Assembly: GCA_048938105.1 (NCBI GenBank)
Contig: JBHLMN010000015.1
Coordinates: 1 to 64,000 of the forward strand
Length of the DNA stretch: 64,000 nucleotides
Reading direction: 5' to 3'
DNA from: Promethearchaeota archaeon
Lineage (GTDB): Archaea > Asgardarchaeota > Heimdallarchaeia > Hodarchaeales > Hodarchaeaceae
Positions 1-64,000 of this stretch are shown here, in pieces (positions within the stretch are counted from its first letter, which is position 1; every line of letters begins with the position of its first letter). Made by a program: the position numbers and the translations under genes. Under the pieces are notes generated by a model. The model had not been told where the DNA came from, searched no databases, and was given only the letters and a program-made list of their open reading frames with translations.

Positions 1-158
1 TTTTGATAATTTCATCAGAATAAAAACTAATATTTTTCTATATAAGCACATGAATTATTATACAGCTCACCAACCCTTGAAATATAAATTACACGATAAT
101 AAGCTAAGATAAAAGTTCTCAGCGTAAAAGGAAGCTGATGAAATTCTTTCATCATAAC

Positions 159-758
159 TCAAGATAAAAAGTTCTTAACAAAAAAAGAGACGGATGAATC
201 AGGAATTCCGAGTTTAATGAAGGTAGCCCATGCTTCTGCTTTATTATATCCTTCCGAAATGGTTCGTTCGGTCATAAACTCGTAATATTCGTGCGGAAAT
301 ACCACCCATTCTGTTGTTTCTTCAACAAAATAGTGAGGAATAACTTTTGACCACGGTTTTAAGAGAAGAGCAGCGATTTTAACTTCTTTTGGATTCTTTA
401 AGTTAAGATAATCAAGTGCACACTGAATACTATCCCCACTATCCACAAGATCATCTACCAACAAAATTTTCTTTTGCTGAATTTCCACGGTGACATCTTG
501 GGAGATCACAGGACGTGTATGAGTTTCTGCTATTCCTGTATAAAATCTTATCTGCATCGTGGCTAGTATTGATGAAGTTCCTCCCCGTTTAAAAGGGATT
601 TCAGCCTCAAACATGTCGCTTAATAATCTTGCAGGTATTGTTCCTCCCCTACTTATACCTAATATGATTTCAGGTGTAAACTCATTTTTTATTAAATGAA
701 AGAGTTTACGTGCTAAATAGTCTATTTCATGCCATCTAACTATTTTAAATTTAATCAT
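159..758 (-). CDS. Type I phosphoribosyltransferase (archaeal HGPRT/XGPRT-like)
   Basis: GISRGG loop and PRPP-binding motif ILLVDDLVDSGDS; C-terminal WVVFPHE. Confidence 0.88.
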   Translation of the reverse strand: MIKFKIVRWHEIDYLARKLFHLIKNEFTPEIILGISRGGTIPARLLSDMFEAEIPFKRGGTSSILATMQIRFYTGIAETHTRPVISQDVTVEIQQKKILLVDDLVDSGDSIQCALDYLNLKNPKEVKIAALLLKPWSKVIPHYFVEETTEWVVFPHEYYEFMTERTISEGYNKAEAWATFIKLGIPDSSVSFFVKNFLS

Positions 759-927
759 CTTACTCTATCAACACCTTAGATTAAACTGCAACAATAATCA
801 TACTTTATCAGGAAAGGTTAAAAAAAAACCTAATGGAGGATAAATCCCCCGTTTCAAATGGAGAGTTGAATAAATTACTCACAACAAACCATATATTCTT
901 GATAAAATTGATGGGTCTAGTTTATTA

Positions 928-1443
928 GTGTTTTCTGGATCTCTTGTGTCGAAGTTATCCCCTGAAAACGTTGGGGCAATCTTGAACCAAATTACAGGTG
1001 AATATAACCTTTTGGCGTCACAATTGTTTGATAATCGTTATATTTGGGGATATCGTCATCTTTACTCTGCAGTCTGGCATGCATTGAATGCAAAAAAGAA
1101 TGATCAAATGATATCTAAAACTCTTTCTATTGAAGTCCTTCTTTATGTAGCTACTGAACGCCAGATAAGAAAGGCAATTACTTTCTTGGGAGTGAAAGAA
1201 ACTACAAAAGATATTACTGGAGTGTTACTAGGCGACCCAGTTAAGCATCTAATTAATGCTTACAACCAACTTCAAAAGAAATTATGTGTAACTCCAAACA
1301 TGGATCTCTTAAATGACTTTTCATCCAAAAATCAACATCTAATAAAGATACTTATGGATGATGGATATCTTGCACGCGATTTCACCTTTATTGATATTGA
1401 AAAAGCCATTCTTCAAAAAATAGCTCTCTTAGCCTTAGAATAA
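928..1443 (+). CDS. cgi121: KEOPS complex subunit Cgi121
   Basis: HLYSAVWHAL...SKTLSIEVLLYVATERQIRKAITFLGVK matches the Cgi121 signature; the start is uncertain because the frame is open back to 874. Confidence 0.8.
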   Translation: MFSGSLVSKLSPENVGAILNQITGEYNLLASQLFDNRYIWGYRHLYSAVWHALNAKKNDQMISKTLSIEVLLYVATERQIRKAITFLGVKETTKDITGVLLGDPVKHLINAYNQLQKKLCVTPNMDLLNDFSSKNQHLIKILMDDGYLARDFTFIDIEKAILQKIALLALE

Positions 1444-1459
1444 TAGATCTAAGCTAATT

Positions 1460-1987
1460 TCAAGTTTTGTCATTAATTAATTTAGCCATGCTAAGTACAG
1501 CTTGTGGGTGTAGAATAGATATCCCTGTCAAATCTCTTACAATTTCAATACGGATCTCGAGATCAGGCGTTGTTAGGTTTACGTTCCCCCAATTGATTTT
1601 CTCTGCGACTTTTTCTACTATTTGAGAAGTCTTAAGGTTTGTTTGCCTTTTTCTCACATGAATCTTCCAAGAATTAGTTGGTAGAATCTTAATTTTAGCA
1701 AGGGAAATTACATTTTCCACTATCTTTGGGAGATCAGTTCTCATTAGTCTTTCGAGAGGAACAATTTTTAGACAAGCTACCAAGGGGCCCTTTTTTTGAA
1801 TGTATTGTCTGATTTCATCAATTATTCTATAAGTATCCTCTTCCTCACTTAACCGTAAAATTGCTAAACCTGGTACACGCGATTTTAATGGATGAACTTT
1901 GTATCCTAGGACATCTGAAATTACGTAATAAGCTTCAGAAAGAGCATCCCGTTCGAAAGTTCGCTGAGAGCTGATTAAGAAGCTCAT
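1460..1987 (-). CDS. THUMP-domain RNA-binding protein (Tan1-like)
   Basis: KIVPLE, SWKIHVRKR and VNLTTPDLEIRIEIV THUMP motifs. Confidence 0.8.
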   Translation of the reverse strand: MSFLISSQRTFERDALSEAYYVISDVLGYKVHPLKSRVPGLAILRLSEEEDTYRIIDEIRQYIQKKGPLVACLKIVPLERLMRTDLPKIVENVISLAKIKILPTNSWKIHVRKRQTNLKTSQIVEKVAEKINWGNVNLTTPDLEIRIEIVRDLTGISILHPQAVLSMAKLINDKT

Positions 1988-2011
1988 CGTAGCGGTGCCT
2001 CGATATTGGTA

Positions 2012-2197
2012 TCATTTTTCTTCTTTTAACAGCCAAGCAGAGGATATTATATCCGTTGTACCACATTCTGGACAAGAAGGCTTTGTTATATAGACCCCAT
2101 CTTCTTCAACAGTGATAAATTTCGCTTTCTGAAAACGATGGCCACATTCCTTCTTTTGACAAATATATACATCAGGTTTTTCAACCATATATGCCAA
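2012..2197 (-). CDS. Small zinc-ribbon (CPxCG) protein
   Basis: CQKKECGHRF...CPECGT; co-directional with its neighbours, GGAG upstream. Confidence 0.7.
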   Translation of the reverse strand: MAYMVEKPDVYICQKKECGHRFQKAKFITVEEDGVYITKPSCPECGTTDIISSAWLLKEEK

Positions 2198-2228
2198 CTC
2201 CTAATTAAAATAATCTTTGAATAACTAC

Positions 2229-2930
2229 TTAAATCTGTTTGTGTCCAAATTCAAGAATATCAGTAATATTCGAAACACCTTTGGTTAAATTAAACCTCAG
2301 GTTATCCCAATCAGCGACTATAAGTCGTCTCCAAGAAGCAAATTGTAGTTGCGAAAAAACATCTTCTTCTGGTTGTTGTATGTTTTTTGCAATCTCTGCA
2401 AGTTCCCCGTTTGATTTCTTCACTGCTAGAAGTATATCATAATATTGCTTGATCGCATTGAGCACAATTAAACCTAAAGCATGTTCTATTTGATCTCCAG
2501 TTATTGCTGAAGTCCCTATAACTGAAATTCTGTCTTTATTCTTTCCTAGAACCACATTTGCCACTTCATCGGGGCTTTTTGCTCCTCTTATATCTTGTTT
2601 ATTTGCACAGAGGACAATAGGAACACCTGGTAAAATATCATATACTTCCTTCAATAATTTTTTAGCTTCATCAAAGGAAGCTATATTGACTGAATCAACT
2701 ATAAATAATATACCATCTGCTCCTTTACTTAATATTTTTCGGATTATCTCGAATCGTTGGAGCCCTGGAGTTCCAAATAAAAAAATCTCGACCCCATAAA
2801 TCTGTGTTCGGCAATGATCTAAAGCAACCGTTGTTCCACCGTAATCAATAGAAACTGCAGAACCTCTACATATCTTTTGGACTGTTGTCGATTTTCCACT
2901 ATTGTAGGGGCCTAACAGGACTATTTTCAT
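2229..2930 (-). CDS. Small Ras-superfamily GTPase (MglA/Arf-like) with C-terminal helical or winged-helix-like extension
   Basis: G1 GPYNSGKS, G2 TTVALD, G3 GTPGL, G4 NKQD, G5 TSA. Confidence 0.88.
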   Translation of the reverse strand: MKIVLLGPYNSGKSTTVQKICRGSAVSIDYGGTTVALDHCRTQIYGVEIFLFGTPGLQRFEIIRKILSKGADGILFIVDSVNIASFDEAKKLLKEVYDILPGVPIVLCANKQDIRGAKSPDEVANVVLGKNKDRISVIGTSAITGDQIEHALGLIVLNAIKQYYDILLAVKKSNGELAEIAKNIQQPEEDVFSQLQFASWRRLIVADWDNLRFNLTKGVSNITDILEFGHKQI

Positions 2931-3443
2931 GTTTCAGACCTCTCTGATTAAACAAAATCGTTTCCCATAAGAGAAATCACTTTGATTGAACTAAGGGTTC
3001 AATCCATACTAGTTTTTTTTAACTAACAATCCGAATTGAGCAGCCCAACTATCTTGAGGCAATGGTTATTAAGGTAGGAAAAGCTTTGTTCCTTACCTTC
3101 GTTACATTCATCCTATTTCTTCAACTTATAAACATTAGCTTTTATTTTCTTTTTACTTCCCTAAATCCTTAAGTATTTTATTAATTGGAATTTTCAAAGG
3201 TTTTCTTTTCTTCAGATTGGCAATGGTTAGAAAAAAATACTTCTAAAGGTTAGAATGAGTGTATTTTTATTTTATTCCAGTCCTAATCTTTTTATACTTG
3301 CATCTTTATCGAGATAAACAGTCGATTTTCTTTTCTATATAGTTCAATAAGTGATATCATTACTCAAATAACTGCGGATTGTTTTTGAAATTTTTGGGAA
3401 AAATTAAAAATCAAACTAAAACTGGCAACGTCTTGAGACAATC

Positions 3444-3869
3444 ATGGCTCAAACTCTTTATCGAAATTTATGGGCCTCAGATGAGGTAAGGACTCTAATC
3501 CTAGGAACTTTAATACTCTCAATTTGCGCTCTACTAGAGCTTTTATTCCTTTTCTTCCCCGTTGAATTGCAGAACTCATTTATAGGTTCTTTGTTCTGGG
3601 AAATAGAATTATTTGGTGGAACATTCACCCCTCTTCTAACTCTTTTTCATTTAATAGTGTGGGGACTGATGTTCTTTTCCACGCTCATGGTTTATGCGAT
3701 ACTCCGGGAATATACTGGGGGAAGAACAGGATTGCTTGAAATTGCTGGAATAATCCTTATTTTTGCAGTTTCAAGCCTAATAATATACAATGAATGGTTT
3801 GCATTATTCTTTATAGGAGTCTCAGCACTAGTCATGGGTTACTTATTCTTTGCATTAACTGAGCATTAG
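3444..3869 (+). CDS. Hypothetical membrane protein (about 4 TM helices)
   Basis: 141-aa ORF with several long hydrophobic segments. Confidence 0.7.
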   Translation: MAQTLYRNLWASDEVRTLILGTLILSICALLELLFLFFPVELQNSFIGSLFWEIELFGGTFTPLLTLFHLIVWGLMFFSTLMVYAILREYTGGRTGLLEIAGIILIFAVSSLIIYNEWFALFFIGVSALVMGYLFFALTEH

Positions 3870-4009
3870 CTAAAAGTGCAAGAGAATGTATTTGCACATG
3901 TAACGAGACGCTTTAACGTTATTTAAAAAATGTGAACAGAATGACTTGGTACTGCGGCGAAAGAGAGTGTTACTCGGAATATCAAGTTGGGAACGTTTAA
4001 TATGACATC

Positions 4010-4060
4010 TCAGACTGGGACGGTGTCTTCATCGGGTTCAGTCAGGTATAATATCATCAT
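4010..4060 (-). ncRNA. Box C/D guide sRNA overlapping the 3' end of pop5; D guide predicted to target 23S rRNA Gm2251 (E. coli numbering)
   Basis: Minus strand reads ATGATGA(C)-TATTATACCTGA-CTGA(D')-ACCCG-ATGAAGA(C')-CACCGTCCCAGT-CTGA(D); two 12-nt guides and flanking complementary stems. Confidence 0.85.
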
Positions 4061-4439
4061 CGAGGTGTCGTTCCCAACTCTTGCAAAGTATTTTACGGAG
4101 TTCTTGATAACGAGTTAAGTGTTTTGATCCTAACAATAGTTTTTTTGCTTTCTTCAATGAACCACTGACATTTTCTGAAAATAAGAAAAGGGGGTTATTA
4201 TGTCTCGCGTGGATAAAGCAAAGGGTGGATCTAACGCGATAAACATACTTATGTGAAGCCCTAAAAATACCTCCTTGAGCCGTTTGGTCAAAATAAGAGA
4301 GAAATAAACCAATCTCTGCTGCCCCATGAGTTCCAAAGAGGCGTTTTACCTCAGATGATACGGTAAACCAAGCGTCTTTCTCTTGAAGCTGAATTGGACT
4401 GATAAATCGAATATTTATATACCGTATTCGTTCATCCAT
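4038..4439 (-). CDS. pop5: RNase P protein subunit Pop5/Rpp14
   Basis: RYINIRF start, RLFGTHGAAE and NVSGSLKKAK motifs; directly downstream of rpp30. Confidence 0.85.
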   Translation of the reverse strand: MDERIRYINIRFISPIQLQEKDAWFTVSSEVKRLFGTHGAAEIGLFLSYFDQTAQGGIFRASHKYVYRVRSTLCFIHARHNNPLFLFSENVSGSLKKAKKLLLGSKHLTRYQELRKILCKSWERHLDDDIIPD

Positions 4440-4444
4440 TTTTT

Positions 4445-5215
4445 TTATTCCTCCTCCTCCTCCTCCTCCTCCTCCATTAGTGTTATGGATGACTGTATTG
4501 GGGAAGATATCTTGTACACTCCAGGTCTAATATACCTTGGACTGATTTTTACGAGGTTTTTTTGAATCAATTGTTGGGGAATTGTGCTTAGAGAGTCCAA
4601 AGGCATGGTAGAACTCAAAAGTAACATTTGACCTAATGAAGCTAGTTCTCGGGGAGAGCGCATTTGCTCAATTCTTTTGCTTCCAGAAGTGAAAAGAATG
4701 GGAATATTCTTGCGTGTAGCAATTTCTAAAGCAGAACGAATTTGTCTCAAAGCTGGAATTTGTTGTCGTTCAGGTAGGGAGTATAAATCGGTAAGTTGGA
4801 TTTCTAGGTGCTTTTGAAATTTAACCATAAGCTTTGCAATAGATCGGGACATCAGTTTACCAATTTGAAAAACAGGAAATGTTACAATATCAACACGATT
4901 GTCTTGTGCTGCCCATGCAGTGAGTTCAGGGGTTAAACACGTTACCGCTATGATTGGGATTTGTCGTCTTTGATGACGAAGGATCGATACCATCTGTACT
5001 TTAGATTCATGCTTTAATCCAATATCTAATCGCTCGTATATACGTATCAAAGATGAGAAGGAAGGTTGAGTTATCAAATTTCTTTCTTCTTTCGTTGGAT
5101 TGCTAATCCATATTTCTGCGAAACCTAACTGGTTAGCAGTGTGAAGAATTGCTTGTAAATGAGATTTATGTCTTGGGCCAACCGAATCAATGAAATTTCG
5201 GGGCAAATTCTTCAC
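4445..5215 (-). CDS. rpp30: RNase P protein subunit Rpp30
   Basis: AAQDNRVDI, LEIQL and SGS...MRSPRELASL motifs; rpl15e-rpp30-pop5 synteny. Confidence 0.85.
   Translation of the reverse strand: MKNLPRNFIDSVGPRHKSHLQAILHTANQLGFAEIWISNPTKEERNLITQPSFSSLIRIYERLDIGLKHESKVQMVSILRHQRRQIPIIAVTCLTPELTAWAAQDNRVDIVTFPVFQIGKLMSRSIAKLMVKFQKHLEIQLTDLYSLPERQQIPALRQIRSALEIATRKNIPILFTSGSKRIEQMRSPRELASLGQMLLLSSTMPLDSLSTIPQQLIQKNLVKISPRYIRPGVYKISSPIQSSITLMEEEEEEEEE
4451..4474 (-). repeat. (GAG)8 trinucleotide microsatellite encoding the poly-Glu tail of Rpp30
   Basis: ctc x8 on the plus strand. Confidence 0.9.
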
Positions 5216-5321
5216 CTCAAGGATTTTTTAAATTTCTCACTTCTTGTGCTTTAAAAACATTAAAATTAACATTAAATCGGAGTACATGTTATATTTTTGC
5301 TTGGAAGAAAAAAGAAAGTCA

Positions 5322-5888
5322 TCAGCGATCGTATGAAGGTCTGATGTGTTCTGTTCCCTTTCCACGACGATGTAATCCTCGACTTTTCAGGCCAGCTGAA
5401 GTTTTTCCTCGAGTGACTCGGCCACGACTGCTTCTGTTACAAACCCAATTGATTTTAGGATCAGATAAAATTTCTGGGGCCTGAGGATCAACTAAAATCA
5501 CTTCAAACCAACGATGTAGTCCATCTTCTAATACAGGATAGCTATTTAGTACCTCTAGATTTGGGAAATGACGCCAACAGCGTTCTTCAGCAATCCATTG
5601 TCTGGACTTCTTGGGGGTAATACGTCTTACTCCCATTCTTTTTGATCGTCTACCACTTTTAGGTCTAGATTTTCGACGCCCACCACGGGGAACACGAACT
5701 CTTGCCATGATGTAGCCTTTCTTGCGACGAAATCCAAGTGCGCGAGCTCTATCAACCCTTGTAGGGTTTTCAATTCTAATAACAGCTGGTTCCCGCCTCC
5801 ATTTAATCAATCTGGATATTCTTAATCTTCGAAATTCTTGATTTCTTTCTTTCCAAAATTTGGATATATATTTATATGCACTCATCAA
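5322..5888 (-). CDS. rpl15e: 50S ribosomal protein eL15
   Basis: PTRVDRARALGFRRKKG, FPNLEVLNSY, EVILVDP and RGKTSAG motifs. Confidence 0.97.
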   Translation of the reverse strand: MMSAYKYISKFWKERNQEFRRLRISRLIKWRREPAVIRIENPTRVDRARALGFRRKKGYIMARVRVPRGGRRKSRPKSGRRSKRMGVRRITPKKSRQWIAEERCWRHFPNLEVLNSYPVLEDGLHRWFEVILVDPQAPEILSDPKINWVCNRSSRGRVTRGKTSAGLKSRGLHRRGKGTEHIRPSYDR

Positions 5889-6203
5889 GATTACCTCCTC
5901 TAGGTTCTGCGGACATGAGTTTCTGACTCACTCTGCAACATTCCAAAACGGAGATACTTGGATTAGTCGTTTTTTAGGAAAGTTTTAAATGCTTGCTTAA
6001 ATTCAACAGATTTTTCTTTATTGTATATTTGATTTCAAATGAATTTTAGAAAAACTCTTTTTTTCTTTCTCAACAACGAATTTCCGTCCTAAGATCCTAG
6101 ATAATTACTTAAAGCATAACCTTAAACGATTATGTGAGTTCACCTACACACGAAACTGTTTCCCAATTAAGAAAATGAGTAACTAATTACTTCTTGAAAA
6201 AAA

Positions 6204-7160
6204 GTGATTATAATGAAAATCTTAATAGCAGATTCTATTGCAGCTCCTGCAGTAGAAGTTTTAAAGAAAAATTATGAAGTAATCGAACAGCACTTTTCTC
6301 AAAGCGAATTACTGAATGAAATTAGTAAGTACCATGCAATTATTGTCCGTAGTGCTACAAAAATACCTCGAGAGGTTATCGAGAAAGGAACAAAATTGAA
6401 AGTCATTGGAAGAGCTGGAGTTGGAGTTGATAACATTGACGTTGAAGCGGCCACAGAAAACGAAATTTTCGTTGTTAATTCCCCTCAAGCATCTACAATA
6501 TCTGTTGCGGAAATAACAATAGGGTACATACTTGCACTCAGTAGAAATTTAGTTCAAGCGACAAACGAGACTAAAAAAGGAAAGTGGCCAAAAAAACGCC
6601 TAATGGGGACAGAATTATATAAAAAGAAATTAGGTTTTATTGGATGTGGCCGAATTGGTGCCGAAGTTGCAAAGCGTGCACAAGTCTTTGGTATGCATTG
6701 TCTAGTTTATGATCCTTATCTTCCACCTGAAGTACCTGCAAAAATAGGGGTGGAAATGACTGATGATCTTGATAAATTGTTCCGAATTTCTGATTTCATT
6801 ACCATCCATGCATGGTTAACAGAAGAAACTCGTGGAATGGTCAGTAAGAACGAACTTAAAAAAATGAAATCAACATCTTTTCTAGTGAATTGTGCACGGG
6901 GAGGAATTGTCGATGAAGACGCTCTTTATGATGCATTAAAGGAAAAAAAGATAGCTGGTGCAGCCCTGGATGTATTTTCAGTGGAACCTGCAATAGAGAA
7001 TAGGCTATTCGAACTTGAGAATTTATATGTTTCACCACATATTGCTGCTTCTACAAAAGAAGCACAAATTCGTGCTGGGTTAGTTACAGCTGAACAGGTA
7101 CAATTAGTTTTAAGTGGGAAAGAGCCTAAATTCTGTGTTAATGCAAATAAGTTTAAATAG
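6204..7160 (+). CDS. serA: D-3-phosphoglycerate dehydrogenase / D-2-hydroxyacid dehydrogenase (no ACT domain)
   Basis: RAGVGVDNID, GCGRIG, LVNCARGGIVDE, AALDVF and PHIAAST motifs. Confidence 0.85.
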   Translation: MIIMKILIADSIAAPAVEVLKKNYEVIEQHFSQSELLNEISKYHAIIVRSATKIPREVIEKGTKLKVIGRAGVGVDNIDVEAATENEIFVVNSPQASTISVAEITIGYILALSRNLVQATNETKKGKWPKKRLMGTELYKKKLGFIGCGRIGAEVAKRAQVFGMHCLVYDPYLPPEVPAKIGVEMTDDLDKLFRISDFITIHAWLTEETRGMVSKNELKKMKSTSFLVNCARGGIVDEDALYDALKEKKIAGAALDVFSVEPAIENRLFELENLYVSPHIAASTKEAQIRAGLVTAEQVQLVLSGKEPKFCVNANKFK

Positions 7161-7165
7161 AAAAT

Positions 7166-7663
7166 TTGAAAATTTATTTCATGGTGAAATCCCCTTTGCC
7201 AAAAGATCGAAAGAAATCTCCTATAGAATCATTTGCATTAGATCAAAACATGACAATTAATGAAATCAGAGAAAAATTTCCAGCAATATACGCAGAACTT
7301 GCCAATAAAAAAATGAGTTTGAAAATAGACGAAGTTGAAGATGATAAAATGCCTTCTATGCATCAGAAAGAAAAACAGAATCAAGATCCATTTAGTAACT
7401 ATGAGCCAAACATATACGATTTCTTGGCTAGAGCGAGAACTAATGAAGAAGGAAAAGAAATAATTGATTTTTTAGCCAAACAAGGCCAAATTTCACCTGA
7501 AACTGCAATCAACTTAACGAAGAGGCTACAGACATTAGGGATACGATCATTTGGGCCTATCCGTTCTTCTGATTATTATTATAGAAAGTCTAGCGAAATT
7601 ATAACTCGAAAACTAATCCAGAAGAGATATCCCTCTCAGGTGGATTCTGAAAATAAGGATTAA
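7166..7663 (+). CDS. DUF2095-like archaeal protein
   Basis: YEPNIYDFLARART...EIIDFL...GIRSFG...YY pattern. Confidence 0.7.
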   Translation: MKIYFMVKSPLPKDRKKSPIESFALDQNMTINEIREKFPAIYAELANKKMSLKIDEVEDDKMPSMHQKEKQNQDPFSNYEPNIYDFLARARTNEEGKEIIDFLAKQGQISPETAINLTKRLQTLGIRSFGPIRSSDYYYRKSSEIITRKLIQKRYPSQVDSENKD

Positions 7664-7670
7664 CACTGAA

Positions 7671-8870
7671 TTACGCAGCAGCTACAATTTTAACGACATC
7701 ACCAAATTGTAATTCGTGTTTTTCGGAAATTCGACGGTTCGTACGGGCGTCAATACCATGAATGAAGTTCTTATATAGATCTTGATGAATCACTCCAGCA
7801 AACTCTTTGATAGTTATACCTTTTTTAACCAGAAACACATCAGGAAGAACTTTTCCATCATTGTCGCTGAAATGAGTGATATCTGCCACAGGATAAATAG
7901 GTTGGAGATTTAAGACATTAAATACTGCTTTATTCAACGTTTCAAAAATTCCAGTAGTACCATAAGGCTCTAATATTTCTGTTTGGATTTTATTAACAAT
8001 TGATTCCTCCTGTGATGACAGGCTGCCTGTGGGATTTAAGCGTCCACTAGCAGAGTTATATTCAACTTTTCCTTGATTAACAAGTTTTTTGAGGACTATA
8101 TCAGTTAGAGCTGAAGTTGGTATAATTTTTTCGTTAAATTCTTTTTCTAAACGATCATAATTACGTTTCGCAGTAGGGCGATCAATTTTATTTGCTGCAA
8201 TAATTATTGGTTTACCTGTTTTTCGTATTTCTTGGCAAAGTTGAAGTAAATCATCATCGGTCCATTCTTTTACTGTTGAAGTATTCAACGCGCTTGAATT
8301 TATTGATTTCAATATATTATTTTTTGTAATTTTCAATCCAGTCATTTTTTCTGTGATAAAATCAACTATATTCTTTTTTTCTGTGTCTGCTTTTCGTACA
8401 GCACGATCCCAATCTTTTTTCAAAATTCCACGGATCCAAGCAGCAATCTCATTCTCTAAAAAATTGATATCTTTCATAGGATCATGACTACCAGGATCAA
8501 CGGCTTCTCCTTCTTCATTAAGAGATCCTGAGATATCAACCACATGAATAAGAATATCTGCTTGAGCAAGATCAGATAAAAACTGATTTCCCATCCCTTT
8601 CCCCATATATGCGCCTGGAACCAATCCAGCTACATCAATAATTTTGACAGGGATCTTACGAACTCTATCAATGCATTCTGAATTTCGGGGATTACAAGTT
8701 ACACCGAGCTCTTGACAAACGCATGGTGTTGTAACAAATCCAACTCCTTGGTTTGGTTGGATAGTTGTAAATGGATAATCAGCTGTTTTAGCAGATGTAC
8801 CACAAAGTGCGTTGAGAAAAGTTGTTTTTCCCGAAGACGGTTTTCCAACAATACCTATTAAGACAGCCAT
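7671..8870 (-). CDS. ychF: Obg-family ATPase/GTPase YchF (archaeal type) with TGS domain
   Basis: [33 protein letters not shown] and ANKID motifs; C-terminal TGS domain. Confidence 0.92.
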
Positions 8871-9086
8871 TTCTCACACTCCAATAATTTTCGCAATATT
8901 TCTTATTTTAAGCTGTACCCAGCACTTTAAACTTAAATTTTGAGAGTTCAGATTCTTATTTTTTGATTTCTTATTCCATTAAAGAATGTCTTTCTATCTT
9001 CCTCTGGTATCTTTGTCAATACATGAAACTTTTTATCCTTTCAATAAAATGTGACCTTGTTAAATTCTCGATCTTTCACTAGATGA

Positions 9087-10844
9087 GTGTCTGAAATGAG
9101 TATAATAGAATTTCCCGCTGAGCTGGCGATTTTTGCGGATCGTATTAATGATTATTGGATTAGCAAAATAAAAAATGAGTTATCGAAAATCCAAGAAAAA
9201 AGCCCTACTCTGAAGCTGGATGACTGGTATTTCCTTATTCGGAATCTTCTTGAAGACGAAGAAAACACTTCAAGCGTACTTTGGGCATTATGCTCAAAAA
9301 TAGCATGGATTCAGGCTGATATAGAGTTTTTCAAAAATAAATCCGAATTCCTTATCGGAGAAGCTGAAATACAATCTGATCCACTCTTATTATCCTATAT
9401 TGGAGCAGGGATTACAGAATTTATCAATGCAGACAGCGGTATTACAATGATAGGAGAGGGATTCTCCCAATTAAAGGCTTCTAAAGATTGGCTTGCATTA
9501 CTTGACATAACAATCCCATACATTCTCTTATTAAGCAACTCTAACAGAAAGACTACTTTCAAAGAAATATATTTGACCACTGAACAAGTTTTTGAAGATG
9601 AATTGAGCTCTAATCCAAAATATGAGCACTTATTTATACCTATACAGGCTTTCGCATTTAAAAAGGGGATATTGGGGCCTGAAATCCAAATAGATCTCTT
9701 TAACTCTTTAAAGCTGATGAAAAAATCTCGAAATCATTTGAATATAGGACTTCTTTACACTTTGATGTCTCATAAAGAAGAAGATGAGGCTTTCGAGAGA
9801 CATTTAGAAGCTGCAATTCAAGAATTTCAAATGATCAATGCCAATAATCGCTTAATTATAGCTTATACAAATTACGCAAATTACTGTGCTTCCAAGGCGA
9901 AACATGAGGAAGCTTCTGAATATTTATCAAAAGCATTTTCATTAACAAAATTATTGAATAAGGGAATCGATAGTAGTTTATCTCTTTACCCATTAATCCA
10001 ACAAGCTTGGCTTCTTGTTGAACAAGGGCAATTACAAGAAGCGAAGGAGACTTTTAAAATCATTCTTGAGAAAGCTCAAACTTTTTATTGTTCCCACCAC
10101 CAAATAAAAGTAGAATATGGTCTGGCTTATGTTTTTTTCCTAGAATCACAAGATGATCTCGCATTAACTCATGCAAAACAAGCCCTTTCAATTGCTGAAG
10201 GCCTAGAAATAAAGGATCCACAGTTTCAATATGATATCCAAATGAAATATGCTGATTTTCTCATCGATCTTAATAGACTAGATATGGTTTCTAGTCTTTT
10301 TGAGACAGTTAATACTGATGATCTAAAAAACTGCTCAAAAGCTTATTATAATTACATCAAAGGGAAATATGAGTTTCGCGTGCATAATATTGGTATAGCA
10401 AAGGCATTTTTACATGATGCAATGAAACTAGCTGAAGCTGATTGTCCTGATTTTCGATCGACTCTTCTATATACACTAGCAGAAGTATATCTAAATGAAT
10501 ATAGGCTTTCTGAGGATTCTAATATACTTCAGGAAGCCCAAAAAATGATTAATGAAAGTTTAGAGAAACTTGTAGGTGTTCCTGAACGTACAAAGGGGAA
10601 ATGCCTCCTATCTATTATGCTTTCAGCCCAAGGACGTAATGAAGAGGCTGAAGAGCTCCTTGAAACCCTTATAACTGATTCATCGAAGGCCATTCCTCGC
10701 TTTCAGACCTTAGCTGAGAAATTATTAGAAAATATTCACAAAAGTAGAGTTGGAAGTACACCAATTTCCCCAATAACAAATATAAGAGATGCCCTTCGAT
10801 ATCTTCGAGATGCAAAAACAATGATTGACTCTCAATCCCGCTGA
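9087..10844 (+). CDS. Tetratricopeptide-repeat / alpha-solenoid protein
   Basis: Repeated TPR-like helices (EEASEYLSKAF, QEAKETFKIIL, GRNEEAEELLE). Confidence 0.65.
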   Translation: MSEMSIIEFPAELAIFADRINDYWISKIKNELSKIQEKSPTLKLDDWYFLIRNLLEDEENTSSVLWALCSKIAWIQADIEFFKNKSEFLIGEAEIQSDPLLLSYIGAGITEFINADSGITMIGEGFSQLKASKDWLALLDITIPYILLLSNSNRKTTFKEIYLTTEQVFEDELSSNPKYEHLFIPIQAFAFKKGILGPEIQIDLFNSLKLMKKSRNHLNIGLLYTLMSHKEEDEAFERHLEAAIQEFQMINANNRLIIAYTNYANYCASKAKHEEASEYLSKAFSLTKLLNKGIDSSLSLYPLIQQAWLLVEQGQLQEAKETFKIILEKAQTFYCSHHQIKVEYGLAYVFFLESQDDLALTHAKQALSIAEGLEIKDPQFQYDIQMKYADFLIDLNRLDMVSSLFETVNTDDLKNCSKAYYNYIKGKYEFRVHNIGIAKAFLHDAMKLAEADCPDFRSTLLYTLAEVYLNEYRLSEDSNILQEAQKMINESLEKLVGVPERTKGKCLLSIMLSAQGRNEEAEELLETLITDSSKAIPRFQTLAEKLLENIHKSRVGSTPISPITNIRDALRYLRDAKTMIDSQSR

Positions 10845-10902
10845 TTTATTACTTCCGAAAACATTGAGAGACTTTATTTGAATCTAAATGAAAATATGAT
10901 TC

Positions 10903-12375
10903 TTATAAGCAATAATGGTTAAAATAATAATCTATTGGTTCTACATCTAATCTTTTTTTCCAACTCTGGTAGGATCCTCCTCTATCTGCAACATCGATCA
11001 TGATAGGGGTTAATTCACGTCCTCCAATTGAGAGAATAGCCTGTATTGCTGCCCAGTGGACTGGAAATCTTTTCTGATGAATCGATTTAGGCAAATGTTC
11101 TTTAAGAATCCTAAGTCCAGCCTGAATTTCTCTGAAATTATTACATTTTTTTTCCATTCTTGTTCCACGTTTTGGAATCAATGGTGTTACAGAGATACTA
11201 AGTCGGAGAGAAGAACATAATTCAGCTAGACTGTTAAGAAAATCTATTATTTCATATGATTCCATAATTGGATCCGAGGTTAATCCACAAATAAAGTAAA
11301 GTTTAAGTTCTTGGATTTTATTTTGCTCAGCTTTTTGAACAAAATCAGAAACTTGTAAATTGGTTATTTTTTTCCCTATATTAAACCGAACATCCTCTGA
11401 TGCGCTTTCAGGAGCAATACTAAGACTTTTTAACCCACTTCGTTTTATTTGCTCTAGCATTTTAATTCCTGAATCGATTCTAATACTGGGAAGAGAGAAT
11501 TTATATTTTTTTTCAATTAAGTATTCTAAAAGGTCTATAATTTGAGAATAATCAGCTGTACTCGACCCAATGAGAGAAAAGAAGTTTGTCTTAGTTTCTA
11601 TGCCTCCTTTATCAACAATTCTATATAAATTGTTTAGGGATCTCTCTCTTAGAGGGCGAAAAGCGTTTCCTATTAAACAAAAGTGACAACCATGAATACA
11701 TCCTCTTGATACCTGCAGGAAGTAACCATCCAAAACACCTTTTCTTTCTCTCCGTCCACTAATTGGACGGACTTGAGCGGTTGGATAATTGACATCATTG
11801 AGATTTCGTGTTATAAAAGGGGTTAAATGTGTAATAGAATCTTCAGAGGAAAAAAACCCAGAAAGAGATAGGATCGTTTCCTTTAAAATACCGTGCTTAC
11901 TTGAAATAATTGCTTCTAGAAAATCATTAGAAATTGATTCGAATTCTCCTGAAAAAATAATGTCAAAAATGTCAAAAATTGGTTCAGGATTAGTAGTGAC
12001 TGTTGGACCTCCAGCTAACAATAAAGGATGGTCAGGAGTCCGGTCTTTCATATAAACAGGGATACCAGATCGTAGTAACATTCTAATGGCATTGATATAA
12101 TCAAGTTCAAACTGAAAAGAGAAAGCTAGAAGATCAAATTGAGTGAGTGTTTTTCCAGTTTCAATTGATCTTGGAGGGCCAGGTAGATCAGCGAAAAAGA
12201 AGATTCGTTCTGTAAAAACATTTCTATGTTGATTCAAAAGATGATATAAAAGTTTAACCGTTAATCCTGACATTCCTATAGAATATGAGTTGGGATACAC
12301 CAATCCAATGCGCCAATGAGTATCATGAATCGATTTTTGGACAACATTTATTTCTTTCAGACGAGTTATTCTCAT
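10903..12375 (-). CDS. Radical SAM protein with N-terminal B12-binding-like domain
   Basis: SRGCIHGCHFC (CxxxCxxC), YPNSYSIGMS, LPSIRID and IAPES motifs. Confidence 0.88.
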   Translation of the reverse strand: MRITRLKEINVVQKSIHDTHWRIGLVYPNSYSIGMSGLTVKLLYHLLNQHRNVFTERIFFFADLPGPPRSIETGKTLTQFDLLAFSFQFELDYINAIRMLLRSGIPVYMKDRTPDHPLLLAGGPTVTTNPEPIFDIFDIIFSGEFESISNDFLEAIISSKHGILKETILSLSGFFSSEDSITHLTPFITRNLNDVNYPTAQVRPISGRRERKGVLDGYFLQVSRGCIHGCHFCLIGNAFRPLRERSLNNLYRIVDKGGIETKTNFFSLIGSSTADYSQIIDLLEYLIEKKYKFSLPSIRIDSGIKMLEQIKRSGLKSLSIAPESASEDVRFNIGKKITNLQVSDFVQKAEQNKIQELKLYFICGLTSDPIMESYEIIDFLNSLAELCSSLRLSISVTPLIPKRGTRMEKKCNNFREIQAGLRILKEHLPKSIHQKRFPVHWAAIQAILSIGGRELTPIMIDVADRGGSYQSWKKRLDVEPIDYYFNHYCL

Positions 12376-12393
12376 ACTTGGTCGTACCTTACA

Positions 12394-13677
12394 TCATTCG
12401 AGATGTTTTTGGATTAGTCCTTTAATAGGATCATGATAGATTATGGTATTGGGGGGGATATCTTGGTTAATTAAAGTATGAGCACCAATTCTGGAATTTT
12501 CTCCAATAGTGATTCCAGGCATTAAAGAGACATTAATACCAGTCTTGACATTATCTCCCATAAAAACACCAAGCTTCCTCCTCCCTGTAGGGATTTGTTC
12601 ACCCTTTACGCTCATACTAATTTCATTATTATCTAGTCTTAAGTTAGCTACCTTAGTTCCAGCACCAAAATTACAATCTCTTCCAATAATAGAATCTCCT
12701 ACGTATGAAAGATGACCAATTGTGGTGTTATTAAGGATCACACTATTTTTGATTTCAACCGCATTTCCTACTCGTACATTGTTCCCTAAATATGTGTTTG
12801 GTCGAAGAAAACAATTTGGGCCTACAGTGACATTTTCATCAATAATAACTGGACCTTGAATGAAAGTACCTGCACGTAATGTCGCGCTATCTGCAAGTTT
12901 TATTGGGCCTTCAATTGTTACAGCAGAGGAAGGAGGAGAGACTGGTGGGAATTCTATTTTTTGCATTCCAACTTCATTAGCGGTTAGTAGATTCCACGGA
13001 TATCCAATATCTATCCAGTGATCTTTAATATAATAGATAGAAAAAAAGAATTTTTTCTGGTTTTGGATTAGCTGATTTAGGCCTTCTGTCAGTTCAATCT
13101 CCCCTCTACTAGATTTAGAAGTGTGATTTAAGTAATTAAAGATGGTTAAAGGCAAAACCATCATACCTGCATTAATATAGGCACTTGGAGGATCAGGATG
13201 TTTTTCTAATATTTTCACTAGTTTATCATCTATAATCTCTAGGCACCCATATTTTTCCGGATTTTTAACCTTTTTTGTTGAAAAAACACCCCCTGAAAGG
13301 TCATCAGATTGTCCTAACGTGATAATATCTTTGATTGTCTGCTGGCTAGTAAAAATATCCCCATACATCATAAAGAAAGGATCAGACTCAATATACTTTT
13401 CACAGATTTTTACTGCATGACCAGTTCCTCGCTGTTCTTGTTGGGTGACCCAACTGATCTCGAATGGATAGTTAATTTGATTTATAGTTTGCTTGATTAG
13501 ATCCGCCTTATGACCAATAACGATAACAACACGATTGATATTTTCTGATTCTGATAGCGTATCTAGAATATGACAAAGTAAAGGTTTTCCTGCTATCGGT
13601 ATTAGCGGCTTAGGGATGGTTTTAGTGAGAGGATACAGACGAGTCGCCTTACCAGCTGTAAGAATTAACGCTTCCAT
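12394..13677 (-). CDS. glmU: Archaeal bifunctional sugar-1-phosphate nucleotidyltransferase/acetyltransferase
   Basis: LTAGKATRLYPLT...PKPL, SSRGEIELT and WIDIGYPW motifs; left-handed beta-helix repeats. Confidence 0.9.
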   Translation of the reverse strand: MEALILTAGKATRLYPLTKTIPKPLIPIAGKPLLCHILDTLSESENINRVVIVIGHKADLIKQTINQINYPFEISWVTQQEQRGTGHAVKICEKYIESDPFFMMYGDIFTSQQTIKDIITLGQSDDLSGGVFSTKKVKNPEKYGCLEIIDDKLVKILEKHPDPPSAYINAGMMVLPLTIFNYLNHTSKSSRGEIELTEGLNQLIQNQKKFFFSIYYIKDHWIDIGYPWNLLTANEVGMQKIEFPPVSPPSSAVTIEGPIKLADSATLRAGTFIQGPVIIDENVTVGPNCFLRPNTYLGNNVRVGNAVEIKNSVILNNTTIGHLSYVGDSIIGRDCNFGAGTKVANLRLDNNEISMSVKGEQIPTGRRKLGVFMGDNVKTGINVSLMPGITIGENSRIGAHTLINQDIPPNTIIYHDPIKGLIQKHLE

Positions 13678-14002
13678 GTAATTACCTTCAGCAATAAGCC
13701 ATAATAAAGTTTCTAATCAAAAAATCTAGGAAACAAATCAAAAAATAAAAATATTTACCTCTAACCCTTAAATGTAGAATAAAGAGTAAATACTATTTCA
13801 GCTAAATCATTTGACATTATTTGAGGTAATCAGTCAGCCAAAAATTGTTTTTAAAATAGTACTAAATTCCAAGATAGAAGATATTCTAGGTTGTTGAAGA
13901 CAGGATCGTCCCTAGTTCCTTATTAAACTAATTTAATGAACTTTCTTATAAGTCCTGGCTTCCTAATCTTGATCTTCATTGGAATACTAAGTAATCAATC
14001 GG

Positions 14003-15934
14003 ATGCGATACACATTGACTGAAAAAAAGCTTGATTACGACAGTTTGGGTTTTAAAGCAGGGATAGAGATTCATGCACAGCTCTCCACTGAAAAGAAATT
14101 ATTTTGTTCCTGTTTGGCAACCTTGACAAATGAAAAACCACAAGCTATTGTTCAACGGAAATTTCGCCCAGTATTAGGTGAAATGGGGGTGTATGACCCA
14201 GCTTTACTAATTGAGTTTGAAAAAAAACACACAATTTTTTATGAAGTCTTTGATAGTGTCTGTACTTATGAATTAGATGAAACACCACCTTTTCCTATCA
14301 ATACTGAAGCTCTTTATGATTGCATAAAATTAGCAAAAATGATGAATTGTGAGATTGTTGAAGAAACAAATGTCTGCAGGAAAAATTATTTAGATGGATC
14401 TGTTCCGTGTGGTTTTCAAAGAACAGCTCTTATTGGTCATAGTGGACAGATTTCATTAATAAAAGATCCTTCAATGACTGAGGAAAAGAAATTAGCTATT
14501 TCTTGGATTTATATTGAAGAAGATGCCGCTCGTAAGGATAATGATCGAACAAAGGGTAAAAATATCTTTTTCAAATTAGATCGTTTAGGAATACCATTAA
14601 TTGAAATTGTAACAGATCATGGCTTAAACTCTCCTTCAGAAGTAGTTTCTGCAGCAAAAACATTAGGAATGTTGATCAAATCATCTGGAATAGTGCGTAA
14701 AGGATTAGGAAAAGTCCGACAGGACGTAAATGTGAGCATCAATGAAGGAGATCGGGTTGAGTTAAAGGGGATTCAACTACTTCAATTGATACCTATTGCT
14801 ATTGATATTGAAATAAAAAGACAACTGGGTTTGATATCTATTCAAAAGGAACTTCAAAGCCGAAACATTCAGCCTCAAGACATTCCTCTTCAGGTCTTAG
14901 ATGTTACAGAGGTTTTTTCAGACACTTCTTCTGATATAATTAAATCTGCCTTAAAACAAAAGAACCGAGTTTTAATTTTTCCTATTGCTGGATTTCAGGG
15001 ATTATTAAGTCAAGAATTGCAGCCAAATAAACGATTTGGAACAGAACTCTCCGATCGAGTTAAATCATTCACTAATTTAAAAGGAATAATCCATAGTGAT
15101 GAAGATTTAATGAATTATAGCTTTTCTGACAAAGAAATCTTAGAATTAACAGAAAAATGTCAGAAAAAAGTTTTTATTATAGTAATAGGAAAAAAAGAAG
15201 AAGCAAAAAGGGCTCTTTCCTTTGTACACGAGAGATTACTTGCTGCTTTCAATGGTGTTCATCAAGAAACTCGACATGTTGATGATGATGGAATTTCAAC
15301 ATTTACGAGAGATTTACATGGTAGGAGTAGACTGTATCCAGATACAGATCTTCCTCCCATAGTGATTGACTCAAATCGAGTTAAAAAGATAGAAGAAAAT
15401 CTACCTGAAAATTTTCTAACTCGGATTCAGCGCTTAAACAAACAATATTCTATTTCTAACGATTTGGCTGAAACTTTAATCTATGACGATAATGCTGACA
15501 TTTTTGAAGAATTAATACAAAAAGGGGCCCCTATCAAGGTAGTTATTACAACTTTAACTCAAACATTGACCGCTATCTCGAGGGAGGGGATTGATATCAA
15601 TAATATAACTGATACTCATTTATTAGAAATCTTTGAGGCACTAGGGTTGAATAAATTCTCCAAAGAAGCAATTCCAGATATCTTGGCAATAAAAGGTAAA
15701 GATCCAAAGAAATCATTACCAGATATCATGAGCGAGTTTGGTGGTGGAATGTCACAAAAAGAATTGGACAGCTTAATCCTTAAGGTTCTAAAATCCTCTC
15801 AAGATATTATAAGAGAACGTGGAATGAATGCATTCTCTCCCTTAATGGGACTAGTAATGAAAGAAGCTCGTGGGAGAATAGATGGAAAGATTGTAAGTGA
15901 AACTTTACGAAAACATCTCAGAAAACAAGCTTAA
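14003..15934 (+). CDS. gatE: Glu-tRNA(Gln) amidotransferase subunit E
   Basis: GIEIHAQL, KLFCSC, DGS..GFQRT, LDRLGIPLIEI, RQDVNVSI and RLYPDTD motifs. Confidence 0.95.
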   Translation: MRYTLTEKKLDYDSLGFKAGIEIHAQLSTEKKLFCSCLATLTNEKPQAIVQRKFRPVLGEMGVYDPALLIEFEKKHTIFYEVFDSVCTYELDETPPFPINTEALYDCIKLAKMMNCEIVEETNVCRKNYLDGSVPCGFQRTALIGHSGQISLIKDPSMTEEKKLAISWIYIEEDAARKDNDRTKGKNIFFKLDRLGIPLIEIVTDHGLNSPSEVVSAAKTLGMLIKSSGIVRKGLGKVRQDVNVSINEGDRVELKGIQLLQLIPIAIDIEIKRQLGLISIQKELQSRNIQPQDIPLQVLDVTEVFSDTSSDIIKSALKQKNRVLIFPIAGFQGLLSQELQPNKRFGTELSDRVKSFTNLKGIIHSDEDLMNYSFSDKEILELTEKCQKKVFIIVIGKKEEAKRALSFVHERLLAAFNGVHQETRHVDDDGISTFTRDLHGRSRLYPDTDLPPIVIDSNRVKKIEENLPENFLTRIQRLNKQYSISNDLAETLIYDDNADIFEELIQKGAPIKVVITTLTQTLTAISREGIDINNITDTHLLEIFEALGLNKFSKEAIPDILAIKGKDPKKSLPDIMSEFGGGMSQKELDSLILKVLKSSQDIIRERGMNAFSPLMGLVMKEARGRIDGKIVSETLRKHLRKQA

Positions 15935-15955
15935 TAATAGGAAGCGACAATCAAG

Positions 15956-17305
15956 ATGTCAGAAGATAAATATACTGGATACAGAGGTTCCGCATTAAAC
16001 TGGTTGAAAAATCAAGATTTAGAAGTTTGGGATGAAATAGAGATTACCAATGATGGTTTCTCAATGAAAGGAGTAATCTTACCAAGGAGCGAACTTGCTA
16101 AGCCTAATTTTATAAGTCTGAAGTTATCTACTGGTTATAATATTGGATTTAATGTAAAGAAGGATCAAGATATCAAAAAGATTGGCCATTTCATAGGTAA
16201 ATACCGCATTCCAAAAGCCGACATTGCTCAAAATCCTGATCAACCCTTTATTCCTTTATTAGGTTGTGGAGGTACGATTGCTTCTCGTTTGGATTACCAA
16301 ACGGGAGGAACAATTCCAGCGTTGACTCCTGAGGAACTTTTCTCATCTTTTCCTGAAATTACCGAATTAGCTCGGATTGAAACAAGTCTTTTATTTGATA
16401 TTTTTTCAGAGAATATTTCCTTCGAACACTATATCAAAATTTTAACAGAAATTGAATTTTTAATTAAAAATAAAGCACCTCAAGGAATTGTATTGACACA
16501 TGGCACTGATACAATGGCATTTACTGCAGCTGCCCTCTCATTTTCAATCACAAACCCACCTATTCCCATCGTTATTACAGGCTCCCAAAGGTCTTCTGAT
16601 CGCCCTTCATCCGATTCATTCTTTAATCTTTATAATTCTGTATTATATGCAGCTTCTCCTCAAGCGAAGAAAGAAGTAGTTGTTATCATGCACGAAAAGT
16701 CGTCAGACACTTCATGTGCTATTCATAGAGGTACAAGAGTCCGAAAAATGCATAGTAGTCGAAGAGACACCTTTAAGACGATTGGAGGTAGTCCATTAGG
16801 TAGAATTACCGAAGGAAAGATAGAATATGCGATGGAGGATGAAAATCTCTCAATAAATGCCGAATTGAAAAATGAATCTTATCGGATCACAAAAAATTTT
16901 GAAGAAAAGGTTGGTCTAATTTACCATTATCCAGGCATTCAACCAGAGGTGCTTGATTTCTATATCGAAACTGGATATAAAGGAATTGTAATAGCTGGGA
17001 CTGGACTTGGCCACATCTCATCTAATTTAATACCTACAATTGAAAAAGCAATTGAGAAAGGAATGATTGTAGTAATGACTACACAATGTCTGCACGGATT
17101 TACAGCTCTCTCGGTTTATGAAAGTGGAAGGCAACTCCAAAGAGCTGGTGTGATTCCTGTATTCAACATGCTGCCAGAAACTGCTTATATTAAGCTCGCA
17201 TATCTCTTAGGAAACTATCGAAAAGCAGAGAAAATTAAACTTTTAATGTCACAAAATCTTAAAGGAGAAATTACAACCCGTGAAAAGTTCCTAGAATTCC
17301 ATTAA
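15956..17305 (+). CDS. gatD: Glu-tRNA(Gln) amidotransferase subunit D
   Basis: GGTIASRLDY, HGTDTM, GSQRSSDRPSSD and RKMHSSRRD motifs. Confidence 0.95.
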   Translation: MSEDKYTGYRGSALNWLKNQDLEVWDEIEITNDGFSMKGVILPRSELAKPNFISLKLSTGYNIGFNVKKDQDIKKIGHFIGKYRIPKADIAQNPDQPFIPLLGCGGTIASRLDYQTGGTIPALTPEELFSSFPEITELARIETSLLFDIFSENISFEHYIKILTEIEFLIKNKAPQGIVLTHGTDTMAFTAAALSFSITNPPIPIVITGSQRSSDRPSSDSFFNLYNSVLYAASPQAKKEVVVIMHEKSSDTSCAIHRGTRVRKMHSSRRDTFKTIGGSPLGRITEGKIEYAMEDENLSINAELKNESYRITKNFEEKVGLIYHYPGIQPEVLDFYIETGYKGIVIAGTGLGHISSNLIPTIEKAIEKGMIVVMTTQCLHGFTALSVYESGRQLQRAGVIPVFNMLPETAYIKLAYLLGNYRKAEKIKLLMSQNLKGEITTREKFLEFH

Positions 17306-17534
17306 TTCGATATTAGTTATTATAATTAGATATGACTACAAGATGTATACAGGTTAATTCAATCATTAAAAGGAGTAAATAAGAAAAGCTTTTTATTCAG
17401 GATGAGATGAGGGTTAACCGCAATCTTACGGTGTTTTAGTGCCAACAAATGTTTCATCTATTAAACTTGCATTAAAAAAGTGTTCTTTCCCCTGTCCAGA
17501 TATTTTTAGCTAAAACGAAAGGAGATATTGAGAG

Positions 17535-18062
17535 TTGAACAACACCGAGTTTCGCACCTCTACTTCTATTGCTTCCGAGATAAATCGGTTGGTACGCGAA
17601 TTAGAAAACCGTCGTACCTTTGCTTCAGATTTTTACGAAGAATTACGGTCACACGCTTCATACTTAAAGGCTACAACTATTGGGTCTGATAGTGTGGATG
17701 AAAAGAAACGGAGATTCAAGAGAATTGGTGTTCTTCTGGAAGAACTAAAAGAAAATTATTGGGATATTACAGATTTGCTGATGGAACTGAATGGGATTGA
17801 AATCTTAACAAGTGATCTACTGGAACGAGGAACTCAGCTATCTAGGGATCTCGTTCTAGCTTTAAAACAAATGGAGCCGATTGCACGGAATACATATAAG
17901 AGTCTTCGGTCTAATGAGCTTAGATCAGTAGGTAATGATCTCCATACAGTTGTTGAAAACAAAAAATTTTTTGAGTTAGATGAGGTATTGAATAAGTTAT
18001 TCATAGAAATTGGACACAGATCGAGTCAACTTGAAGATTTACGACAAAAAAGAATCTTATGA
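17535..18062 (+). CDS. Hypothetical helical/coiled-coil protein
   Basis: 175-aa ORF with protein-like composition; no family recognised. Confidence 0.6.
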   Translation: MNNTEFRTSTSIASEINRLVRELENRRTFASDFYEELRSHASYLKATTIGSDSVDEKKRRFKRIGVLLEELKENYWDITDLLMELNGIEILTSDLLERGTQLSRDLVLALKQMEPIARNTYKSLRSNELRSVGNDLHTVVENKKFFELDEVLNKLFIEIGHRSSQLEDLRQKRIL

Positions 18063-18128
18063 GTATTTTTGCTCTAAGGCAAAAATACCTCTTTTCTCTT
18101 TTCTAATCCTGGGCGAGAAAATTCTTTC

Positions 18129-18695
18129 TCATTCAATAACTGGTTCTCCACAATTCGGGCATGAAAAAGCACCTGGTGGGATGTTAGTGCCACACTTCCT
18201 GCAGACCCATACTTCCTTTTCCTTGGATGCCGCCCATGCTTTTCTTGTTGGTTTTGGTTTAGCAGGTTTAGGTTTTACTTTAATAGCACTGCCAATTATA
18301 AAAGCTGTTGCACAAGTTACTAAAATACAGGCAGCTGTTCCTAAACCAAACTCAAGAATAGCAGTTGAGTTTTCCAATGCTGTTAGATTTAAAATAGATA
18401 TTAAACCTACTCCTAGTAATGTGCCAAAAAATCCTGCTATTGCACCCCAAAATCCATTCTTAGCTCGAACCCCTGCGACCATACCTGCAAGTGCCCATGC
18501 GCCAAAAACAGACCAAAAATCTATTAGATTATCAAATGACAGGAACATTCCATTAAACATTTGCGTATAGATTGTAGTTAAATCAAAAGAAGATACTGTC
18601 AATGTTGCCACCCCCCCTAGAACAGATGTGCCTACTCCGAAGGCCGCAATCGCGTTTAGTATAGGATTCGCTGTTTTTGTGCTTTCTTTTGTCAT
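18129..18695 (-). CDS. Membrane protein with C-terminal zinc ribbon
   Basis: Four hydrophobic helices, a Lys/Pro linker, then CRKCG...CPNCG. Confidence 0.75.
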   Translation of the reverse strand: MTKESTKTANPILNAIAAFGVGTSVLGGVATLTVSSFDLTTIYTQMFNGMFLSFDNLIDFWSVFGAWALAGMVAGVRAKNGFWGAIAGFFGTLLGVGLISILNLTALENSTAILEFGLGTAACILVTCATAFIIGSAIKVKPKPAKPKPTRKAWAASKEKEVWVCRKCGTNIPPGAFSCPNCGEPVIE

Positions 18696-18939
18696 GAGAA
18701 TTCAACCAGTGTGTTGTAAGAATCAAATTCTGTTGTCCAATTGGATTATAGAGGATTAAATATTTTTTTAATCCTAATCTCTAATTATAATTTCAGTCAT
18801 CGTCAGATTAATCTCACAGCAGGTATATATGATAAAGATTACTATCATTAATAAAGATACCTAGATTGGCTTAATACTTGATGTCAAAGGCCTGTTTAAG
18901 GAGTATCAGTACAGTAGAGAAAGGAGTCGTTCATGAAAC

Positions 18940-20967
18940 ATGAAAAGGATGTCTAGTTTGGATATTTATGCCATTTCGAGGGAATTACAGGGGCTAGTAG
19001 GTTATAGAGTCGCTAATATCTATCGTGATTCAGCAGAAAAATATTTCCTTTTCAGATTCAAAGGTAAAGGCCCTTTTAAAGATCCCTTTCTCCTAATTGA
19101 GCCAGGAATACGATTACATTTGACAGAGGTAAAACATCCTGTTCCAGAGAGACCCTCTGACAAAATTATGAGTTTACGAAGTCATCTTAAAGGAACTGAA
19201 GTGATTGGGATTCGTCAAGTCGACTTTGATAGAATAGTAGAAATCAAGTTTAGAGGAAAACAGGAATATAGAGTTTATGTTGAGATTTTTGGGAATCGTC
19301 CAAATTTCGTGGTTGTTGGGAATCAAAAGGTAATTTCCGCACTATGGTATAAGAAAATGCGCCATCGTGATGTTTTACCAGGAAAAGAATACGAACTTCC
19401 GCCAAGTCGGGGAAAATCAATATTAGAATTGAAAAACGACGAAATTGCTCAAGTTATCAAGGCTGATGAAGATGAGGAAATTGTTCGGACATTAGCTCGA
19501 AAAGTTGGGGGAGGAGGAGAGCTAATGGAGGAAGTACTGGCGCGAGCTGGAATTTCTAAAAAGAAAAAAAATAAAGAAATCAGTAATGAAGAGATTAATG
19601 GAATTATAAAATCTACTAGGAATATTAAGAAAGATTTGAAAGAATTGAAACCTTCAGTGGTTCTAGACACAAATGAAAAACCAAAATCTTTTCACCCTAT
19701 TGACTTCAAATCTATATCAGAAAAAAAAAGATATTTCGATAGTTTTTCTCATGTTTTAGATTTTTATTATATGAATGTGTCCCCTATAATCTCTGTTGAG
19801 CTTAAACAATATGATCAGAGAAAAAAGAAGCTACTTAAGGTTTTGGAGGCACAAAAACAGACTCTCGAGGGATTTAAGAAAAAGAAAAGTCATTATAAGG
19901 ATCTAGGGGATCGAATTTTTCTTCAATTAAATGAGATAGACGAATTATTATCAACTATAGTTGCAGCTCGAAAAAAAAACATCAGTTGGTTAGAAATTCA
20001 GGATAAACTGAAAATTGCTAAGGAACAAGGAATATCTTCAACGAAGATTCTAGAGGAGATTTATCCAGAGCGGGGTACCATTTCACTCAATCTTAACTCT
20101 GAAATTGTTGAAGTAAACTTACGAAAATCTGCAACTGAGATTGCAAACGAGTATTATCAGCGTGCAAAAAAGGCGGCTCGTAAAATAACACCTGCTAATA
20201 AAGCTATACTTGAAACGAAAAGGAAAATTGACCTTTTATCTAAGAATCTTTCAGAAGAAAAGAAGATAGAAAGCATTACATTGAAACGAAGGAAAAGAAA
20301 ATGGTATGAAAAATATCATTGGACGTATACTCAGAATGGATTTCTAATAATAGGTGGAAAGGACATCTCTAGTAACGAGGAAATAGTAAAACGACACATG
20401 AAGGAAAACGACATCTTTTTTCATGTAGAATTACGTGGAGCTCCCTATACCATTTTAATTTGTGATTCCAGTGAAAAAAACATTAAAGAACAAGATTTTG
20501 CTGATGCAGCACTTTTAGCTGCTGCTTTTTCGAGTGGTTGGAAAGCTGGATATGGAGCTGTTGACGTTTATTATGTTCCAGCAAACAGCGCAAGTTTTTC
20601 AGCACCAAGTGGTGAATATATCCCAAAGGGAGGAATAATAATTCGAGGCACACGAAAATACATTAGAGGAGTAATAATGGCTTTAGCGATCGGAATTCAA
20701 GTTGATGAATTCAATGCAAAAGTTATTTACGGATCTGAGAAAAATATTCGCTCACAAAGTCCCATTACAATAATCATTAAACCTGGTTCAAAATCAAAAG
20801 GTAAGATTGCTAAACAAATCCATCAGATTTTCATAGAAAAAGCAGTTCATCCAGAAGATAAGGCTAAAATAAAGGCAATTGACTTGAATGAATTTGTCCA
20901 AAGTATTCCACATAACTCAATAATCTCTAGAGTGGAATATGCAAATTTAGAGGAGAAGGACAATTAA
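18940..20967 (+). CDS. rqcH: Ribosome quality-control factor RqcH (NEMF/Rqc2/FbpA family)
   Basis: MSSLDI start, QVDFDRI, WYEKYHW, GGKD..SNE and APSGEYIPKG motifs. Confidence 0.92.
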   Translation: MKRMSSLDIYAISRELQGLVGYRVANIYRDSAEKYFLFRFKGKGPFKDPFLLIEPGIRLHLTEVKHPVPERPSDKIMSLRSHLKGTEVIGIRQVDFDRIVEIKFRGKQEYRVYVEIFGNRPNFVVVGNQKVISALWYKKMRHRDVLPGKEYELPPSRGKSILELKNDEIAQVIKADEDEEIVRTLARKVGGGGELMEEVLARAGISKKKKNKEISNEEINGIIKSTRNIKKDLKELKPSVVLDTNEKPKSFHPIDFKSISEKKRYFDSFSHVLDFYYMNVSPIISVELKQYDQRKKKLLKVLEAQKQTLEGFKKKKSHYKDLGDRIFLQLNEIDELLSTIVAARKKNISWLEIQDKLKIAKEQGISSTKILEEIYPERGTISLNLNSEIVEVNLRKSATEIANEYYQRAKKAARKITPANKAILETKRKIDLLSKNLSEEKKIESITLKRRKRKWYEKYHWTYTQNGFLIIGGKDISSNEEIVKRHMKENDIFFHVELRGAPYTILICDSSEKNIKEQDFADAALLAAAFSSGWKAGYGAVDVYYVPANSASFSAPSGEYIPKGGIIIRGTRKYIRGVIMALAIGIQVDEFNAKVIYGSEKNIRSQSPITIIIKPGSKSKGKIAKQIHQIFIEKAVHPEDKAKIKAIDLNEFVQSIPHNSIISRVEYANLEEKDN

Positions 20968-21018
20968 AATTAGAGTAGATTCAACCAATGAAATTCCATT
21001 ACTTGAGTAGAAGGGTGT

Positions 21019-21675
21019 TCACATAATATCATCATCTGTAGATTGATCTTCTTCTGATTGGGGTTCTAAACATGCTGGACATAATGTATAACCATTTGTT
21101 GTTTTAAGTGTGTCCGAATAATTGCCGCAATCATCACAGAAACCTTCAAATTTGACAGAATCACTGTTATTATCGTCAGTTAGTTTTTTAGAAATAGTTC
21201 CTATAATAAGACGTTCCCTGTGAATTCGAAGTAAGCCTGGAGCAAATTTCAGTATATCGTTTGTTGAAACGATCCCCAAAGGTTGAGAAAGATCATTATC
21301 TTTGACCACTAAAATGCGTTCAATGTTTTCTTGAGCCATGATTAACATTGTATTCTCTAAGGTTTCATCCGCAGAAACATAAGAAACAGGTTTACTCATG
21401 ACATCATCAACAATAACAATTCCCGGGTCTAAAGCACGACCTACTACGCGATTGATAATATCTCCCTTGGTGATAATTCCTTCAATTTCGCTATTTTTAA
21501 TAATGATAGAACCTACCTGATTCTCCGCCATCAATTTTGCTGCTTCTGCCACAGGTTGGTTACTTGGCATTGATATTATCCCAATATTTTGTTTCGACAC
21601 ACTCCCTGTTGTCAAAGTTTTTAGTAGATTACCTATTAAAACCTCTCTTTCGTTATCAATCAACCTGTTAATCAC
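21019..21675 (-). CDS. Tandem CBS-domain protein with C-terminal Zn-binding motif
   Basis: GIITKGDI, VMSKPV and GIVSTNDIL motifs; CDDCG...CPAC. Confidence 0.85.
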   Translation of the reverse strand: MINRLIDNEREVLIGNLLKTLTTGSVSKQNIGIISMPSNQPVAEAAKLMAENQVGSIIIKNSEIEGIITKGDIINRVVGRALDPGIVIVDDVMSKPVSYVSADETLENTMLIMAQENIERILVVKDNDLSQPLGIVSTNDILKFAPGLLRIHRERLIIGTISKKLTDDNNSDSVKFEGFCDDCGNYSDTLKTTNGYTLCPACLEPQSEEDQSTDDDIM

Positions 21676-21913
21676 CTGTGGATGAGAATTTTTTGTTTTA
21701 CCTTTTTCTTTTCTTTGTGTAAAAGTTGTGGCTTAAGTTCTTTGTTCTTATCAACTAAAAAAACTTTTTCATTAGTGACTTCAAATACCTTTAATTTTCA
21801 AGACCTTACTTAGTTTGCTATCTATTATCCTCTTTATGGCTTTCTAAGAACATCATCACGAGAATATAAACTCAGGTAAAGCAATGATTACATAGTTAGA
21901 GAAATTTTGTTTA

Positions 21914-24900
21914 TTAAAAGAGTTTTGTTGGACGAGGGCCCTTATCAAATAATAGACTTTTGTTCAATTCAATCAATTCAATCCAAGATTGACAATATTC
22001 AGAAATTTCTGTATTATATCTGTCTCTTAGTTGCTGAATTATTTGCATATATCTTAAAACCCAACCTTCTGATAAAGTCAGTCCAATATTCTGTCGGTGA
22101 CAAACTGGACATTTTGAAAGAGGGATGCGTCGAAAGGTAGTATTGCATGTATTACATCGTACGGGTTGTTGAAAGAAACGAGTCAAAGAAGTCGTAATTT
22201 TTGGCAAAAAATCGTTTTCTAAAATATTATCAACAAATTCTCCTTCCTTTACACCCCGAATACGGCTAAGAACCCTTAATTCCGTTTCTATTTTTGAGAC
22301 TATTTTACTCTCACGAAAACGATTCTCGAAATTATATTGAGAAATATTATCAATCGTATGGAATTTTAGTAAAGGAGGCGCAAGATATGACCTTTTATAG
22401 GACATTAATTCCTCTTTTAAGGGATTTTTGTATAAGTTTTGATAAAACATAAGATTCATTGGTATAGAATCATAATCTGCATAGACTGACGTGTCATCCC
22501 ATTTATCAGAAAGATTAATTATAGATGGTACATCCATTGTCCCCCCACGTGATGCCGGTATGAACTCTGTAGAAAAATTAAGCAATACATCTAGTAATAA
22601 AGTCATTGAGTCAACATCTCCATTACAATTACGAGTTTTTAATTGATGCCAAAGAGGATGGGCGTAAGTAACATTATTTTCAGTATAACCAATTATTCTA
22701 CCTATCACAGCTACCATCGAAAACGGTGATAAACCCACAATTAATAAGCCTACAATATCTTTAAGAGAATTTATTCTATAATACGGCGAAAGGTCATACA
22801 AAATACCTAATTCATCATCAATGAACTTAGACAAATTAACAAGAAAATCTCCTGCTGTTTTGCTCACTATTACATCATAAGGATTGATTTCAATTAACTG
22901 ATTCTTTTTTGTTAGATCATTTCCATCAACATCATGAGCATAACCCAATCTCAAGAGGTCGTCAATAGAGATATGGATTTCCTCGGGGGTAAAGTGGGTG
23001 AGATGCGCATTAGTTTGATCAAAACGGCTTGTTCCGTCCTTATAAACAAAAGTTTTGTGTTTTGCACGTAATATACCTTTGGTAATATGTTCTGGTATTC
23101 GATTCTTGCTGTTGAGAAAGGAAACTCCTTTAACTTTTTTCAAATTAATGGGTCCAGCCTTTTGGAGGCTAGATTCTAATAAACTTGCTACATCTATGGG
23201 TTTAATTCTTGCAGGAAAAGCATATTGTCCACATTCTCGACATATTTGCGTTTTAGAAATGTGGCCTTTTTTGCAAACATATTGTTGCTTTGTTTTCTGT
23301 TGGCATTTCTGACAATATGAAAAAAATGTAAATTCTTCACACGTTTCACAAAATCTTTCTGAAACCTGAATATCCACACTAGTAGTATTTTTGACTTTTA
23401 ATAGATTTTTTTGAGTGCCACCATGAGAACCAATAGGAAAAAGAATATGTGCTGGCGGATTTACATGTCGTGGTTCCGCTTTTTCAACTCGAATGACCTT
23501 TAATCCTATCCTTCTCTGACAAGAAGATCTTATAGGAATCTTAGAAAGCATTTGAATCAATTTTTCTATTTCTATTGGGATTGATGATTTTGAAAGGATC
23601 CCAGTTAATTGGTCCTCTTTTCCTCGTAATGCGTGAATAAATGGTTGAAATCGTTCTGTTCGAATATTATCATTGAGAATAGTAAAGGGGACACCTAAAT
23701 GCTTAAGAATATCCTTTACATCATCATCATTAGGAAGTGTGTTATCATTGGAGTTTTTAAGCTTCTGAATTAGCCTTATTAGATCACTTATAGCAATTTC
23801 ATTCCAATTAAAAGAATAATAGGGATGTATAGGTACATTTGTCATGGTACTTAAATTAACAGCGATTTCTGGAGACGGATGATGACGGGTTGGTTCTGTT
23901 AGCAAATCCTCTAACTTTTTAAGGGAAATCTTCAAACTTATGGCAAAACCTTCTATCGATCTCATTTTAGTGCAAATATAATGTTTGATTTCCTGACTCC
24001 ACCATTCTTCTGTCCAAGCAGACAATTCAATAGTTTCTGTGGCAGGAATATCATCAGGAGAGAGTAAAATATCTCCCATTTCCCAAATCTGCACCACTTG
24101 ATTTTCCACATCACGAATTCTCGCTAATGATTCAATTCTTTCGAAAGAACCATCCAACAATTCAACAGTAGGACCTGATAAAGTGGAAACTGGAAATATT
24201 GTTAGTGGTCGATCCATAAAATCGATTTTAACGTTTGTCCCTGGAGAGAGCATTTCCGTAAGGTACATTGTTACAGGATGGATTCCAGCTGCACCTTGAC
24301 TGGTATTGCGTGAAATCCCATATCTTAACCTAAAACCTCCAGGTTTTTTCGATATTGAGAGTAAAGGTTGTGTTCCACGAACTTCATGTCTCCCAAAATC
24401 GTGTTTCTTACGTTTTATCCCATTAAAAGACGGTTTTAACCAGTGCCATTCAGGAATCCCTGATGTCAATCGGTGATTTGCGATTGAATTTATATTTTCA
24501 ATTATTTTATTAAAAGCTACACACATACCCATTCGAAGTTTATTAGTCATGTTTGGTAAATTTCTATAATTCTTTACTTCAATTCGTTCATATGCTTCTC
24601 CAGAGATCTCAACACCAATGTTTTGAAGGAGAAATTTGATTAAATCCTTTCTTAAATCTTGAAACCGATCATCCATTTTAAAATAAATTTCTAATTCTTC
24701 AATATATCGGCCTAGCATCTCTGGGGAAGGATTAAAGCGATTTAAGTGTAGTATATGTCGAATATAGTCAGCTATGAGAACAACTAACCCAATAATCTCT
24801 CCAGTAGTATACCGTATTGTATTAGAAAAATAAATCGTTAAATGATTAGATTTAGATCCAATAGAAACCTTTGGAATGCTTTCTTGTGGAACAGAGATTA

Positions 24901-25237
24901 ATCCCTGACTTAAGATAACCAATGCGCTGTGTAATGCTAATAATATTAGATTCTCACGGGAATCTTTAACAAATCGGCCATTAACAATTTGTTTGGCAAT
25001 ATCTGCTGCGAGAAGTAGAGGATTTTCATGATATGAAAGATTTTCAGGGAGATATTCCTCTAATCTAGGGATATTCAGAATTGCAGCGATTTTTGCTTCT
25101 GAAGAATAGGTAAGTTTGGCTTCTATATTGGTGTGAGGATCTAGTTTGAGAGCTCTAGCTTGTGTAGCAATATTGATTTGAGTTTCAAGAATTTTTTTGA
25201 TGTTTTTTATGTATTCATGAAACTCTTTCTCAATCAT
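21914..25237 (-). CDS. DNA polymerase D large subunit (DP2) homolog, divergent and probably catalytically inactive
   Basis: GGFRLRYG, EEWW, LFPIG, KGILRAK, KDGTSRFD, YAHP, LLLDVLLNFS and RGGTMD motifs plus Zn fingers; the catalytic motif reads TRNCNGDVD instead of RRNCDGDED. Confidence 0.9.
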   Translation of the reverse strand: MIEKEFHEYIKNIKKILETQINIATQARALKLDPHTNIEAKLTYSSEAKIAAILNIPRLEEYLPENLSYHENPLLLAADIAKQIVNGRFVKDSRENLILLALHSALVILSQGLISVPQESIPKVSIGSKSNHLTIYFSNTIRYTTGEIIGLVVLIADYIRHILHLNRFNPSPEMLGRYIEELEIYFKMDDRFQDLRKDLIKFLLQNIGVEISGEAYERIEVKNYRNLPNMTNKLRMGMCVAFNKIIENINSIANHRLTSGIPEWHWLKPSFNGIKRKKHDFGRHEVRGTQPLLSISKKPGGFRLRYGISRNTSQGAAGIHPVTMYLTEMLSPGTNVKIDFMDRPLTIFPVSTLSGPTVELLDGSFERIESLARIRDVENQVVQIWEMGDILLSPDDIPATETIELSAWTEEWWSQEIKHYICTKMRSIEGFAISLKISLKKLEDLLTEPTRHHPSPEIAVNLSTMTNVPIHPYYSFNWNEIAISDLIRLIQKLKNSNDNTLPNDDDVKDILKHLGVPFTILNDNIRTERFQPFIHALRGKEDQLTGILSKSSIPIEIEKLIQMLSKIPIRSSCQRRIGLKVIRVEKAEPRHVNPPAHILFPIGSHGGTQKNLLKVKNTTSVDIQVSERFCETCEEFTFFSYCQKCQQKTKQQYVCKKGHISKTQICRECGQYAFPARIKPIDVASLLESSLQKAGPINLKKVKGVSFLNSKNRIPEHITKGILRAKHKTFVYKDGTSRFDQTNAHLTHFTPEEIHISIDDLLRLGYAHDVDGNDLTKKNQLIEINPYDVIVSKTAGDFLVNLSKFIDDELGILYDLSPYYRINSLKDIVGLLIVGLSPFSMVAVIGRIIGYTENNVTYAHPLWHQLKTRNCNGDVDSMTLLLDVLLNFSTEFIPASRGGTMDVPSIINLSDKWDDTSVYADYDSIPMNLMFYQNLYKNPLKEELMSYKRSYLAPPLLKFHTIDNISQYNFENRFRESKIVSKIETELRVLSRIRGVKEGEFVDNILENDFLPKITTSLTRFFQQPVRCNTCNTTFRRIPLSKCPVCHRQNIGLTLSEGWVLRYMQIIQQLRDRYNTEISEYCQSWIELIELNKSLLFDKGPRPTKLF

Positions 25238-25243
25238 TTCATC

Positions 25244-25963
25244 TCACGAAAGAATTTGAACCCCATTGTTTAAAGTAACATTGAGGACCCCTAGATTTTC
25301 TAGATTACTTCTCCCTTCAAGGTAATAAATTCCAGTCTGATCTGGACTTACAATGGGAATAACACGACTAGTGCTATTGAAGATATGTATTGCTGCAGCG
25401 TTAATGTATTCAAGTTGATTTCCTTTACTTTGTTGAATTAAAATACGATTATTTTGGATTTCTGCGCGACCAACAAAGACAATAGTAAAAGATTCATCAA
25501 TGGTGAATGCAGATGATACAGAACTTATCATCAATTTGAATTCTGCATAGATTTCACTTTTGTAAACAGCCTCATCAGAGATATTATCATATGGTGGTCG
25601 TTTTGCAAAGATATTGAAGTTATCAGTACGCAATTGGACTTCCAAATTGACCCCACGGGTGAAATAGAAGTCTCCCATTCCTGCCAAGAAATCCTCAATT
25701 TTAATTTTCGCTATACTAGCACTAAAAATATTGGTATTATTTTTGCTATGCTCAGCTAGAATTAATTCTAAATAATTTTGGATCTCACGTTTCGAATCCA
25801 AGTATGGCTCTCTTAATGATTCGCGATCAAATTCGAGTCGTTCAGCTCCAAGATTCATCAAAGCTGCTGTCATTGTCACAACATAGACTGCAATCAACAT
25901 TGTAGCTAATATGAACATTTGACCTCGGTGACTCTTCGTTCGTATGGATCCTAGAAACCTCAT
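25244..25963 (-). CDS. Type IV pilin-like protein (class III signal peptide)
   Basis: KSHRG|QMFILATMLIAVYVV: basic leader, G-Q cleavage site, hydrophobic stretch. Confidence 0.72.
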   Translation of the reverse strand: MRFLGSIRTKSHRGQMFILATMLIAVYVVTMTAALMNLGAERLEFDRESLREPYLDSKREIQNYLELILAEHSKNNTNIFSASIAKIKIEDFLAGMGDFYFTRGVNLEVQLRTDNFNIFAKRPPYDNISDEAVYKSEIYAEFKLMISSVSSAFTIDESFTIVFVGRAEIQNNRILIQQSKGNQLEYINAAAIHIFNSTSRVIPIVSPDQTGIYYLEGRSNLENLGVLNVTLNNGVQILS

Positions 25964-26476
25964 CTAAAATTTCTCCCATAAATACAATTGAACAAGAAAT
26001 TGAGTGAAATAATAACCATAGGCAGCAGAAGTAAAAGAACCTAAGTGATAGTTTGCTACAATCCCCTCTCCACTTTGCTGTATTGCTGCAATCGCTGTTG
26101 GAGAGCCAATATGGCTAAGGTAATTTGGATCTATGGTGCCATTATTAATTTCGTGAGCAATTAATGCATAATCAATATTATCTGAGACTGTAATGGAAAT
26201 ATATTCATCTAATTGATTTCTGTAGTAAGTATACTCAGCTTTATGGTTATAATCATCATAAAGGTATATTACAGGTCTTAATATCCCTGCTTCATCAGCA
26301 GCTATAAGTATATCTGTAGCTGATTGATCCAAACTTGTAAGATTGGAGTAGGGTGATAGTGTTTGGTTTGTTGCATTAATCAAGAGAATAGCGAGAACTA
26401 ACATTAAGGCTACTGAAACAAGCGTTTCTGCGATTTGAAGTTGGCCTCTATGGATATGTTCTCGGTTTTTTCGCAT
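25964..26476 (-). CDS. Type IV pilin-like protein (class III signal peptide)
   Basis: HRG|QLQIAETLVSVALMLVLAILL. Confidence 0.75.
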   Translation of the reverse strand: MRKNREHIHRGQLQIAETLVSVALMLVLAILLINATNQTLSPYSNLTSLDQSATDILIAADEAGILRPVIYLYDDYNHKAEYTYYRNQLDEYISITVSDNIDYALIAHEINNGTIDPNYLSHIGSPTAIAAIQQSGEGIVANYHLGSFTSAAYGYYFTQFLVQLYLWEKF

Positions 26477-26480
26477 TAGC

Positions 26481-27647
26481 TTATTTACTCCATAATGTAA
26501 GTTGGCATCTCATCAATGTCCCTCGAACGATGATTGGATATGGTTTTGATTGCATTGATTTTATACTATCAGTAAGAATTTCCTTACCAAATATATGATA
26601 AAATATCCCATTAGTTGAATCACGATCCAAAATTGTAGGATAAGTTCCTATTCCTACTCGATATTCATCATTGATCTTAGCGATACTGAAGAAAGCGACT
26701 AGTCCCTCATTAGGAATTGAAACAATTTCATTTCCCACAAAAGCTGTAGATAAGTCTATTGTTTTATTTAAATAGTTTGAAGTACTGGTTTGATAAATAA
26801 TAGTGAGAAAATGTGACTCAGGAGTCATCTCTAGAATATCTGTTATTGATAGACTGGAAGAATTAAATCCTCCTCCCCAAACCACAGTATTTGAAGATGG
26901 ACCGATAATAACTGTTTCAGAAGTGGGATCATGGAATCCCCAGTTCATTCCCCAGAGAGGACCTTTTTCTACAATGATAAATACAAAGTGCTCACCCTCT
27001 GGGTCGTCTCTGGTGGGATCTGACAGTTGGAGGCTAGTATCTCCATTTGAATCGGTAATTGTTGATCCTTCTGAAATCACATCTCCATTAGTTAGATCAA
27101 TGGTAAAGAATGTAACCTGAGCGTTAGAAATGGGAGTGTTGTACGAGTCTGTAACCTTAACTTGAGCAAAATCTAATGTGGAAACAGTTATCTTTGGTTC
27201 TAATAAAGGGTAAAATCCTAATTGGAAATCATACTCCCTTTCAAGGCCTACTGTCTCTTTAAGAGTAGAATAATCATACATTTTGAATCCAGAATAAGGT
27301 GACAGAGAAGTAAAGGTGCCAGTAACGAGTCGGGCAATCTTTGCGCTATCTAAAGTCAGAAATGATTGTAAATTTGAATCTGCAAGTCCAAATGTTCTTG
27401 GGAGCTCCAATAAATACCCCCAATTTGGGTCTCCTTCTTCCAAAAGTAATTTACGTCCAAAAATATCCATTTCTTCATAAGTTATGGTTTCAATAGTATT
27501 TGTTCTAATACTGGATTGGACAGTAAAAATAATGAGAATCAATTGTGATAACATGAGTAGGAAAAGAAAAAGACTCACTACGAAGTCGACGGCTCTAATC
27601 TGTCCAGATCGTCTTTTTTTAAGTTTTGAAAACATTTTATTGCACAT
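26481..27647 (-). CDS. Large minor pilin / adhesin-like protein (class III signal peptide)
   Basis: KKRRSG|QIRAVDFVVSLFLFLLML, GDPNW motif, and a beta-rich Ig-like segment (VTDSYNTPISNAQVTF...TDSNG). Confidence 0.72.
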   Translation of the reverse strand: MCNKMFSKLKKRRSGQIRAVDFVVSLFLFLLMLSQLILIIFTVQSSIRTNTIETITYEEMDIFGRKLLLEEGDPNWGYLLELPRTFGLADSNLQSFLTLDSAKIARLVTGTFTSLSPYSGFKMYDYSTLKETVGLEREYDFQLGFYPLLEPKITVSTLDFAQVKVTDSYNTPISNAQVTFFTIDLTNGDVISEGSTITDSNGDTSLQLSDPTRDDPEGEHFVFIIVEKGPLWGMNWGFHDPTSETVIIGPSSNTVVWGGGFNSSSLSITDILEMTPESHFLTIIYQTSTSNYLNKTIDLSTAFVGNEIVSIPNEGLVAFFSIAKINDEYRVGIGTYPTILDRDSTNGIFYHIFGKEILTDSIKSMQSKPYPIIVRGTLMRCQLTLWSK

Positions 27648-27678
27648 TTATTTTCCTGAAAATTTCCATATAAGGATG

Positions 27679-28134
27679 CTAAGAAATAGCCTCATTACTT
27701 GAAGTACCAACATTGGCTACTTCAAGTTGGATCACTATTTCTTGAATTCGATCCTTTAATTCGAGCATTGTTGTTTCTAACTCTGTTAATTGGAGGCCTT
27801 TCTCCAGAAGAGAGGTAGCCTGAGATATTAATTCATCTGCTTTCTGAGTTTTCTCTGTTTTTAATGTTGAAGTTAATTCTGTTAAGTTATTAAGCTTATT
27901 CATCATCTCTGTGACAGTTTCTTCTATTTCAGAGATTCTACTCTCAATAGGGGCCAAATTCACTTCAACAGGGCCACTTGTTGGGACAGAAGTGGAGGAA
28001 AAAGATGGAGTTTTGGGAGCTGGGCCTCCTGATCCCATACCCTGAACCATTAGAAACTCCATGTTGGTGAGTTTGTCTTCTAGAGCTGAAACCTTTTCTA
28101 ATAATTCTGATAACATTTTTTCTTCTTTTCCCAT
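27679..28134 (-). CDS. Soluble coiled-coil protein within the pilus cluster
   Basis: Heptad Leu/Ile pattern interrupted by a G/P/S linker; 11-31 nt from its neighbours. Confidence 0.7.
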   Translation of the reverse strand: MGKEEKMLSELLEKVSALEDKLTNMEFLMVQGMGSGGPAPKTPSFSSTSVPTSGPVEVNLAPIESRISEIEETVTEMMNKLNNLTELTSTLKTEKTQKADELISQATSLLEKGLQLTELETTMLELKDRIQEIVIQLEVANVGTSSNEAIS

Positions 28135-28145
28135 GAGTCATAACC

Positions 28146-29150
28146 TCAAGTGATCGATTCTAAAAACTTTATAATCTCTGGTCCAATAATTACTATTTTA
28201 AAAAGTATATAGCAGAGAATTAAAAGGAAACAGGAATGTCGTAATCCAATTTTAGCATCTCCCTCACCCATTTTACCAGCAATGAGACCTGCAAATGCAG
28301 CTTCGATAACCATCATATGAAAAAAGATTATTTGTAAACCTGCTACACAAAATGGTAATGCTGCCGTGGGTTCCTGTTCTGCTCTCACAGAATCTACAAT
28401 CTGATATGCTAATCCTTGAAAAAAAGTAGTAAGCAAAATAATCATTACAAAAGCAAAAATAATGAACGAAACATAAATAATCCATGTATAGGGTTTCATC
28501 GCTGCAAGTCGTTCTCTTTTTAATCCTAATATTTCTGATACATGAGTGTGAGCTGATTCAAAGACATCCTCAATAGCCCCTCCAGAGCGTTCTGCTTCTA
28601 AAATTAATAGTGAAGTTCTTTTCATTAGTGTTGTATCAGCAACTTCTGTTAAAGATCGCAAAGTTCTACTAAAAGGAATTCCCCAGCTGATTTTAGCTGC
28701 CATTTTTTTCAATTCTGGCGTTAATTCACCATATTGATGTTTTGAAGCTTCTAGAATTGCTCTTGGTAAAGGAAGGCCAGTCTTTTGAGCATCAGAAATT
28801 TCACGCAGTAAGGAAGGAATATGATCATCAATGTTATTACGCCATTTTCGATCAGAATGATAGATCCAAGCTGGGAGAAAGATTAAAACAAAAATTGTTA
28901 AAAATGTGAAATCTAAAATGTCGAAGATACCAAATGAAATGAATGAATCCATACTCACTTCTCTTACAGAATATAGATATGAATCCATGTCAGCAGGATC
29001 TGAACTGAGAGAAGGAGGGTTTTCAAGATAGTAAACGATGTGTTCTAGAAGAGGAATGTAAAATGAAATAGAAATAATAAAACCAACTACACAGAGAATA
29101 CCTGAAATAATCCAGATACGTTTTTCACGTTTTGGTGTTAACTTTCCCAT
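28146..29150 (-). CDS. Type IV pilus platform protein (TadC/GspF family)
   Basis: LREISDAQKTGLPL, YGELTPELKK..WGIPF, EAERSGG and AGLIAGKMGEG motifs. Confidence 0.9.
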   Translation of the reverse strand: MGKLTPKREKRIWIISGILCVVGFIISISFYIPLLEHIVYYLENPPSLSSDPADMDSYLYSVREVSMDSFISFGIFDILDFTFLTIFVLIFLPAWIYHSDRKWRNNIDDHIPSLLREISDAQKTGLPLPRAILEASKHQYGELTPELKKMAAKISWGIPFSRTLRSLTEVADTTLMKRTSLLILEAERSGGAIEDVFESAHTHVSEILGLKRERLAAMKPYTWIIYVSFIIFAFVMIILLTTFFQGLAYQIVDSVRAEQEPTAALPFCVAGLQIIFFHMMVIEAAFAGLIAGKMGEGDAKIGLRHSCFLLILCYILFKIVIIGPEIIKFLESIT

Positions 29151-29172
29151 TGCGATAAAACCTCTTTTAATG

Positions 29173-30099
29173 TTAGATTTCGCGTGAAATTGTAGATATC
29201 AATAAAATCATTATCATCAACAATATAGGCATAATAAGGTAAGCTAATAGTAACATAAATACCACAAGCCCCACCACAGCATCCTTTGCAATAACAGAAA
29301 GGATAGCAGCGATTACTACAAAGAATAAAGGAGCTACTACCCCTAAAATCATAAATATCTCAGATAACACACCTAATTGATCAATAAACTCTTTTGTCTC
29401 CTCCTCCTTTAACTTCATTAAAGCTTTGGCTTCAGCAGAGAGGTAGAAGGTTAAATCTCCTCCACTCGTAATAGTAGCCGACATTCCATCCAAGAATTTG
29501 GAGAATCTTTCAGAGGGAGATCTATTACTTGCAGTTCTTAAAGCCTTTAGAATGTCATACCCAAAGATCTCAATGTCTCGTGTAATTCTCTTACTCTCCT
29601 TAGAAATTTCTGGAGCAACTGAGGCTTCGCCTGCAAGAGAATAGAACAATCTATTAGGAGGGACGCCTGAACTTGACATGGCAGAGAGATACGATGCTGT
29701 TGAGGGTAGCCCTGCCTCTATTAGAATTTTACGATCGGTTGCTTTCATTTGGGGCCAATATAAAAATGGTAAATATGCTAGAAGGCTACATATAACCCCA
29801 ATGATCACCCCAATTAGGATGGATGGGATCAACAGAGTTGTTAAATCTGCAGTTGGATTTGAAGCTTGAAATAGTAGAGTACTTCCCACAGTCACTAAGA
29901 AAAAAGAGAAAAAACCAACAAGTATTGAACTGATAATAGCGCTTCCTAAGTAAGCTCGTATGGAAATATCCATACCTGCTTTTTTTAAACTTCTATTAAG
30001 TCTATCAAAACTTCCCTTTTCGATCCATGATTCTAAAAATTTACCAAATCTGAGATAACCGACTCTTCTAATAACCTTACTCAAAAATAGACTCTCCAA
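29173..30099 (-). CDS. Type IV pilus platform protein (TadC/FlaJ family)
   Basis: LKKAGM, MSSSGVPP, FGYDILKAL, SPSERF and TITSGGDL motifs. Confidence 0.9.
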   Translation of the reverse strand: MESLFLSKVIRRVGYLRFGKFLESWIEKGSFDRLNRSLKKAGMDISIRAYLGSAIISSILVGFFSFFLVTVGSTLLFQASNPTADLTTLLIPSILIGVIIGVICSLLAYLPFLYWPQMKATDRKILIEAGLPSTASYLSAMSSSGVPPNRLFYSLAGEASVAPEISKESKRITRDIEIFGYDILKALRTASNRSPSERFSKFLDGMSATITSGGDLTFYLSAEAKALMKLKEEETKEFIDQLGVLSEIFMILGVVAPLFFVVIAAILSVIAKDAVVGLVVFMLLLAYLIMPILLMIMILLISTISREI

Positions 30100-30109
30100 G
30101 TGATCTTGT

Positions 30110-31618
30110 TTAAATTGTCTTCAATTCACGCTTTGCTCGATCAACTGTTTCCAACACATTTTGATAATAACTGTTTATAACTTCAGAAACTTGGGTATAA
30201 TGAGCTAACTTCTTCTTAACCATCCATCTTAAAATTGTCTTTCGTCTTTCAAGTTCATCAAAAGCTTGGGCCTCTGTTAATCCTTGCGCTTCTTGAATTC
30301 CTTCTAGTGCATAGGATCGTCCATAATTAATGAATGCATCTTCACGAGCATTCCATCCAAAAACCTTGTTAGTAATCAATTCAGTAGTTACAGGGTCAAT
30401 TCCTACGATTTCTGTACACTCAATCACTCGTCGTACCTGTTTGTCCCCACGACGTACTTTACGAAGAACGAGAACGAGGTTTAATGTTTGAATTAACGTT
30501 CGTGGGATATTCATGGGTTCATTCTCTAAACGTCTTATTGTGCCAGTTACACTGTCGCCATGGATCGTACCCATTCCAGTGTGCCCAGTAGCCATTGCTT
30601 GAAAGAGGTTATAAGCTTCAGCACCTCGCACTTCTCCAACAAAAAGATAATCTGGTCTTTGACGAAGTGCTGCACGCAGTAAATCATACATTGAAACTTC
30701 TCCTCGACGTGTACCATCTGCTTCACGTCCCCCGTAACCCTCTCGAGCAACTGCAGGAATCCAGTTCTCATGAGGGATATGAAGTTCTGCTGTGTCTTCA
30801 ATCGAAACAATTTTCATTCCTGGTCGGATGAACATTGCTAGACTATTAAGTAAAGAAGTTTTTCCTGCTGCTGTTCCTCCTGCAATGAGAACAGAATTCC
30901 TATTTTCTAAGACATACCATAAGAATGCAGCTAAATCTTCATCTATAGTATTAAACATAACCATATCAGTAATGGTTAATGGATCAGAACGGAATTTTCG
31001 TATAGTGAATGTGCTTCCACGTTGAGTAACTTCACGTCCATATGTTAACTGAAGACGACTGCCATCTGGTAACGCAGCATCAAGTAAAGGTCTTGCTACA
31101 CTGATATGTCGTCCAGCTCGTTGAGCTAACTTTATGATAAAAGCATCTAACAGATTTTCTTCCTCAAATTTCACATTTGTTTGAATACTTTCAAATTTCC
31201 GATGCCAAATATAAACTGGAATTCCAACACCATCACAGGAGATGTCCTCCACATTATGATCCTTTAACATTGCATCTATCGGCCCAAATCCGACAAAATC
31301 ACGAGTAATATGGTAATTGATTTTATCAAAAGTTTTTTCATCTAGTTTTAACCCATAATCTTTGGCAATTCCAATTACTTTTGATCGAAGGTAATCGCGT
31401 GCCACTTCAGGATTCTTAAGCACATTAAAATCAACATCCAATTCCTCCTCGAGAATATTTTTTATCATATCCAAAATATCATTCTCTTTTGTGCTTAAAG
31501 GAACTTCAACCACGGTATATTTTGTTTGTTTTGTTTCAGGATCGGTTGCAACCAACGCATAACTAAAGGGGGGGATTAAAGGATATGTTTCGCGAATTAA
31601 GCTACTTGATTCGGACAT
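30110..31618 (-). CDS. Type IV pilus assembly ATPase (VirB11/FlaI/TadA family)
   Basis: Walker A GGTAAGKTS, SIEDTAEL, LRQRPDYLFVGEVRG and QAMATGH motifs. Confidence 0.95.
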   Translation of the reverse strand: MSESSSLIRETYPLIPPFSYALVATDPETKQTKYTVVEVPLSTKENDILDMIKNILEEELDVDFNVLKNPEVARDYLRSKVIGIAKDYGLKLDEKTFDKINYHITRDFVGFGPIDAMLKDHNVEDISCDGVGIPVYIWHRKFESIQTNVKFEEENLLDAFIIKLAQRAGRHISVARPLLDAALPDGSRLQLTYGREVTQRGSTFTIRKFRSDPLTITDMVMFNTIDEDLAAFLWYVLENRNSVLIAGGTAAGKTSLLNSLAMFIRPGMKIVSIEDTAELHIPHENWIPAVAREGYGGREADGTRRGEVSMYDLLRAALRQRPDYLFVGEVRGAEAYNLFQAMATGHTGMGTIHGDSVTGTIRRLENEPMNIPRTLIQTLNLVLVLRKVRRGDKQVRRVIECTEIVGIDPVTTELITNKVFGWNAREDAFINYGRSYALEGIQEAQGLTEAQAFDELERRKTILRWMVKKKLAHYTQVSEVINSYYQNVLETVDRAKRELKTI

Positions 31619-31774
31619 CTATCTAAGACTCCTCTTTTTTTTTGTTAGATCTAGTAGATTTGTATTTTTCAAGTTCAATATTTTACTTAATCTAATATTT
31701 CTTAAAGATTATAATATTTAGGCTTTTCTATCAAATTAATGATGGTTATTTGTCAAGTTTACCTTAGCTAATAT

Positions 31775-32236
31775 CTATAAGATTGTTATTACAACTTTAT
31801 TTGCATCTCTCTCAATGTGTAAAGTAAGTAATGCCTTTATACTTTGAAATGACGATTCAGAAGTTTCAATTATGTATTTTGCTCCCACTGAGAAGGTGGT
31901 TAATTGGTTAATTTTCCCATCAGAGGAATAACCATGAAGTGTGACCTGATTATCGGTCGTATTGTAAATTTCAATATTATATTGAAATTTTTGGCCTAGT
32001 AGTATTGGTAGTTCTAACTGTTGATCAATCGTTTGATTATAGTCCGAGGAAAAAAGAAGTGTTTGCATAATTTGAGATTGTATTAAATCTAGAATTTGTG
32101 ACATTTCAATTTCTGCCAAATTTTCTCGAAATTGATCACTTAAAGTTGAGAACATGTTATTAGTAAGTAAGACCATACTAAGGCCTAAAATAAAGATGAT
32201 CATAAAGGTAATATATTGGGAAGCCATATTAAACAA
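31775..32236 (-). CDS. Pilin-like protein with an N-terminal hydrophobic helix
   Basis: MASQYITFMIIFILGLSMVLL followed by a helix and beta-rich body; no clear basic leader. Confidence 0.55.
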   Translation of the reverse strand: MFNMASQYITFMIIFILGLSMVLLTNNMFSTLSDQFRENLAEIEMSQILDLIQSQIMQTLLFSSDYNQTIDQQLELPILLGQKFQYNIEIYNTTDNQVTLHGYSSDGKINQLTTFSVGAKYIIETSESSFQSIKALLTLHIERDANKVVITIL

Positions 32237-32254
32237 CCATTATCATATTTTTCC

Positions 32255-33127
32255 TTAGGATGTTGAGAGACCAATTTCGTAAACCAATGTTTGTACCACA
32301 ATATTGAAGTACTGAACAGTAAAGCCTGGAATAGTGTGAGTACTCCATATGGATGTAGTAGATATCCCTGATGGTTGGATATTATCCCAAACTAACTCTA
32401 AACTTGCAATTGAACCATCCTTATTTGTTAAAGTGTGGGGAGTAGAATAATTAGTGGTAGCATGGACAGTAATTTGCTGGAATTGGGTATTGATGGTATC
32501 AAAATCCGCAGAGAGTAAAATTAAAAAGACTTCAAAGCGGATTTCTGGTTCTGGTTGTGTCAAAATTGTCAAATATATGGATATTCGATAGTTTAAAGTT
32601 ATATGATGCCTTCTATCATCAAGGTGGCTTAATGTCAGGTTAGTTAAATCTTGATAATCCACTGAAGAAAATACTCCAGTCAAAAATATAGGATCACGAG
32701 TTTTGTAGGGGTCAGGCCCAGTTAGATATTTTGTAGAACCACGAGGTAGAACTGATCGGGGGCTATTATAAATCCAATCAAGGGCTCCAATCTCTTGTTC
32801 TTCAAATATTTCATGCACAATATTATCATCTTGGTCGAGTAATCGTAAAGAAAAGTGATAACGGTCATCAATAAAATGAATTGTTCCTGCAGGTTTAGAG
32901 AATAATACAGTACGAAATCCTCCGGGAGTTCCACTTTCACTTAGTAAAGCCTTTATTGTAGAATCTAGCTCTAAAAAGCTATTCCGAGCTGCAGCAATCG
33001 CCTCTTCACTCTGTGCCTGTTCTATGTACGGGATAACTTGAACAAAGGTGATCATAACTCCTGTAATTATCAATCCAAATATTATGACGGTTGCTAAAAC
33101 AGGTGAGACACTCCGACGTTTCATCAT
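32255..33127 (-). CDS. Archaeal type IV pilin (class III signal); probable start at 33127 rather than 33211
   Basis: MMKRRS|VSPVLATVIIFGLIIT is a typical archaeal pilin N-terminus. Confidence 0.8.
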   Translation of the reverse strand: MMKRRSVSPVLATVIIFGLIITGVMITFVQVIPYIEQAQSEEAIAAARNSFLELDSTIKALLSESGTPGGFRTVLFSKPAGTIHFIDDRYHFSLRLLDQDDNIVHEIFEEQEIGALDWIYNSPRSVLPRGSTKYLTGPDPYKTRDPIFLTGVFSSVDYQDLTNLTLSHLDDRRHHITLNYRISIYLTILTQPEPEIRFEVFLILLSADFDTINTQFQQITVHATTNYSTPHTLTNKDGSIASLELVWDNIQPSGISTTSIWSTHTIPGFTVQYFNIVVQTLVYEIGLSTS

Positions 33128-33676
33128 GAAAAATCTGACATGAATAAGTTTAAAATGGGAAATAGTATGATTAGTCAAGTTAGATCCCTTTCTATCATTT
33201 TCTTCAACCAATAATCTCTATGAACAAGTCATACCTCAGGGATTTATTATTTAAGATTTTACGATTTAAGGATTTTTGTATTCCCAAGTAAAACATTAAA
33301 CTTTCAAATATAACCCTTCATAAGAGCATATATTTTCATATTTGTAACTAGTTCTGGAAAAAAGTTATTATCTGAGTTCATTTATATAGGTAACACTTGG
33401 TTTCTTTTAGTTGAACCAGAACATTTCTCTCGAACACAAAACTTCAGTTGACTTCGGTGGATAAGCCTAGAAAAAAAATATAAACACGGGCTCGTTATTA
33501 TCGCATTAATTCTGGTGAAGGAGCTTTTTGGTGGTAATTATCAAGACGAAATCATGTCAAATGATTTATAAAGGATAGTGAAGATAGATAACCCTGATTC
33601 AGTCATATTATTCTTAATTTCGTTATATTTATCAAAAGCAGAAAAGATTTAAGGGGTTCATGGGTTCAAAAAAATA

Positions 33677-34762
33677 ATGGTTCCCTATAATCCTATAAGA
33701 GAATCTTCCTCTAGGACGGGTAAGATAATGACACCAAAGAAAAAATCTGAAAAGACTGAAGCAGATTCCGCAGTAAAAGCTGAAGATAAGACTAAGCATG
33801 TGATATCAATCACTGATTTGCCTGGAATAGGCCCTTCTACTGCTGCCAAATTGGTGGAGGCAGGTTTTTCAACGTTAGAATCTATCGCAACCGTTTCAAT
33901 TGGAGAATTAACCTCAATTGCAAGTTTGGGTGAGAAAACGGTCAAAAAAATTATTGAATCTGCACGAGAAGCACTTGACATTGATTTTGAGACTGCTAAA
34001 TCAGTATTGGCCCGTCGTAAAGAATTAGCTAAAGTTACCACAGGCAGCCAGAAATTAGATGAACTATTTGGTGGTGGGGTTGAAACTGGTACTGTAACGG
34101 AGCTTTTTGGTGAATTTCGAACTGGAAAGACTCAGATAGCGCATCAGCTCTGTGTAACTGTTCAATTGCCCCGTGAAAAAGGAGGATTACGAGACAGTGA
34201 TAATTACCCTAAAGTTATCTACATTGATAGTGAAGGAACATTTCGTCCAGAACGAATATTGTCAATGGCTTCACGATGGAAGGAAGATTTAGATGAGGAT
34301 TTATTATTAGAAAACATTCTGCATGGACGTGCTCATAATTCCGATCATCAGATGGTATTAGTAGAAAAAATGATTAAAGATTATTTACCTACAGAGAATG
34401 TCAAGCTATTAGTAGTTGATTCAATGATTGCTCATTTCAGAGCAGAATATGTGGGACGGGGAACATTAGCTACTCGTCAGCAAAAACTTAATCAACATAT
34501 TCATACAATTTTAAGAGCTGCAGAGATCGGTAATCTTGTTGTTATTGTCACAAACCAAGTCCATGCCAAACCTGACCAATTCTTCGGTGACCCTACTCAT
34601 CCTGTAGGGGGACACATTGTTGCTCATGCTGCTCAAACACGTGTATACCTTAGAAAATCAAAAGGTGAGCGACGTATTGCTCGAATAGTTGATAGTCCTC
34701 TTCTTCCTGAAAATGAAGCAGTATTTGGATTGACAGAGATTGGGATTGTAGATGTAACCTAA
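33677..34762 (+). CDS. radA: DNA repair and recombination protein RadA (probable start 33728)
   Basis: HhH motif LPGIGP, Walker A GEFRTGKTQ, YIDSEGTFRPER, FRAEYVGRGTLATRQQ and SPLLPENEA. Confidence 0.97.
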   Translation: MVPYNPIRESSSRTGKIMTPKKKSEKTEADSAVKAEDKTKHVISITDLPGIGPSTAAKLVEAGFSTLESIATVSIGELTSIASLGEKTVKKIIESAREALDIDFETAKSVLARRKELAKVTTGSQKLDELFGGGVETGTVTELFGEFRTGKTQIAHQLCVTVQLPREKGGLRDSDNYPKVIYIDSEGTFRPERILSMASRWKEDLDEDLLLENILHGRAHNSDHQMVLVEKMIKDYLPTENVKLLVVDSMIAHFRAEYVGRGTLATRQQKLNQHIHTILRAAEIGNLVVIVTNQVHAKPDQFFGDPTHPVGGHIVAHAAQTRVYLRKSKGERRIARIVDSPLLPENEAVFGLTEIGIVDVT

Positions 34763-34802
34763 GCAAATTTCAATTCTCCTGATCTTGAATAGAAAGATTA
34801 TG

Positions 34803-34824
34803 TCGTCAAACAACAATTTGACGA
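34803..34824 (+). terminator. Perfect inverted repeat about 40 nt downstream of radA (possible terminator or 3' structure)
   Basis: tcgtcaaa-caacaa-tttgacga. Confidence 0.35.
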
Positions 34825-35164
34825 AGATGAATTTAAATGGTCTCGAATTTTCATTGATTTAATCAATAATAGAAAAAATATGCTACAATTTGTAGGTATT
34901 GATTGGTTTCCTCTAATTACATCAAAAAGTAGAGTCTTATTACCAAATTTTACTCCTTTTACTTTTTATAAAGTTAAAATCAAGTGTTTTGCTGAAAATG
35001 AAGATAATCGGGTCATCTAAAGTCCATCAATCATTGTTTGTTAATATAGCTTGAGACAAATGTGTATAGTAATAGTATAAGACTTTTTATAATTGGATGA
35101 CATTTTTTAGATATGCTAAGGTTCGATTTTAAAATTTTTAAAGTTGAAAGAGGTTTCCTGAATT

Positions 35165-35947
35165 ATGAGCTTCTCAAAGCTATTAGTTGATTCTAAGGAA
35201 GACTCAAGAAGTAATATTTGTGTTGGGTTGGACTTTGCCACATATGGAAGTAGAAAAGAGAAAACTCTTCAGCAAAATGAGGACAAGACCGAAGTAATTC
35301 TCAAGCTCATAGATAAGTTAAGTCCTTTTTGTTGTTCCTTTAAGGTTAATCGTCAATACATTCTCGATCTATCACTATCAGAAATTCAAATGATAACTGC
35401 AAAGGTTCATGAATATAGTCGGCCTATCATTATAGACCACAAAGTCTCCGATATTGGTACATCAAACGACCAAGCACTGTTTCGATTTAAAAATGAAGGA
35501 TTTGATGCATTCACAGCAAGCCCATTTCCAGGAAATGTTAAACAGATCTGTGATCTAGCTCATTCATACAAACTATCTTCAATAATCTTGGTTTTAATGT
35601 CCAATCCTGAAGCAGAATGGATGAAAAAATGTATTATGAATGGAATACCACTCTTCCAACATTTTGCTCGTTTAACAGAGAAATTTGCTGATGGTGCTGT
35701 GGTTGGAGCAACAGGACATGTTGGAGTGGAAGAATTGAGAATTATTGCAGAAGAGATTTCTGGGAAAGTTATCTTGTCCCCCGGTATTGGGGTGCAAAGA
35801 GGAGAGATAGAAAAATTACTCACTATTTTTAGAGATGATGTTATATTCAACATTGGCCGTGCGATTATTTATCATCAGAACCCAGTTGAAACTCTTAAAA
35901 AATTTAATAACTCTGTTAGATTAATATGTAACTCATTGGGGATGTAG
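35165..35947 (+). CDS. pyrF: Orotidine-5'-phosphate decarboxylase
   Basis: ICVGLD, FKVN, DHKVSDIGTS, MSNP, VVGAT and SPGIGVQ motifs. Confidence 0.9.
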   Translation: MSFSKLLVDSKEDSRSNICVGLDFATYGSRKEKTLQQNEDKTEVILKLIDKLSPFCCSFKVNRQYILDLSLSEIQMITAKVHEYSRPIIIDHKVSDIGTSNDQALFRFKNEGFDAFTASPFPGNVKQICDLAHSYKLSSIILVLMSNPEAEWMKKCIMNGIPLFQHFARLTEKFADGAVVGATGHVGVEELRIIAEEISGKVILSPGIGVQRGEIEKLLTIFRDDVIFNIGRAIIYHQNPVETLKKFNNSVRLICNSLGM

Positions 35948-35948
35948 A

Positions 35949-37193
35949 TTGCTCCTAGAAAATGCTTTAATTTGGTTTCCAGAACAAAATATTCATGGTC
36001 ATATTCTTGTGAATGAAGAAACTGGGCTTATTGAGCGGATCTCTCGAGTAAAAGCATTTGGTAGTAATTCAGAGAATTCACGTATTAATTTGAAAGGAAA
36101 GTTAATCATTCCAAGTATTGTTGATATTCATTGCCATTTACGGGATTTTGAGGAAAATCATAAGGAAACATATGAAACAGGAGCTCTAGCGGCGGCAGCA
36201 GGTGGTTTTTCTACAGTTTTTGACATGCCCAATAAAAAAAATCCAATTAATTCCTCTGAAAGACTCAAGGCGGTTAAAGACAGAACTAAAAAAATCCAGG
36301 AAGTGGAGATTATTCCTTATATTCTCTTAAATAAAGATACAGAGACATCCCTATTATCCAATTATCCTTATTTTAAAGCTTACCTTGGTATTACAACGGG
36401 TAATTTTTTAACCAGTATTTTGGAAGTTATAGAATATTTAGTTCAATCCTCAGGAGTATTATCAGTGCATTGTGAAGATAATGCAAGAATTAAGGAGAAT
36501 CTAGAGCTATATCAAAATAATCTTGAAAATCATTGGAAAATAAGAGATCCTCAATCAGAGTTAGATGCTATTGAAAATCTTCTAAAAAAAACTAAAAATA
36601 TGATATTGAAAGGGAAATTACATATAGCTCACGTCACTCTTGTAGAGGCAATTAATATTCTGCAATTAGCGGATATATCCTTTGAAGTAACTCCACATCA
36701 TCTTTTCTTGAATTGTGATGATTTTACTCAACTTGGTGTGAAAGGTAAAATGAATCCACCATTGAGATCAAAAAAAGAACAGGAGAAACTGCTTGAAGCT
36801 TTTCTTCAGGGTCAAATTCAAATTATTGGTACAGACCACGCTCCACACACTCTCCAAGAAAAGGAAAATCTTGAATTATCTGGAGTTCCTGGCCTGGAAA
36901 CATGTCTTCCTCTTTTATTAAATTTTTGCAAACCAATAGATAAGAGAAAGTTAGATTTAATAGTCAATGCCCTTGCTATAAATCCTCGTCGCTTAATGAA
37001 TCTACCTGAAAAAGGAACTATTGCTGTAGGTGAACCCGCTAATTTAACAGTAGTTGATATGAAAAAGAAAAAGATTGTGCAAGGTGAGTTCCTTAAGACA
37101 AAATGCAAGTGGAGTCCTTGGGAGGGAATTGAATTACTTGGATGGCCAGTTCTCACTATACATGAAGGTAAAATTACTTATAATGATCTCTAA
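35949..37193 (+). CDS. pyrC: Dihydroorotase
   Basis: DIHCHLRD, DMPN, HCED, EVTPHHL, KMNPPLR and TDHAPH motifs. Confidence 0.92.
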   Translation: MLLENALIWFPEQNIHGHILVNEETGLIERISRVKAFGSNSENSRINLKGKLIIPSIVDIHCHLRDFEENHKETYETGALAAAAGGFSTVFDMPNKKNPINSSERLKAVKDRTKKIQEVEIIPYILLNKDTETSLLSNYPYFKAYLGITTGNFLTSILEVIEYLVQSSGVLSVHCEDNARIKENLELYQNNLENHWKIRDPQSELDAIENLLKKTKNMILKGKLHIAHVTLVEAINILQLADISFEVTPHHLFLNCDDFTQLGVKGKMNPPLRSKKEQEKLLEAFLQGQIQIIGTDHAPHTLQEKENLELSGVPGLETCLPLLLNFCKPIDKRKLDLIVNALAINPRRLMNLPEKGTIAVGEPANLTVVDMKKKKIVQGEFLKTKCKWSPWEGIELLGWPVLTIHEGKITYNDL

Positions 37194-37205
37194 AAATTAA
37201 AACAA

Positions 37206-38063
37206 TTATTGAATAAAAGAATATTTTGAACCATCTGCTTTTCTACCAAATTTTCCAAAATCATTCACTTTTGCTATCACATTTCCACGAAATACGGGGC
37301 CGTCCTGACAAATACTGAGTCCTAAATCATCCATAAAACATGATCCACAGATTCCAAAACCACATCTAATATAGCGATCTGCTAGACAAATCTGAGTGTT
37401 TCTTTCCAAATTATGCTCTTGGGTAATTGTTAGAATTTTTTTAAGCATCAATTCAGGCCCACATGTATAAATCTCCCAATTTTTTTGTTTATCTAAGAGA
37501 TTACTAATAGTCATTTCCATTTTTTCCGAAACCAGACCATGAAATCCATAAGATCCATCCTCCGTGCAAAAAATAGTTTTAATGGATAATTTTTCGAATT
37601 CTTCTCTGAACAGTAATCCAGTCATAGTCTTCGCTCCTTGCATTAGTATAATCTCTCTAGTTTCAGAAGAATTATTTATTAATTGGTAGAGTAGAAAACG
37701 TAAAGGTGCTATTCCTATACCACCTGCTACAATTACCACGTTATTATTATGATCAAGATTAAATCCATTTCCATAAGGTCCTCTCAACCCTATTAGGAAT
37801 TTCTCTTCCTTTTGAATTATATCAGATGATGTAGGCCCAACCCCACAAATAACAAAGGATATCATATTCTCTTGAAAGTGATTAACTGCAATCGGAATCT
37901 CATCATCCCCAGGTAACCAAAGCATGAAATATTGACCTGGAGCTATTTTAACACATTTCTCTTCGGGAATAATAAAAGAAATAGTTGCGGTTCTCTCACT
38001 CTCCATATGTTTTCTGAAGATTGGTAAGCACATTGGTAGATTATAACGCTTAATCTTACTCAT
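37206..38063 (-). CDS. pyrK: Dihydroorotate dehydrogenase electron transfer subunit
   Basis: PGQYFMLW, RGPYGNGF, AGGIGIAP, CGPE and CGFGICGSC...C.DGPVF motifs. Confidence 0.92.
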   Translation of the reverse strand: MSKIKRYNLPMCLPIFRKHMESERTATISFIIPEEKCVKIAPGQYFMLWLPGDDEIPIAVNHFQENMISFVICGVGPTSSDIIQKEEKFLIGLRGPYGNGFNLDHNNNVVIVAGGIGIAPLRFLLYQLINNSSETREIILMQGAKTMTGLLFREEFEKLSIKTIFCTEDGSYGFHGLVSEKMEMTISNLLDKQKNWEIYTCGPELMLKKILTITQEHNLERNTQICLADRYIRCGFGICGSCFMDDLGLSICQDGPVFRGNVIAKVNDFGKFGRKADGSKYSFIQ

Positions 38064-38994
38064 GAGCTCCTCCTCTCAACTCTTCTATAGACAGATCCTC
38101 TTGAATAAGATACGATTCTAGTCCCCCGAGTAATCTCGAAATTAATACTTTAGGTGAGGAATAATTAGTGAAAGCAGAACCTATCTGTACAGCACATGCA
38201 CCTGCTAGGATATATTCTACTATATCTTCCCAATTAGAAATACCCCCTAATCCTATTAGAGGTATTTTCGGCCCAATAGAATCATAAAGATCGTAAATAG
38301 CTCTTAGTCCTACTGGTTTAATAGCTTTACCCGAAAGCCCTCCTCTAATGTTTCCTAGAATGGGTTTCTTTGTTTTTATATCAATAAGCATAGCTTTAAC
38401 AGTATTAATTGCTACAAGGGCATTTGCGCCTGCTGTAACAGCTGCTTCTCCTATTATCGTTATATCAGCAATATTAGGAGTCAATTTAACCCAAACTGGA
38501 ATATTAGAAGTCTGTTTAGCTTGTTTAACTATTTCTTTAACAAGCTCAGGGTCAGTTCCAACTGCCATACCTAGTTCTTTTGCATGAGGGCAGCTTAAAT
38601 TTAGTTCAAATGCAAGAAATTCAACTTGTTTGTTATATTTTTCAAAACAATCAATTACAGAAACAAATTCTTCGGGAGATGAACCATAAATTGAAACAAT
38701 CAGTTCAACATCAGAATCTATATTTTGCAGTTCTTTTCGGAAATTAACGCATCCTGGATTAGCTAACCCTACTGCATTGACAATTGAGTGAATTTCGGAA
38801 AGATAAAGGACAGAAGGATTCGGATATCCTTTTCGAGGCTCTTTACCTATGGATTTTGTCGTAACAGCTCCAAGTCCTTCATGAAATAATCGATTGAGGC
38901 TCGAATAAGTAGATCCCAAGATACCAGAGGCCAGAATTAAAGGATTTCGGATCTTAACATTTCCAATAGAGGTTTTTAGGTTTTTCATAATCAT
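38056..38994 (-). CDS. pyrD: Dihydroorotate dehydrogenase (family 1B) catalytic subunit
   Basis: NPLILASG, NAVGLANPG, ELNLSCPH, KLTPN and GGLSGKAIKP motifs. Confidence 0.94.
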   Translation of the reverse strand: MIMKNLKTSIGNVKIRNPLILASGILGSTYSSLNRLFHEGLGAVTTKSIGKEPRKGYPNPSVLYLSEIHSIVNAVGLANPGCVNFRKELQNIDSDVELIVSIYGSSPEEFVSVIDCFEKYNKQVEFLAFELNLSCPHAKELGMAVGTDPELVKEIVKQAKQTSNIPVWVKLTPNIADITIIGEAAVTAGANALVAINTVKAMLIDIKTKKPILGNIRGGLSGKAIKPVGLRAIYDLYDSIGPKIPLIGLGGISNWEDIVEYILAGACAVQIGSAFTNYSSPKVLISRLLGGLESYLIQEDLSIEELRGGAHE

Positions 38995-38996
38995 AA

Positions 38997-39497
38997 TTAG
39001 AGCATTAATGAGATATGTTCGTGTACATTGAAGATTACATCACAATATACACATCGTAGACTTATAGGGTGATAGTCCGTTAAAACAATAAATTCAGGTT
39101 TAACGTCCTCACGCTGGCTTGTAATGCAATTCAATCCTGGGCATCTTATTACTCCTGAAATTCTTTTTGGTGTCTTTATTTTTTCCTTTTCTATGATCAT
39201 ATAATCTTTAATATATGCAATATTACTACCAGATATTAATAAACCCAGTTTTTCGATATTTAGATCTTCTCTCTTCATGTTACGAATCTTTAACAAGTCT
39301 TTTCTACCAAATTTTCGCGAGGGAAGATTAATAGCAACAAACACGGAGTGAGGGAAGTTTTCATCAATATTTAAAGCTTTTAAAGCATAAAATGCTCGTC
39401 CTGGAGGTGTAATGTGATCAATAACTATTCCATTATCAATTTTTGCTACAATTAGCTCCTTTTCTGACTTTTCTTCAATGCTATTCAACAGATTCAT
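38997..39497 (-). CDS. pyrI: Aspartate carbamoyltransferase regulatory subunit
   Basis: IDNGIVIDHI, GRKDLLKI and CPGLNCITS...CVYCD motifs. Confidence 0.93.
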   Translation of the reverse strand: MNLLNSIEEKSEKELIVAKIDNGIVIDHITPPGRAFYALKALNIDENFPHSVFVAINLPSRKFGRKDLLKIRNMKREDLNIEKLGLLISGSNIAYIKDYMIIEKEKIKTPKRISGVIRCPGLNCITSQREDVKPEFIVLTDYHPISLRCVYCDVIFNVHEHISLML

Positions 39498-40434
39498 CTC
39501 CCAATAGATGATCTAGAATTGCCATCCGTATATAAACACCATTCTTAGCTTGTATAAAGTATTTTGCTTGAGGGAGTCGATCTATTTCATAAGGTATTTC
39601 ATCCACTCTTGGTAAAGGATGTAAAATTAATGAATTATCCTTAGCAGATCTGAGAAAGGATGAGTGTAGTTGAAAGGAACCTTTAACTTTCTGATAAAGC
39701 ATTGGATCAGGAAATCTTTCTTTCTGTAATCTTGTCACATAAAGAACGTCAAATTCGCTAATCACACCTGAAAGATCTTCCATTTCAATTAGTTCTAAGT
39801 TAGTTTCTTGAAGATCCAATCGTAACTCTTCTTGCAGACGTAAAGAAGGATGGGAAATGAGATATATAGTATTCCTACCAAATTTGCTCAAGGCTAGTAA
39901 TAATGATGAAATAGTTCTACTGTATCGCAAATCTCCCATGAGAGCAATATTTAATCCCGAGAGGCGGTCAAAAGACTCACGAATTGTAAAGATATCAAGA
40001 AGTGCCTGTGTTGGATGTTCTTGACTACCTGATCCCCCTGAAATCACTGGTACGCCAAATTTTTGGGCAATTTCTGCTGCTAGTTTCGCTGAACCTCGTA
40101 ATGGATGGCGAATTACAATTCCATCAGCATAATTCGCCAACATTGTAATCGTATCTGATAGAGACTCCCCTTTTTCAAGAGAAGTTCCTGCACTGCTTGA
40201 AAAACCAGTCACACTACCTCCAAGTCTTAACATTGCAATTTCAAAAGACAAACGAGTTCGTGTACTGGGTTCCCAAAAAGCTAAAGCTAAAATCTTTCCT
40301 TTCAGGCGATTTTTAAAATCAGATGGGTGTTGTTTAATCAATTTAGCATAATCTAAAATCCTAACGATATCCTGTTCTGATAAATCTCGTATTGCAACTA
40401 GATGCGAAGTACCTAAACCCTGATCGTTAACCAT
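39481..40434 (-). CDS. pyrB: Aspartate carbamoyltransferase catalytic subunit
   Basis: EPSTRTRLSF, KGESLSDT, HPTQALLD, TRLQKERF and HPLPR motifs. Confidence 0.96.
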   Translation of the reverse strand: MVNDQGLGTSHLVAIRDLSEQDIVRILDYAKLIKQHPSDFKNRLKGKILALAFWEPSTRTRLSFEIAMLRLGGSVTGFSSSAGTSLEKGESLSDTITMLANYADGIVIRHPLRGSAKLAAEIAQKFGVPVISGGSGSQEHPTQALLDIFTIRESFDRLSGLNIALMGDLRYSRTISSLLLALSKFGRNTIYLISHPSLRLQEELRLDLQETNLELIEMEDLSGVISEFDVLYVTRLQKERFPDPMLYQKVKGSFQLHSSFLRSAKDNSLILHPLPRVDEIPYEIDRLPQAKYFIQAKNGVYIRMAILDHLLGDESVE

Positions 40435-40781
40435 TCATTCTTCTCCTTATTACCTAATTTTTAATTATTTTCTTAAGTACTTGAATTAAATTTAGTGGAA
40501 GTAATGAAATAGATTTTTGTCGGAATTATAATTAAGAATTAACTAGATATCCATTGATGTCTCTGTGTTTAGAATAATATACTCTGTAATTTATACATGA
40601 GCTATAGAAATAAATTTTTTCTACCTGCAATAGTGGCATACATTTTTCTTCAATTATTAAACAGAATTTCTCAATTAAATTATATTTTAATAAATTCAGC
40701 TATAAAAACTAGATGTGGCTGCTTCAAACAAGTTTTTAACAAACCTAGCTGGATCGATAGAAACAATGCTTAACAATTAGC

Positions 40782-41462
40782 TTATTGTAAAAAAGAAATT
40801 ATTTCTTCTAAATTTTTAGTTTGACAAACAAGATCTGCTGCCTTAGCTACCTTCTCCGAACTAGGTTCAATCGCAATAGAGAGTTCTGCAATCTTAAACA
40901 TATCAATATCCGCTGTTGAATCTCCTATAGCAATTGAATTTTGAAGAGGTATCTGAAAATGTTGAAGTACTTTTTTTAGGACGTCTCCTTTCTCGTTCCA
41001 TCCAATCTTCACTTTAACTTCTCCTGTGATTCGATTGTTATGTCGAATCAGTTCATTTCCAATCCAATAATCAAAGCCAAATTGAAGAGCTACCTTTTCT
41101 ACAATATCTTCTAAACCCATTGACAGTATAACTAATTTACATTCTTTTCCCTTTAGAAATGAAATCAGTTCCTTTGCGCCTTCACGTATCTTGATACTAG
41201 CAAGTGCTTTTTGATATTCTTCCTCTGTACGATCAATCCAAACTTCAGCATCAGCTTTATCGAATTCATAATAAGAGATCTCTCCTTTAAGAAATCGATG
41301 TAGAATAGCTTTACCATATATCTCCCAAGTTCCAAAAAATTCGTGAACTGCTTGCCATGATGATCTATAGTCAGCAGTTGTTAGAGTTCCATCTAGATCG
41401 AATGCTATTAATGTAGATTCTGATAATTGGATCTTTTTGGCCTTTTTTTGCATGAGAAACAA
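40782..41462 (-). CDS. HAD-superfamily phosphatase (phosphoserine phosphatase-like, subfamily IB)
   Basis: FDLDGTL, ILSMG, conserved K and GDSTADIDM motifs. Confidence 0.88.
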   Translation of the reverse strand: MFLMQKKAKKIQLSESTLIAFDLDGTLTTADYRSSWQAVHEFFGTWEIYGKAILHRFLKGEISYYEFDKADAEVWIDRTEEEYQKALASIKIREGAKELISFLKGKECKLVILSMGLEDIVEKVALQFGFDYWIGNELIRHNNRITGEVKVKIGWNEKGDVLKKVLQHFQIPLQNSIAIGDSTADIDMFKIAELSIAIEPSSEKVAKAADLVCQTKNLEEIISFLQ

Positions 41463-41610
41463 GTAAATTCGATTATCAAAAATGATTTTCGTTCTGACAG
41501 GGAAAATTTATTTAATAAAAGCCAAAAGTTTTCGCAAAAATTCAATACATTCATGAATCAACTATTTAGAGAATCAATTGTAGTTCTCTTGTGCAAAGGA
41601 TGAAATAGGA

Positions 41611-42651
41611 ATGCGTGTAATCGTTAGTGGTATCAGTGGTTCAGGTAGATCTGATGCAGTAGAAGACCTGAAGAATTATCTTCAAAAGAACTATCCCAAG
41701 AAAAAATTAGTTGTAATGAACACCAATCGTATGATGTGGAAAACTGCACAGGAATTAAGAATGGATGTGAAACGTGAAAAAATGCTAGATCTCTCCCCTC
41801 CTACTTTTCAAGCATTGAGATCTACTGTTTTTGAACGTATTATCCGTGAAGTAGAAGAGTACGAAGAAAAGTACAGAAACGTTGCTATAATCATCAATAC
41901 GCATGCTACTTTCAGATGGAGAGAACATCTCTTGGCTGGATGGGATTTTTTCTATCTCACTAAATTAAAACCTGATCTATTTCTCACTATTATTAATGTA
42001 ATTAACGAGATTTATGAAGGCCTTGAAGCAAATCCACTCTGGAAGGGGATGAATAATCGACTCCAGTTGGGAATATGGCAAGAGGAAGAAGCTTTCACAA
42101 CGAAACTAATGGCTGAAATTCTAAAAAAACCTTTTTATATTATTGCACGCCGACAACCTCCCGAAACTCTCTATAAACTCATTTTTAAACATGAGGTGAG
42201 TGAAAAAGTATATCTATCTTACCCCATGACCCATATTCGAGATAAAGGTAAAAAAAAAGAGATTGAAAACCTCGCTCAAGAGCTCAGAAACTTAGGTTTG
42301 GTTGTATTTGATCCAGGAACAATGGAGCTCGAAAAAGTCCATAACGACATTCCCGAAGAAATTCGTTTATATGATTTCTATCAAACGGTCTATCGTGACT
42401 TCCAACTCATTGATCAAGGAACAATGGTTATTGTTTTCTATCCTGAGATTGTTCATTCGTCAGGAGTTGTAAACGAACAAGCTTACGGTTTTCGAAACAA
42501 TAAGTATGTCTTTGCAGTTTTTCCCGCGGAAAATCACAGCCCATTCACAAGCTTCTTTGCTGATAAAACATTCTTATCTGTTGATGAACTTATTTTATTC
42601 CTCAAGGAAGAGTTCATTCCTTCTCGTAAATTACAGATCGATGATTATTAA
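41611..42651 (+). CDS. Archaeal adenylate-kinase-like P-loop domain fused to a nucleoside 2-deoxyribosyltransferase-like domain
   Basis: SGISGSGRS, INTHATF and WQEEE motifs, then VYLSYPMT...VFDP...RDFQLID...SSGVVNEQAYG. Confidence 0.7.
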   Translation: MRVIVSGISGSGRSDAVEDLKNYLQKNYPKKKLVVMNTNRMMWKTAQELRMDVKREKMLDLSPPTFQALRSTVFERIIREVEEYEEKYRNVAIIINTHATFRWREHLLAGWDFFYLTKLKPDLFLTIINVINEIYEGLEANPLWKGMNNRLQLGIWQEEEAFTTKLMAEILKKPFYIIARRQPPETLYKLIFKHEVSEKVYLSYPMTHIRDKGKKKEIENLAQELRNLGLVVFDPGTMELEKVHNDIPEEIRLYDFYQTVYRDFQLIDQGTMVIVFYPEIVHSSGVVNEQAYGFRNNKYVFAVFPAENHSPFTSFFADKTFLSVDELILFLKEEFIPSRKLQIDDY

Positions 42652-43325
42652 CGATAAGGAAATGTCTTTGAAGCTACTTTTGGAGTAAAATCAACCACAC
42701 TTGGAATAACTTGGATATTAACAAGAATATGATAAAGCCTTTATGGCTATGCCGATAACCAAGAAGAAATAAAGAGCCAAAGAGAAAAGGTTTTTTTCTT
42801 GCGGAAGATATTGAATATTATTTCAAGAAAAGAAAAATAATTTTGATGAATGGAACAACTTATTGGTTCTGATTAAAAAAATCCAGTGTTCTTTCAATGA
42901 GTTCTTCTAGAGGAGAAGATAATGGAAAAATGGCTGAAATAGATATGGAATTTGATGAAAAAGTTGGATTATTCTTTAAGAATTTAAACTTTATGTTTGG
43001 AAGGAAAAAAGGATCAGCCTGAGCTGATAAATATCGAGCATCAGAATAGGAGTCATCTGGTAAGAATTCTCCTTTAGGAAGCTTCAACGGGAATATCAAT
43101 TGAAAGATCATATTAGATGTTTTAATTAATGCTATTTTATCATATTTATTTCGTGGAAGGAAGCCAGGAGAAACTTTCAGACAATATCTGGCCATTTTTA
43201 AACAAGCGCACAATCCAGTTGGCTCTAAATTAGGCATTACCTTAATAGAATTCTGCAAACCTTGTTGAAATAAGACCAAGGGATCCCATGAAACAGACAA
43301 GTTACTCAAGCCATTATTAAGGATA

Positions 43326-45239
43326 TTATTGAGAATTCTTATTTTTTTTCCTCCAAAGTACATAAGAGCTTATCAAAGCAGCGATATTTGGAAGAAGACT
43401 CCAAGGGGAAGTTCTAGAGGATGAAGTAGATTTTTCAGTTGTTGTTTCGGTTGTAGTTTTAGTAGTTTCTGAAAGTTTCACCGTAATCATCAATGAATCA
43501 CATGAGGACTGACCAGCGGAATTAAGTGCTTTTATAGTGATATTGTAAGATCCTTCTGCCAAATCAATATTAAAGGAGTTAAAGGGTTTTATCGAATCGT
43601 TCTCTTCAATAGATCCATTTACAAGAAGAGATACCTGTACTGCGTTGGAACTCACTTTGAAATCAATTGTAACGGGGCTAAGAAAGTCAGTAGTAGTTGT
43701 AGAAATTTCGATACGTGGAACATAAGTAAGTCCTGTATCAACATTGTCAAAAAGAACCCACTCGATCAGAACAGGGATAAAATGCTCGTTATCATGAACA
43801 AAATGTGGAGCAAATGAAAAATCTGAAAAAGATGTATCCCCAAAGACGATTATTCGATCATCATCATCAGAAAGACGTTCTAAAGCAACAAGGGGGATTC
43901 GTTCACCTCCAGAACCATCATCTGTGTCATCCCATACAACAGTTATACCAGGAGCAGATTCATCGTATTGATAATGATATTGAGAACCATTTACTAAGAT
44001 TTGGAGGTCATTAGATTGAGCAGCGAAATAGAGAGAATTAGGAGAGAAAAGTTGGAATACTTGCGCCACATCGAGGAATGACTTTCCTTGAGGTGCTTGA
44101 ACATTTTCAGTGTCAATATACCAATCTTTTTCGTCATAATAATATGGATCATCAGGAACAGTGTAAATATTGTCGTCATTCATCCGGATGACAGTTCCAA
44201 TAGCGGAAAGTAATTCATTGATTGCAGAATGGTTAATTGACAAGGTAAAATCTCCTCTTCCAGTGATAAATACTGATTTTCTTCCTGAGTCAAGCCAGTT
44301 TGTTATCGCATTTAGCTCTTCTATTGCAAAATTTGTTCCAAATGCGGTCACAATAAGAAAATTAACATCTTCTAAATCGGCCGCGCTAATGATATCCTCA
44401 TTAACAACTACTTCAAAACCAAGTGAGGAAAGATAGGACATGAGATTCTTTAATTGATCTTGGATTTCATAGTCATTGCCATGGCTACCATCAATCAATG
44501 CTTTTTGGGTGATTTTTGTCTCTATAATCGGTGCAAGGCTGTCTCCAATACCTTTTCGCCAGAGAGATGCTAATCCTGCTATGGCTCGGGTTAGTTGTTC
44601 TTCAGTAATTGCCTTGATGGTTACATTGTTGACAACTGCATCGGTTTGGTTTCCATCTGGATAAACATTTCTAATGTCATCATAGTATTGATGAGCATGA
44701 ATTGCTGCATCAATAGCATACTGTTGAATGTCAGAAATATTACTATCTAAGGTAATTGATCCGATTGTGAATTCTGAAAGGTAATAATTAATATCTGACT
44801 CATAAGCAGAATGACCAGGCCAATATTCATCAGTATGAACAGGAATATTGAGATCAGCCCAGTAGTGACCCATTATTGCACCTGCTAGAATTGCTTCTGG
44901 ATAATTCCCCGAAGAAAGATTCGCGACATAATAATTGTACCATCTCTCAATTGCTTGAGGTCCAGTTGTCTCTGAAGGATCTTCTGGATAATAGAGATGA
45001 TTAGGGGTATCCCCAATATCGTGCCATGTGTCAGGAAGTATTGATCCTCCTTTTACTAAAGATATCAACGAATTGAAAAGAACTTGCCAATCAGTATCAA
45101 GATATTCAATCGCTTCTTCAGCAATTAAATGATGAGTGGGCCAACCCCACTGGGGAGCCGCCTGACTAGATTTGAGTTGAATAAAAGGCATCATAAATAG
45201 AAGAATTATTATAATTAAAGGATATTTGAATTTGGTCAT
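43326..45239 (-). CDS. Surface-anchored Zn-dependent phospholipase C/S1-P1 nuclease-family enzyme with GIFT/DUF4350-like and Ig-like domains
   Basis: Signal peptide; WGWPTHHLIAE, LPD, HYWADLNIPVH and HSAYE motifs; Thr-rich linker; SPW + TM helix + basic tail. Confidence 0.8.
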   Translation of the reverse strand: MTKFKYPLIIIILLFMMPFIQLKSSQAAPQWGWPTHHLIAEEAIEYLDTDWQVLFNSLISLVKGGSILPDTWHDIGDTPNHLYYPEDPSETTGPQAIERWYNYYVANLSSGNYPEAILAGAIMGHYWADLNIPVHTDEYWPGHSAYESDINYYLSEFTIGSITLDSNISDIQQYAIDAAIHAHQYYDDIRNVYPDGNQTDAVVNNVTIKAITEEQLTRAIAGLASLWRKGIGDSLAPIIETKITQKALIDGSHGNDYEIQDQLKNLMSYLSSLGFEVVVNEDIISAADLEDVNFLIVTAFGTNFAIEELNAITNWLDSGRKSVFITGRGDFTLSINHSAINELLSAIGTVIRMNDDNIYTVPDDPYYYDEKDWYIDTENVQAPQGKSFLDVAQVFQLFSPNSLYFAAQSNDLQILVNGSQYHYQYDESAPGITVVWDDTDDGSGGERIPLVALERLSDDDDRIIVFGDTSFSDFSFAPHFVHDNEHFIPVLIEWVLFDNVDTGLTYVPRIEISTTTTDFLSPVTIDFKVSSNAVQVSLLVNGSIEENDSIKPFNSFNIDLAEGSYNITIKALNSAGQSSCDSLMITVKLSETTKTTTETTTEKSTSSSRTSPWSLLPNIAALISSYVLWRKKNKNSQ

Positions 45240-45496
45240 AGTTAAACCTCAGAATAAAATTATCTTTCATGAGAAAGTTTAGTGAAGCTTTATATTCTTT
45301 TTCAATGTTTTTTTTAAAACTAGTAAATTAGTTGAGTTATTATCAAAATTATATAGAAATTTTCATCTAAAGATATTATCTTATTGGATCTGAATTGATT
45401 TTTGTTTAATTCAAGGATTCTAGTGCTGATTCAGTTAATAATTCAAAAATTTTTTCAAGAGATTGAAAAATTTTTAAAATATATTTACAGAATATA

Positions 45497-47239
45497 ATGA
45501 TGGTTATGAAAATGAGTAAGAATTTCTCAAGAACTTTAAGTAAACATATTCTAATCTTTCTGTGTATTGGATCAATGATTGGTGTTTGCTTTGAAGTAAT
45601 AACATCAAATACTATTCATAATGAGATTATTATAAATTCAAAGAATCCTATAAAAACAACAGGCACTATAGAAGAAGATATTCCTCTTGTAATTAAAATT
45701 TTATGCTACAACATTCAAGATAGTGGTCGTGATCCAAGATTTCTAGATGTACTAAAAGAAGAAAACGCAGACATAATCATGTTGGACGAAACATCTGAGT
45801 TTGGGGAATCAAATTATGCTTTACTCAAGCAAGTGGTAAAAAGTTTAAATAATTACTTTGTTGATGAAGACCCTTATACTGGTAAAACATTTTTGTGGTG
45901 TGATGAAACAATCATTAGTCGTTTTCCAATTGTTGATGTTAAATTAGTAAAACCTCTTATTTTAGATAATGGCGAAGAATATGATTTTTATAGAGATCCC
46001 CTTGATGCAGTGGTTAAAGTCAGGGATACAGACATTCACTTGATCGGAGTACACTTCAAATGTTGTGGGGATATAAGGAAACCAGGAGAGTGTAGAGAAG
46101 CAACAACGAGAGAAAATACAATGGAATCGGTCATTAATTACATGGATGATCTAGGGGATGTTCCAATAATTTATCTTGGGGATTTCAATTGCTATAATCC
46201 TATTGACATAGGAATCCTAGCTCCCAAAGTGATGAATCTTGGAGATGAACCTATTGATATGCTACTTAATGAAACAAATCCTCATGCTTCAGAGGTGCAT
46301 TCGTGGATCGATACTTTTAGGGAATTGAACCCATATGATCCAGGATACACTTATGACATAGATCCATATGGAAGTAGGATAGACTATATTTTTGTTAACC
46401 AATTCTTTGACACAAATTTAATCAATGCAACAGTAGGAGACACAGCGTCAGCCAAAGTAGGTTCTGATCATTATTCTCTTGATCTCTGGTTAAACATGGA
46501 TCCTACAGTTATTAATCTTCGATTTCCTAGGCAGGTGACTGGACTAAATGGGTCTATTATAAGCCCAACAGGGGTAAACATAACATGGGCTCCTAATGAG
46601 GAGGAAAATATTTCACACTATTTCGTATATCGTGATAAACTTAGAATAGCTAATATTACTGAGAATTTCTATGTTGATAATACATTGATTGCAGGTCAGA
46701 ATTATAGGTATACTGTAGGTGCAATAGATACGAGTAGGTATAAAGGCTTAAATTCAAGACATATTTTCGTTAATACAAGTTATGGGGTTGTAACTACCAC
46801 TGTTTCACCCGAATTGAAAGGAAATGCTAGAGATCAAGAAGTAACTTTAACATGGGAAATGCCAAAACAATATATTTTACCACAAATCCAGGGATTTTCC
46901 ATATATGAAGAAATTCAAAACAATTCTGGCACATTTTTTTCATTAATCGCTGATATACCAAGTGATAACAGAAGCTATACTCTGATAAACCTTGTTAACG
47001 GTCAGGAATATTCTTTTAGAGTTACAGCGATAAGTGAGTTAGGAGAAAGTTCAATGTCCAATAGAGTTACACTAAAACCTTCTGCTCCTGAACCATCTAC
47101 AAGCACTACTAGCTCTATAACAACAACACAGACCACGACAACGTCTACAAATGAGAGAACGCCAGGATTCGATTTTATTATTGGAATTGCCGCGGTACTA
47201 GCTCTAGTGATAGGTCTTACTCTCAGGAAAAAGCATTAG
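45497..47239 (+). CDS. Surface-anchored endonuclease/exonuclease/phosphatase (DNase I-like fold) with Fn3 domains and PGF-type anchor
   Basis: YNI, ADIIMLDE, VHFK, LGDFN, RIDYIF and SDH motifs; two Fn3 domains; TPGF-TM-RKKH. Confidence 0.87.
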   Translation: MMVMKMSKNFSRTLSKHILIFLCIGSMIGVCFEVITSNTIHNEIIINSKNPIKTTGTIEEDIPLVIKILCYNIQDSGRDPRFLDVLKEENADIIMLDETSEFGESNYALLKQVVKSLNNYFVDEDPYTGKTFLWCDETIISRFPIVDVKLVKPLILDNGEEYDFYRDPLDAVVKVRDTDIHLIGVHFKCCGDIRKPGECREATTRENTMESVINYMDDLGDVPIIYLGDFNCYNPIDIGILAPKVMNLGDEPIDMLLNETNPHASEVHSWIDTFRELNPYDPGYTYDIDPYGSRIDYIFVNQFFDTNLINATVGDTASAKVGSDHYSLDLWLNMDPTVINLRFPRQVTGLNGSIISPTGVNITWAPNEEENISHYFVYRDKLRIANITENFYVDNTLIAGQNYRYTVGAIDTSRYKGLNSRHIFVNTSYGVVTTTVSPELKGNARDQEVTLTWEMPKQYILPQIQGFSIYEEIQNNSGTFFSLIADIPSDNRSYTLINLVNGQEYSFRVTAISELGESSMSNRVTLKPSAPEPSTSTTSSITTTQTTTTSTNERTPGFDFIIGIAAVLALVIGLTLRKKH

Positions 47240-47589
47240 TTATCATTCTATTCTCTTTTTTTTTATTTTATTCACATCTGATCTAATTATTTTTGATGTA
47301 GAGAGGTAAATCACGGATTTTTTAACTCAAATCATCTTATAAGATACATTATACACTCTCTCTTTTACTTTCTTTGACTTCACTGAATCCATAAAAGCAA
47401 ATCAAAAGTCTGTAGTCTCAAAAGTATTAATAGTATAGTTTCAATACACAACATTTATTCTTTGCCAAAATTATTTGTATAGACCAATGTGAGAAAAACT
47501 GGGGTTTCTACAGTGTTGTGAGGGAGTGAAGAGGACATTACTGAATTAAATTAAATCGTATTATTAGTAGAATTTTTATTTTCTCTGCT

Positions 47590-48669
47590 TTAGTATGCAG
47601 TTGGTCCAAATGCAAGGACATTATCTGGATTAACTCTTAGATAAACATTCTGTCCTATTTTTATGGGTACTTCAGTTTCTGTACGATAAACTATAACATC
47701 GGAACCATCTGTTAATCTTACAGTCATCCGTTCATACGTTCCATGATACATAATCGTTCGGACACGGCCAGGGAGTTGATTTGTGTTTAGATCTTCTGTA
47801 ATATCAACCTTAAATTTATTTGGTCTTAAGACAACACGAGCTTTCTTTCCTATTTCAAGTTCTTTTGTGAAAGTTGTCTTCAGAGTTCTATTTGTTTTTG
47901 CGATTTCTAATAATCCAGTCCCATCCTGAGTTGATTTAACAGGAAATTCAAGTAAATTTGCCTCACCGATAAAAGTTCCTACAAAAGAATTTTCTGGCTG
48001 TTCCCAAATCTCTCTTGGTCTTCCCGTTTGACGGATACGCCCTTTATCCATGACAACTATGTAATCTGAAATACTTAAAGCCTCTTCTTGATCGTGAGTT
48101 ACATAAATGGCCGTTAGCTCTAGTTCTTTCACTAAATCTCGGATATCACGACGAGTTTCAATCCGTAATTTAGCATCAAGATTAGATAGTGGTTCGTCCA
48201 TCAAGAGTACGTCAGGGTTTACTACAAGACAACGTGCCACGGCTACTCTTTGTTGTTGGCCACCAGAAAGCTTGAGAGGCATTCTATCCATGAAATCTTC
48301 CATCTGTACCATTTTCAATGAATCTAAAGCACGTCGATATTGTTCTTCTCTTCCAACCTTTCGTAATTTTAAGCCATATGTTACATTGTCTTTTACTGAC
48401 ATATGGGGCCATAATGCATAATTTTGAAAGACCATTGCTGTGTTTCTTTTTTGCGGTGGCATATCTGTTATGTCTTTATCCCCAAAATAGATTTTTCCAT
48501 TATCAGGAAAATAAAAACCAGCTATTGTACGTAAAGTGGTCGATTTCCCACAGCCAGAAGGGCCCAAGAGTGTTAAAATTTCTCCTTCACGTACTTCAAA
48601 TGAAACATTATCAACAGCTACTACTTCTTCAAATTTCTTTGTGATATTCTTTAAAATAACTTCAACCAT
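47590..48669 (-). CDS. ABC importer ATP-binding subunit (FbpC/PotA/MalK-like, TOBE domain)
   Basis: GPSGCGKS, VFQNYAL, LSGGQQQR, DEPLSNLD and YVTHDQEEA motifs. Confidence 0.95.
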   Translation of the reverse strand: MVEVILKNITKKFEEVVAVDNVSFEVREGEILTLLGPSGCGKSTTLRTIAGFYFPDNGKIYFGDKDITDMPPQKRNTAMVFQNYALWPHMSVKDNVTYGLKLRKVGREEQYRRALDSLKMVQMEDFMDRMPLKLSGGQQQRVAVARCLVVNPDVLLMDEPLSNLDAKLRIETRRDIRDLVKELELTAIYVTHDQEEALSISDYIVVMDKGRIRQTGRPREIWEQPENSFVGTFIGEANLLEFPVKSTQDGTGLLEIAKTNRTLKTTFTKELEIGKKARVVLRPNKFKVDITEDLNTNQLPGRVRTIMYHGTYERMTVRLTDGSDVIVYRTETEVPIKIGQNVYLRVNPDNVLAFGPTAY

Positions 48670-48799
48670 TTGTCAATTCCTCTATTGTTAATATATTGTT
48701 TTTTATTCGATTTTAGGAATTTAAGTAATGTCAATTATTTTTTGTTAATTTGACTAATCATTTATAAATTATTTTCCATCAAATGGGCATTCTGTGAAT

Positions 48800-51604
48800 T
48801 TAAATGCCTGTTAATGCGCTTCCACGGCGCTTTAATATTGAATTAGCAATACTTATGATGATAACTTGTAAAAGAATTAATAAGACGCCTAGAGCAGCCG
48901 CTTCGTTTACACCTAAGATTCCTTCGTGAGGTAGTGGATCGCTATTTTTCTCATTGATCATCCAAGGGATAGTTGCTTGGGCTTCGCTATTTAATAATAT
49001 CAATGAAGTACTGACTTCACCTAAAGCATATACAAATGAAATCATAGCACCAGCAATTACACTGACAGCAATTAATGGGATCGTGATTCTTAAAATTGTG
49101 TGAAGATTTGAGGCCCCTAGATTTGTTGATGCTTCTTCAAAAGTAACATGTGTCTGTTGAAGACCAGCGTAAGCTGCTCTAACAGTAAACGGAAATCTAC
49201 GCACTGTAAAACTAGCTATCAATAGAAAGTGAACAAGGTAAAATCCAGGCATTATTTCCTCTACTTGATACTCTCTACCTAATAATCCCACTAATGTAGG
49301 GATATAATAAATAAAAAGTCCAAATCCAACAATTATTCCCGGAATTGCAATAGGAGAAGTTACAAGAGTGTCAAAAGCGAATTTTCCTGGGAATTCTTTT
49401 CTAGCTAAGATGTAAGCTGCAGCAACACCTAGAAGGATGATGAGAATCATTGCAATAAAAGCATACATCGTGGTTCTAGAGATGATGTTGCTAAATCCTC
49501 CAACCTCTTTGATATAGGTTAGAAATTCGAGATTAGTAATTTCTCCAATTTGCCCAACGATTTCTGTTATCAAAGTTCCAATACCAAGGTTTAATTCATC
49601 TATAATTGGCTCTAATGATGGAATAAAAATTCGAGAAATTTCCGACAAAATGATAGAAATAACTATTGGAAGTAAAAAGGCAATGATTAGAAAACTATAT
49701 GCAGTTTTAGGATTAACATTAGGATCTGGTAGCTTAACATAATTTTTTGATAATCTGTACAAAAAGTAAAGAATTAACCATCCTAATATCCAAAGTGTTG
49801 GGATACTGATAACACGGATTAAATCACCAATATCTGGACTCAAAAGTTTGAATGAAATTGATGTTGGAAAAAGGTGTTTAGGATTTGTAACATCCCATGT
49901 GAAATTATCCGAAACTGAAAGAAAAAATGATCCTATATGAGGTAACAAAGCAAATGACATTAGTAGAACAACGGAAATTATTATTAATAGAGTGGGGATA
50001 ATAGAAATTTTCCGACTTCTTGGATTGAAAACGCCTCCTTTGCTAACCATTGCATATTCACGTATCCCGACATATTTGCGAATGAAAGCAAACCCTGTCA
50101 TGGCAATTACAAAGAGGATCACAGCCAGAGCTAATCCATCACCTTGTAATGTTCCCAATTGATCTTGCCATAAGGTAAATACCTTGGTTGTTAATAAATT
50201 TTGGATTTCCACATCACCAGAGAAAATTAATGGTGTACCTAGATCTTCTACACTTAAAATAAAAGTCAAAATCGATCCAGCTGCAATACCAGGAAGAGCA
50301 AGTGGAAAAGTTATCGACCTGAAGAGTTTTGAGCCAGAAGCACCGAGATTTTCACCACTTTCCTCTAAAGTGGGGTCAATGTTTTGGAATGCAGAAAGAC
50401 TGTTTAGGTAAATTAAGGTATAAAAATGGACTGATTGGACAAGAATTACTGCAGTAAGACCTTTCAAGATGATAGGAAACTGTAGTATGGGAATAGCATC
50501 ATAAAATAATCTATTAAAGAAGGAATACCCCTGTGGATGAGCTAACATACGTTTAATTCCAATTGCTCCAACAAATGGAGGTACAACGAGAGGGAAAAGG
50601 AGTACTGCTCTAATTACTGACTTCCCGAAGAATTCATAACGTGCAATGACAAAAGCAAAAAATACTCCTAATATGGCTGAGATAAATGTAGTTGCAATAG
50701 CTACAAATATCGTATTAACCAATACAGAAGCTTCTATACCAGCGAAAATTAAGATGTAACCATATTGGGGGTCTGGAACTTTATTGAAGAAGTTGATCCT
50801 CCATCCTTCAACAATGAAATCATAATTTGAAAATAAAAATGGAGTCATCAGGATAATACAAGTAAAGGATAGCCAAAAAAAAGGCTTAAGGAAAGATGAA
50901 CTTAATAGGTACCTAGAAAATTGTCGTGAATATAGAAATGAGCTAATTATTCCAACAATTATAGCGCCAATCATAGAAATGAAAGTTATAAGTTCCAAAT
51001 CAAATGAGTCATAAATCTGGAGTAACTGGCTTGATGCGGCTAAAAGGATCACAAAGAGAAACGTCACAACAGGGATTCCAACTATAAGGGCCAATGTTGG
51101 TTTTAAAGCAGTATTCAGGAAGAAATGATCAAGGTCATGCTTAATACTTTTATTTACAATTATTCCTATTCCAAGAAATAATAATGCAAGAATAATTCCA
51201 AATACACACTGGGGAACAGAAGTTAGGGCGTCAGAGAATAACAAAATAATAATAATTGTTACAATTGTGTAGCAGGACGGTATTAACAAGCTTACGAAAT
51301 CAAATCCTTTATTCTTAATTGTTCCCGCAAGTCTCGAAGCAAAAAAAATTACTAAACCAAAACTACTGATAAAAATAAAACTTCCAATGTCAAGTTCAAA
51401 ATATACAGGATTTTTAAAAACATCAACAAAGAATTTGAAAGAAAACTGACCATCAATGATAAAAGCTGTTAAAAGAATTGTAACCACTGGAATTACTAGA
51501 AAAAGAATAAAGAACACCAGAACAGAAAAAAGGAGAAAAAGGGAAAGCGGATCAAATTCCGCTTTAACCATTTTTAGATATTTCCTTGCCGTGAAAGTTG
51601 CCAT
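48800..51604 (-). CDS. ABC importer permease (FbpB/ThiP-like, two fused domains) with large hydrophobic insertions
   Basis: Two EAA loops (LEESGENLGAS...ITFPLA; FEEASTNLGAS...ITIPL); PPFVGA and PGIIVGFG motifs. Confidence 0.88.
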   Translation of the reverse strand: MATFTARKYLKMVKAEFDPLSLFLLFSVLVFFILFLVIPVVTILLTAFIIDGQFSFKFFVDVFKNPVYFELDIGSFIFISSFGLVIFFASRLAGTIKNKGFDFVSLLIPSCYTIVTIIIILLFSDALTSVPQCVFGIILALLFLGIGIIVNKSIKHDLDHFFLNTALKPTLALIVGIPVVTFLFVILLAASSQLLQIYDSFDLELITFISMIGAIIVGIISSFLYSRQFSRYLLSSSFLKPFFWLSFTCIILMTPFLFSNYDFIVEGWRINFFNKVPDPQYGYILIFAGIEASVLVNTIFVAIATTFISAILGVFFAFVIARYEFFGKSVIRAVLLFPLVVPPFVGAIGIKRMLAHPQGYSFFNRLFYDAIPILQFPIILKGLTAVILVQSVHFYTLIYLNSLSAFQNIDPTLEESGENLGASGSKLFRSITFPLALPGIAAGSILTFILSVEDLGTPLIFSGDVEIQNLLTTKVFTLWQDQLGTLQGDGLALAVILFVIAMTGFAFIRKYVGIREYAMVSKGGVFNPRSRKISIIPTLLIIISVVLLMSFALLPHIGSFFLSVSDNFTWDVTNPKHLFPTSISFKLLSPDIGDLIRVISIPTLWILGWLILYFLYRLSKNYVKLPDPNVNPKTAYSFLIIAFLLPIVISIILSEISRIFIPSLEPIIDELNLGIGTLITEIVGQIGEITNLEFLTYIKEVGGFSNIISRTTMYAFIAMILIILLGVAAAYILARKEFPGKFAFDTLVTSPIAIPGIIVGFGLFIYYIPTLVGLLGREYQVEEIMPGFYLVHFLLIASFTVRRFPFTVRAAYAGLQQTHVTFEEASTNLGASNLHTILRITIPLIAVSVIAGAMISFVYALGEVSTSLILLNSEAQATIPWMINEKNSDPLPHEGILGVNEAAALGVLLILLQVIIISIANSILKRRGSALTGI

Positions 51605-51643
51605 AGAGTCCGATACTCCATAAAGCTCAGTTATAATAGCGTA

Positions 51644-54079
51644 TTACCGTGACTTTCTTCGTCTCCGTGTCCAAGATAGGAAGATCGGTAAAGCTACTAG
51701 GGCATATAAAAATTCAAACCCAGGAATGCCTCCTCTACGCGAGGTCTCGCTAGTTTCCGTTTTCAGTGTAGTAAAAGTAGAGTAATCACTACCCTCTGGA
51801 TATCTGGCCCAATTGTCAAAAGCATCAGTTGCATTCAAGTAGAAAACATATTCTGTACCTGAAGTCAAGTCAGTTAGCTGAAAAGTGTGGGTTAAAGCTA
51901 GTGCGGTGCTAGTCATTGTGGAGGTTGGTGTATCTACACCATAATAAAGGGTTACACGAGTGGGTTTATCAGTAGTGATTTTTATGCTAACTTCTGTTTC
52001 ATCAATGACAGTCACATTCACATCAGAAATTCCTGGGGGAGTAACAGCAGCGGAAGACAATGTAGTAAATGAATATAAATTCGTTTGATTGTCATCCACA
52101 GTGAAAAAGACCCCATCAGAGGAATTAATTTCAAAATAATATTGTGATTCAGGAGTTAACCCTGTTAATTTTATTTCGTGAATGAGGGTTTCTGTGGCTT
52201 CATATTGAGTTGAACCAAGGGATGTTGTTGCTCCATAATTGACTCGGGAGTCAGAAAATTCATCTGTGACCCAAGAAACAACAGCTTCATCATCACTGAC
52301 CGAAGAAAGAACGTTTGTGATTTTTGGGGGAGCTGTATCAATTAATGTAAAAGTATAGAGATCACCGCTATTATCATCTGTTGCTGAATTACCACTAAGA
52401 TCCTTTGATGTAACTTTGAAATAATATTTCCCACCAGGAACAAGATTTTTTAGTATTACTTTATGCTTCGTTACAGGTAGCTCTTTGTGATCAATTACTT
52501 TCTTTTCATTCGATTCAATCTGTCCAAGTGACGTTGTTAAACCATAATCGACTCTAGTTGTTGTTACCTCATCTGTTTCCCACTCTATGGTTGCAGAGAC
52601 GTTTCCAGATTCAGTAACTAATACATTCGATATTATTGGGTTTGTTACATCCTCAGGTTCCGCTGCGCTTTCTGCAGCAGTTTTAACCTTTGCATATTTA
52701 CTTTTGGCAGCAGCAGTCCATTCTGCCTTTTTGGTTGCCCGGAACGATGAATCAGTTCTTACATTGTCAGAAATACTTTTGGCATCCTCGTAAGAGATTA
52801 GGGGTGCTCCTAAAGCTTGAATCCAACTAGAAATATTATAGTCTTGGATTCGTGGCGTATTTGAGGTGCCACTATTTTTCCACGCATTCACTATAGTACT
52901 CCATGCAGACACTAATTCAGCATGGGCATCAGTAAATGCTGCTTCAAAGTAGTATAAAAGAACACCGTGATAAGAATCTGCTTCAGTATCATTAAAATCG
53001 ATTCCTTTGTTATGGATAGTAATATTATAAGCATCAAGTAAATCTGGGCGTGATTGTCCTATTGTGGTATCGAATGCGTCTCCACGTGTAGGCATACGGT
53101 TAATAGCGCTGTCTAACCAATGTGATTGTCCCTCTTTGGATAATATAAATTGAACAAAAGCATTAGCTGCGTCTCGTTTTGCTGCATCTCCCTTAAGCAA
53201 ACATATTGGATCAGCGTTAACTATTGATTGTTCCTCTGGGATAATGTATTCACAATTTTCATTAGAAAGTTGAGCACCATAGCCATAAAAGTCTATTGTC
53301 ATCGCAATACCAACCTCTCCTTGTGTAACAGCATCGAGAGTAGCTACAGATCCTGGTTTTATAACTGAATTCGCTGCCATTGAAGTGAGGACAGACCATC
53401 CAAGATCCCATCCAAATTTTTGGATAATAATCTCGTAAATACGTGTGTTAGACGTCGTTCCTGGAGCATTTCCCATTGCTACTAATGGTGCAGCTTGTAA
53501 GAAATATTCGGGTCTTCCTATTTCTGTCCAAGTCGAAGGAGCATCAGCCTTTTTGTCGCTAAGAACCTTAGTATTAACAGTAAATCCAAATGTAGAGAGG
53601 GCTGCGCCAACCCACATCAAGTTACCTGAGCCATCGTATCGTCTCATTGGAGCCCCAGCAACTGACTCTGGTATCTGATTTACTTCAGCGAGTAGATCAG
53701 TGTCATTGATTTTATCAGCTACTCCAGCTTCAATTAAACCATCAAAAAGAATTGGACCGCCACCCCATCCTATGTCATAAGTCCCAGTTTTTGCTTGTGT
53801 TATCCAATTAGCCTCCTGAATACCCCATAATTCAACATTTGTTACACCAGCGTCTTTTGCAAGATCAGAAGCAAGAAATTCGGTTTTGAACTTGTTCCGA
53901 ATTGTTATCTCGTGGCGTGTAAGAATATTGAGAGTTATGCCAGCTTTTGGTGTTGAGATGGAAGCCATGCTTTCAATAGCCCCCGAAGAGGCAATCACAA
54001 TTGTAATAAAGACTATTAGAGAAACTGCTGGTAATATCTTATTTTTAGTGCGGTTTCTGAACCTTAATTTAATCATCAT
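51644..54079 (-). CDS. ABC substrate-binding protein (AfuA/FbpA-like, archaeal type) with three Fn3-like repeats and PGF anchor
   Basis: LTRHE, DIGWGGGP, FGFTVN, TSNTRIYEII, IDFYGY and NADPI motifs; C-terminal IPGFEF-TM-RRRRKSR. Confidence 0.87.
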   Translation of the reverse strand: MMIKLRFRNRTKNKILPAVSLIVFITIVIASSGAIESMASISTPKAGITLNILTRHEITIRNKFKTEFLASDLAKDAGVTNVELWGIQEANWITQAKTGTYDIGWGGGPILFDGLIEAGVADKINDTDLLAEVNQIPESVAGAPMRRYDGSGNLMWVGAALSTFGFTVNTKVLSDKKADAPSTWTEIGRPEYFLQAAPLVAMGNAPGTTSNTRIYEIIIQKFGWDLGWSVLTSMAANSVIKPGSVATLDAVTQGEVGIAMTIDFYGYGAQLSNENCEYIIPEEQSIVNADPICLLKGDAAKRDAANAFVQFILSKEGQSHWLDSAINRMPTRGDAFDTTIGQSRPDLLDAYNITIHNKGIDFNDTEADSYHGVLLYYFEAAFTDAHAELVSAWSTIVNAWKNSGTSNTPRIQDYNISSWIQALGAPLISYEDAKSISDNVRTDSSFRATKKAEWTAAAKSKYAKVKTAAESAAEPEDVTNPIISNVLVTESGNVSATIEWETDEVTTTRVDYGLTTSLGQIESNEKKVIDHKELPVTKHKVILKNLVPGGKYYFKVTSKDLSGNSATDDNSGDLYTFTLIDTAPPKITNVLSSVSDDEAVVSWVTDEFSDSRVNYGATTSLGSTQYEATETLIHEIKLTGLTPESQYYFEINSSDGVFFTVDDNQTNLYSFTTLSSAAVTPPGISDVNVTVIDETEVSIKITTDKPTRVTLYYGVDTPTSTMTSTALALTHTFQLTDLTSGTEYVFYLNATDAFDNWARYPEGSDYSTFTTLKTETSETSRRGGIPGFEFLYALVALPIFLSWTRRRRKSR

Positions 54080-54516
54080 TTTTTCATCAGCCTTCTTTAG
54101 CTAGATCGATGTCTTTACTTCGATAGTTTTTAAAAATTATTAATGTTTTTGGTGTTATTAAATGCCATAAGGGAATATTTAGAACAAACATGATAGAATA
54201 AGAACAGAAGATAATGTGTTGGCAAAGCTTATAGACAGAAATCTAGCCACAATGTTTGAAAATGGCTGATTCATGGGTGAGAGTCTGACCAAAATTGAAA
54301 ATTTAATAATATTGGAAATCTTATTTAGATTTTAATTGTAAATGAACCCATGTCGTTACATACAAAGATCAGATATGTACTCATATAACAATTATCTTCA
54401 ACAGTAAAATCACTTTTGAAGGATTTTAAAAGCTACAAAATCTGATATGGATTGGTTATTCATCATTCTTATTCCCCAGAAAAAAAAAGAGGAAGAAAAA
54501 GGTAGCAGTTATACAC

Positions 54517-57024
54517 TTACCTTCTTCGACGTCGAATTATTATTGAAGATACTCCAAGGGTGATTAACAGCGTGAGAGCTAAGAATCCAGGTCCTCCTTT
54601 TGAAGTTGTAGTTGAAGTTTTAGTCTTTGTTTTAGTTTTTGTCGCGGTTGCAGTGGTTTTCGTTGTAGTTGTAGGTGTAGTCGGGGTGGCCTCTACTGTG
54701 AAGGTGAATACTAATTCTGCTGTATTTCCTGCAGTATCGGTCGCAACAATTTTCACTGTATGCGATCCTACACTAGGGGTAGATATCGCATAAATAGTCG
54801 TAGTTTGGTTTGCTTTGCTCACACCATCGATAAAGACCTCAATATTCGCGATTGCTGTTGAAGCATCAATTGCAGTCCAATTCACAGTTATAGAGTCGCC
54901 TTCTGTAATAGTTGATTTATTCGCAGGTGAAACAATTGCAAGAACGGGTGCTGTGGTGTCTACAGTGATGTTTACCTCATCTGAGTAAGCCTTAAATCCA
55001 TATATGGTTTGTGCTCTCACTTGAAGTGTGTGTTTTCCGTCTGAAAGATCAATCAGAGTAAAGTCCATTCTACCAGTAATATTTCTGACTGAACCATCAA
55101 CAAGGATTTCATATCGAAGGATTTCAGCATTGAAAACACCAGCTGTCCAATTCAAGAAGACATCATTTTCTGAAAATAGTTTTTCAGCTACAGGTGTATC
55201 AATTTTCACACCATTAGGAATAAATGATCTCATTCTTATTGGTGCCATCCAGTTAAAGACATTCCAGATAAAGTACCGATTGTTCTGGAGTTGTTGTTTC
55301 TCGCTAGGATCCTTGAACATGTCTTTCCAAGTGCTCCAGAGAGCCTCGGCAGTTAGTACGAGCTTGTTGTCCTCACCAGGGAAAGTCTGCAAAGCTGCTA
55401 GGGTGAAGTTATTGACCTCGCCATTGGCGTGGACTTGATAGGTACCAATCTGGTTACGGACATCGACTCCATGGGGAGAGGTTCGGATGAGCCATTCAAC
55501 ATTGGCTATGTCAAAGTCCTGGTTGAACCCTTTCCCTGTACTATCCTCCAAGGGTACGAAATCGTCACTGGAATTCCGACCAATGATCGCGGTGGGCCCA
55601 TGAAACACGGATTGTGCATGGGGTAAGTTTTCGGTTAGCATTCGGGCGTTGGGGGTTCTCGTGTTGTAATTGATGGCTTTAACCCGATAGGTTCCTCCTG
55701 CAACATTCGACTCTGTATCATCGATAGAGGTCCGCTCGAAGTAAATATTGCTACCTAGCGTCAATAACACGTCATTGAAATATGTGGCATTCATATTGCT
55801 TTCATAGTCCCCGTCACCAGCAATGAGGATGGACTTGCCTCCTGTTGCCCACCAGTTGGAGAGCGCGGTTTTGCTTGCAGCAGTTAACTTCATCATCATT
55901 TTACTGAGAACTAGAATATCCACATCAGTGAACGTGCCTGCAGTATAAGCGGCTCTAGCATAGCGAACGTCATAACCCCACTTTCGCAGGGTCTCGTTGA
56001 ACAGGGTGTAATCGGTAGGCCAGTTTGCCACATCAGTGTGATATACGTCAAAGAGAACAACTGGTTGATCAGTTTCCATAAGGAATCCATCAAACCAATT
56101 AAGGATATTATAGACAAAGTACCGATTATCTTGATTCTGATCTTTTTCACTGGGATCTTTGAACATGTCCTTCCAAGTACTCCAGAGAGCCTCGGCAGTT
56201 AGTACGAGCTTGTTGTCCTCACCAGGGAAAGTCTGCAAAGCTGCTAGGGTGAAGTTATTGACCTCGCCATTGGCGTGGACTTGATAGGTACCAATCTGGT
56301 TACGGACATCGACTCCATGGGGAGAGGTTCGGATGAGCCATTCAACATTGGCTATGTCAAAGTCCTGGTTGAACCCTTTCCCTGTACTATCCTCCAAGGG
56401 TACGAAATCGTCACTGGAATTCCGACCAATGATCGCGGTGGGCCCATGAAACACGGATTGTGCATGGGGTAAGTTTTCGGTTAGCATTCGGGCGTTGGGG
56501 GTTCTCGTGTTGTAATTGATGGCTTTAACCCGATAGGTTCCTCCTGCAACATTCGACTCTGTATCATCGATAGAGGTCCGCTCGAAGTAAATATTGCTAC
56601 CTAGCGTCAATAACACGTCATTGAAATATGTGGCATTCATATTGCTTTCATAGTCCCCGTCACCAGCAATGAGGATGGACTTGCCTCCTGTTGCCCACCA
56701 GTTGGAGAGCGCGGTTTTGCTTGCAGCAGTTAACTTCATCATCATTTTACTGAGAACTAGAATATCCACATCAGTGAACGTGCCTGCAGTATAAGCGGCT
56801 CTAGCATAGCGAACGTCATAACCCCATGTTCGCAGGGTTTCGTTGAACAGGGTGTAATCGGTAGGCCAGTTTGCCACATCAGTGTGATATACGTCAAAGA
56901 GAACAACTGGTTTATCTTGAACCACTGCTCTAGTTGGAGTCAAAGGATTGGGAATGAAAAAGATACTTAGGAAAATAACAGTACCAATGACTATTCCAAC
57001 CTTGCTATTTTTCATTTTACTCAT
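54517..57024 (-). CDS. Cell-surface protein with two tandem GIFT/DUF4350-like domains, Ig-like domains and PGF anchor
   Basis: Signal peptide; duplicated 282-aa unit starting VVLFDVYH; Thr/Lys-rich linker; GPGF-TM-RRRRR. Confidence 0.8.
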   Translation of the reverse strand: MSKMKNSKVGIVIGTVIFLSIFFIPNPLTPTRAVVQDKPVVLFDVYHTDVANWPTDYTLFNETLRTWGYDVRYARAAYTAGTFTDVDILVLSKMMMKLTAASKTALSNWWATGGKSILIAGDGDYESNMNATYFNDVLLTLGSNIYFERTSIDDTESNVAGGTYRVKAINYNTRTPNARMLTENLPHAQSVFHGPTAIIGRNSSDDFVPLEDSTGKGFNQDFDIANVEWLIRTSPHGVDVRNQIGTYQVHANGEVNNFTLAALQTFPGEDNKLVLTAEALWSTWKDMFKDPSEKDQNQDNRYFVYNILNWFDGFLMETDQPVVLFDVYHTDVANWPTDYTLFNETLRKWGYDVRYARAAYTAGTFTDVDILVLSKMMMKLTAASKTALSNWWATGGKSILIAGDGDYESNMNATYFNDVLLTLGSNIYFERTSIDDTESNVAGGTYRVKAINYNTRTPNARMLTENLPHAQSVFHGPTAIIGRNSSDDFVPLEDSTGKGFNQDFDIANVEWLIRTSPHGVDVRNQIGTYQVHANGEVNNFTLAALQTFPGEDNKLVLTAEALWSTWKDMFKDPSEKQQLQNNRYFIWNVFNWMAPIRMRSFIPNGVKIDTPVAEKLFSENDVFLNWTAGVFNAEILRYEILVDGSVRNITGRMDFTLIDLSDGKHTLQVRAQTIYGFKAYSDEVNITVDTTAPVLAIVSPANKSTITEGDSITVNWTAIDASTAIANIEVFIDGVSKANQTTTIYAISTPSVGSHTVKIVATDTAGNTAELVFTFTVEATPTTPTTTTKTTATATKTKTKTKTSTTTSKGGPGFLALTLLITLGVSSIIIRRRRR
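55334..56912. repeat. Intragenic direct repeat with period 846 bp (55334-56066 vs 56180-56912)
   Basis: Copies read as identical apart from about 3 nt near 55981-55993; ORF-track shadow ORFs at 55429 and 56275 are identical and 846 bp apart. Confidence 0.93.
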
Positions 57025-57470
57025 TTCTAAATGCTCCTGTGCATATCAAAAAAGAGCTCATTTTCTCTAAAAAGGGAGAAGAGAATAATACGAGCATAAG
57101 ACTAGTTCTTCATTGTTATTTATATAACTTATTGCAGAAGACGGTTAGGGGTATACATTATGAAAAATTGCACTAAATTTCAGAAATAATCCAATAAAGA
57201 TAATATTATAGAATTTTCCTTCATTAATGCCATTTATTAAACCTCATTTTCAGAGATCTAGCAGGGGATAATGAAAAGCCATTCTAAACAGTTACAAAAA
57301 TCGCCCATTATATAAATAATGGATTGAGTAAGACTTAAATTTTGCTTAATTGGAGATTTTTGAGGTTTTGATACTCATTGTTTGCATCTTTCTCCCCATT
57401 TTAAAAAGAATTGATTTTTCTTAAGTTCATTGTGAATTAATTGCTAATAAAAAAGGAGAATAGGGGAAAT

Positions 57471-60020
57471 TTACTTATTCTTTCTTTCCCTCGTAATAGC
57501 TATAACCAAAGTAACTGTAATAATAACCCAAGAAAAAGCTGGTGTTGAAACAGCAGTAGAAGAAGTCGTAGTTGTAGTTGCTACAGATGTCTTAACAGTA
57601 ATTTGTACTTCATCTTCGCCAATATTCCCAGCTAAGTCTATGGCTTGAACTTTGATTGTATGAGTCCCTTCAGTCAGAGTTAAAGTATAACTTCTAGCAG
57701 TTGTTTCTGTTAATTCCGCGATTTGAGAACCATCTACACTAATTATCTGGGAATATAATCCTGATCCTGTTTCCAATACAGTCCATTTCACATCAACAGA
57801 TGTTTGATTAATAGTTTCCTGATGCGGAGGTGAGGTGATAGCAACCGTAGGTGGAGTTGTATCTGCTAAAATGCCTAATTCAAATCTTTTCTTAACCAAT
57901 GTTCCATTAATAGACAGTAAGATATTAACAGGATAGGTTCCACTTGTAGAATTCACAGGAATATCGAGAATTAATGTAGCCTCCTCTGCGTTTTCATTAA
58001 TAATACTGGTGGTAGATAGAATTCTGGTTCTATTCCTATTCAGAAGTTCAGCAGTAGCTGATACGGGTACTGCTGCTGATGTTTGGTCATAAACTGAGAC
58101 AGAAACGGTTATTTGATCTCCTACATTGTACTCTGTTGAATCTGTTGTTACTTCAATTGTGTATAGCGAATCTAATATTTCACCAAATATCCTTTGTGCT
58201 TTATCATGGTTAAAATTTCGTATAGCTCGTTTTGCACTAGCTAGCTTAGTATTAACACTTGAAACATCCCATCCTGCAAGGGAGGCATTAGCGATCAAAG
58301 AGGAAACTATTTCATATTGCATATAAGCAGTGTGATTACGATAAATAAATTCGTCCAGCCATTGTTGATCTCCAATTACGAGATTATTATACAAGTCATC
58401 ATAGTTGAAGTAATTGATTACCAGTGCTCGACGGTCCAAAATGGCTTCTATTATAGCTTCATCCGTATTTTCTTCAACAAAAACATACATCAAGGTACGA
58501 TTCATAGAAAACGGTGAATGAGCATCTGACCCTCCTGTAAATGGCATTAAATAGGCCCATTCACCTAAGCCTCCGTCTCGATCACCTCCTGCAAAATAAC
58601 CTGCATTAGCGATTTCAAAACCATCAAGATTTGAGTTTACTAGATTGTTGATGTAATTGACACGTGCAGGAAGAGGAATCCCACAACATCCTAGTGGATG
58701 CGCGATAAAAACAACACCACCTTGGGTATGATAAGTATCAACAATACCAGGCCATTCATCTAAAGTAGGAACCCTTACCGGATTTATTATCTCAGTTATT
58801 CCAAAAACTGTTTGATGTCCTACCTGTTGCACATCACCTTCAACACCATACAAGATATTAAGATCTTTAATATTGTTATCTTCCAAATAGGTTCTTGCAG
58901 GTTCCCATGAGGCTTGAGGTGTTCCTCCTTGATGATCTGTAAGTGCAAAAAATTCTAAATCGCATGCTCTAGCCCGTTCAATTTGTTCACTAACAGGTGT
59001 GTCTGAATCCCCACTTCCTTCAGTACAATGAACATGGGTAACTCCTAGAAGCATTTTGTAGTTTCTCCGTCGAGTCTCAGTAGTCGTATAGTTTTTTAGT
59101 ATTGGAACTGTCATCCACCCTGGGTCTTCAACATCTGTTATGGTTTCCTTTGCTAACCAATTAAAGACATTTGCAACAAATTGAAAATGATCCTCAGTAT
59201 AGGAACCTTTAAGATTACCAAAAGGAGATTCAGAACACGAGAAAAAAACACGACCTTCTCCAAATTCACGAAAAGCGAAGGCGGGGTCTCCAGTAGATTG
59301 ATTTGCTAAAATTGTTATATTTACTCCTGAATCTATCGTAAACTTGCCTATATTCGTTTGAAGATAAACTTTAGAAACATTAGTCACTAAAGGATGATTC
59401 AAGAAATTTTGAAGATGTTCGTCAGTTGATGAGAAATAATCAAAATAGGTAACATTCATTTCTCGAGTTATATCATTTAAATTGGACGAGTTAATCTTCA
59501 CAAAAGGATCGTATATCCAACCGCCTTTCCCCGATACAAGTAAAGAACCACCAGATTGTACAAATTCAATTATCGCTGTGATCTCACTGGCACTGAATTT
59601 GCCTTGAGGGAAAAAAATTGCCAATATTTGATAAGAAGCTAAATACTCAGGTGTAAGCTCTTTGTCCATATTAGCTTCAGGTTCAAATCCAATCTCTCTT
59701 AGAAAAGCCCCCATCATTGATACAGGTCCTGGAGCAAAGCCTCCAGCAATAAGCGATGTATGTGCTTCATCAAAAAGAATTTTTATTGGTGTTGTTAATA
59801 TTTCTGATTTCTGATTTGCTTCATTTCTAGAAATATCTTCAAATATCTGCAGATTTGAAGAAGAATATGGAAAATCATTTCTTAAACCGTCCTCGGGATC
59901 TAATGGGAGAGAATCTTCTAATAAAGGAGCCAAAGGAGCGAGAATAAGACCAGCTGCTAAAATTAAGATCCAAATATCAATCCTAAATTTCAAAATTTTC
60001 ACCAAAAAATAAGTATTCAT
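57471..60020 (-). CDS. Surface-anchored PHP-family (CehA/McbA-like) metallohydrolase with N-terminal GIFT/DUF4350-like domain
   Basis: ILFDEAH domain; THVHC, LTDH, GVE, GH, AHP and GGSDAH motifs; Ig-like domains; TPAF-TM-basic tail. Confidence 0.82.
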   Translation of the reverse strand: MNTYFLVKILKFRIDIWILILAAGLILAPLAPLLEDSLPLDPEDGLRNDFPYSSSNLQIFEDISRNEANQKSEILTTPIKILFDEAHTSLIAGGFAPGPVSMMGAFLREIGFEPEANMDKELTPEYLASYQILAIFFPQGKFSASEITAIIEFVQSGGSLLVSGKGGWIYDPFVKINSSNLNDITREMNVTYFDYFSSTDEHLQNFLNHPLVTNVSKVYLQTNIGKFTIDSGVNITILANQSTGDPAFAFREFGEGRVFFSCSESPFGNLKGSYTEDHFQFVANVFNWLAKETITDVEDPGWMTVPILKNYTTTETRRRNYKMLLGVTHVHCTEGSGDSDTPVSEQIERARACDLEFFALTDHQGGTPQASWEPARTYLEDNNIKDLNILYGVEGDVQQVGHQTVFGITEIINPVRVPTLDEWPGIVDTYHTQGGVVFIAHPLGCCGIPLPARVNYINNLVNSNLDGFEIANAGYFAGGDRDGGLGEWAYLMPFTGGSDAHSPFSMNRTLMYVFVEENTDEAIIEAILDRRALVINYFNYDDLYNNLVIGDQQWLDEFIYRNHTAYMQYEIVSSLIANASLAGWDVSSVNTKLASAKRAIRNFNHDKAQRIFGEILDSLYTIEVTTDSTEYNVGDQITVSVSVYDQTSAAVPVSATAELLNRNRTRILSTTSIINENAEEATLILDIPVNSTSGTYPVNILLSINGTLVKKRFELGILADTTPPTVAITSPPHQETINQTSVDVKWTVLETGSGLYSQIISVDGSQIAELTETTARSYTLTLTEGTHTIKVQAIDLAGNIGEDEVQITVKTSVATTTTTSSTAVSTPAFSWVIITVTLVIAITRERKNK

Positions 60021-60473
60021 AATAATAAATATCCTGAGAAGATCATTTAATTACTTTTGTTTGAAAATAAAAATGAAAAAATCAGTTCTATAGCTGATAT
60101 TAAGGAGGGAATGATGCAAGATTTTATAATAAATACTTTGTTGTCGCGGTACTATCCTTAATTTTATTTGTTAGTCCTAGATTTATTGATTTAATGATTA
60201 TGTAGATCACCACTTGATTTTTGAGAAGTTAGGATTAACTTTCGTTAACGCCACTTATTGAACCTTTCTTTCATCTTAAATAGACTTCTAGAAATCTTAG
60301 TAGCCACAGTCCTGAAAGTTTTTAAAGAGCGAAAAAACGATTCAGAGTCTAAGTAATAGTCCGATCCAGTCTATGTTACTTCAGCTATTGTTGTATTTTT
60401 CATACCTGTAAAGAAGGAACCTGTTAAGAACTCTTTCTTTATTTTTTAATCTAGATGAAATAGTGTTAATTTG

Positions 60474-62132
60474 TTATTCAAAATTTCTTTTGCGTCTTTT
60501 TCGGCTATAAAACAGGGAGATACTAAAGAATGCAGTGAAAAGAGTTGGCAAAAGATAACCTGGCGTTGAGACTTTTGTAGTTGTTGAACTAGTAGAATGA
60601 GTCGTCTCAGTACTCGTTTGGCTAGTAGATGTTGGTTTAGTAGTTGGTTTGCTATGGACAACATAATTATACAAATCAGAAACCGTGAAATTTCCTGTCT
60701 TATCGACAATACGAATATAGAAGGTTCCTTGGTTCGTAACTGGGAGGTTAGGGATAGAACCAGTAAAATGGGTACTATTGTCACTCATCGACATAGTAAT
60801 GAAGTTCCAATCTATTCCATGGTTAGAATACCAAAGTTGAACCTCTGGTGATAATGCAGTAGCAATAACTTCTACATCTAAAGCTTGCTCCTCCTCAAAG
60901 ACAGAATTAGCAGTTACGGAAGTAATATTAGGGCGATTGGGATAAATAATGTTGTAAGGAGTATCAATTTGGTACTCATCGTAAAGGGTTCCATTGGCTA
61001 AAATAACTTTAATCCAAACCTCTTTCCAATCAATTGATATCTCAACATGGTGAAACACTCCTCCATCTTTCTCTCCCACATATAAAGGTGCTCCCCCTCC
61101 TGCAGAAACAATCTGAGTAATATTACGCCAACCTAATGTCTTTTTATTATACATGTGATCATGGCCAGCTAAAAATGCTGTGATTGAGTGATTTAATGCC
61201 AGATCCAATAATTTTTGTCCTTCAGGGTATTGAATTAAACCTCGTTCTCTTATCAATACAGGATAAATGTAAGGAGTAGACAAAGGTCGGTGAAATGTTA
61301 TGAAAGTATGAATAGTAGTTGTACTTGTTAGATCCTGTACGAACCACTCCCATTGGGCTCCAGAAATCTTTGAAACATCTCTTTCAGTGTCAAGTATAAT
61401 AAAATGAGAATTACCATAATCAAAAGAGAAAAATCGCTCAAAAGGATCTGCATCGGTCGGTTGAGTGAAGATTTCTGTGAAAGAGGCGGTTCCGTAATTA
61501 TCAGGATCATCATGATTGCCTATTGCAAATATCCAAGAAGTATTGTGGTGAGACTGGTCTGTGATATCACGAAACGCCTTCCATTGAGCATATCTTATGT
61601 CACTTGATTGTCCAGTTTTAGCATCAATTGCGTCTCCACCATGTATCACGAGGTCAGGAGAAGCCGCAATGATGTTATTAGTAATAGATGAAAAAACTTC
61701 AGGTTGTTCAATAATTTCCGTTTGAGGCCGATTATCTCCGAAAAAAGCAAACATAAAAGGGTCTGTAAATCCTTTGGCTGTATGAAACTGGTATATGTCA
61801 CTCAATATTTCTGCTGTTTCGACTTGATAATAATAAGTAGTATTAAATTCCAACCCTTCCAATTTCACCTCATGATTTTTAACTGATGTTAAGTTTTCTA
61901 CGACATTTTCAACAGATGAATCTAAGCCAAATCGCACTCGACTAAAACCAGGGCTGGTTGTCCACCATGCAATAACCACAGAATTTTGGGTGACCATATT
62001 CACAGTTGGACCGTATTGAATATCGGTTAATTCATAGGTGTCAGCGTTGGGAAATATTGATGTAATGTTTGAAATGGAAATAATCAATAGTATTATTACT
62101 TTAAACCTTTGTGCCATTTCTCTTTCCACCAA
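60474..62132 (-). CDS. Surface-anchored purple acid phosphatase-like metallophosphoesterase
   Basis: Fn3-like N-domain; FGDN, HGGD, IGNHD, FHRP and AGHDH motifs; TPGY-TM-RKRRKR. Confidence 0.88.
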   Translation of the reverse strand: MVEREMAQRFKVIILLIISISNITSIFPNADTYELTDIQYGPTVNMVTQNSVVIAWWTTSPGFSRVRFGLDSSVENVVENLTSVKNHEVKLEGLEFNTTYYYQVETAEILSDIYQFHTAKGFTDPFMFAFFGDNRPQTEIIEQPEVFSSITNNIIAASPDLVIHGGDAIDAKTGQSSDIRYAQWKAFRDITDQSHHNTSWIFAIGNHDDPDNYGTASFTEIFTQPTDADPFERFFSFDYGNSHFIILDTERDVSKISGAQWEWFVQDLTSTTTIHTFITFHRPLSTPYIYPVLIRERGLIQYPEGQKLLDLALNHSITAFLAGHDHMYNKKTLGWRNITQIVSAGGGAPLYVGEKDGGVFHHVEISIDWKEVWIKVILANGTLYDEYQIDTPYNIIYPNRPNITSVTANSVFEEEQALDVEVIATALSPEVQLWYSNHGIDWNFITMSMSDNSTHFTGSIPNLPVTNQGTFYIRIVDKTGNFTVSDLYNYVVHSKPTTKPTSTSQTSTETTHSTSSTTTKVSTPGYLLPTLFTAFFSISLFYSRKRRKRNFE

Positions 62133-62650
62133 ATTAAAATAATATTATGAGCGTATAAATCCTCATAATAATGCACTTTGCTCAATTTTTAAGTATTTTG
62201 GGGGTGTATTTTTCAGCCTTTTAATTGAAGCATTTTTAAAATCTAAATTTCAAGTTATTTTCGGTATTCTTATATTGTACTCTAGGAAACGACATAAAGT
62301 ATGATCTAAAAGAGAGGAAATTTAACTTGAAACTTTTACAAGTAGCTTAAGAATGATCTGCTACTTTTTCGATAATTTAATTGATAAAACTTATATTCTT
62401 GGCTTGTTTACGAGTAGTAAATCAGTTAATTCTTTTTTATTCTAAACTTATGTGATTTAATGAATATGCAACTCTTAACCTGATTTCATGCCTTCTATAA
62501 CAATACAAACAAAAAGTCCACAATTACATCCTATTTGTAAAGAAGTTAAAGAAAAATTCTATATATAAGGAAAAGATAGAATTGTCTAGAATGATTGACA
62601 ACACAAAAAGAAGAGATGATAGAAGGAATATTTTCCTTTTATTGTCCCCT

Positions 62651-62733
62651 ATGATGAATAAGACGGTCTCCCGAGGTTTAGGGATCAGTTTTCTCTATCC
62701 CTTTGAACTAATGACGAAAGTTGCACTTACTGA
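62651..62733 (+). ncRNA. Box C/D guide sRNA immediately upstream of rio2, with an internal hairpin between D' and C'
   Basis: ATGATGA(C)-ATAAGACGGTCTC-CCGA(D')-36-nt hairpin (agggat...atccct)-ATGACGA(C')-AAGTTGCACTTA-CTGA(D). Confidence 0.72.
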
Positions 62734-62736
62734 TTT

Positions 62737-63681
62737 ATGATTCTTGCTTTGGGGTTAATTATGCCCTTATCAATCCTAGATTTTTTTCTTAAGCTTACAC
62801 CATTTGATTTCAGACTTTTATCAGTCATTGAAATTTTGATGGCAAAATACGAAATTGTACCGATTGAAGAGATTGCAGCGTATATGAATTATACAGAAAA
62901 AAAAGTTAAATCAACGCTGACTACACTTCAAAGATATAAATCAATAATAATGGTTCAACGACATTATTTAGGTGCTGCATTAACCTTTATAGGCTATGAT
63001 GCGTTGGCATTAAAAGCTTTAGTTGAGAAAGGTACAATCGCACAAATTGGCCCAGAAATTGGAGCAGGCAAGGAAAGCAACATACATTTAGCCGTTAATG
63101 ACGAGGGTAGTGAATTTATTATAAAATTGCACAGGTTAGGGAAATTAGATTTTCGATCTACCCGTCGTACTCGTGCTTTTATTGCTGAAAAACGGCATAT
63201 TTCTCCTCTTTACGAAAGTCGACTCTCTGCAGAACGAGAATTTAAAGCGTTGAGTGATCTTTTCCATGAGGGGATTAGTGTCCCACAACCAATTGATCAT
63301 AACCGTCATATTGTGGCAATGCACATCGTCACTGGACAAGATTTGTATCGAATTAAAAAAAATGAATTTCAAACAGAAAAAGAGGTTATAACATTATTTG
63401 AAAACATCCTTTATGAAATGAAACGAGCAGTTAAACTCGGTTATATTCATGGGGACTTAAGCGAGTATAACATTCGCTTAAACGAAGATAATTATCCAGT
63501 CTTTTTTGACTGGCCACAATATATCGAAACAGAGTCAGAACAGTCTGAAAAGATATTAATTAGAGATTTGAATAATATTCTTAATTATTTTAAGAAAAAA
63601 TTTCAAATAACTATCAAGACGAATGTTTCAGAATTGGTACTAAAATACTTCGATAATTTGGAGTTACCATCGGTTTTGTGA
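62737..63681 (+). CDS. rio2: RIO2 atypical Ser/Thr kinase (probable start 62761)
   Basis: N-terminal wHTH (LTFIGYDALAL); IGAGKES, KLHRLG, AEREF, IHGDLSEYNI and DWPQ motifs. Confidence 0.93.
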   Translation: MILALGLIMPLSILDFFLKLTPFDFRLLSVIEILMAKYEIVPIEEIAAYMNYTEKKVKSTLTTLQRYKSIIMVQRHYLGAALTFIGYDALALKALVEKGTIAQIGPEIGAGKESNIHLAVNDEGSEFIIKLHRLGKLDFRSTRRTRAFIAEKRHISPLYESRLSAEREFKALSDLFHEGISVPQPIDHNRHIVAMHIVTGQDLYRIKKNEFQTEKEVITLFENILYEMKRAVKLGYIHGDLSEYNIRLNEDNYPVFFDWPQYIETESEQSEKILIRDLNNILNYFKKKFQITIKTNVSELVLKYFDNLELPSVL

Positions 63682-63683
63682 TT

Positions 63684-64000
63684 ATGTTAGAATCGACTAT
63701 CATTTTTGGATTGGATATCCTAGCTCGGTCAACAAAAGCAAGTAAGGGCTCAATATTCTCACTTATTGTTCTCACAAAAGATCGTATCAATAAGTATCCT
63801 AAACTTAATCGGAAAAGTCTATTTAAAAAGATTGAAGATTTAAAGCCTAATTTTATTGCCATGGATAATATTTTTGAGCTATCACCCAGTGTAAAAGGTA
63901 TAATACGTTTTCTTCAGAAAATTCCTGTAAATACAATGTTAGTTCAGGTTACTGGATCGCCCCGAGTAGGAATGGAAAAGATTACTATCCTTATCCAAAA
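63684..64000 (+). CDS. DUF460-family protein, N-terminal part (runs off the window; absent from the ORF track)
   Basis: Manual translation: MLESTIIFGLDI...KPNFIAMDNIFEL...LVQVTG. Confidence 0.7.
   Translation, partial: MLESTIIFGLDILARSTKASKGSIFSLIVLTKDRINKYPKLNRKSLFKKIEDLKPNFIAMDNIFELSPSVKGIIRFLQKIPVNTMLVQVTGSPRVGMEKITILIQ

What the first reader, a model, noticed from the sequence alone, without database searches (positions are those of the whole stretch)
21914..25237. Full-length PolD DP2 with a systematically eroded active site (pseudo-polymerase)
Seen: an uninterrupted 1107-aa ORF colinear with DP2 and retaining its Cys4-type Zn modules. Compared with the DP2 consensus as I recall it, several strongly conserved motifs are altered: AAKRRNCDGDED to QLKTRNCNGDVD (first Asp is now AAT/Asn at 22622-22624), LAPHTSAG to LSPFSMVA, GPIRSxGGT to NTIRYTTGE, ERPGKG to DFMDRP, and GxRMGRPEK to GLKVIRVEK. 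Established: the two Asp residues of the DxD in NCDGDED bind the catalytic Mg2+. Inference: an inactive paralog kept under selection for a structural or DNA-binding role, analogous to the inactivated polymerase modules of B-family enzymes such as the C-terminal half of Pol epsilon.
Basis: partly seen in the sequence, partly recalled or inferred. Interest (0 to 1): 0.85.

Follow-up and report, generated by a model that had tools for sequence, protein, structure and literature searches.

The report
Polymerase-dead PolD subunit in Hodarchaeales
This Asgard archaeon (Hodarchaeales, among the closest known relatives of eukaryotes) keeps its only copy of the main archaeal DNA-copying enzyme intact and under selection although the enzyme's catalytic site is broken, most likely as a scaffold while a eukaryote-like polymerase does the copying; a 2020 paper noted this briefly for two related genomes.

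Summary
Observation confirmed; the ORF is on the minus strand. It is a full-length DP2 (TM 0.79 to P. abyssi PolD). It is not a paralog: it is the only DP2 in a 99%-complete Hodarchaeales genome, and no second copy turned up in the 22 of 23 order genomes that have one. Four residues shown by mutagenesis to matter are changed (D956N, steric-gate H>F, primer-binding K>R, R>T). All 73 canonical DP2s keep five such residues; no Hodarchaeales DP2 keeps more than two, and 10 of 42 lack both aspartates. dN/dS is about 0.1. An intact Pol-epsilon-like PolB occurs in 22 of 23 order genomes and 0 of 59 other class genomes. DP1 keeps its catalytic His and six of seven metal ligands, and a model supports DP1 binding. 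Best reading: a polymerase-dead DP2 kept with DP1 as a replisome scaffold or nuclease partner, while B-family enzymes replicate. Kazlauskas 2020 already reported 'lack active DP2' for Heimdall B3/LC3; B3 appears to be this genus. This scan found the same thing in several other Hodarchaeales genomes. New member of a known but never-tested kind; moderate interest.

The parts
21914..25237 (-). DP2 (PolD large subunit) gene, 1107 aa, sole copy in the genome, polymerase site degraded
22610..22645 (-). Acidic (a) motif: N954 kept (N870), D956>N872 (AAT at 22622-22624), D958 kept (D874), first Arg (9N R960)>T868, E959>V875
   Evidence: roles from PMC7708050 and 10.1101/2023.08.09.552591
22709..22732 (-). 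Selectivity (s) motif: steric-gate His>Phe839 (22721-22723), Thr>Ser840
   Evidence: H931Y abolished activity in 9N PolD
24206..24229 (-). Basic (b) motif: minor Lys kept (K337), Arg>F340, critical primer-binding Lys>Arg343
   Evidence: PMC7708050 section 16
24797..24823 (-). KH-domain glycine-rich motif, rewritten; the N-terminal 270 aa lose 25 of 56 canonical invariants and gain order-specific invariants
23480..23506 (-). Conserved clamp-region motif (RMGRPEK in canonical DP2), altered
23231..23350 (-). Zn-I (Cys4: C630, 633, 642, 645) and Zn-II (Cys3His: C655, H659, C666, C669), retained
21917..22324 (-). C-terminal DP1-binding domain (aa 972-1107) with Zn-III (C1028, 1031, 1043, 1046; 22100-22156); exo-channel R1178>W1085, R1114>T1019; no canonical C-terminal PIP box

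Best explanation
This is the vertically kept, single-copy DP2 of a Hodarchaeales archaeon that has lost DNA polymerase activity order-wide but is retained, full length and folded, as a non-catalytic subunit. SHOWN: single copy; loss of catalytic residues across the order; purifying selection; PolD fold; strict co-distribution with an intact Pol-epsilon-N-like PolB (group B10); DP1, Gins51, MCM, primase and PCNA present. MODELLED: the DP2 C-terminal domain docks on this genome's DP1. INFERRED: the DP1-DP2 heterodimer persists. DP2 stabilises DP1 and, through the DP1 N-terminal domain and Gins51, supports the CMG-like helicase and possibly DP1's 3'-5' nuclease. Synthesis is done by B-family enzymes, B10 being the likeliest replacement. 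In T. kodakarensis both DP1 and DP2 are needed to stimulate MCM-GINS in helicase and ATPase assays (PMC9023282), a function that would explain keeping the whole subunit.
For: Sole copy. Five residues with mutagenesis support (D956, D958, steric-gate His, critical Lys, first Arg): 73 of 73 canonical DP2 have all five; full-length Hodarchaeales DP2 have 0 (9), 1 (24) or 2 (1). In PMC7708050, Asp>Ala abolishes activity, H931Y abolishes it, K398A cripples it and R960A limits it. 10 of 42 lack both Asp, yet that subclade has dN/dS 0.07-0.25; other pairs 0.09-0.14. Other Heimdallarchaeia examined have canonical motifs and a C-terminal PIP box. AlphaFold model: pLDDT 73.6, TM 0.79 to P. abyssi DP2. 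B10: 22 of 23 order genomes, 0 of 59 other class genomes, with polymerase motifs A, B, C and the CysX motif intact. DP1: metal ligands and catalytic His conserved except an invariant Asn>Glu, N-terminal domain kept. DP1 with DP2-CTD complex model: score 0.90, best of 3 controls 0.00; runs agree in at least 85% of contacts; partner pLDDT at least 77. The mark was reached by 58 of 80 solved complexes and 2 of 110 mismatched pairs, and the pass may come from memory of solved PolD.
Against: No biochemical test exists. The exact substitutions (D>N, H>F, K>R) were not assayed in the papers I could read. N954, D958, R961 and D960 remain in this copy, and one relative (P0010) has Asp back at 956. The C-terminal PIP/primase-binding motif is missing, so two known scaffold contacts (PCNA, PriL) may be lost. 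DP1 was not found with my queries in the two genomes of the second family (80-85% complete). DP1-GINS binding was not tested here. The B10 co-distribution is one evolutionary event, not 22; PolB1 and PolB3 could equally be the replicase.
Confidence: 0.7

Rival explanations
1. DP2 is still a weak or altered polymerase (for example Mn2+-dependent, repair or primer-length synthesis) using N954, N956, D958 and D960 as a remodelled metal site.
For: D958 kept in 32 of 42, D960, K959 and R961 in 42 of 42. The surrounding two-barrel region is well conserved (22 of 35 invariants kept). From memory, unverified (paper not held): some conservative Asp mutants of P. horikoshii PolD kept activity. Archaeal B2 polymerases were once wrongly called inactive (PMC7544198).
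Against: 10 of 42 relatives lack both Asp with no rise in dN/dS. Three separate catalytic motifs are hit together. K959 is non-catalytic by mutagenesis. D960 is not among the reported Mg2+ ligands (N954, D956, D958).
Confidence: 0.12
2. The retained job is mainly nucleolytic: dead DP2 is the obligatory partner of an active DP1, giving a stand-alone 3'-5' exonuclease (proofreading in trans, repair or end processing) rather than a helicase tether.
For: DP1 keeps six of seven metal ligands, the catalytic His and an aromatic exo-channel residue; dN/dS 0.14-0.21. Kazlauskas 2020 says B3 DP1 might still be active. DP2 W1085 (invariant in 40 of 40, replacing R1178) touches DP1 near its active site in the model.
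Against: DP1 Asn450>Glu in all 17 genus sequences aligned, and R499 lost. DP2 exo-channel residues R1114, R1178, P1107 and the KH loop are altered or variable. LC3 DP1 is reported as inactive (PMC7544198). This reading overlaps with the best explanation and is not exclusive of it.
Confidence: 0.25
3. Inactive paralog beside a canonical DP2.
For: None beyond the eroded motifs; the genome is a MAG with 65 contigs.
Against: One DP2 by protein search, Pfam family search, tblastn and six-frame motif scan in a 99.06%-complete genome. One DP2 locus per genome in 22 of 23 order genomes, including a 96%-complete single-contig genome.
Confidence: 0.02
4. Dead DP2 was co-opted into the type IV pilus-like operon upstream (DNA uptake or recombination with the divergent radA).
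For: DP2 starts 6 bp after the last pilin-like gene. This adjacency is seen in all 17 genus loci where the upstream flank was held. radA lies divergently at 33677.
Against: The operon's ATPase is in 77 of 82 class genomes, and in two single-contig genomes it lies about 0.8-0.9 Mb from a canonical DP2. In the second Hodarchaeales family DP2 is also degraded but has other upstream neighbours. So inactivation is wider than the linkage.
Confidence: 0.05
5. A decaying pseudogene or assembly artefact.
For: Long branches, extreme in the second family; one relative has an in-frame TGA.
Against: Intact frame of 1106-1122 aa in 34 relatives down to 46% identity; dN/dS about 0.1; 65 order-specific invariant positions.
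Confidence: 0.01

Closest known systems
Inactive DP2 of the 'Heimdall_B3/LC3-like' group (Kazlauskas et al. 2020, NAR, PMC7544198, section on second subunits, Fig. 7, Fig. S16)
   Same: Same lineage. The B10 C-terminal sequence printed for B3_Heim in that paper's supplement matches genome G002 of this genus, whose DP2 is 53% identical to this one. Same combination: DP2 without an active site, divergent DP1 with motifs largely kept, B10 PolB with a C-terminal Zn finger.
   Different: That paper gives two genomes, a few sentences and a supplementary alignment (the figure image is not held). It reports no selection analysis, order-wide survey or mechanism. This copy keeps D958, whereas G002 has lost both aspartates.
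Canonical PolD large subunit DP2 (P. abyssi, PDB 6HMS, 6T8H, 8PPT, 9F2A; TIGR00354)
   Same: Colinear, about 30% identity, same fold (TM 0.79), three zinc modules, DP1-binding C-terminal domain.
   Different: a-, b- and s-motif catalytic residues changed, KH loop rewritten, no C-terminal PIP box, Zn-II is Cys3His, no intein.
Inactive C-terminal module of eukaryotic Pol epsilon (Pol2C) with Dpb2
   Same: Works like (inferred): a dead polymerase body ending in a homologous zinc C-terminal domain that holds the B/DP1 subunit and links to the CMG helicase, next to an active Pol-epsilon-N-type enzyme. The CTD fold matched human Pol epsilon CTD weakly (5VBN, E 0.027).
   Different: Pol2C is a dead B-family module fused to the active one; here the dead part is a D-family two-barrel protein on a separate gene. 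Feng et al. 2025 (PMC12680538) found no two-hybrid interaction between the Hodarchaeales PolB CTD and DP1.
[quoted passage not shown]
   Same: PolD polymerase function replaced by PolB while DP1 is kept.
   Different: Those lineages lost DP2 or keep only its CTD fused to PolB (PMC7544198, PMC12680538); Hodarchaeales keep the whole dead subunit.

Membership tests
DP2 (PolD large subunit) protein family | Full-length homology with N-terminal, central and catalytic DP2 domains | tested here: met
   (TIGR00354 700.8, just under the 702 cut-off)
DP2 (PolD large subunit) protein family | Two-barrel PolD fold with zinc modules and DP1-binding CTD | tested here: met
Catalytically active PolD | a-motif NxDGD with both aspartates | tested here: not met
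   N872 replaces D956
Catalytically active PolD | s-motif steric-gate His and b-motif critical Lys | tested here: not met
   F839 and R343 (PMC7708050)
Catalytically active PolD | C-terminal canonical PIP / primase-binding motif | tested here: not met
   No PIP-like match in the last 25 aa of 34 full-length Hodarchaeales DP2; clear motifs in other Heimdallarchaeia. My pattern was insensitive (10 of 73 canonical), so a divergent internal PIP is not excluded.
Catalytically active PolD | Measured DNA polymerase activity | not testable with these tools
   needs a primer-extension assay
Heimdall_B3/LC3-type inactive DP2 | Hodarchaeales host, same genus as B3_Heim | tested here: met
   record titles and names; B10 tail match of G002 to B3_Heim
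Heimdall_B3/LC3-type inactive DP2 | DP2 lacking an intact active site, no other DP2 | tested here: met
Heimdall_B3/LC3-type inactive DP2 | Co-occurring B10 (Pol-epsilon-N-like) PolB with C-terminal Zn finger, and divergent DP1 | tested here: met
Pol epsilon C-terminal inactive module | Dead B-family fold fused to an active PolB | tested here: not met
   D-family fold on a separate gene; analogy only

The most novel reading that the evidence does not exclude
Dead DP2-DP1 and the Pol-epsilon-N-like B10 polymerase form a two-gene functional equivalent of eukaryotic Pol epsilon: DP1-DP2 tethers to GINS-MCM, and the rewired but newly conserved N-terminal/KH surface of DP2 recruits B10 for leading-strand synthesis. 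That would be a living intermediate of the PolD-to-PolB handover in the archaea closest to eukaryotes.
Probability: 0.2. Interest if true: 0.85.

Novelty: new member of a known kind. Interest (0 to 1): 0.5.

Why it matters
How the archaeal PolD replicase was replaced by B-family polymerases while its small subunit and C-terminal domain were kept is an open question in the origin of eukaryotes. Hodarchaeales seem to show the halfway state: the catalytic site gone, the whole subunit still selected, and a Pol-epsilon-like PolB present only here within the class. It is testable with recombinant proteins. It also means that a DP2 profile hit in these genomes should not be counted as a working PolD: in the passages of a 2025 Asgard replisome survey that I searched (PMC12680538) the inactivation is not mentioned. 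The core observation is, however, in print since 2020 and was found repeatedly by this scan.

Tried and rejected
Translating the + strand gave only stops; the gene is on the minus strand. Searches for a second DP2 by protein, Pfam family, tblastn and motif scan were all negative. Shen et al. 2001 (Asp mutants of P. horikoshii PolD) is not held, so the effect of the exact D>N change rests on Ala mutants and memory. Fig. S16 of Kazlauskas 2020 is an image; only its legend was readable. The Sld5 Pfam model found no GINS, but the Gins51_C model did. Predicted DP1-interface residues are not more conserved than the rest of the CTD (0.77 vs 0.76, p 0.35), so conservation gives no extra support for the interface. 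No consistent PIP box was found in B10 orthologs. DP1 was not found in the two second-family genomes; incomplete genomes and high divergence make this inconclusive. No RNA holder listed, which says nothing about expression. Laying contigs from other runs listed no difference at 22622-22624, but the table was cut, so I rely on the orthologs instead. The DP2 tree (quick mode, long branches) shows Hodarchaeales DP2 as one group but cannot place it relative to other Heimdallarchaeia, so vertical descent is assumed, not shown. The DNA-uptake reading from the pilus operon was rejected. B10-DP2 and DP1-Gins51 complexes were not modelled (one job only).
Full report
The ORF. Positions 21914-25237 on the minus strand encode an uninterrupted 1107-aa protein. 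It matches the three Pfam DP2 domains, scores just under the TIGR00354 cut-off and aligns end to end with P. abyssi DP2. An AlphaFold model built on 42 relatives (mean pLDDT 73.6) superposes on P. abyssi PolD with TM 0.79. One correction: the second zinc module is Cys3His.

Host and copy number. The genome has 5.85 Mb and is 99.06% complete and 7.25% contaminated. Record titles of close relatives place it in Hodarchaeales. Protein search, Pfam search, tblastn and a six-frame motif scan find only this DP2. Of the 23 order genomes, 22 have one DP2 locus each, and the blank is 71% complete. So the gene is the ortholog, not a paralog.

Is it dead? Mutagenesis of Thermococcus 9N PolD (PMC7708050) defines three motifs. 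Alanine at either a-motif aspartate abolishes synthesis and alanine at the first arginine limits it. Alanine at the b-motif lysine cripples it, and the equivalent Lys-to-Arg change killed E. coli RNA polymerase. Tyrosine at the s-motif histidine abolishes activity. The Mg2+ ligands are N954, D956 and D958. This protein has D956>N872, R>T868, K>R343 and H>F839, and keeps D958. Across 73 canonical DP2s all five residues are present in every sequence; among 34 full-length Hodarchaeales DP2s, 9 have none, 24 have one and 1 has two. Ten of 42 lack both aspartates. In the second family of the order one DP2 has the same Asn and the other has lost the motif. Other Heimdallarchaeia examined have canonical motifs, often with an intein in the a-motif, and a C-terminal PIP box. 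Inactivity is an inference, but a strong one: three independent motifs are hit. The exact substitutions have not been assayed in the papers I could read.

Is it selected? Pairwise dN/dS is 0.09-0.14 for most pairs, for example 0.138 against the nearest genome, and 0.07-0.25 in the subclade lacking both aspartates; DP1 gives 0.14-0.21 (Nei-Gojobori). Of 220 columns invariant in canonical DP2, 125 are kept and 59 lost, and 65 positions are newly invariant in Hodarchaeales. Losses are heaviest in the N-terminal/KH region (25 of 56) and lightest around the zinc/clamp-2 region (3 of 37). The tree shows one Hodarchaeales group on a long stem. This is a change of constraint, not decay.

What replicates the genome? 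The genome has four PolBs. One, on contig C6 (1894 aa with an intein), is closest to Pol epsilon in the PDB, with exonuclease, A, B, C and CysX motifs and a C-terminal zinc finger. The polymerase and CysX motifs are intact in the 16 orthologs examined (one cut by its contig end). It is found in 22 of 23 order genomes and in 0 of 59 other genomes of the class, the same distribution as the degraded DP2. This is one evolutionary event and shows association, not cause. PolB1- and PolB3-like enzymes with intact motifs are also present.

What could dead DP2 do? DP1 lies next to cdc6 on another contig. In the genus it keeps six of seven metal ligands and the catalytic His, with an invariant Asn-to-Glu change, and it keeps its N-terminal domain. 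Gins51, MCM, primase and PCNA are present. A complex model of DP1 with the DP2 C-terminal domain scored 0.90 against a best control of 0.00, with runs agreeing in at least 85% of contacts and partner pLDDT at least 77. That mark was reached by 58 of 80 solved complexes and 2 of 110 mismatched pairs, and since PolD is solved the pass may reflect likeness only. In T. kodakarensis the DP1 N-terminal domain binds Gins51, and both DP1 and DP2 are needed to stimulate MCM-GINS helicase and ATPase (PMC9023282). That is a known role which needs the large subunit and could explain keeping 1100 residues. The exo-channel residues that DP2 contributes to proofreading (R1114, R1178, P1107) and the KH loop are altered, and the PIP/primase motif (PMC8096248) is missing, so DNA handling and PCNA or primase binding are doubtful. 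I put 0.7 on a dead scaffold with DP1, with the nuclease-partner variant overlapping it, and 0.12 on residual polymerase activity.

Neighbourhood. DP2 follows, after 6 bp, a type IV pilus-like operon (ATPase, two platform genes, pilin-like genes), with radA divergent at 33677. The linkage is conserved in the genus. However, the operon's ATPase is class-wide and far from DP2 in single-contig outgroup genomes, and the second family's degraded DP2s have other neighbours. I treat it as gene order, not function.

What is known. Kazlauskas et al. 2020 (PMC7544198) state that the Heimdall_B3/LC3-like group lacks active DP2, that B3 DP1 might still be active, and that B10 may have allowed this. The B10 tail printed for B3_Heim matches a genome of this same genus. 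Feng et al. 2025 (PMC12680538) propose that Hodarchaeales PolB gave Pol epsilon its N-terminal half and found no two-hybrid binding of its CTD to DP1; the searched text does not mention DP2 inactivation. Earlier agents of this scan reached the same reading on other Hodarchaeales genomes; I had formed it before looking, and their agreement is not independent evidence.

Verdict. The feature is real. The protein is a member of the DP2 family but not of active PolD, and a new member of the B3/LC3-type inactive DP2, a state that is published but never tested. Interest 0.5; it would rise to about 0.85 if dead PolD and B10 were shown to act together as a split Pol epsilon (probability about 0.2).

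Noticed in passing
window 25244-33211 (-), radA 33677-34762 (+): Type IV pilus-like operon (ATPase, two T2SSF platform genes, pilin-like genes with weak DUF7261/7262/7288/7289 hits) ending 6 bp before DP2, with radA divergent. The ATPase is 90-98% identical across the genus and present in 77 of 82 class genomes.
   Followed up: partly
L040:3392-9076 (G000 contig C6): Pol-epsilon-N-like B10 polymerase with a LAGLIDADG intein inserted inside polymerase motif C; the intein is present in some genus members and absent in most.
   Followed up: partly
L041:5889-7436 (G000 contig C18): DP1 convergent with cdc6; phosphoesterase motif III has Glu for Asn in all 17 genus sequences aligned and Asn in all 12 outgroup sequences.
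   Followed up: partly
P0010 (Logan contig, 76% identical): One Hodarchaeales DP2 has Asp at the 956 position while keeping the other inactivating changes; it is nested among Asn-bearing sequences, so a reversion or an error.
   Followed up: partly
L054 (G015), codon 238 of DP2: In-frame TGA where relatives have Gly, in a single-contig genome; probably a sequencing error, not checked.
   Followed up: no
L052 and L053 (second Hodarchaeales family): Far more divergent DP2s (22-25% identity, branch lengths 7.2 and 3.6), still long open frames; DP1 not found with my queries.
   Followed up: partly
window 14003-17305 (+): Adjacent genes that look like GatE and GatD (Glu-tRNA(Gln) amidotransferase), judged by sequence appearance only.
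   Followed up: no
window 18940-20967 (+) and 21019-21675 (-): NFACT/Rqc2-family gene and a CBS-pair protein with a C-terminal Cys4 motif; the CBS gene follows DP2 in all 19 other genus loci checked.
   Followed up: partly
window 2229-2930 (-): Small GTPase-like ORF (233 aa), typical of Asgard genomes; not examined.
   Followed up: no
L039:4268-8095 and G000 contig C52 (MCM): A PolB2-like polymerase carries an intein; MCM has a 1345-aa open frame with a split MCM domain, probably also intein-containing.
   Followed up: no
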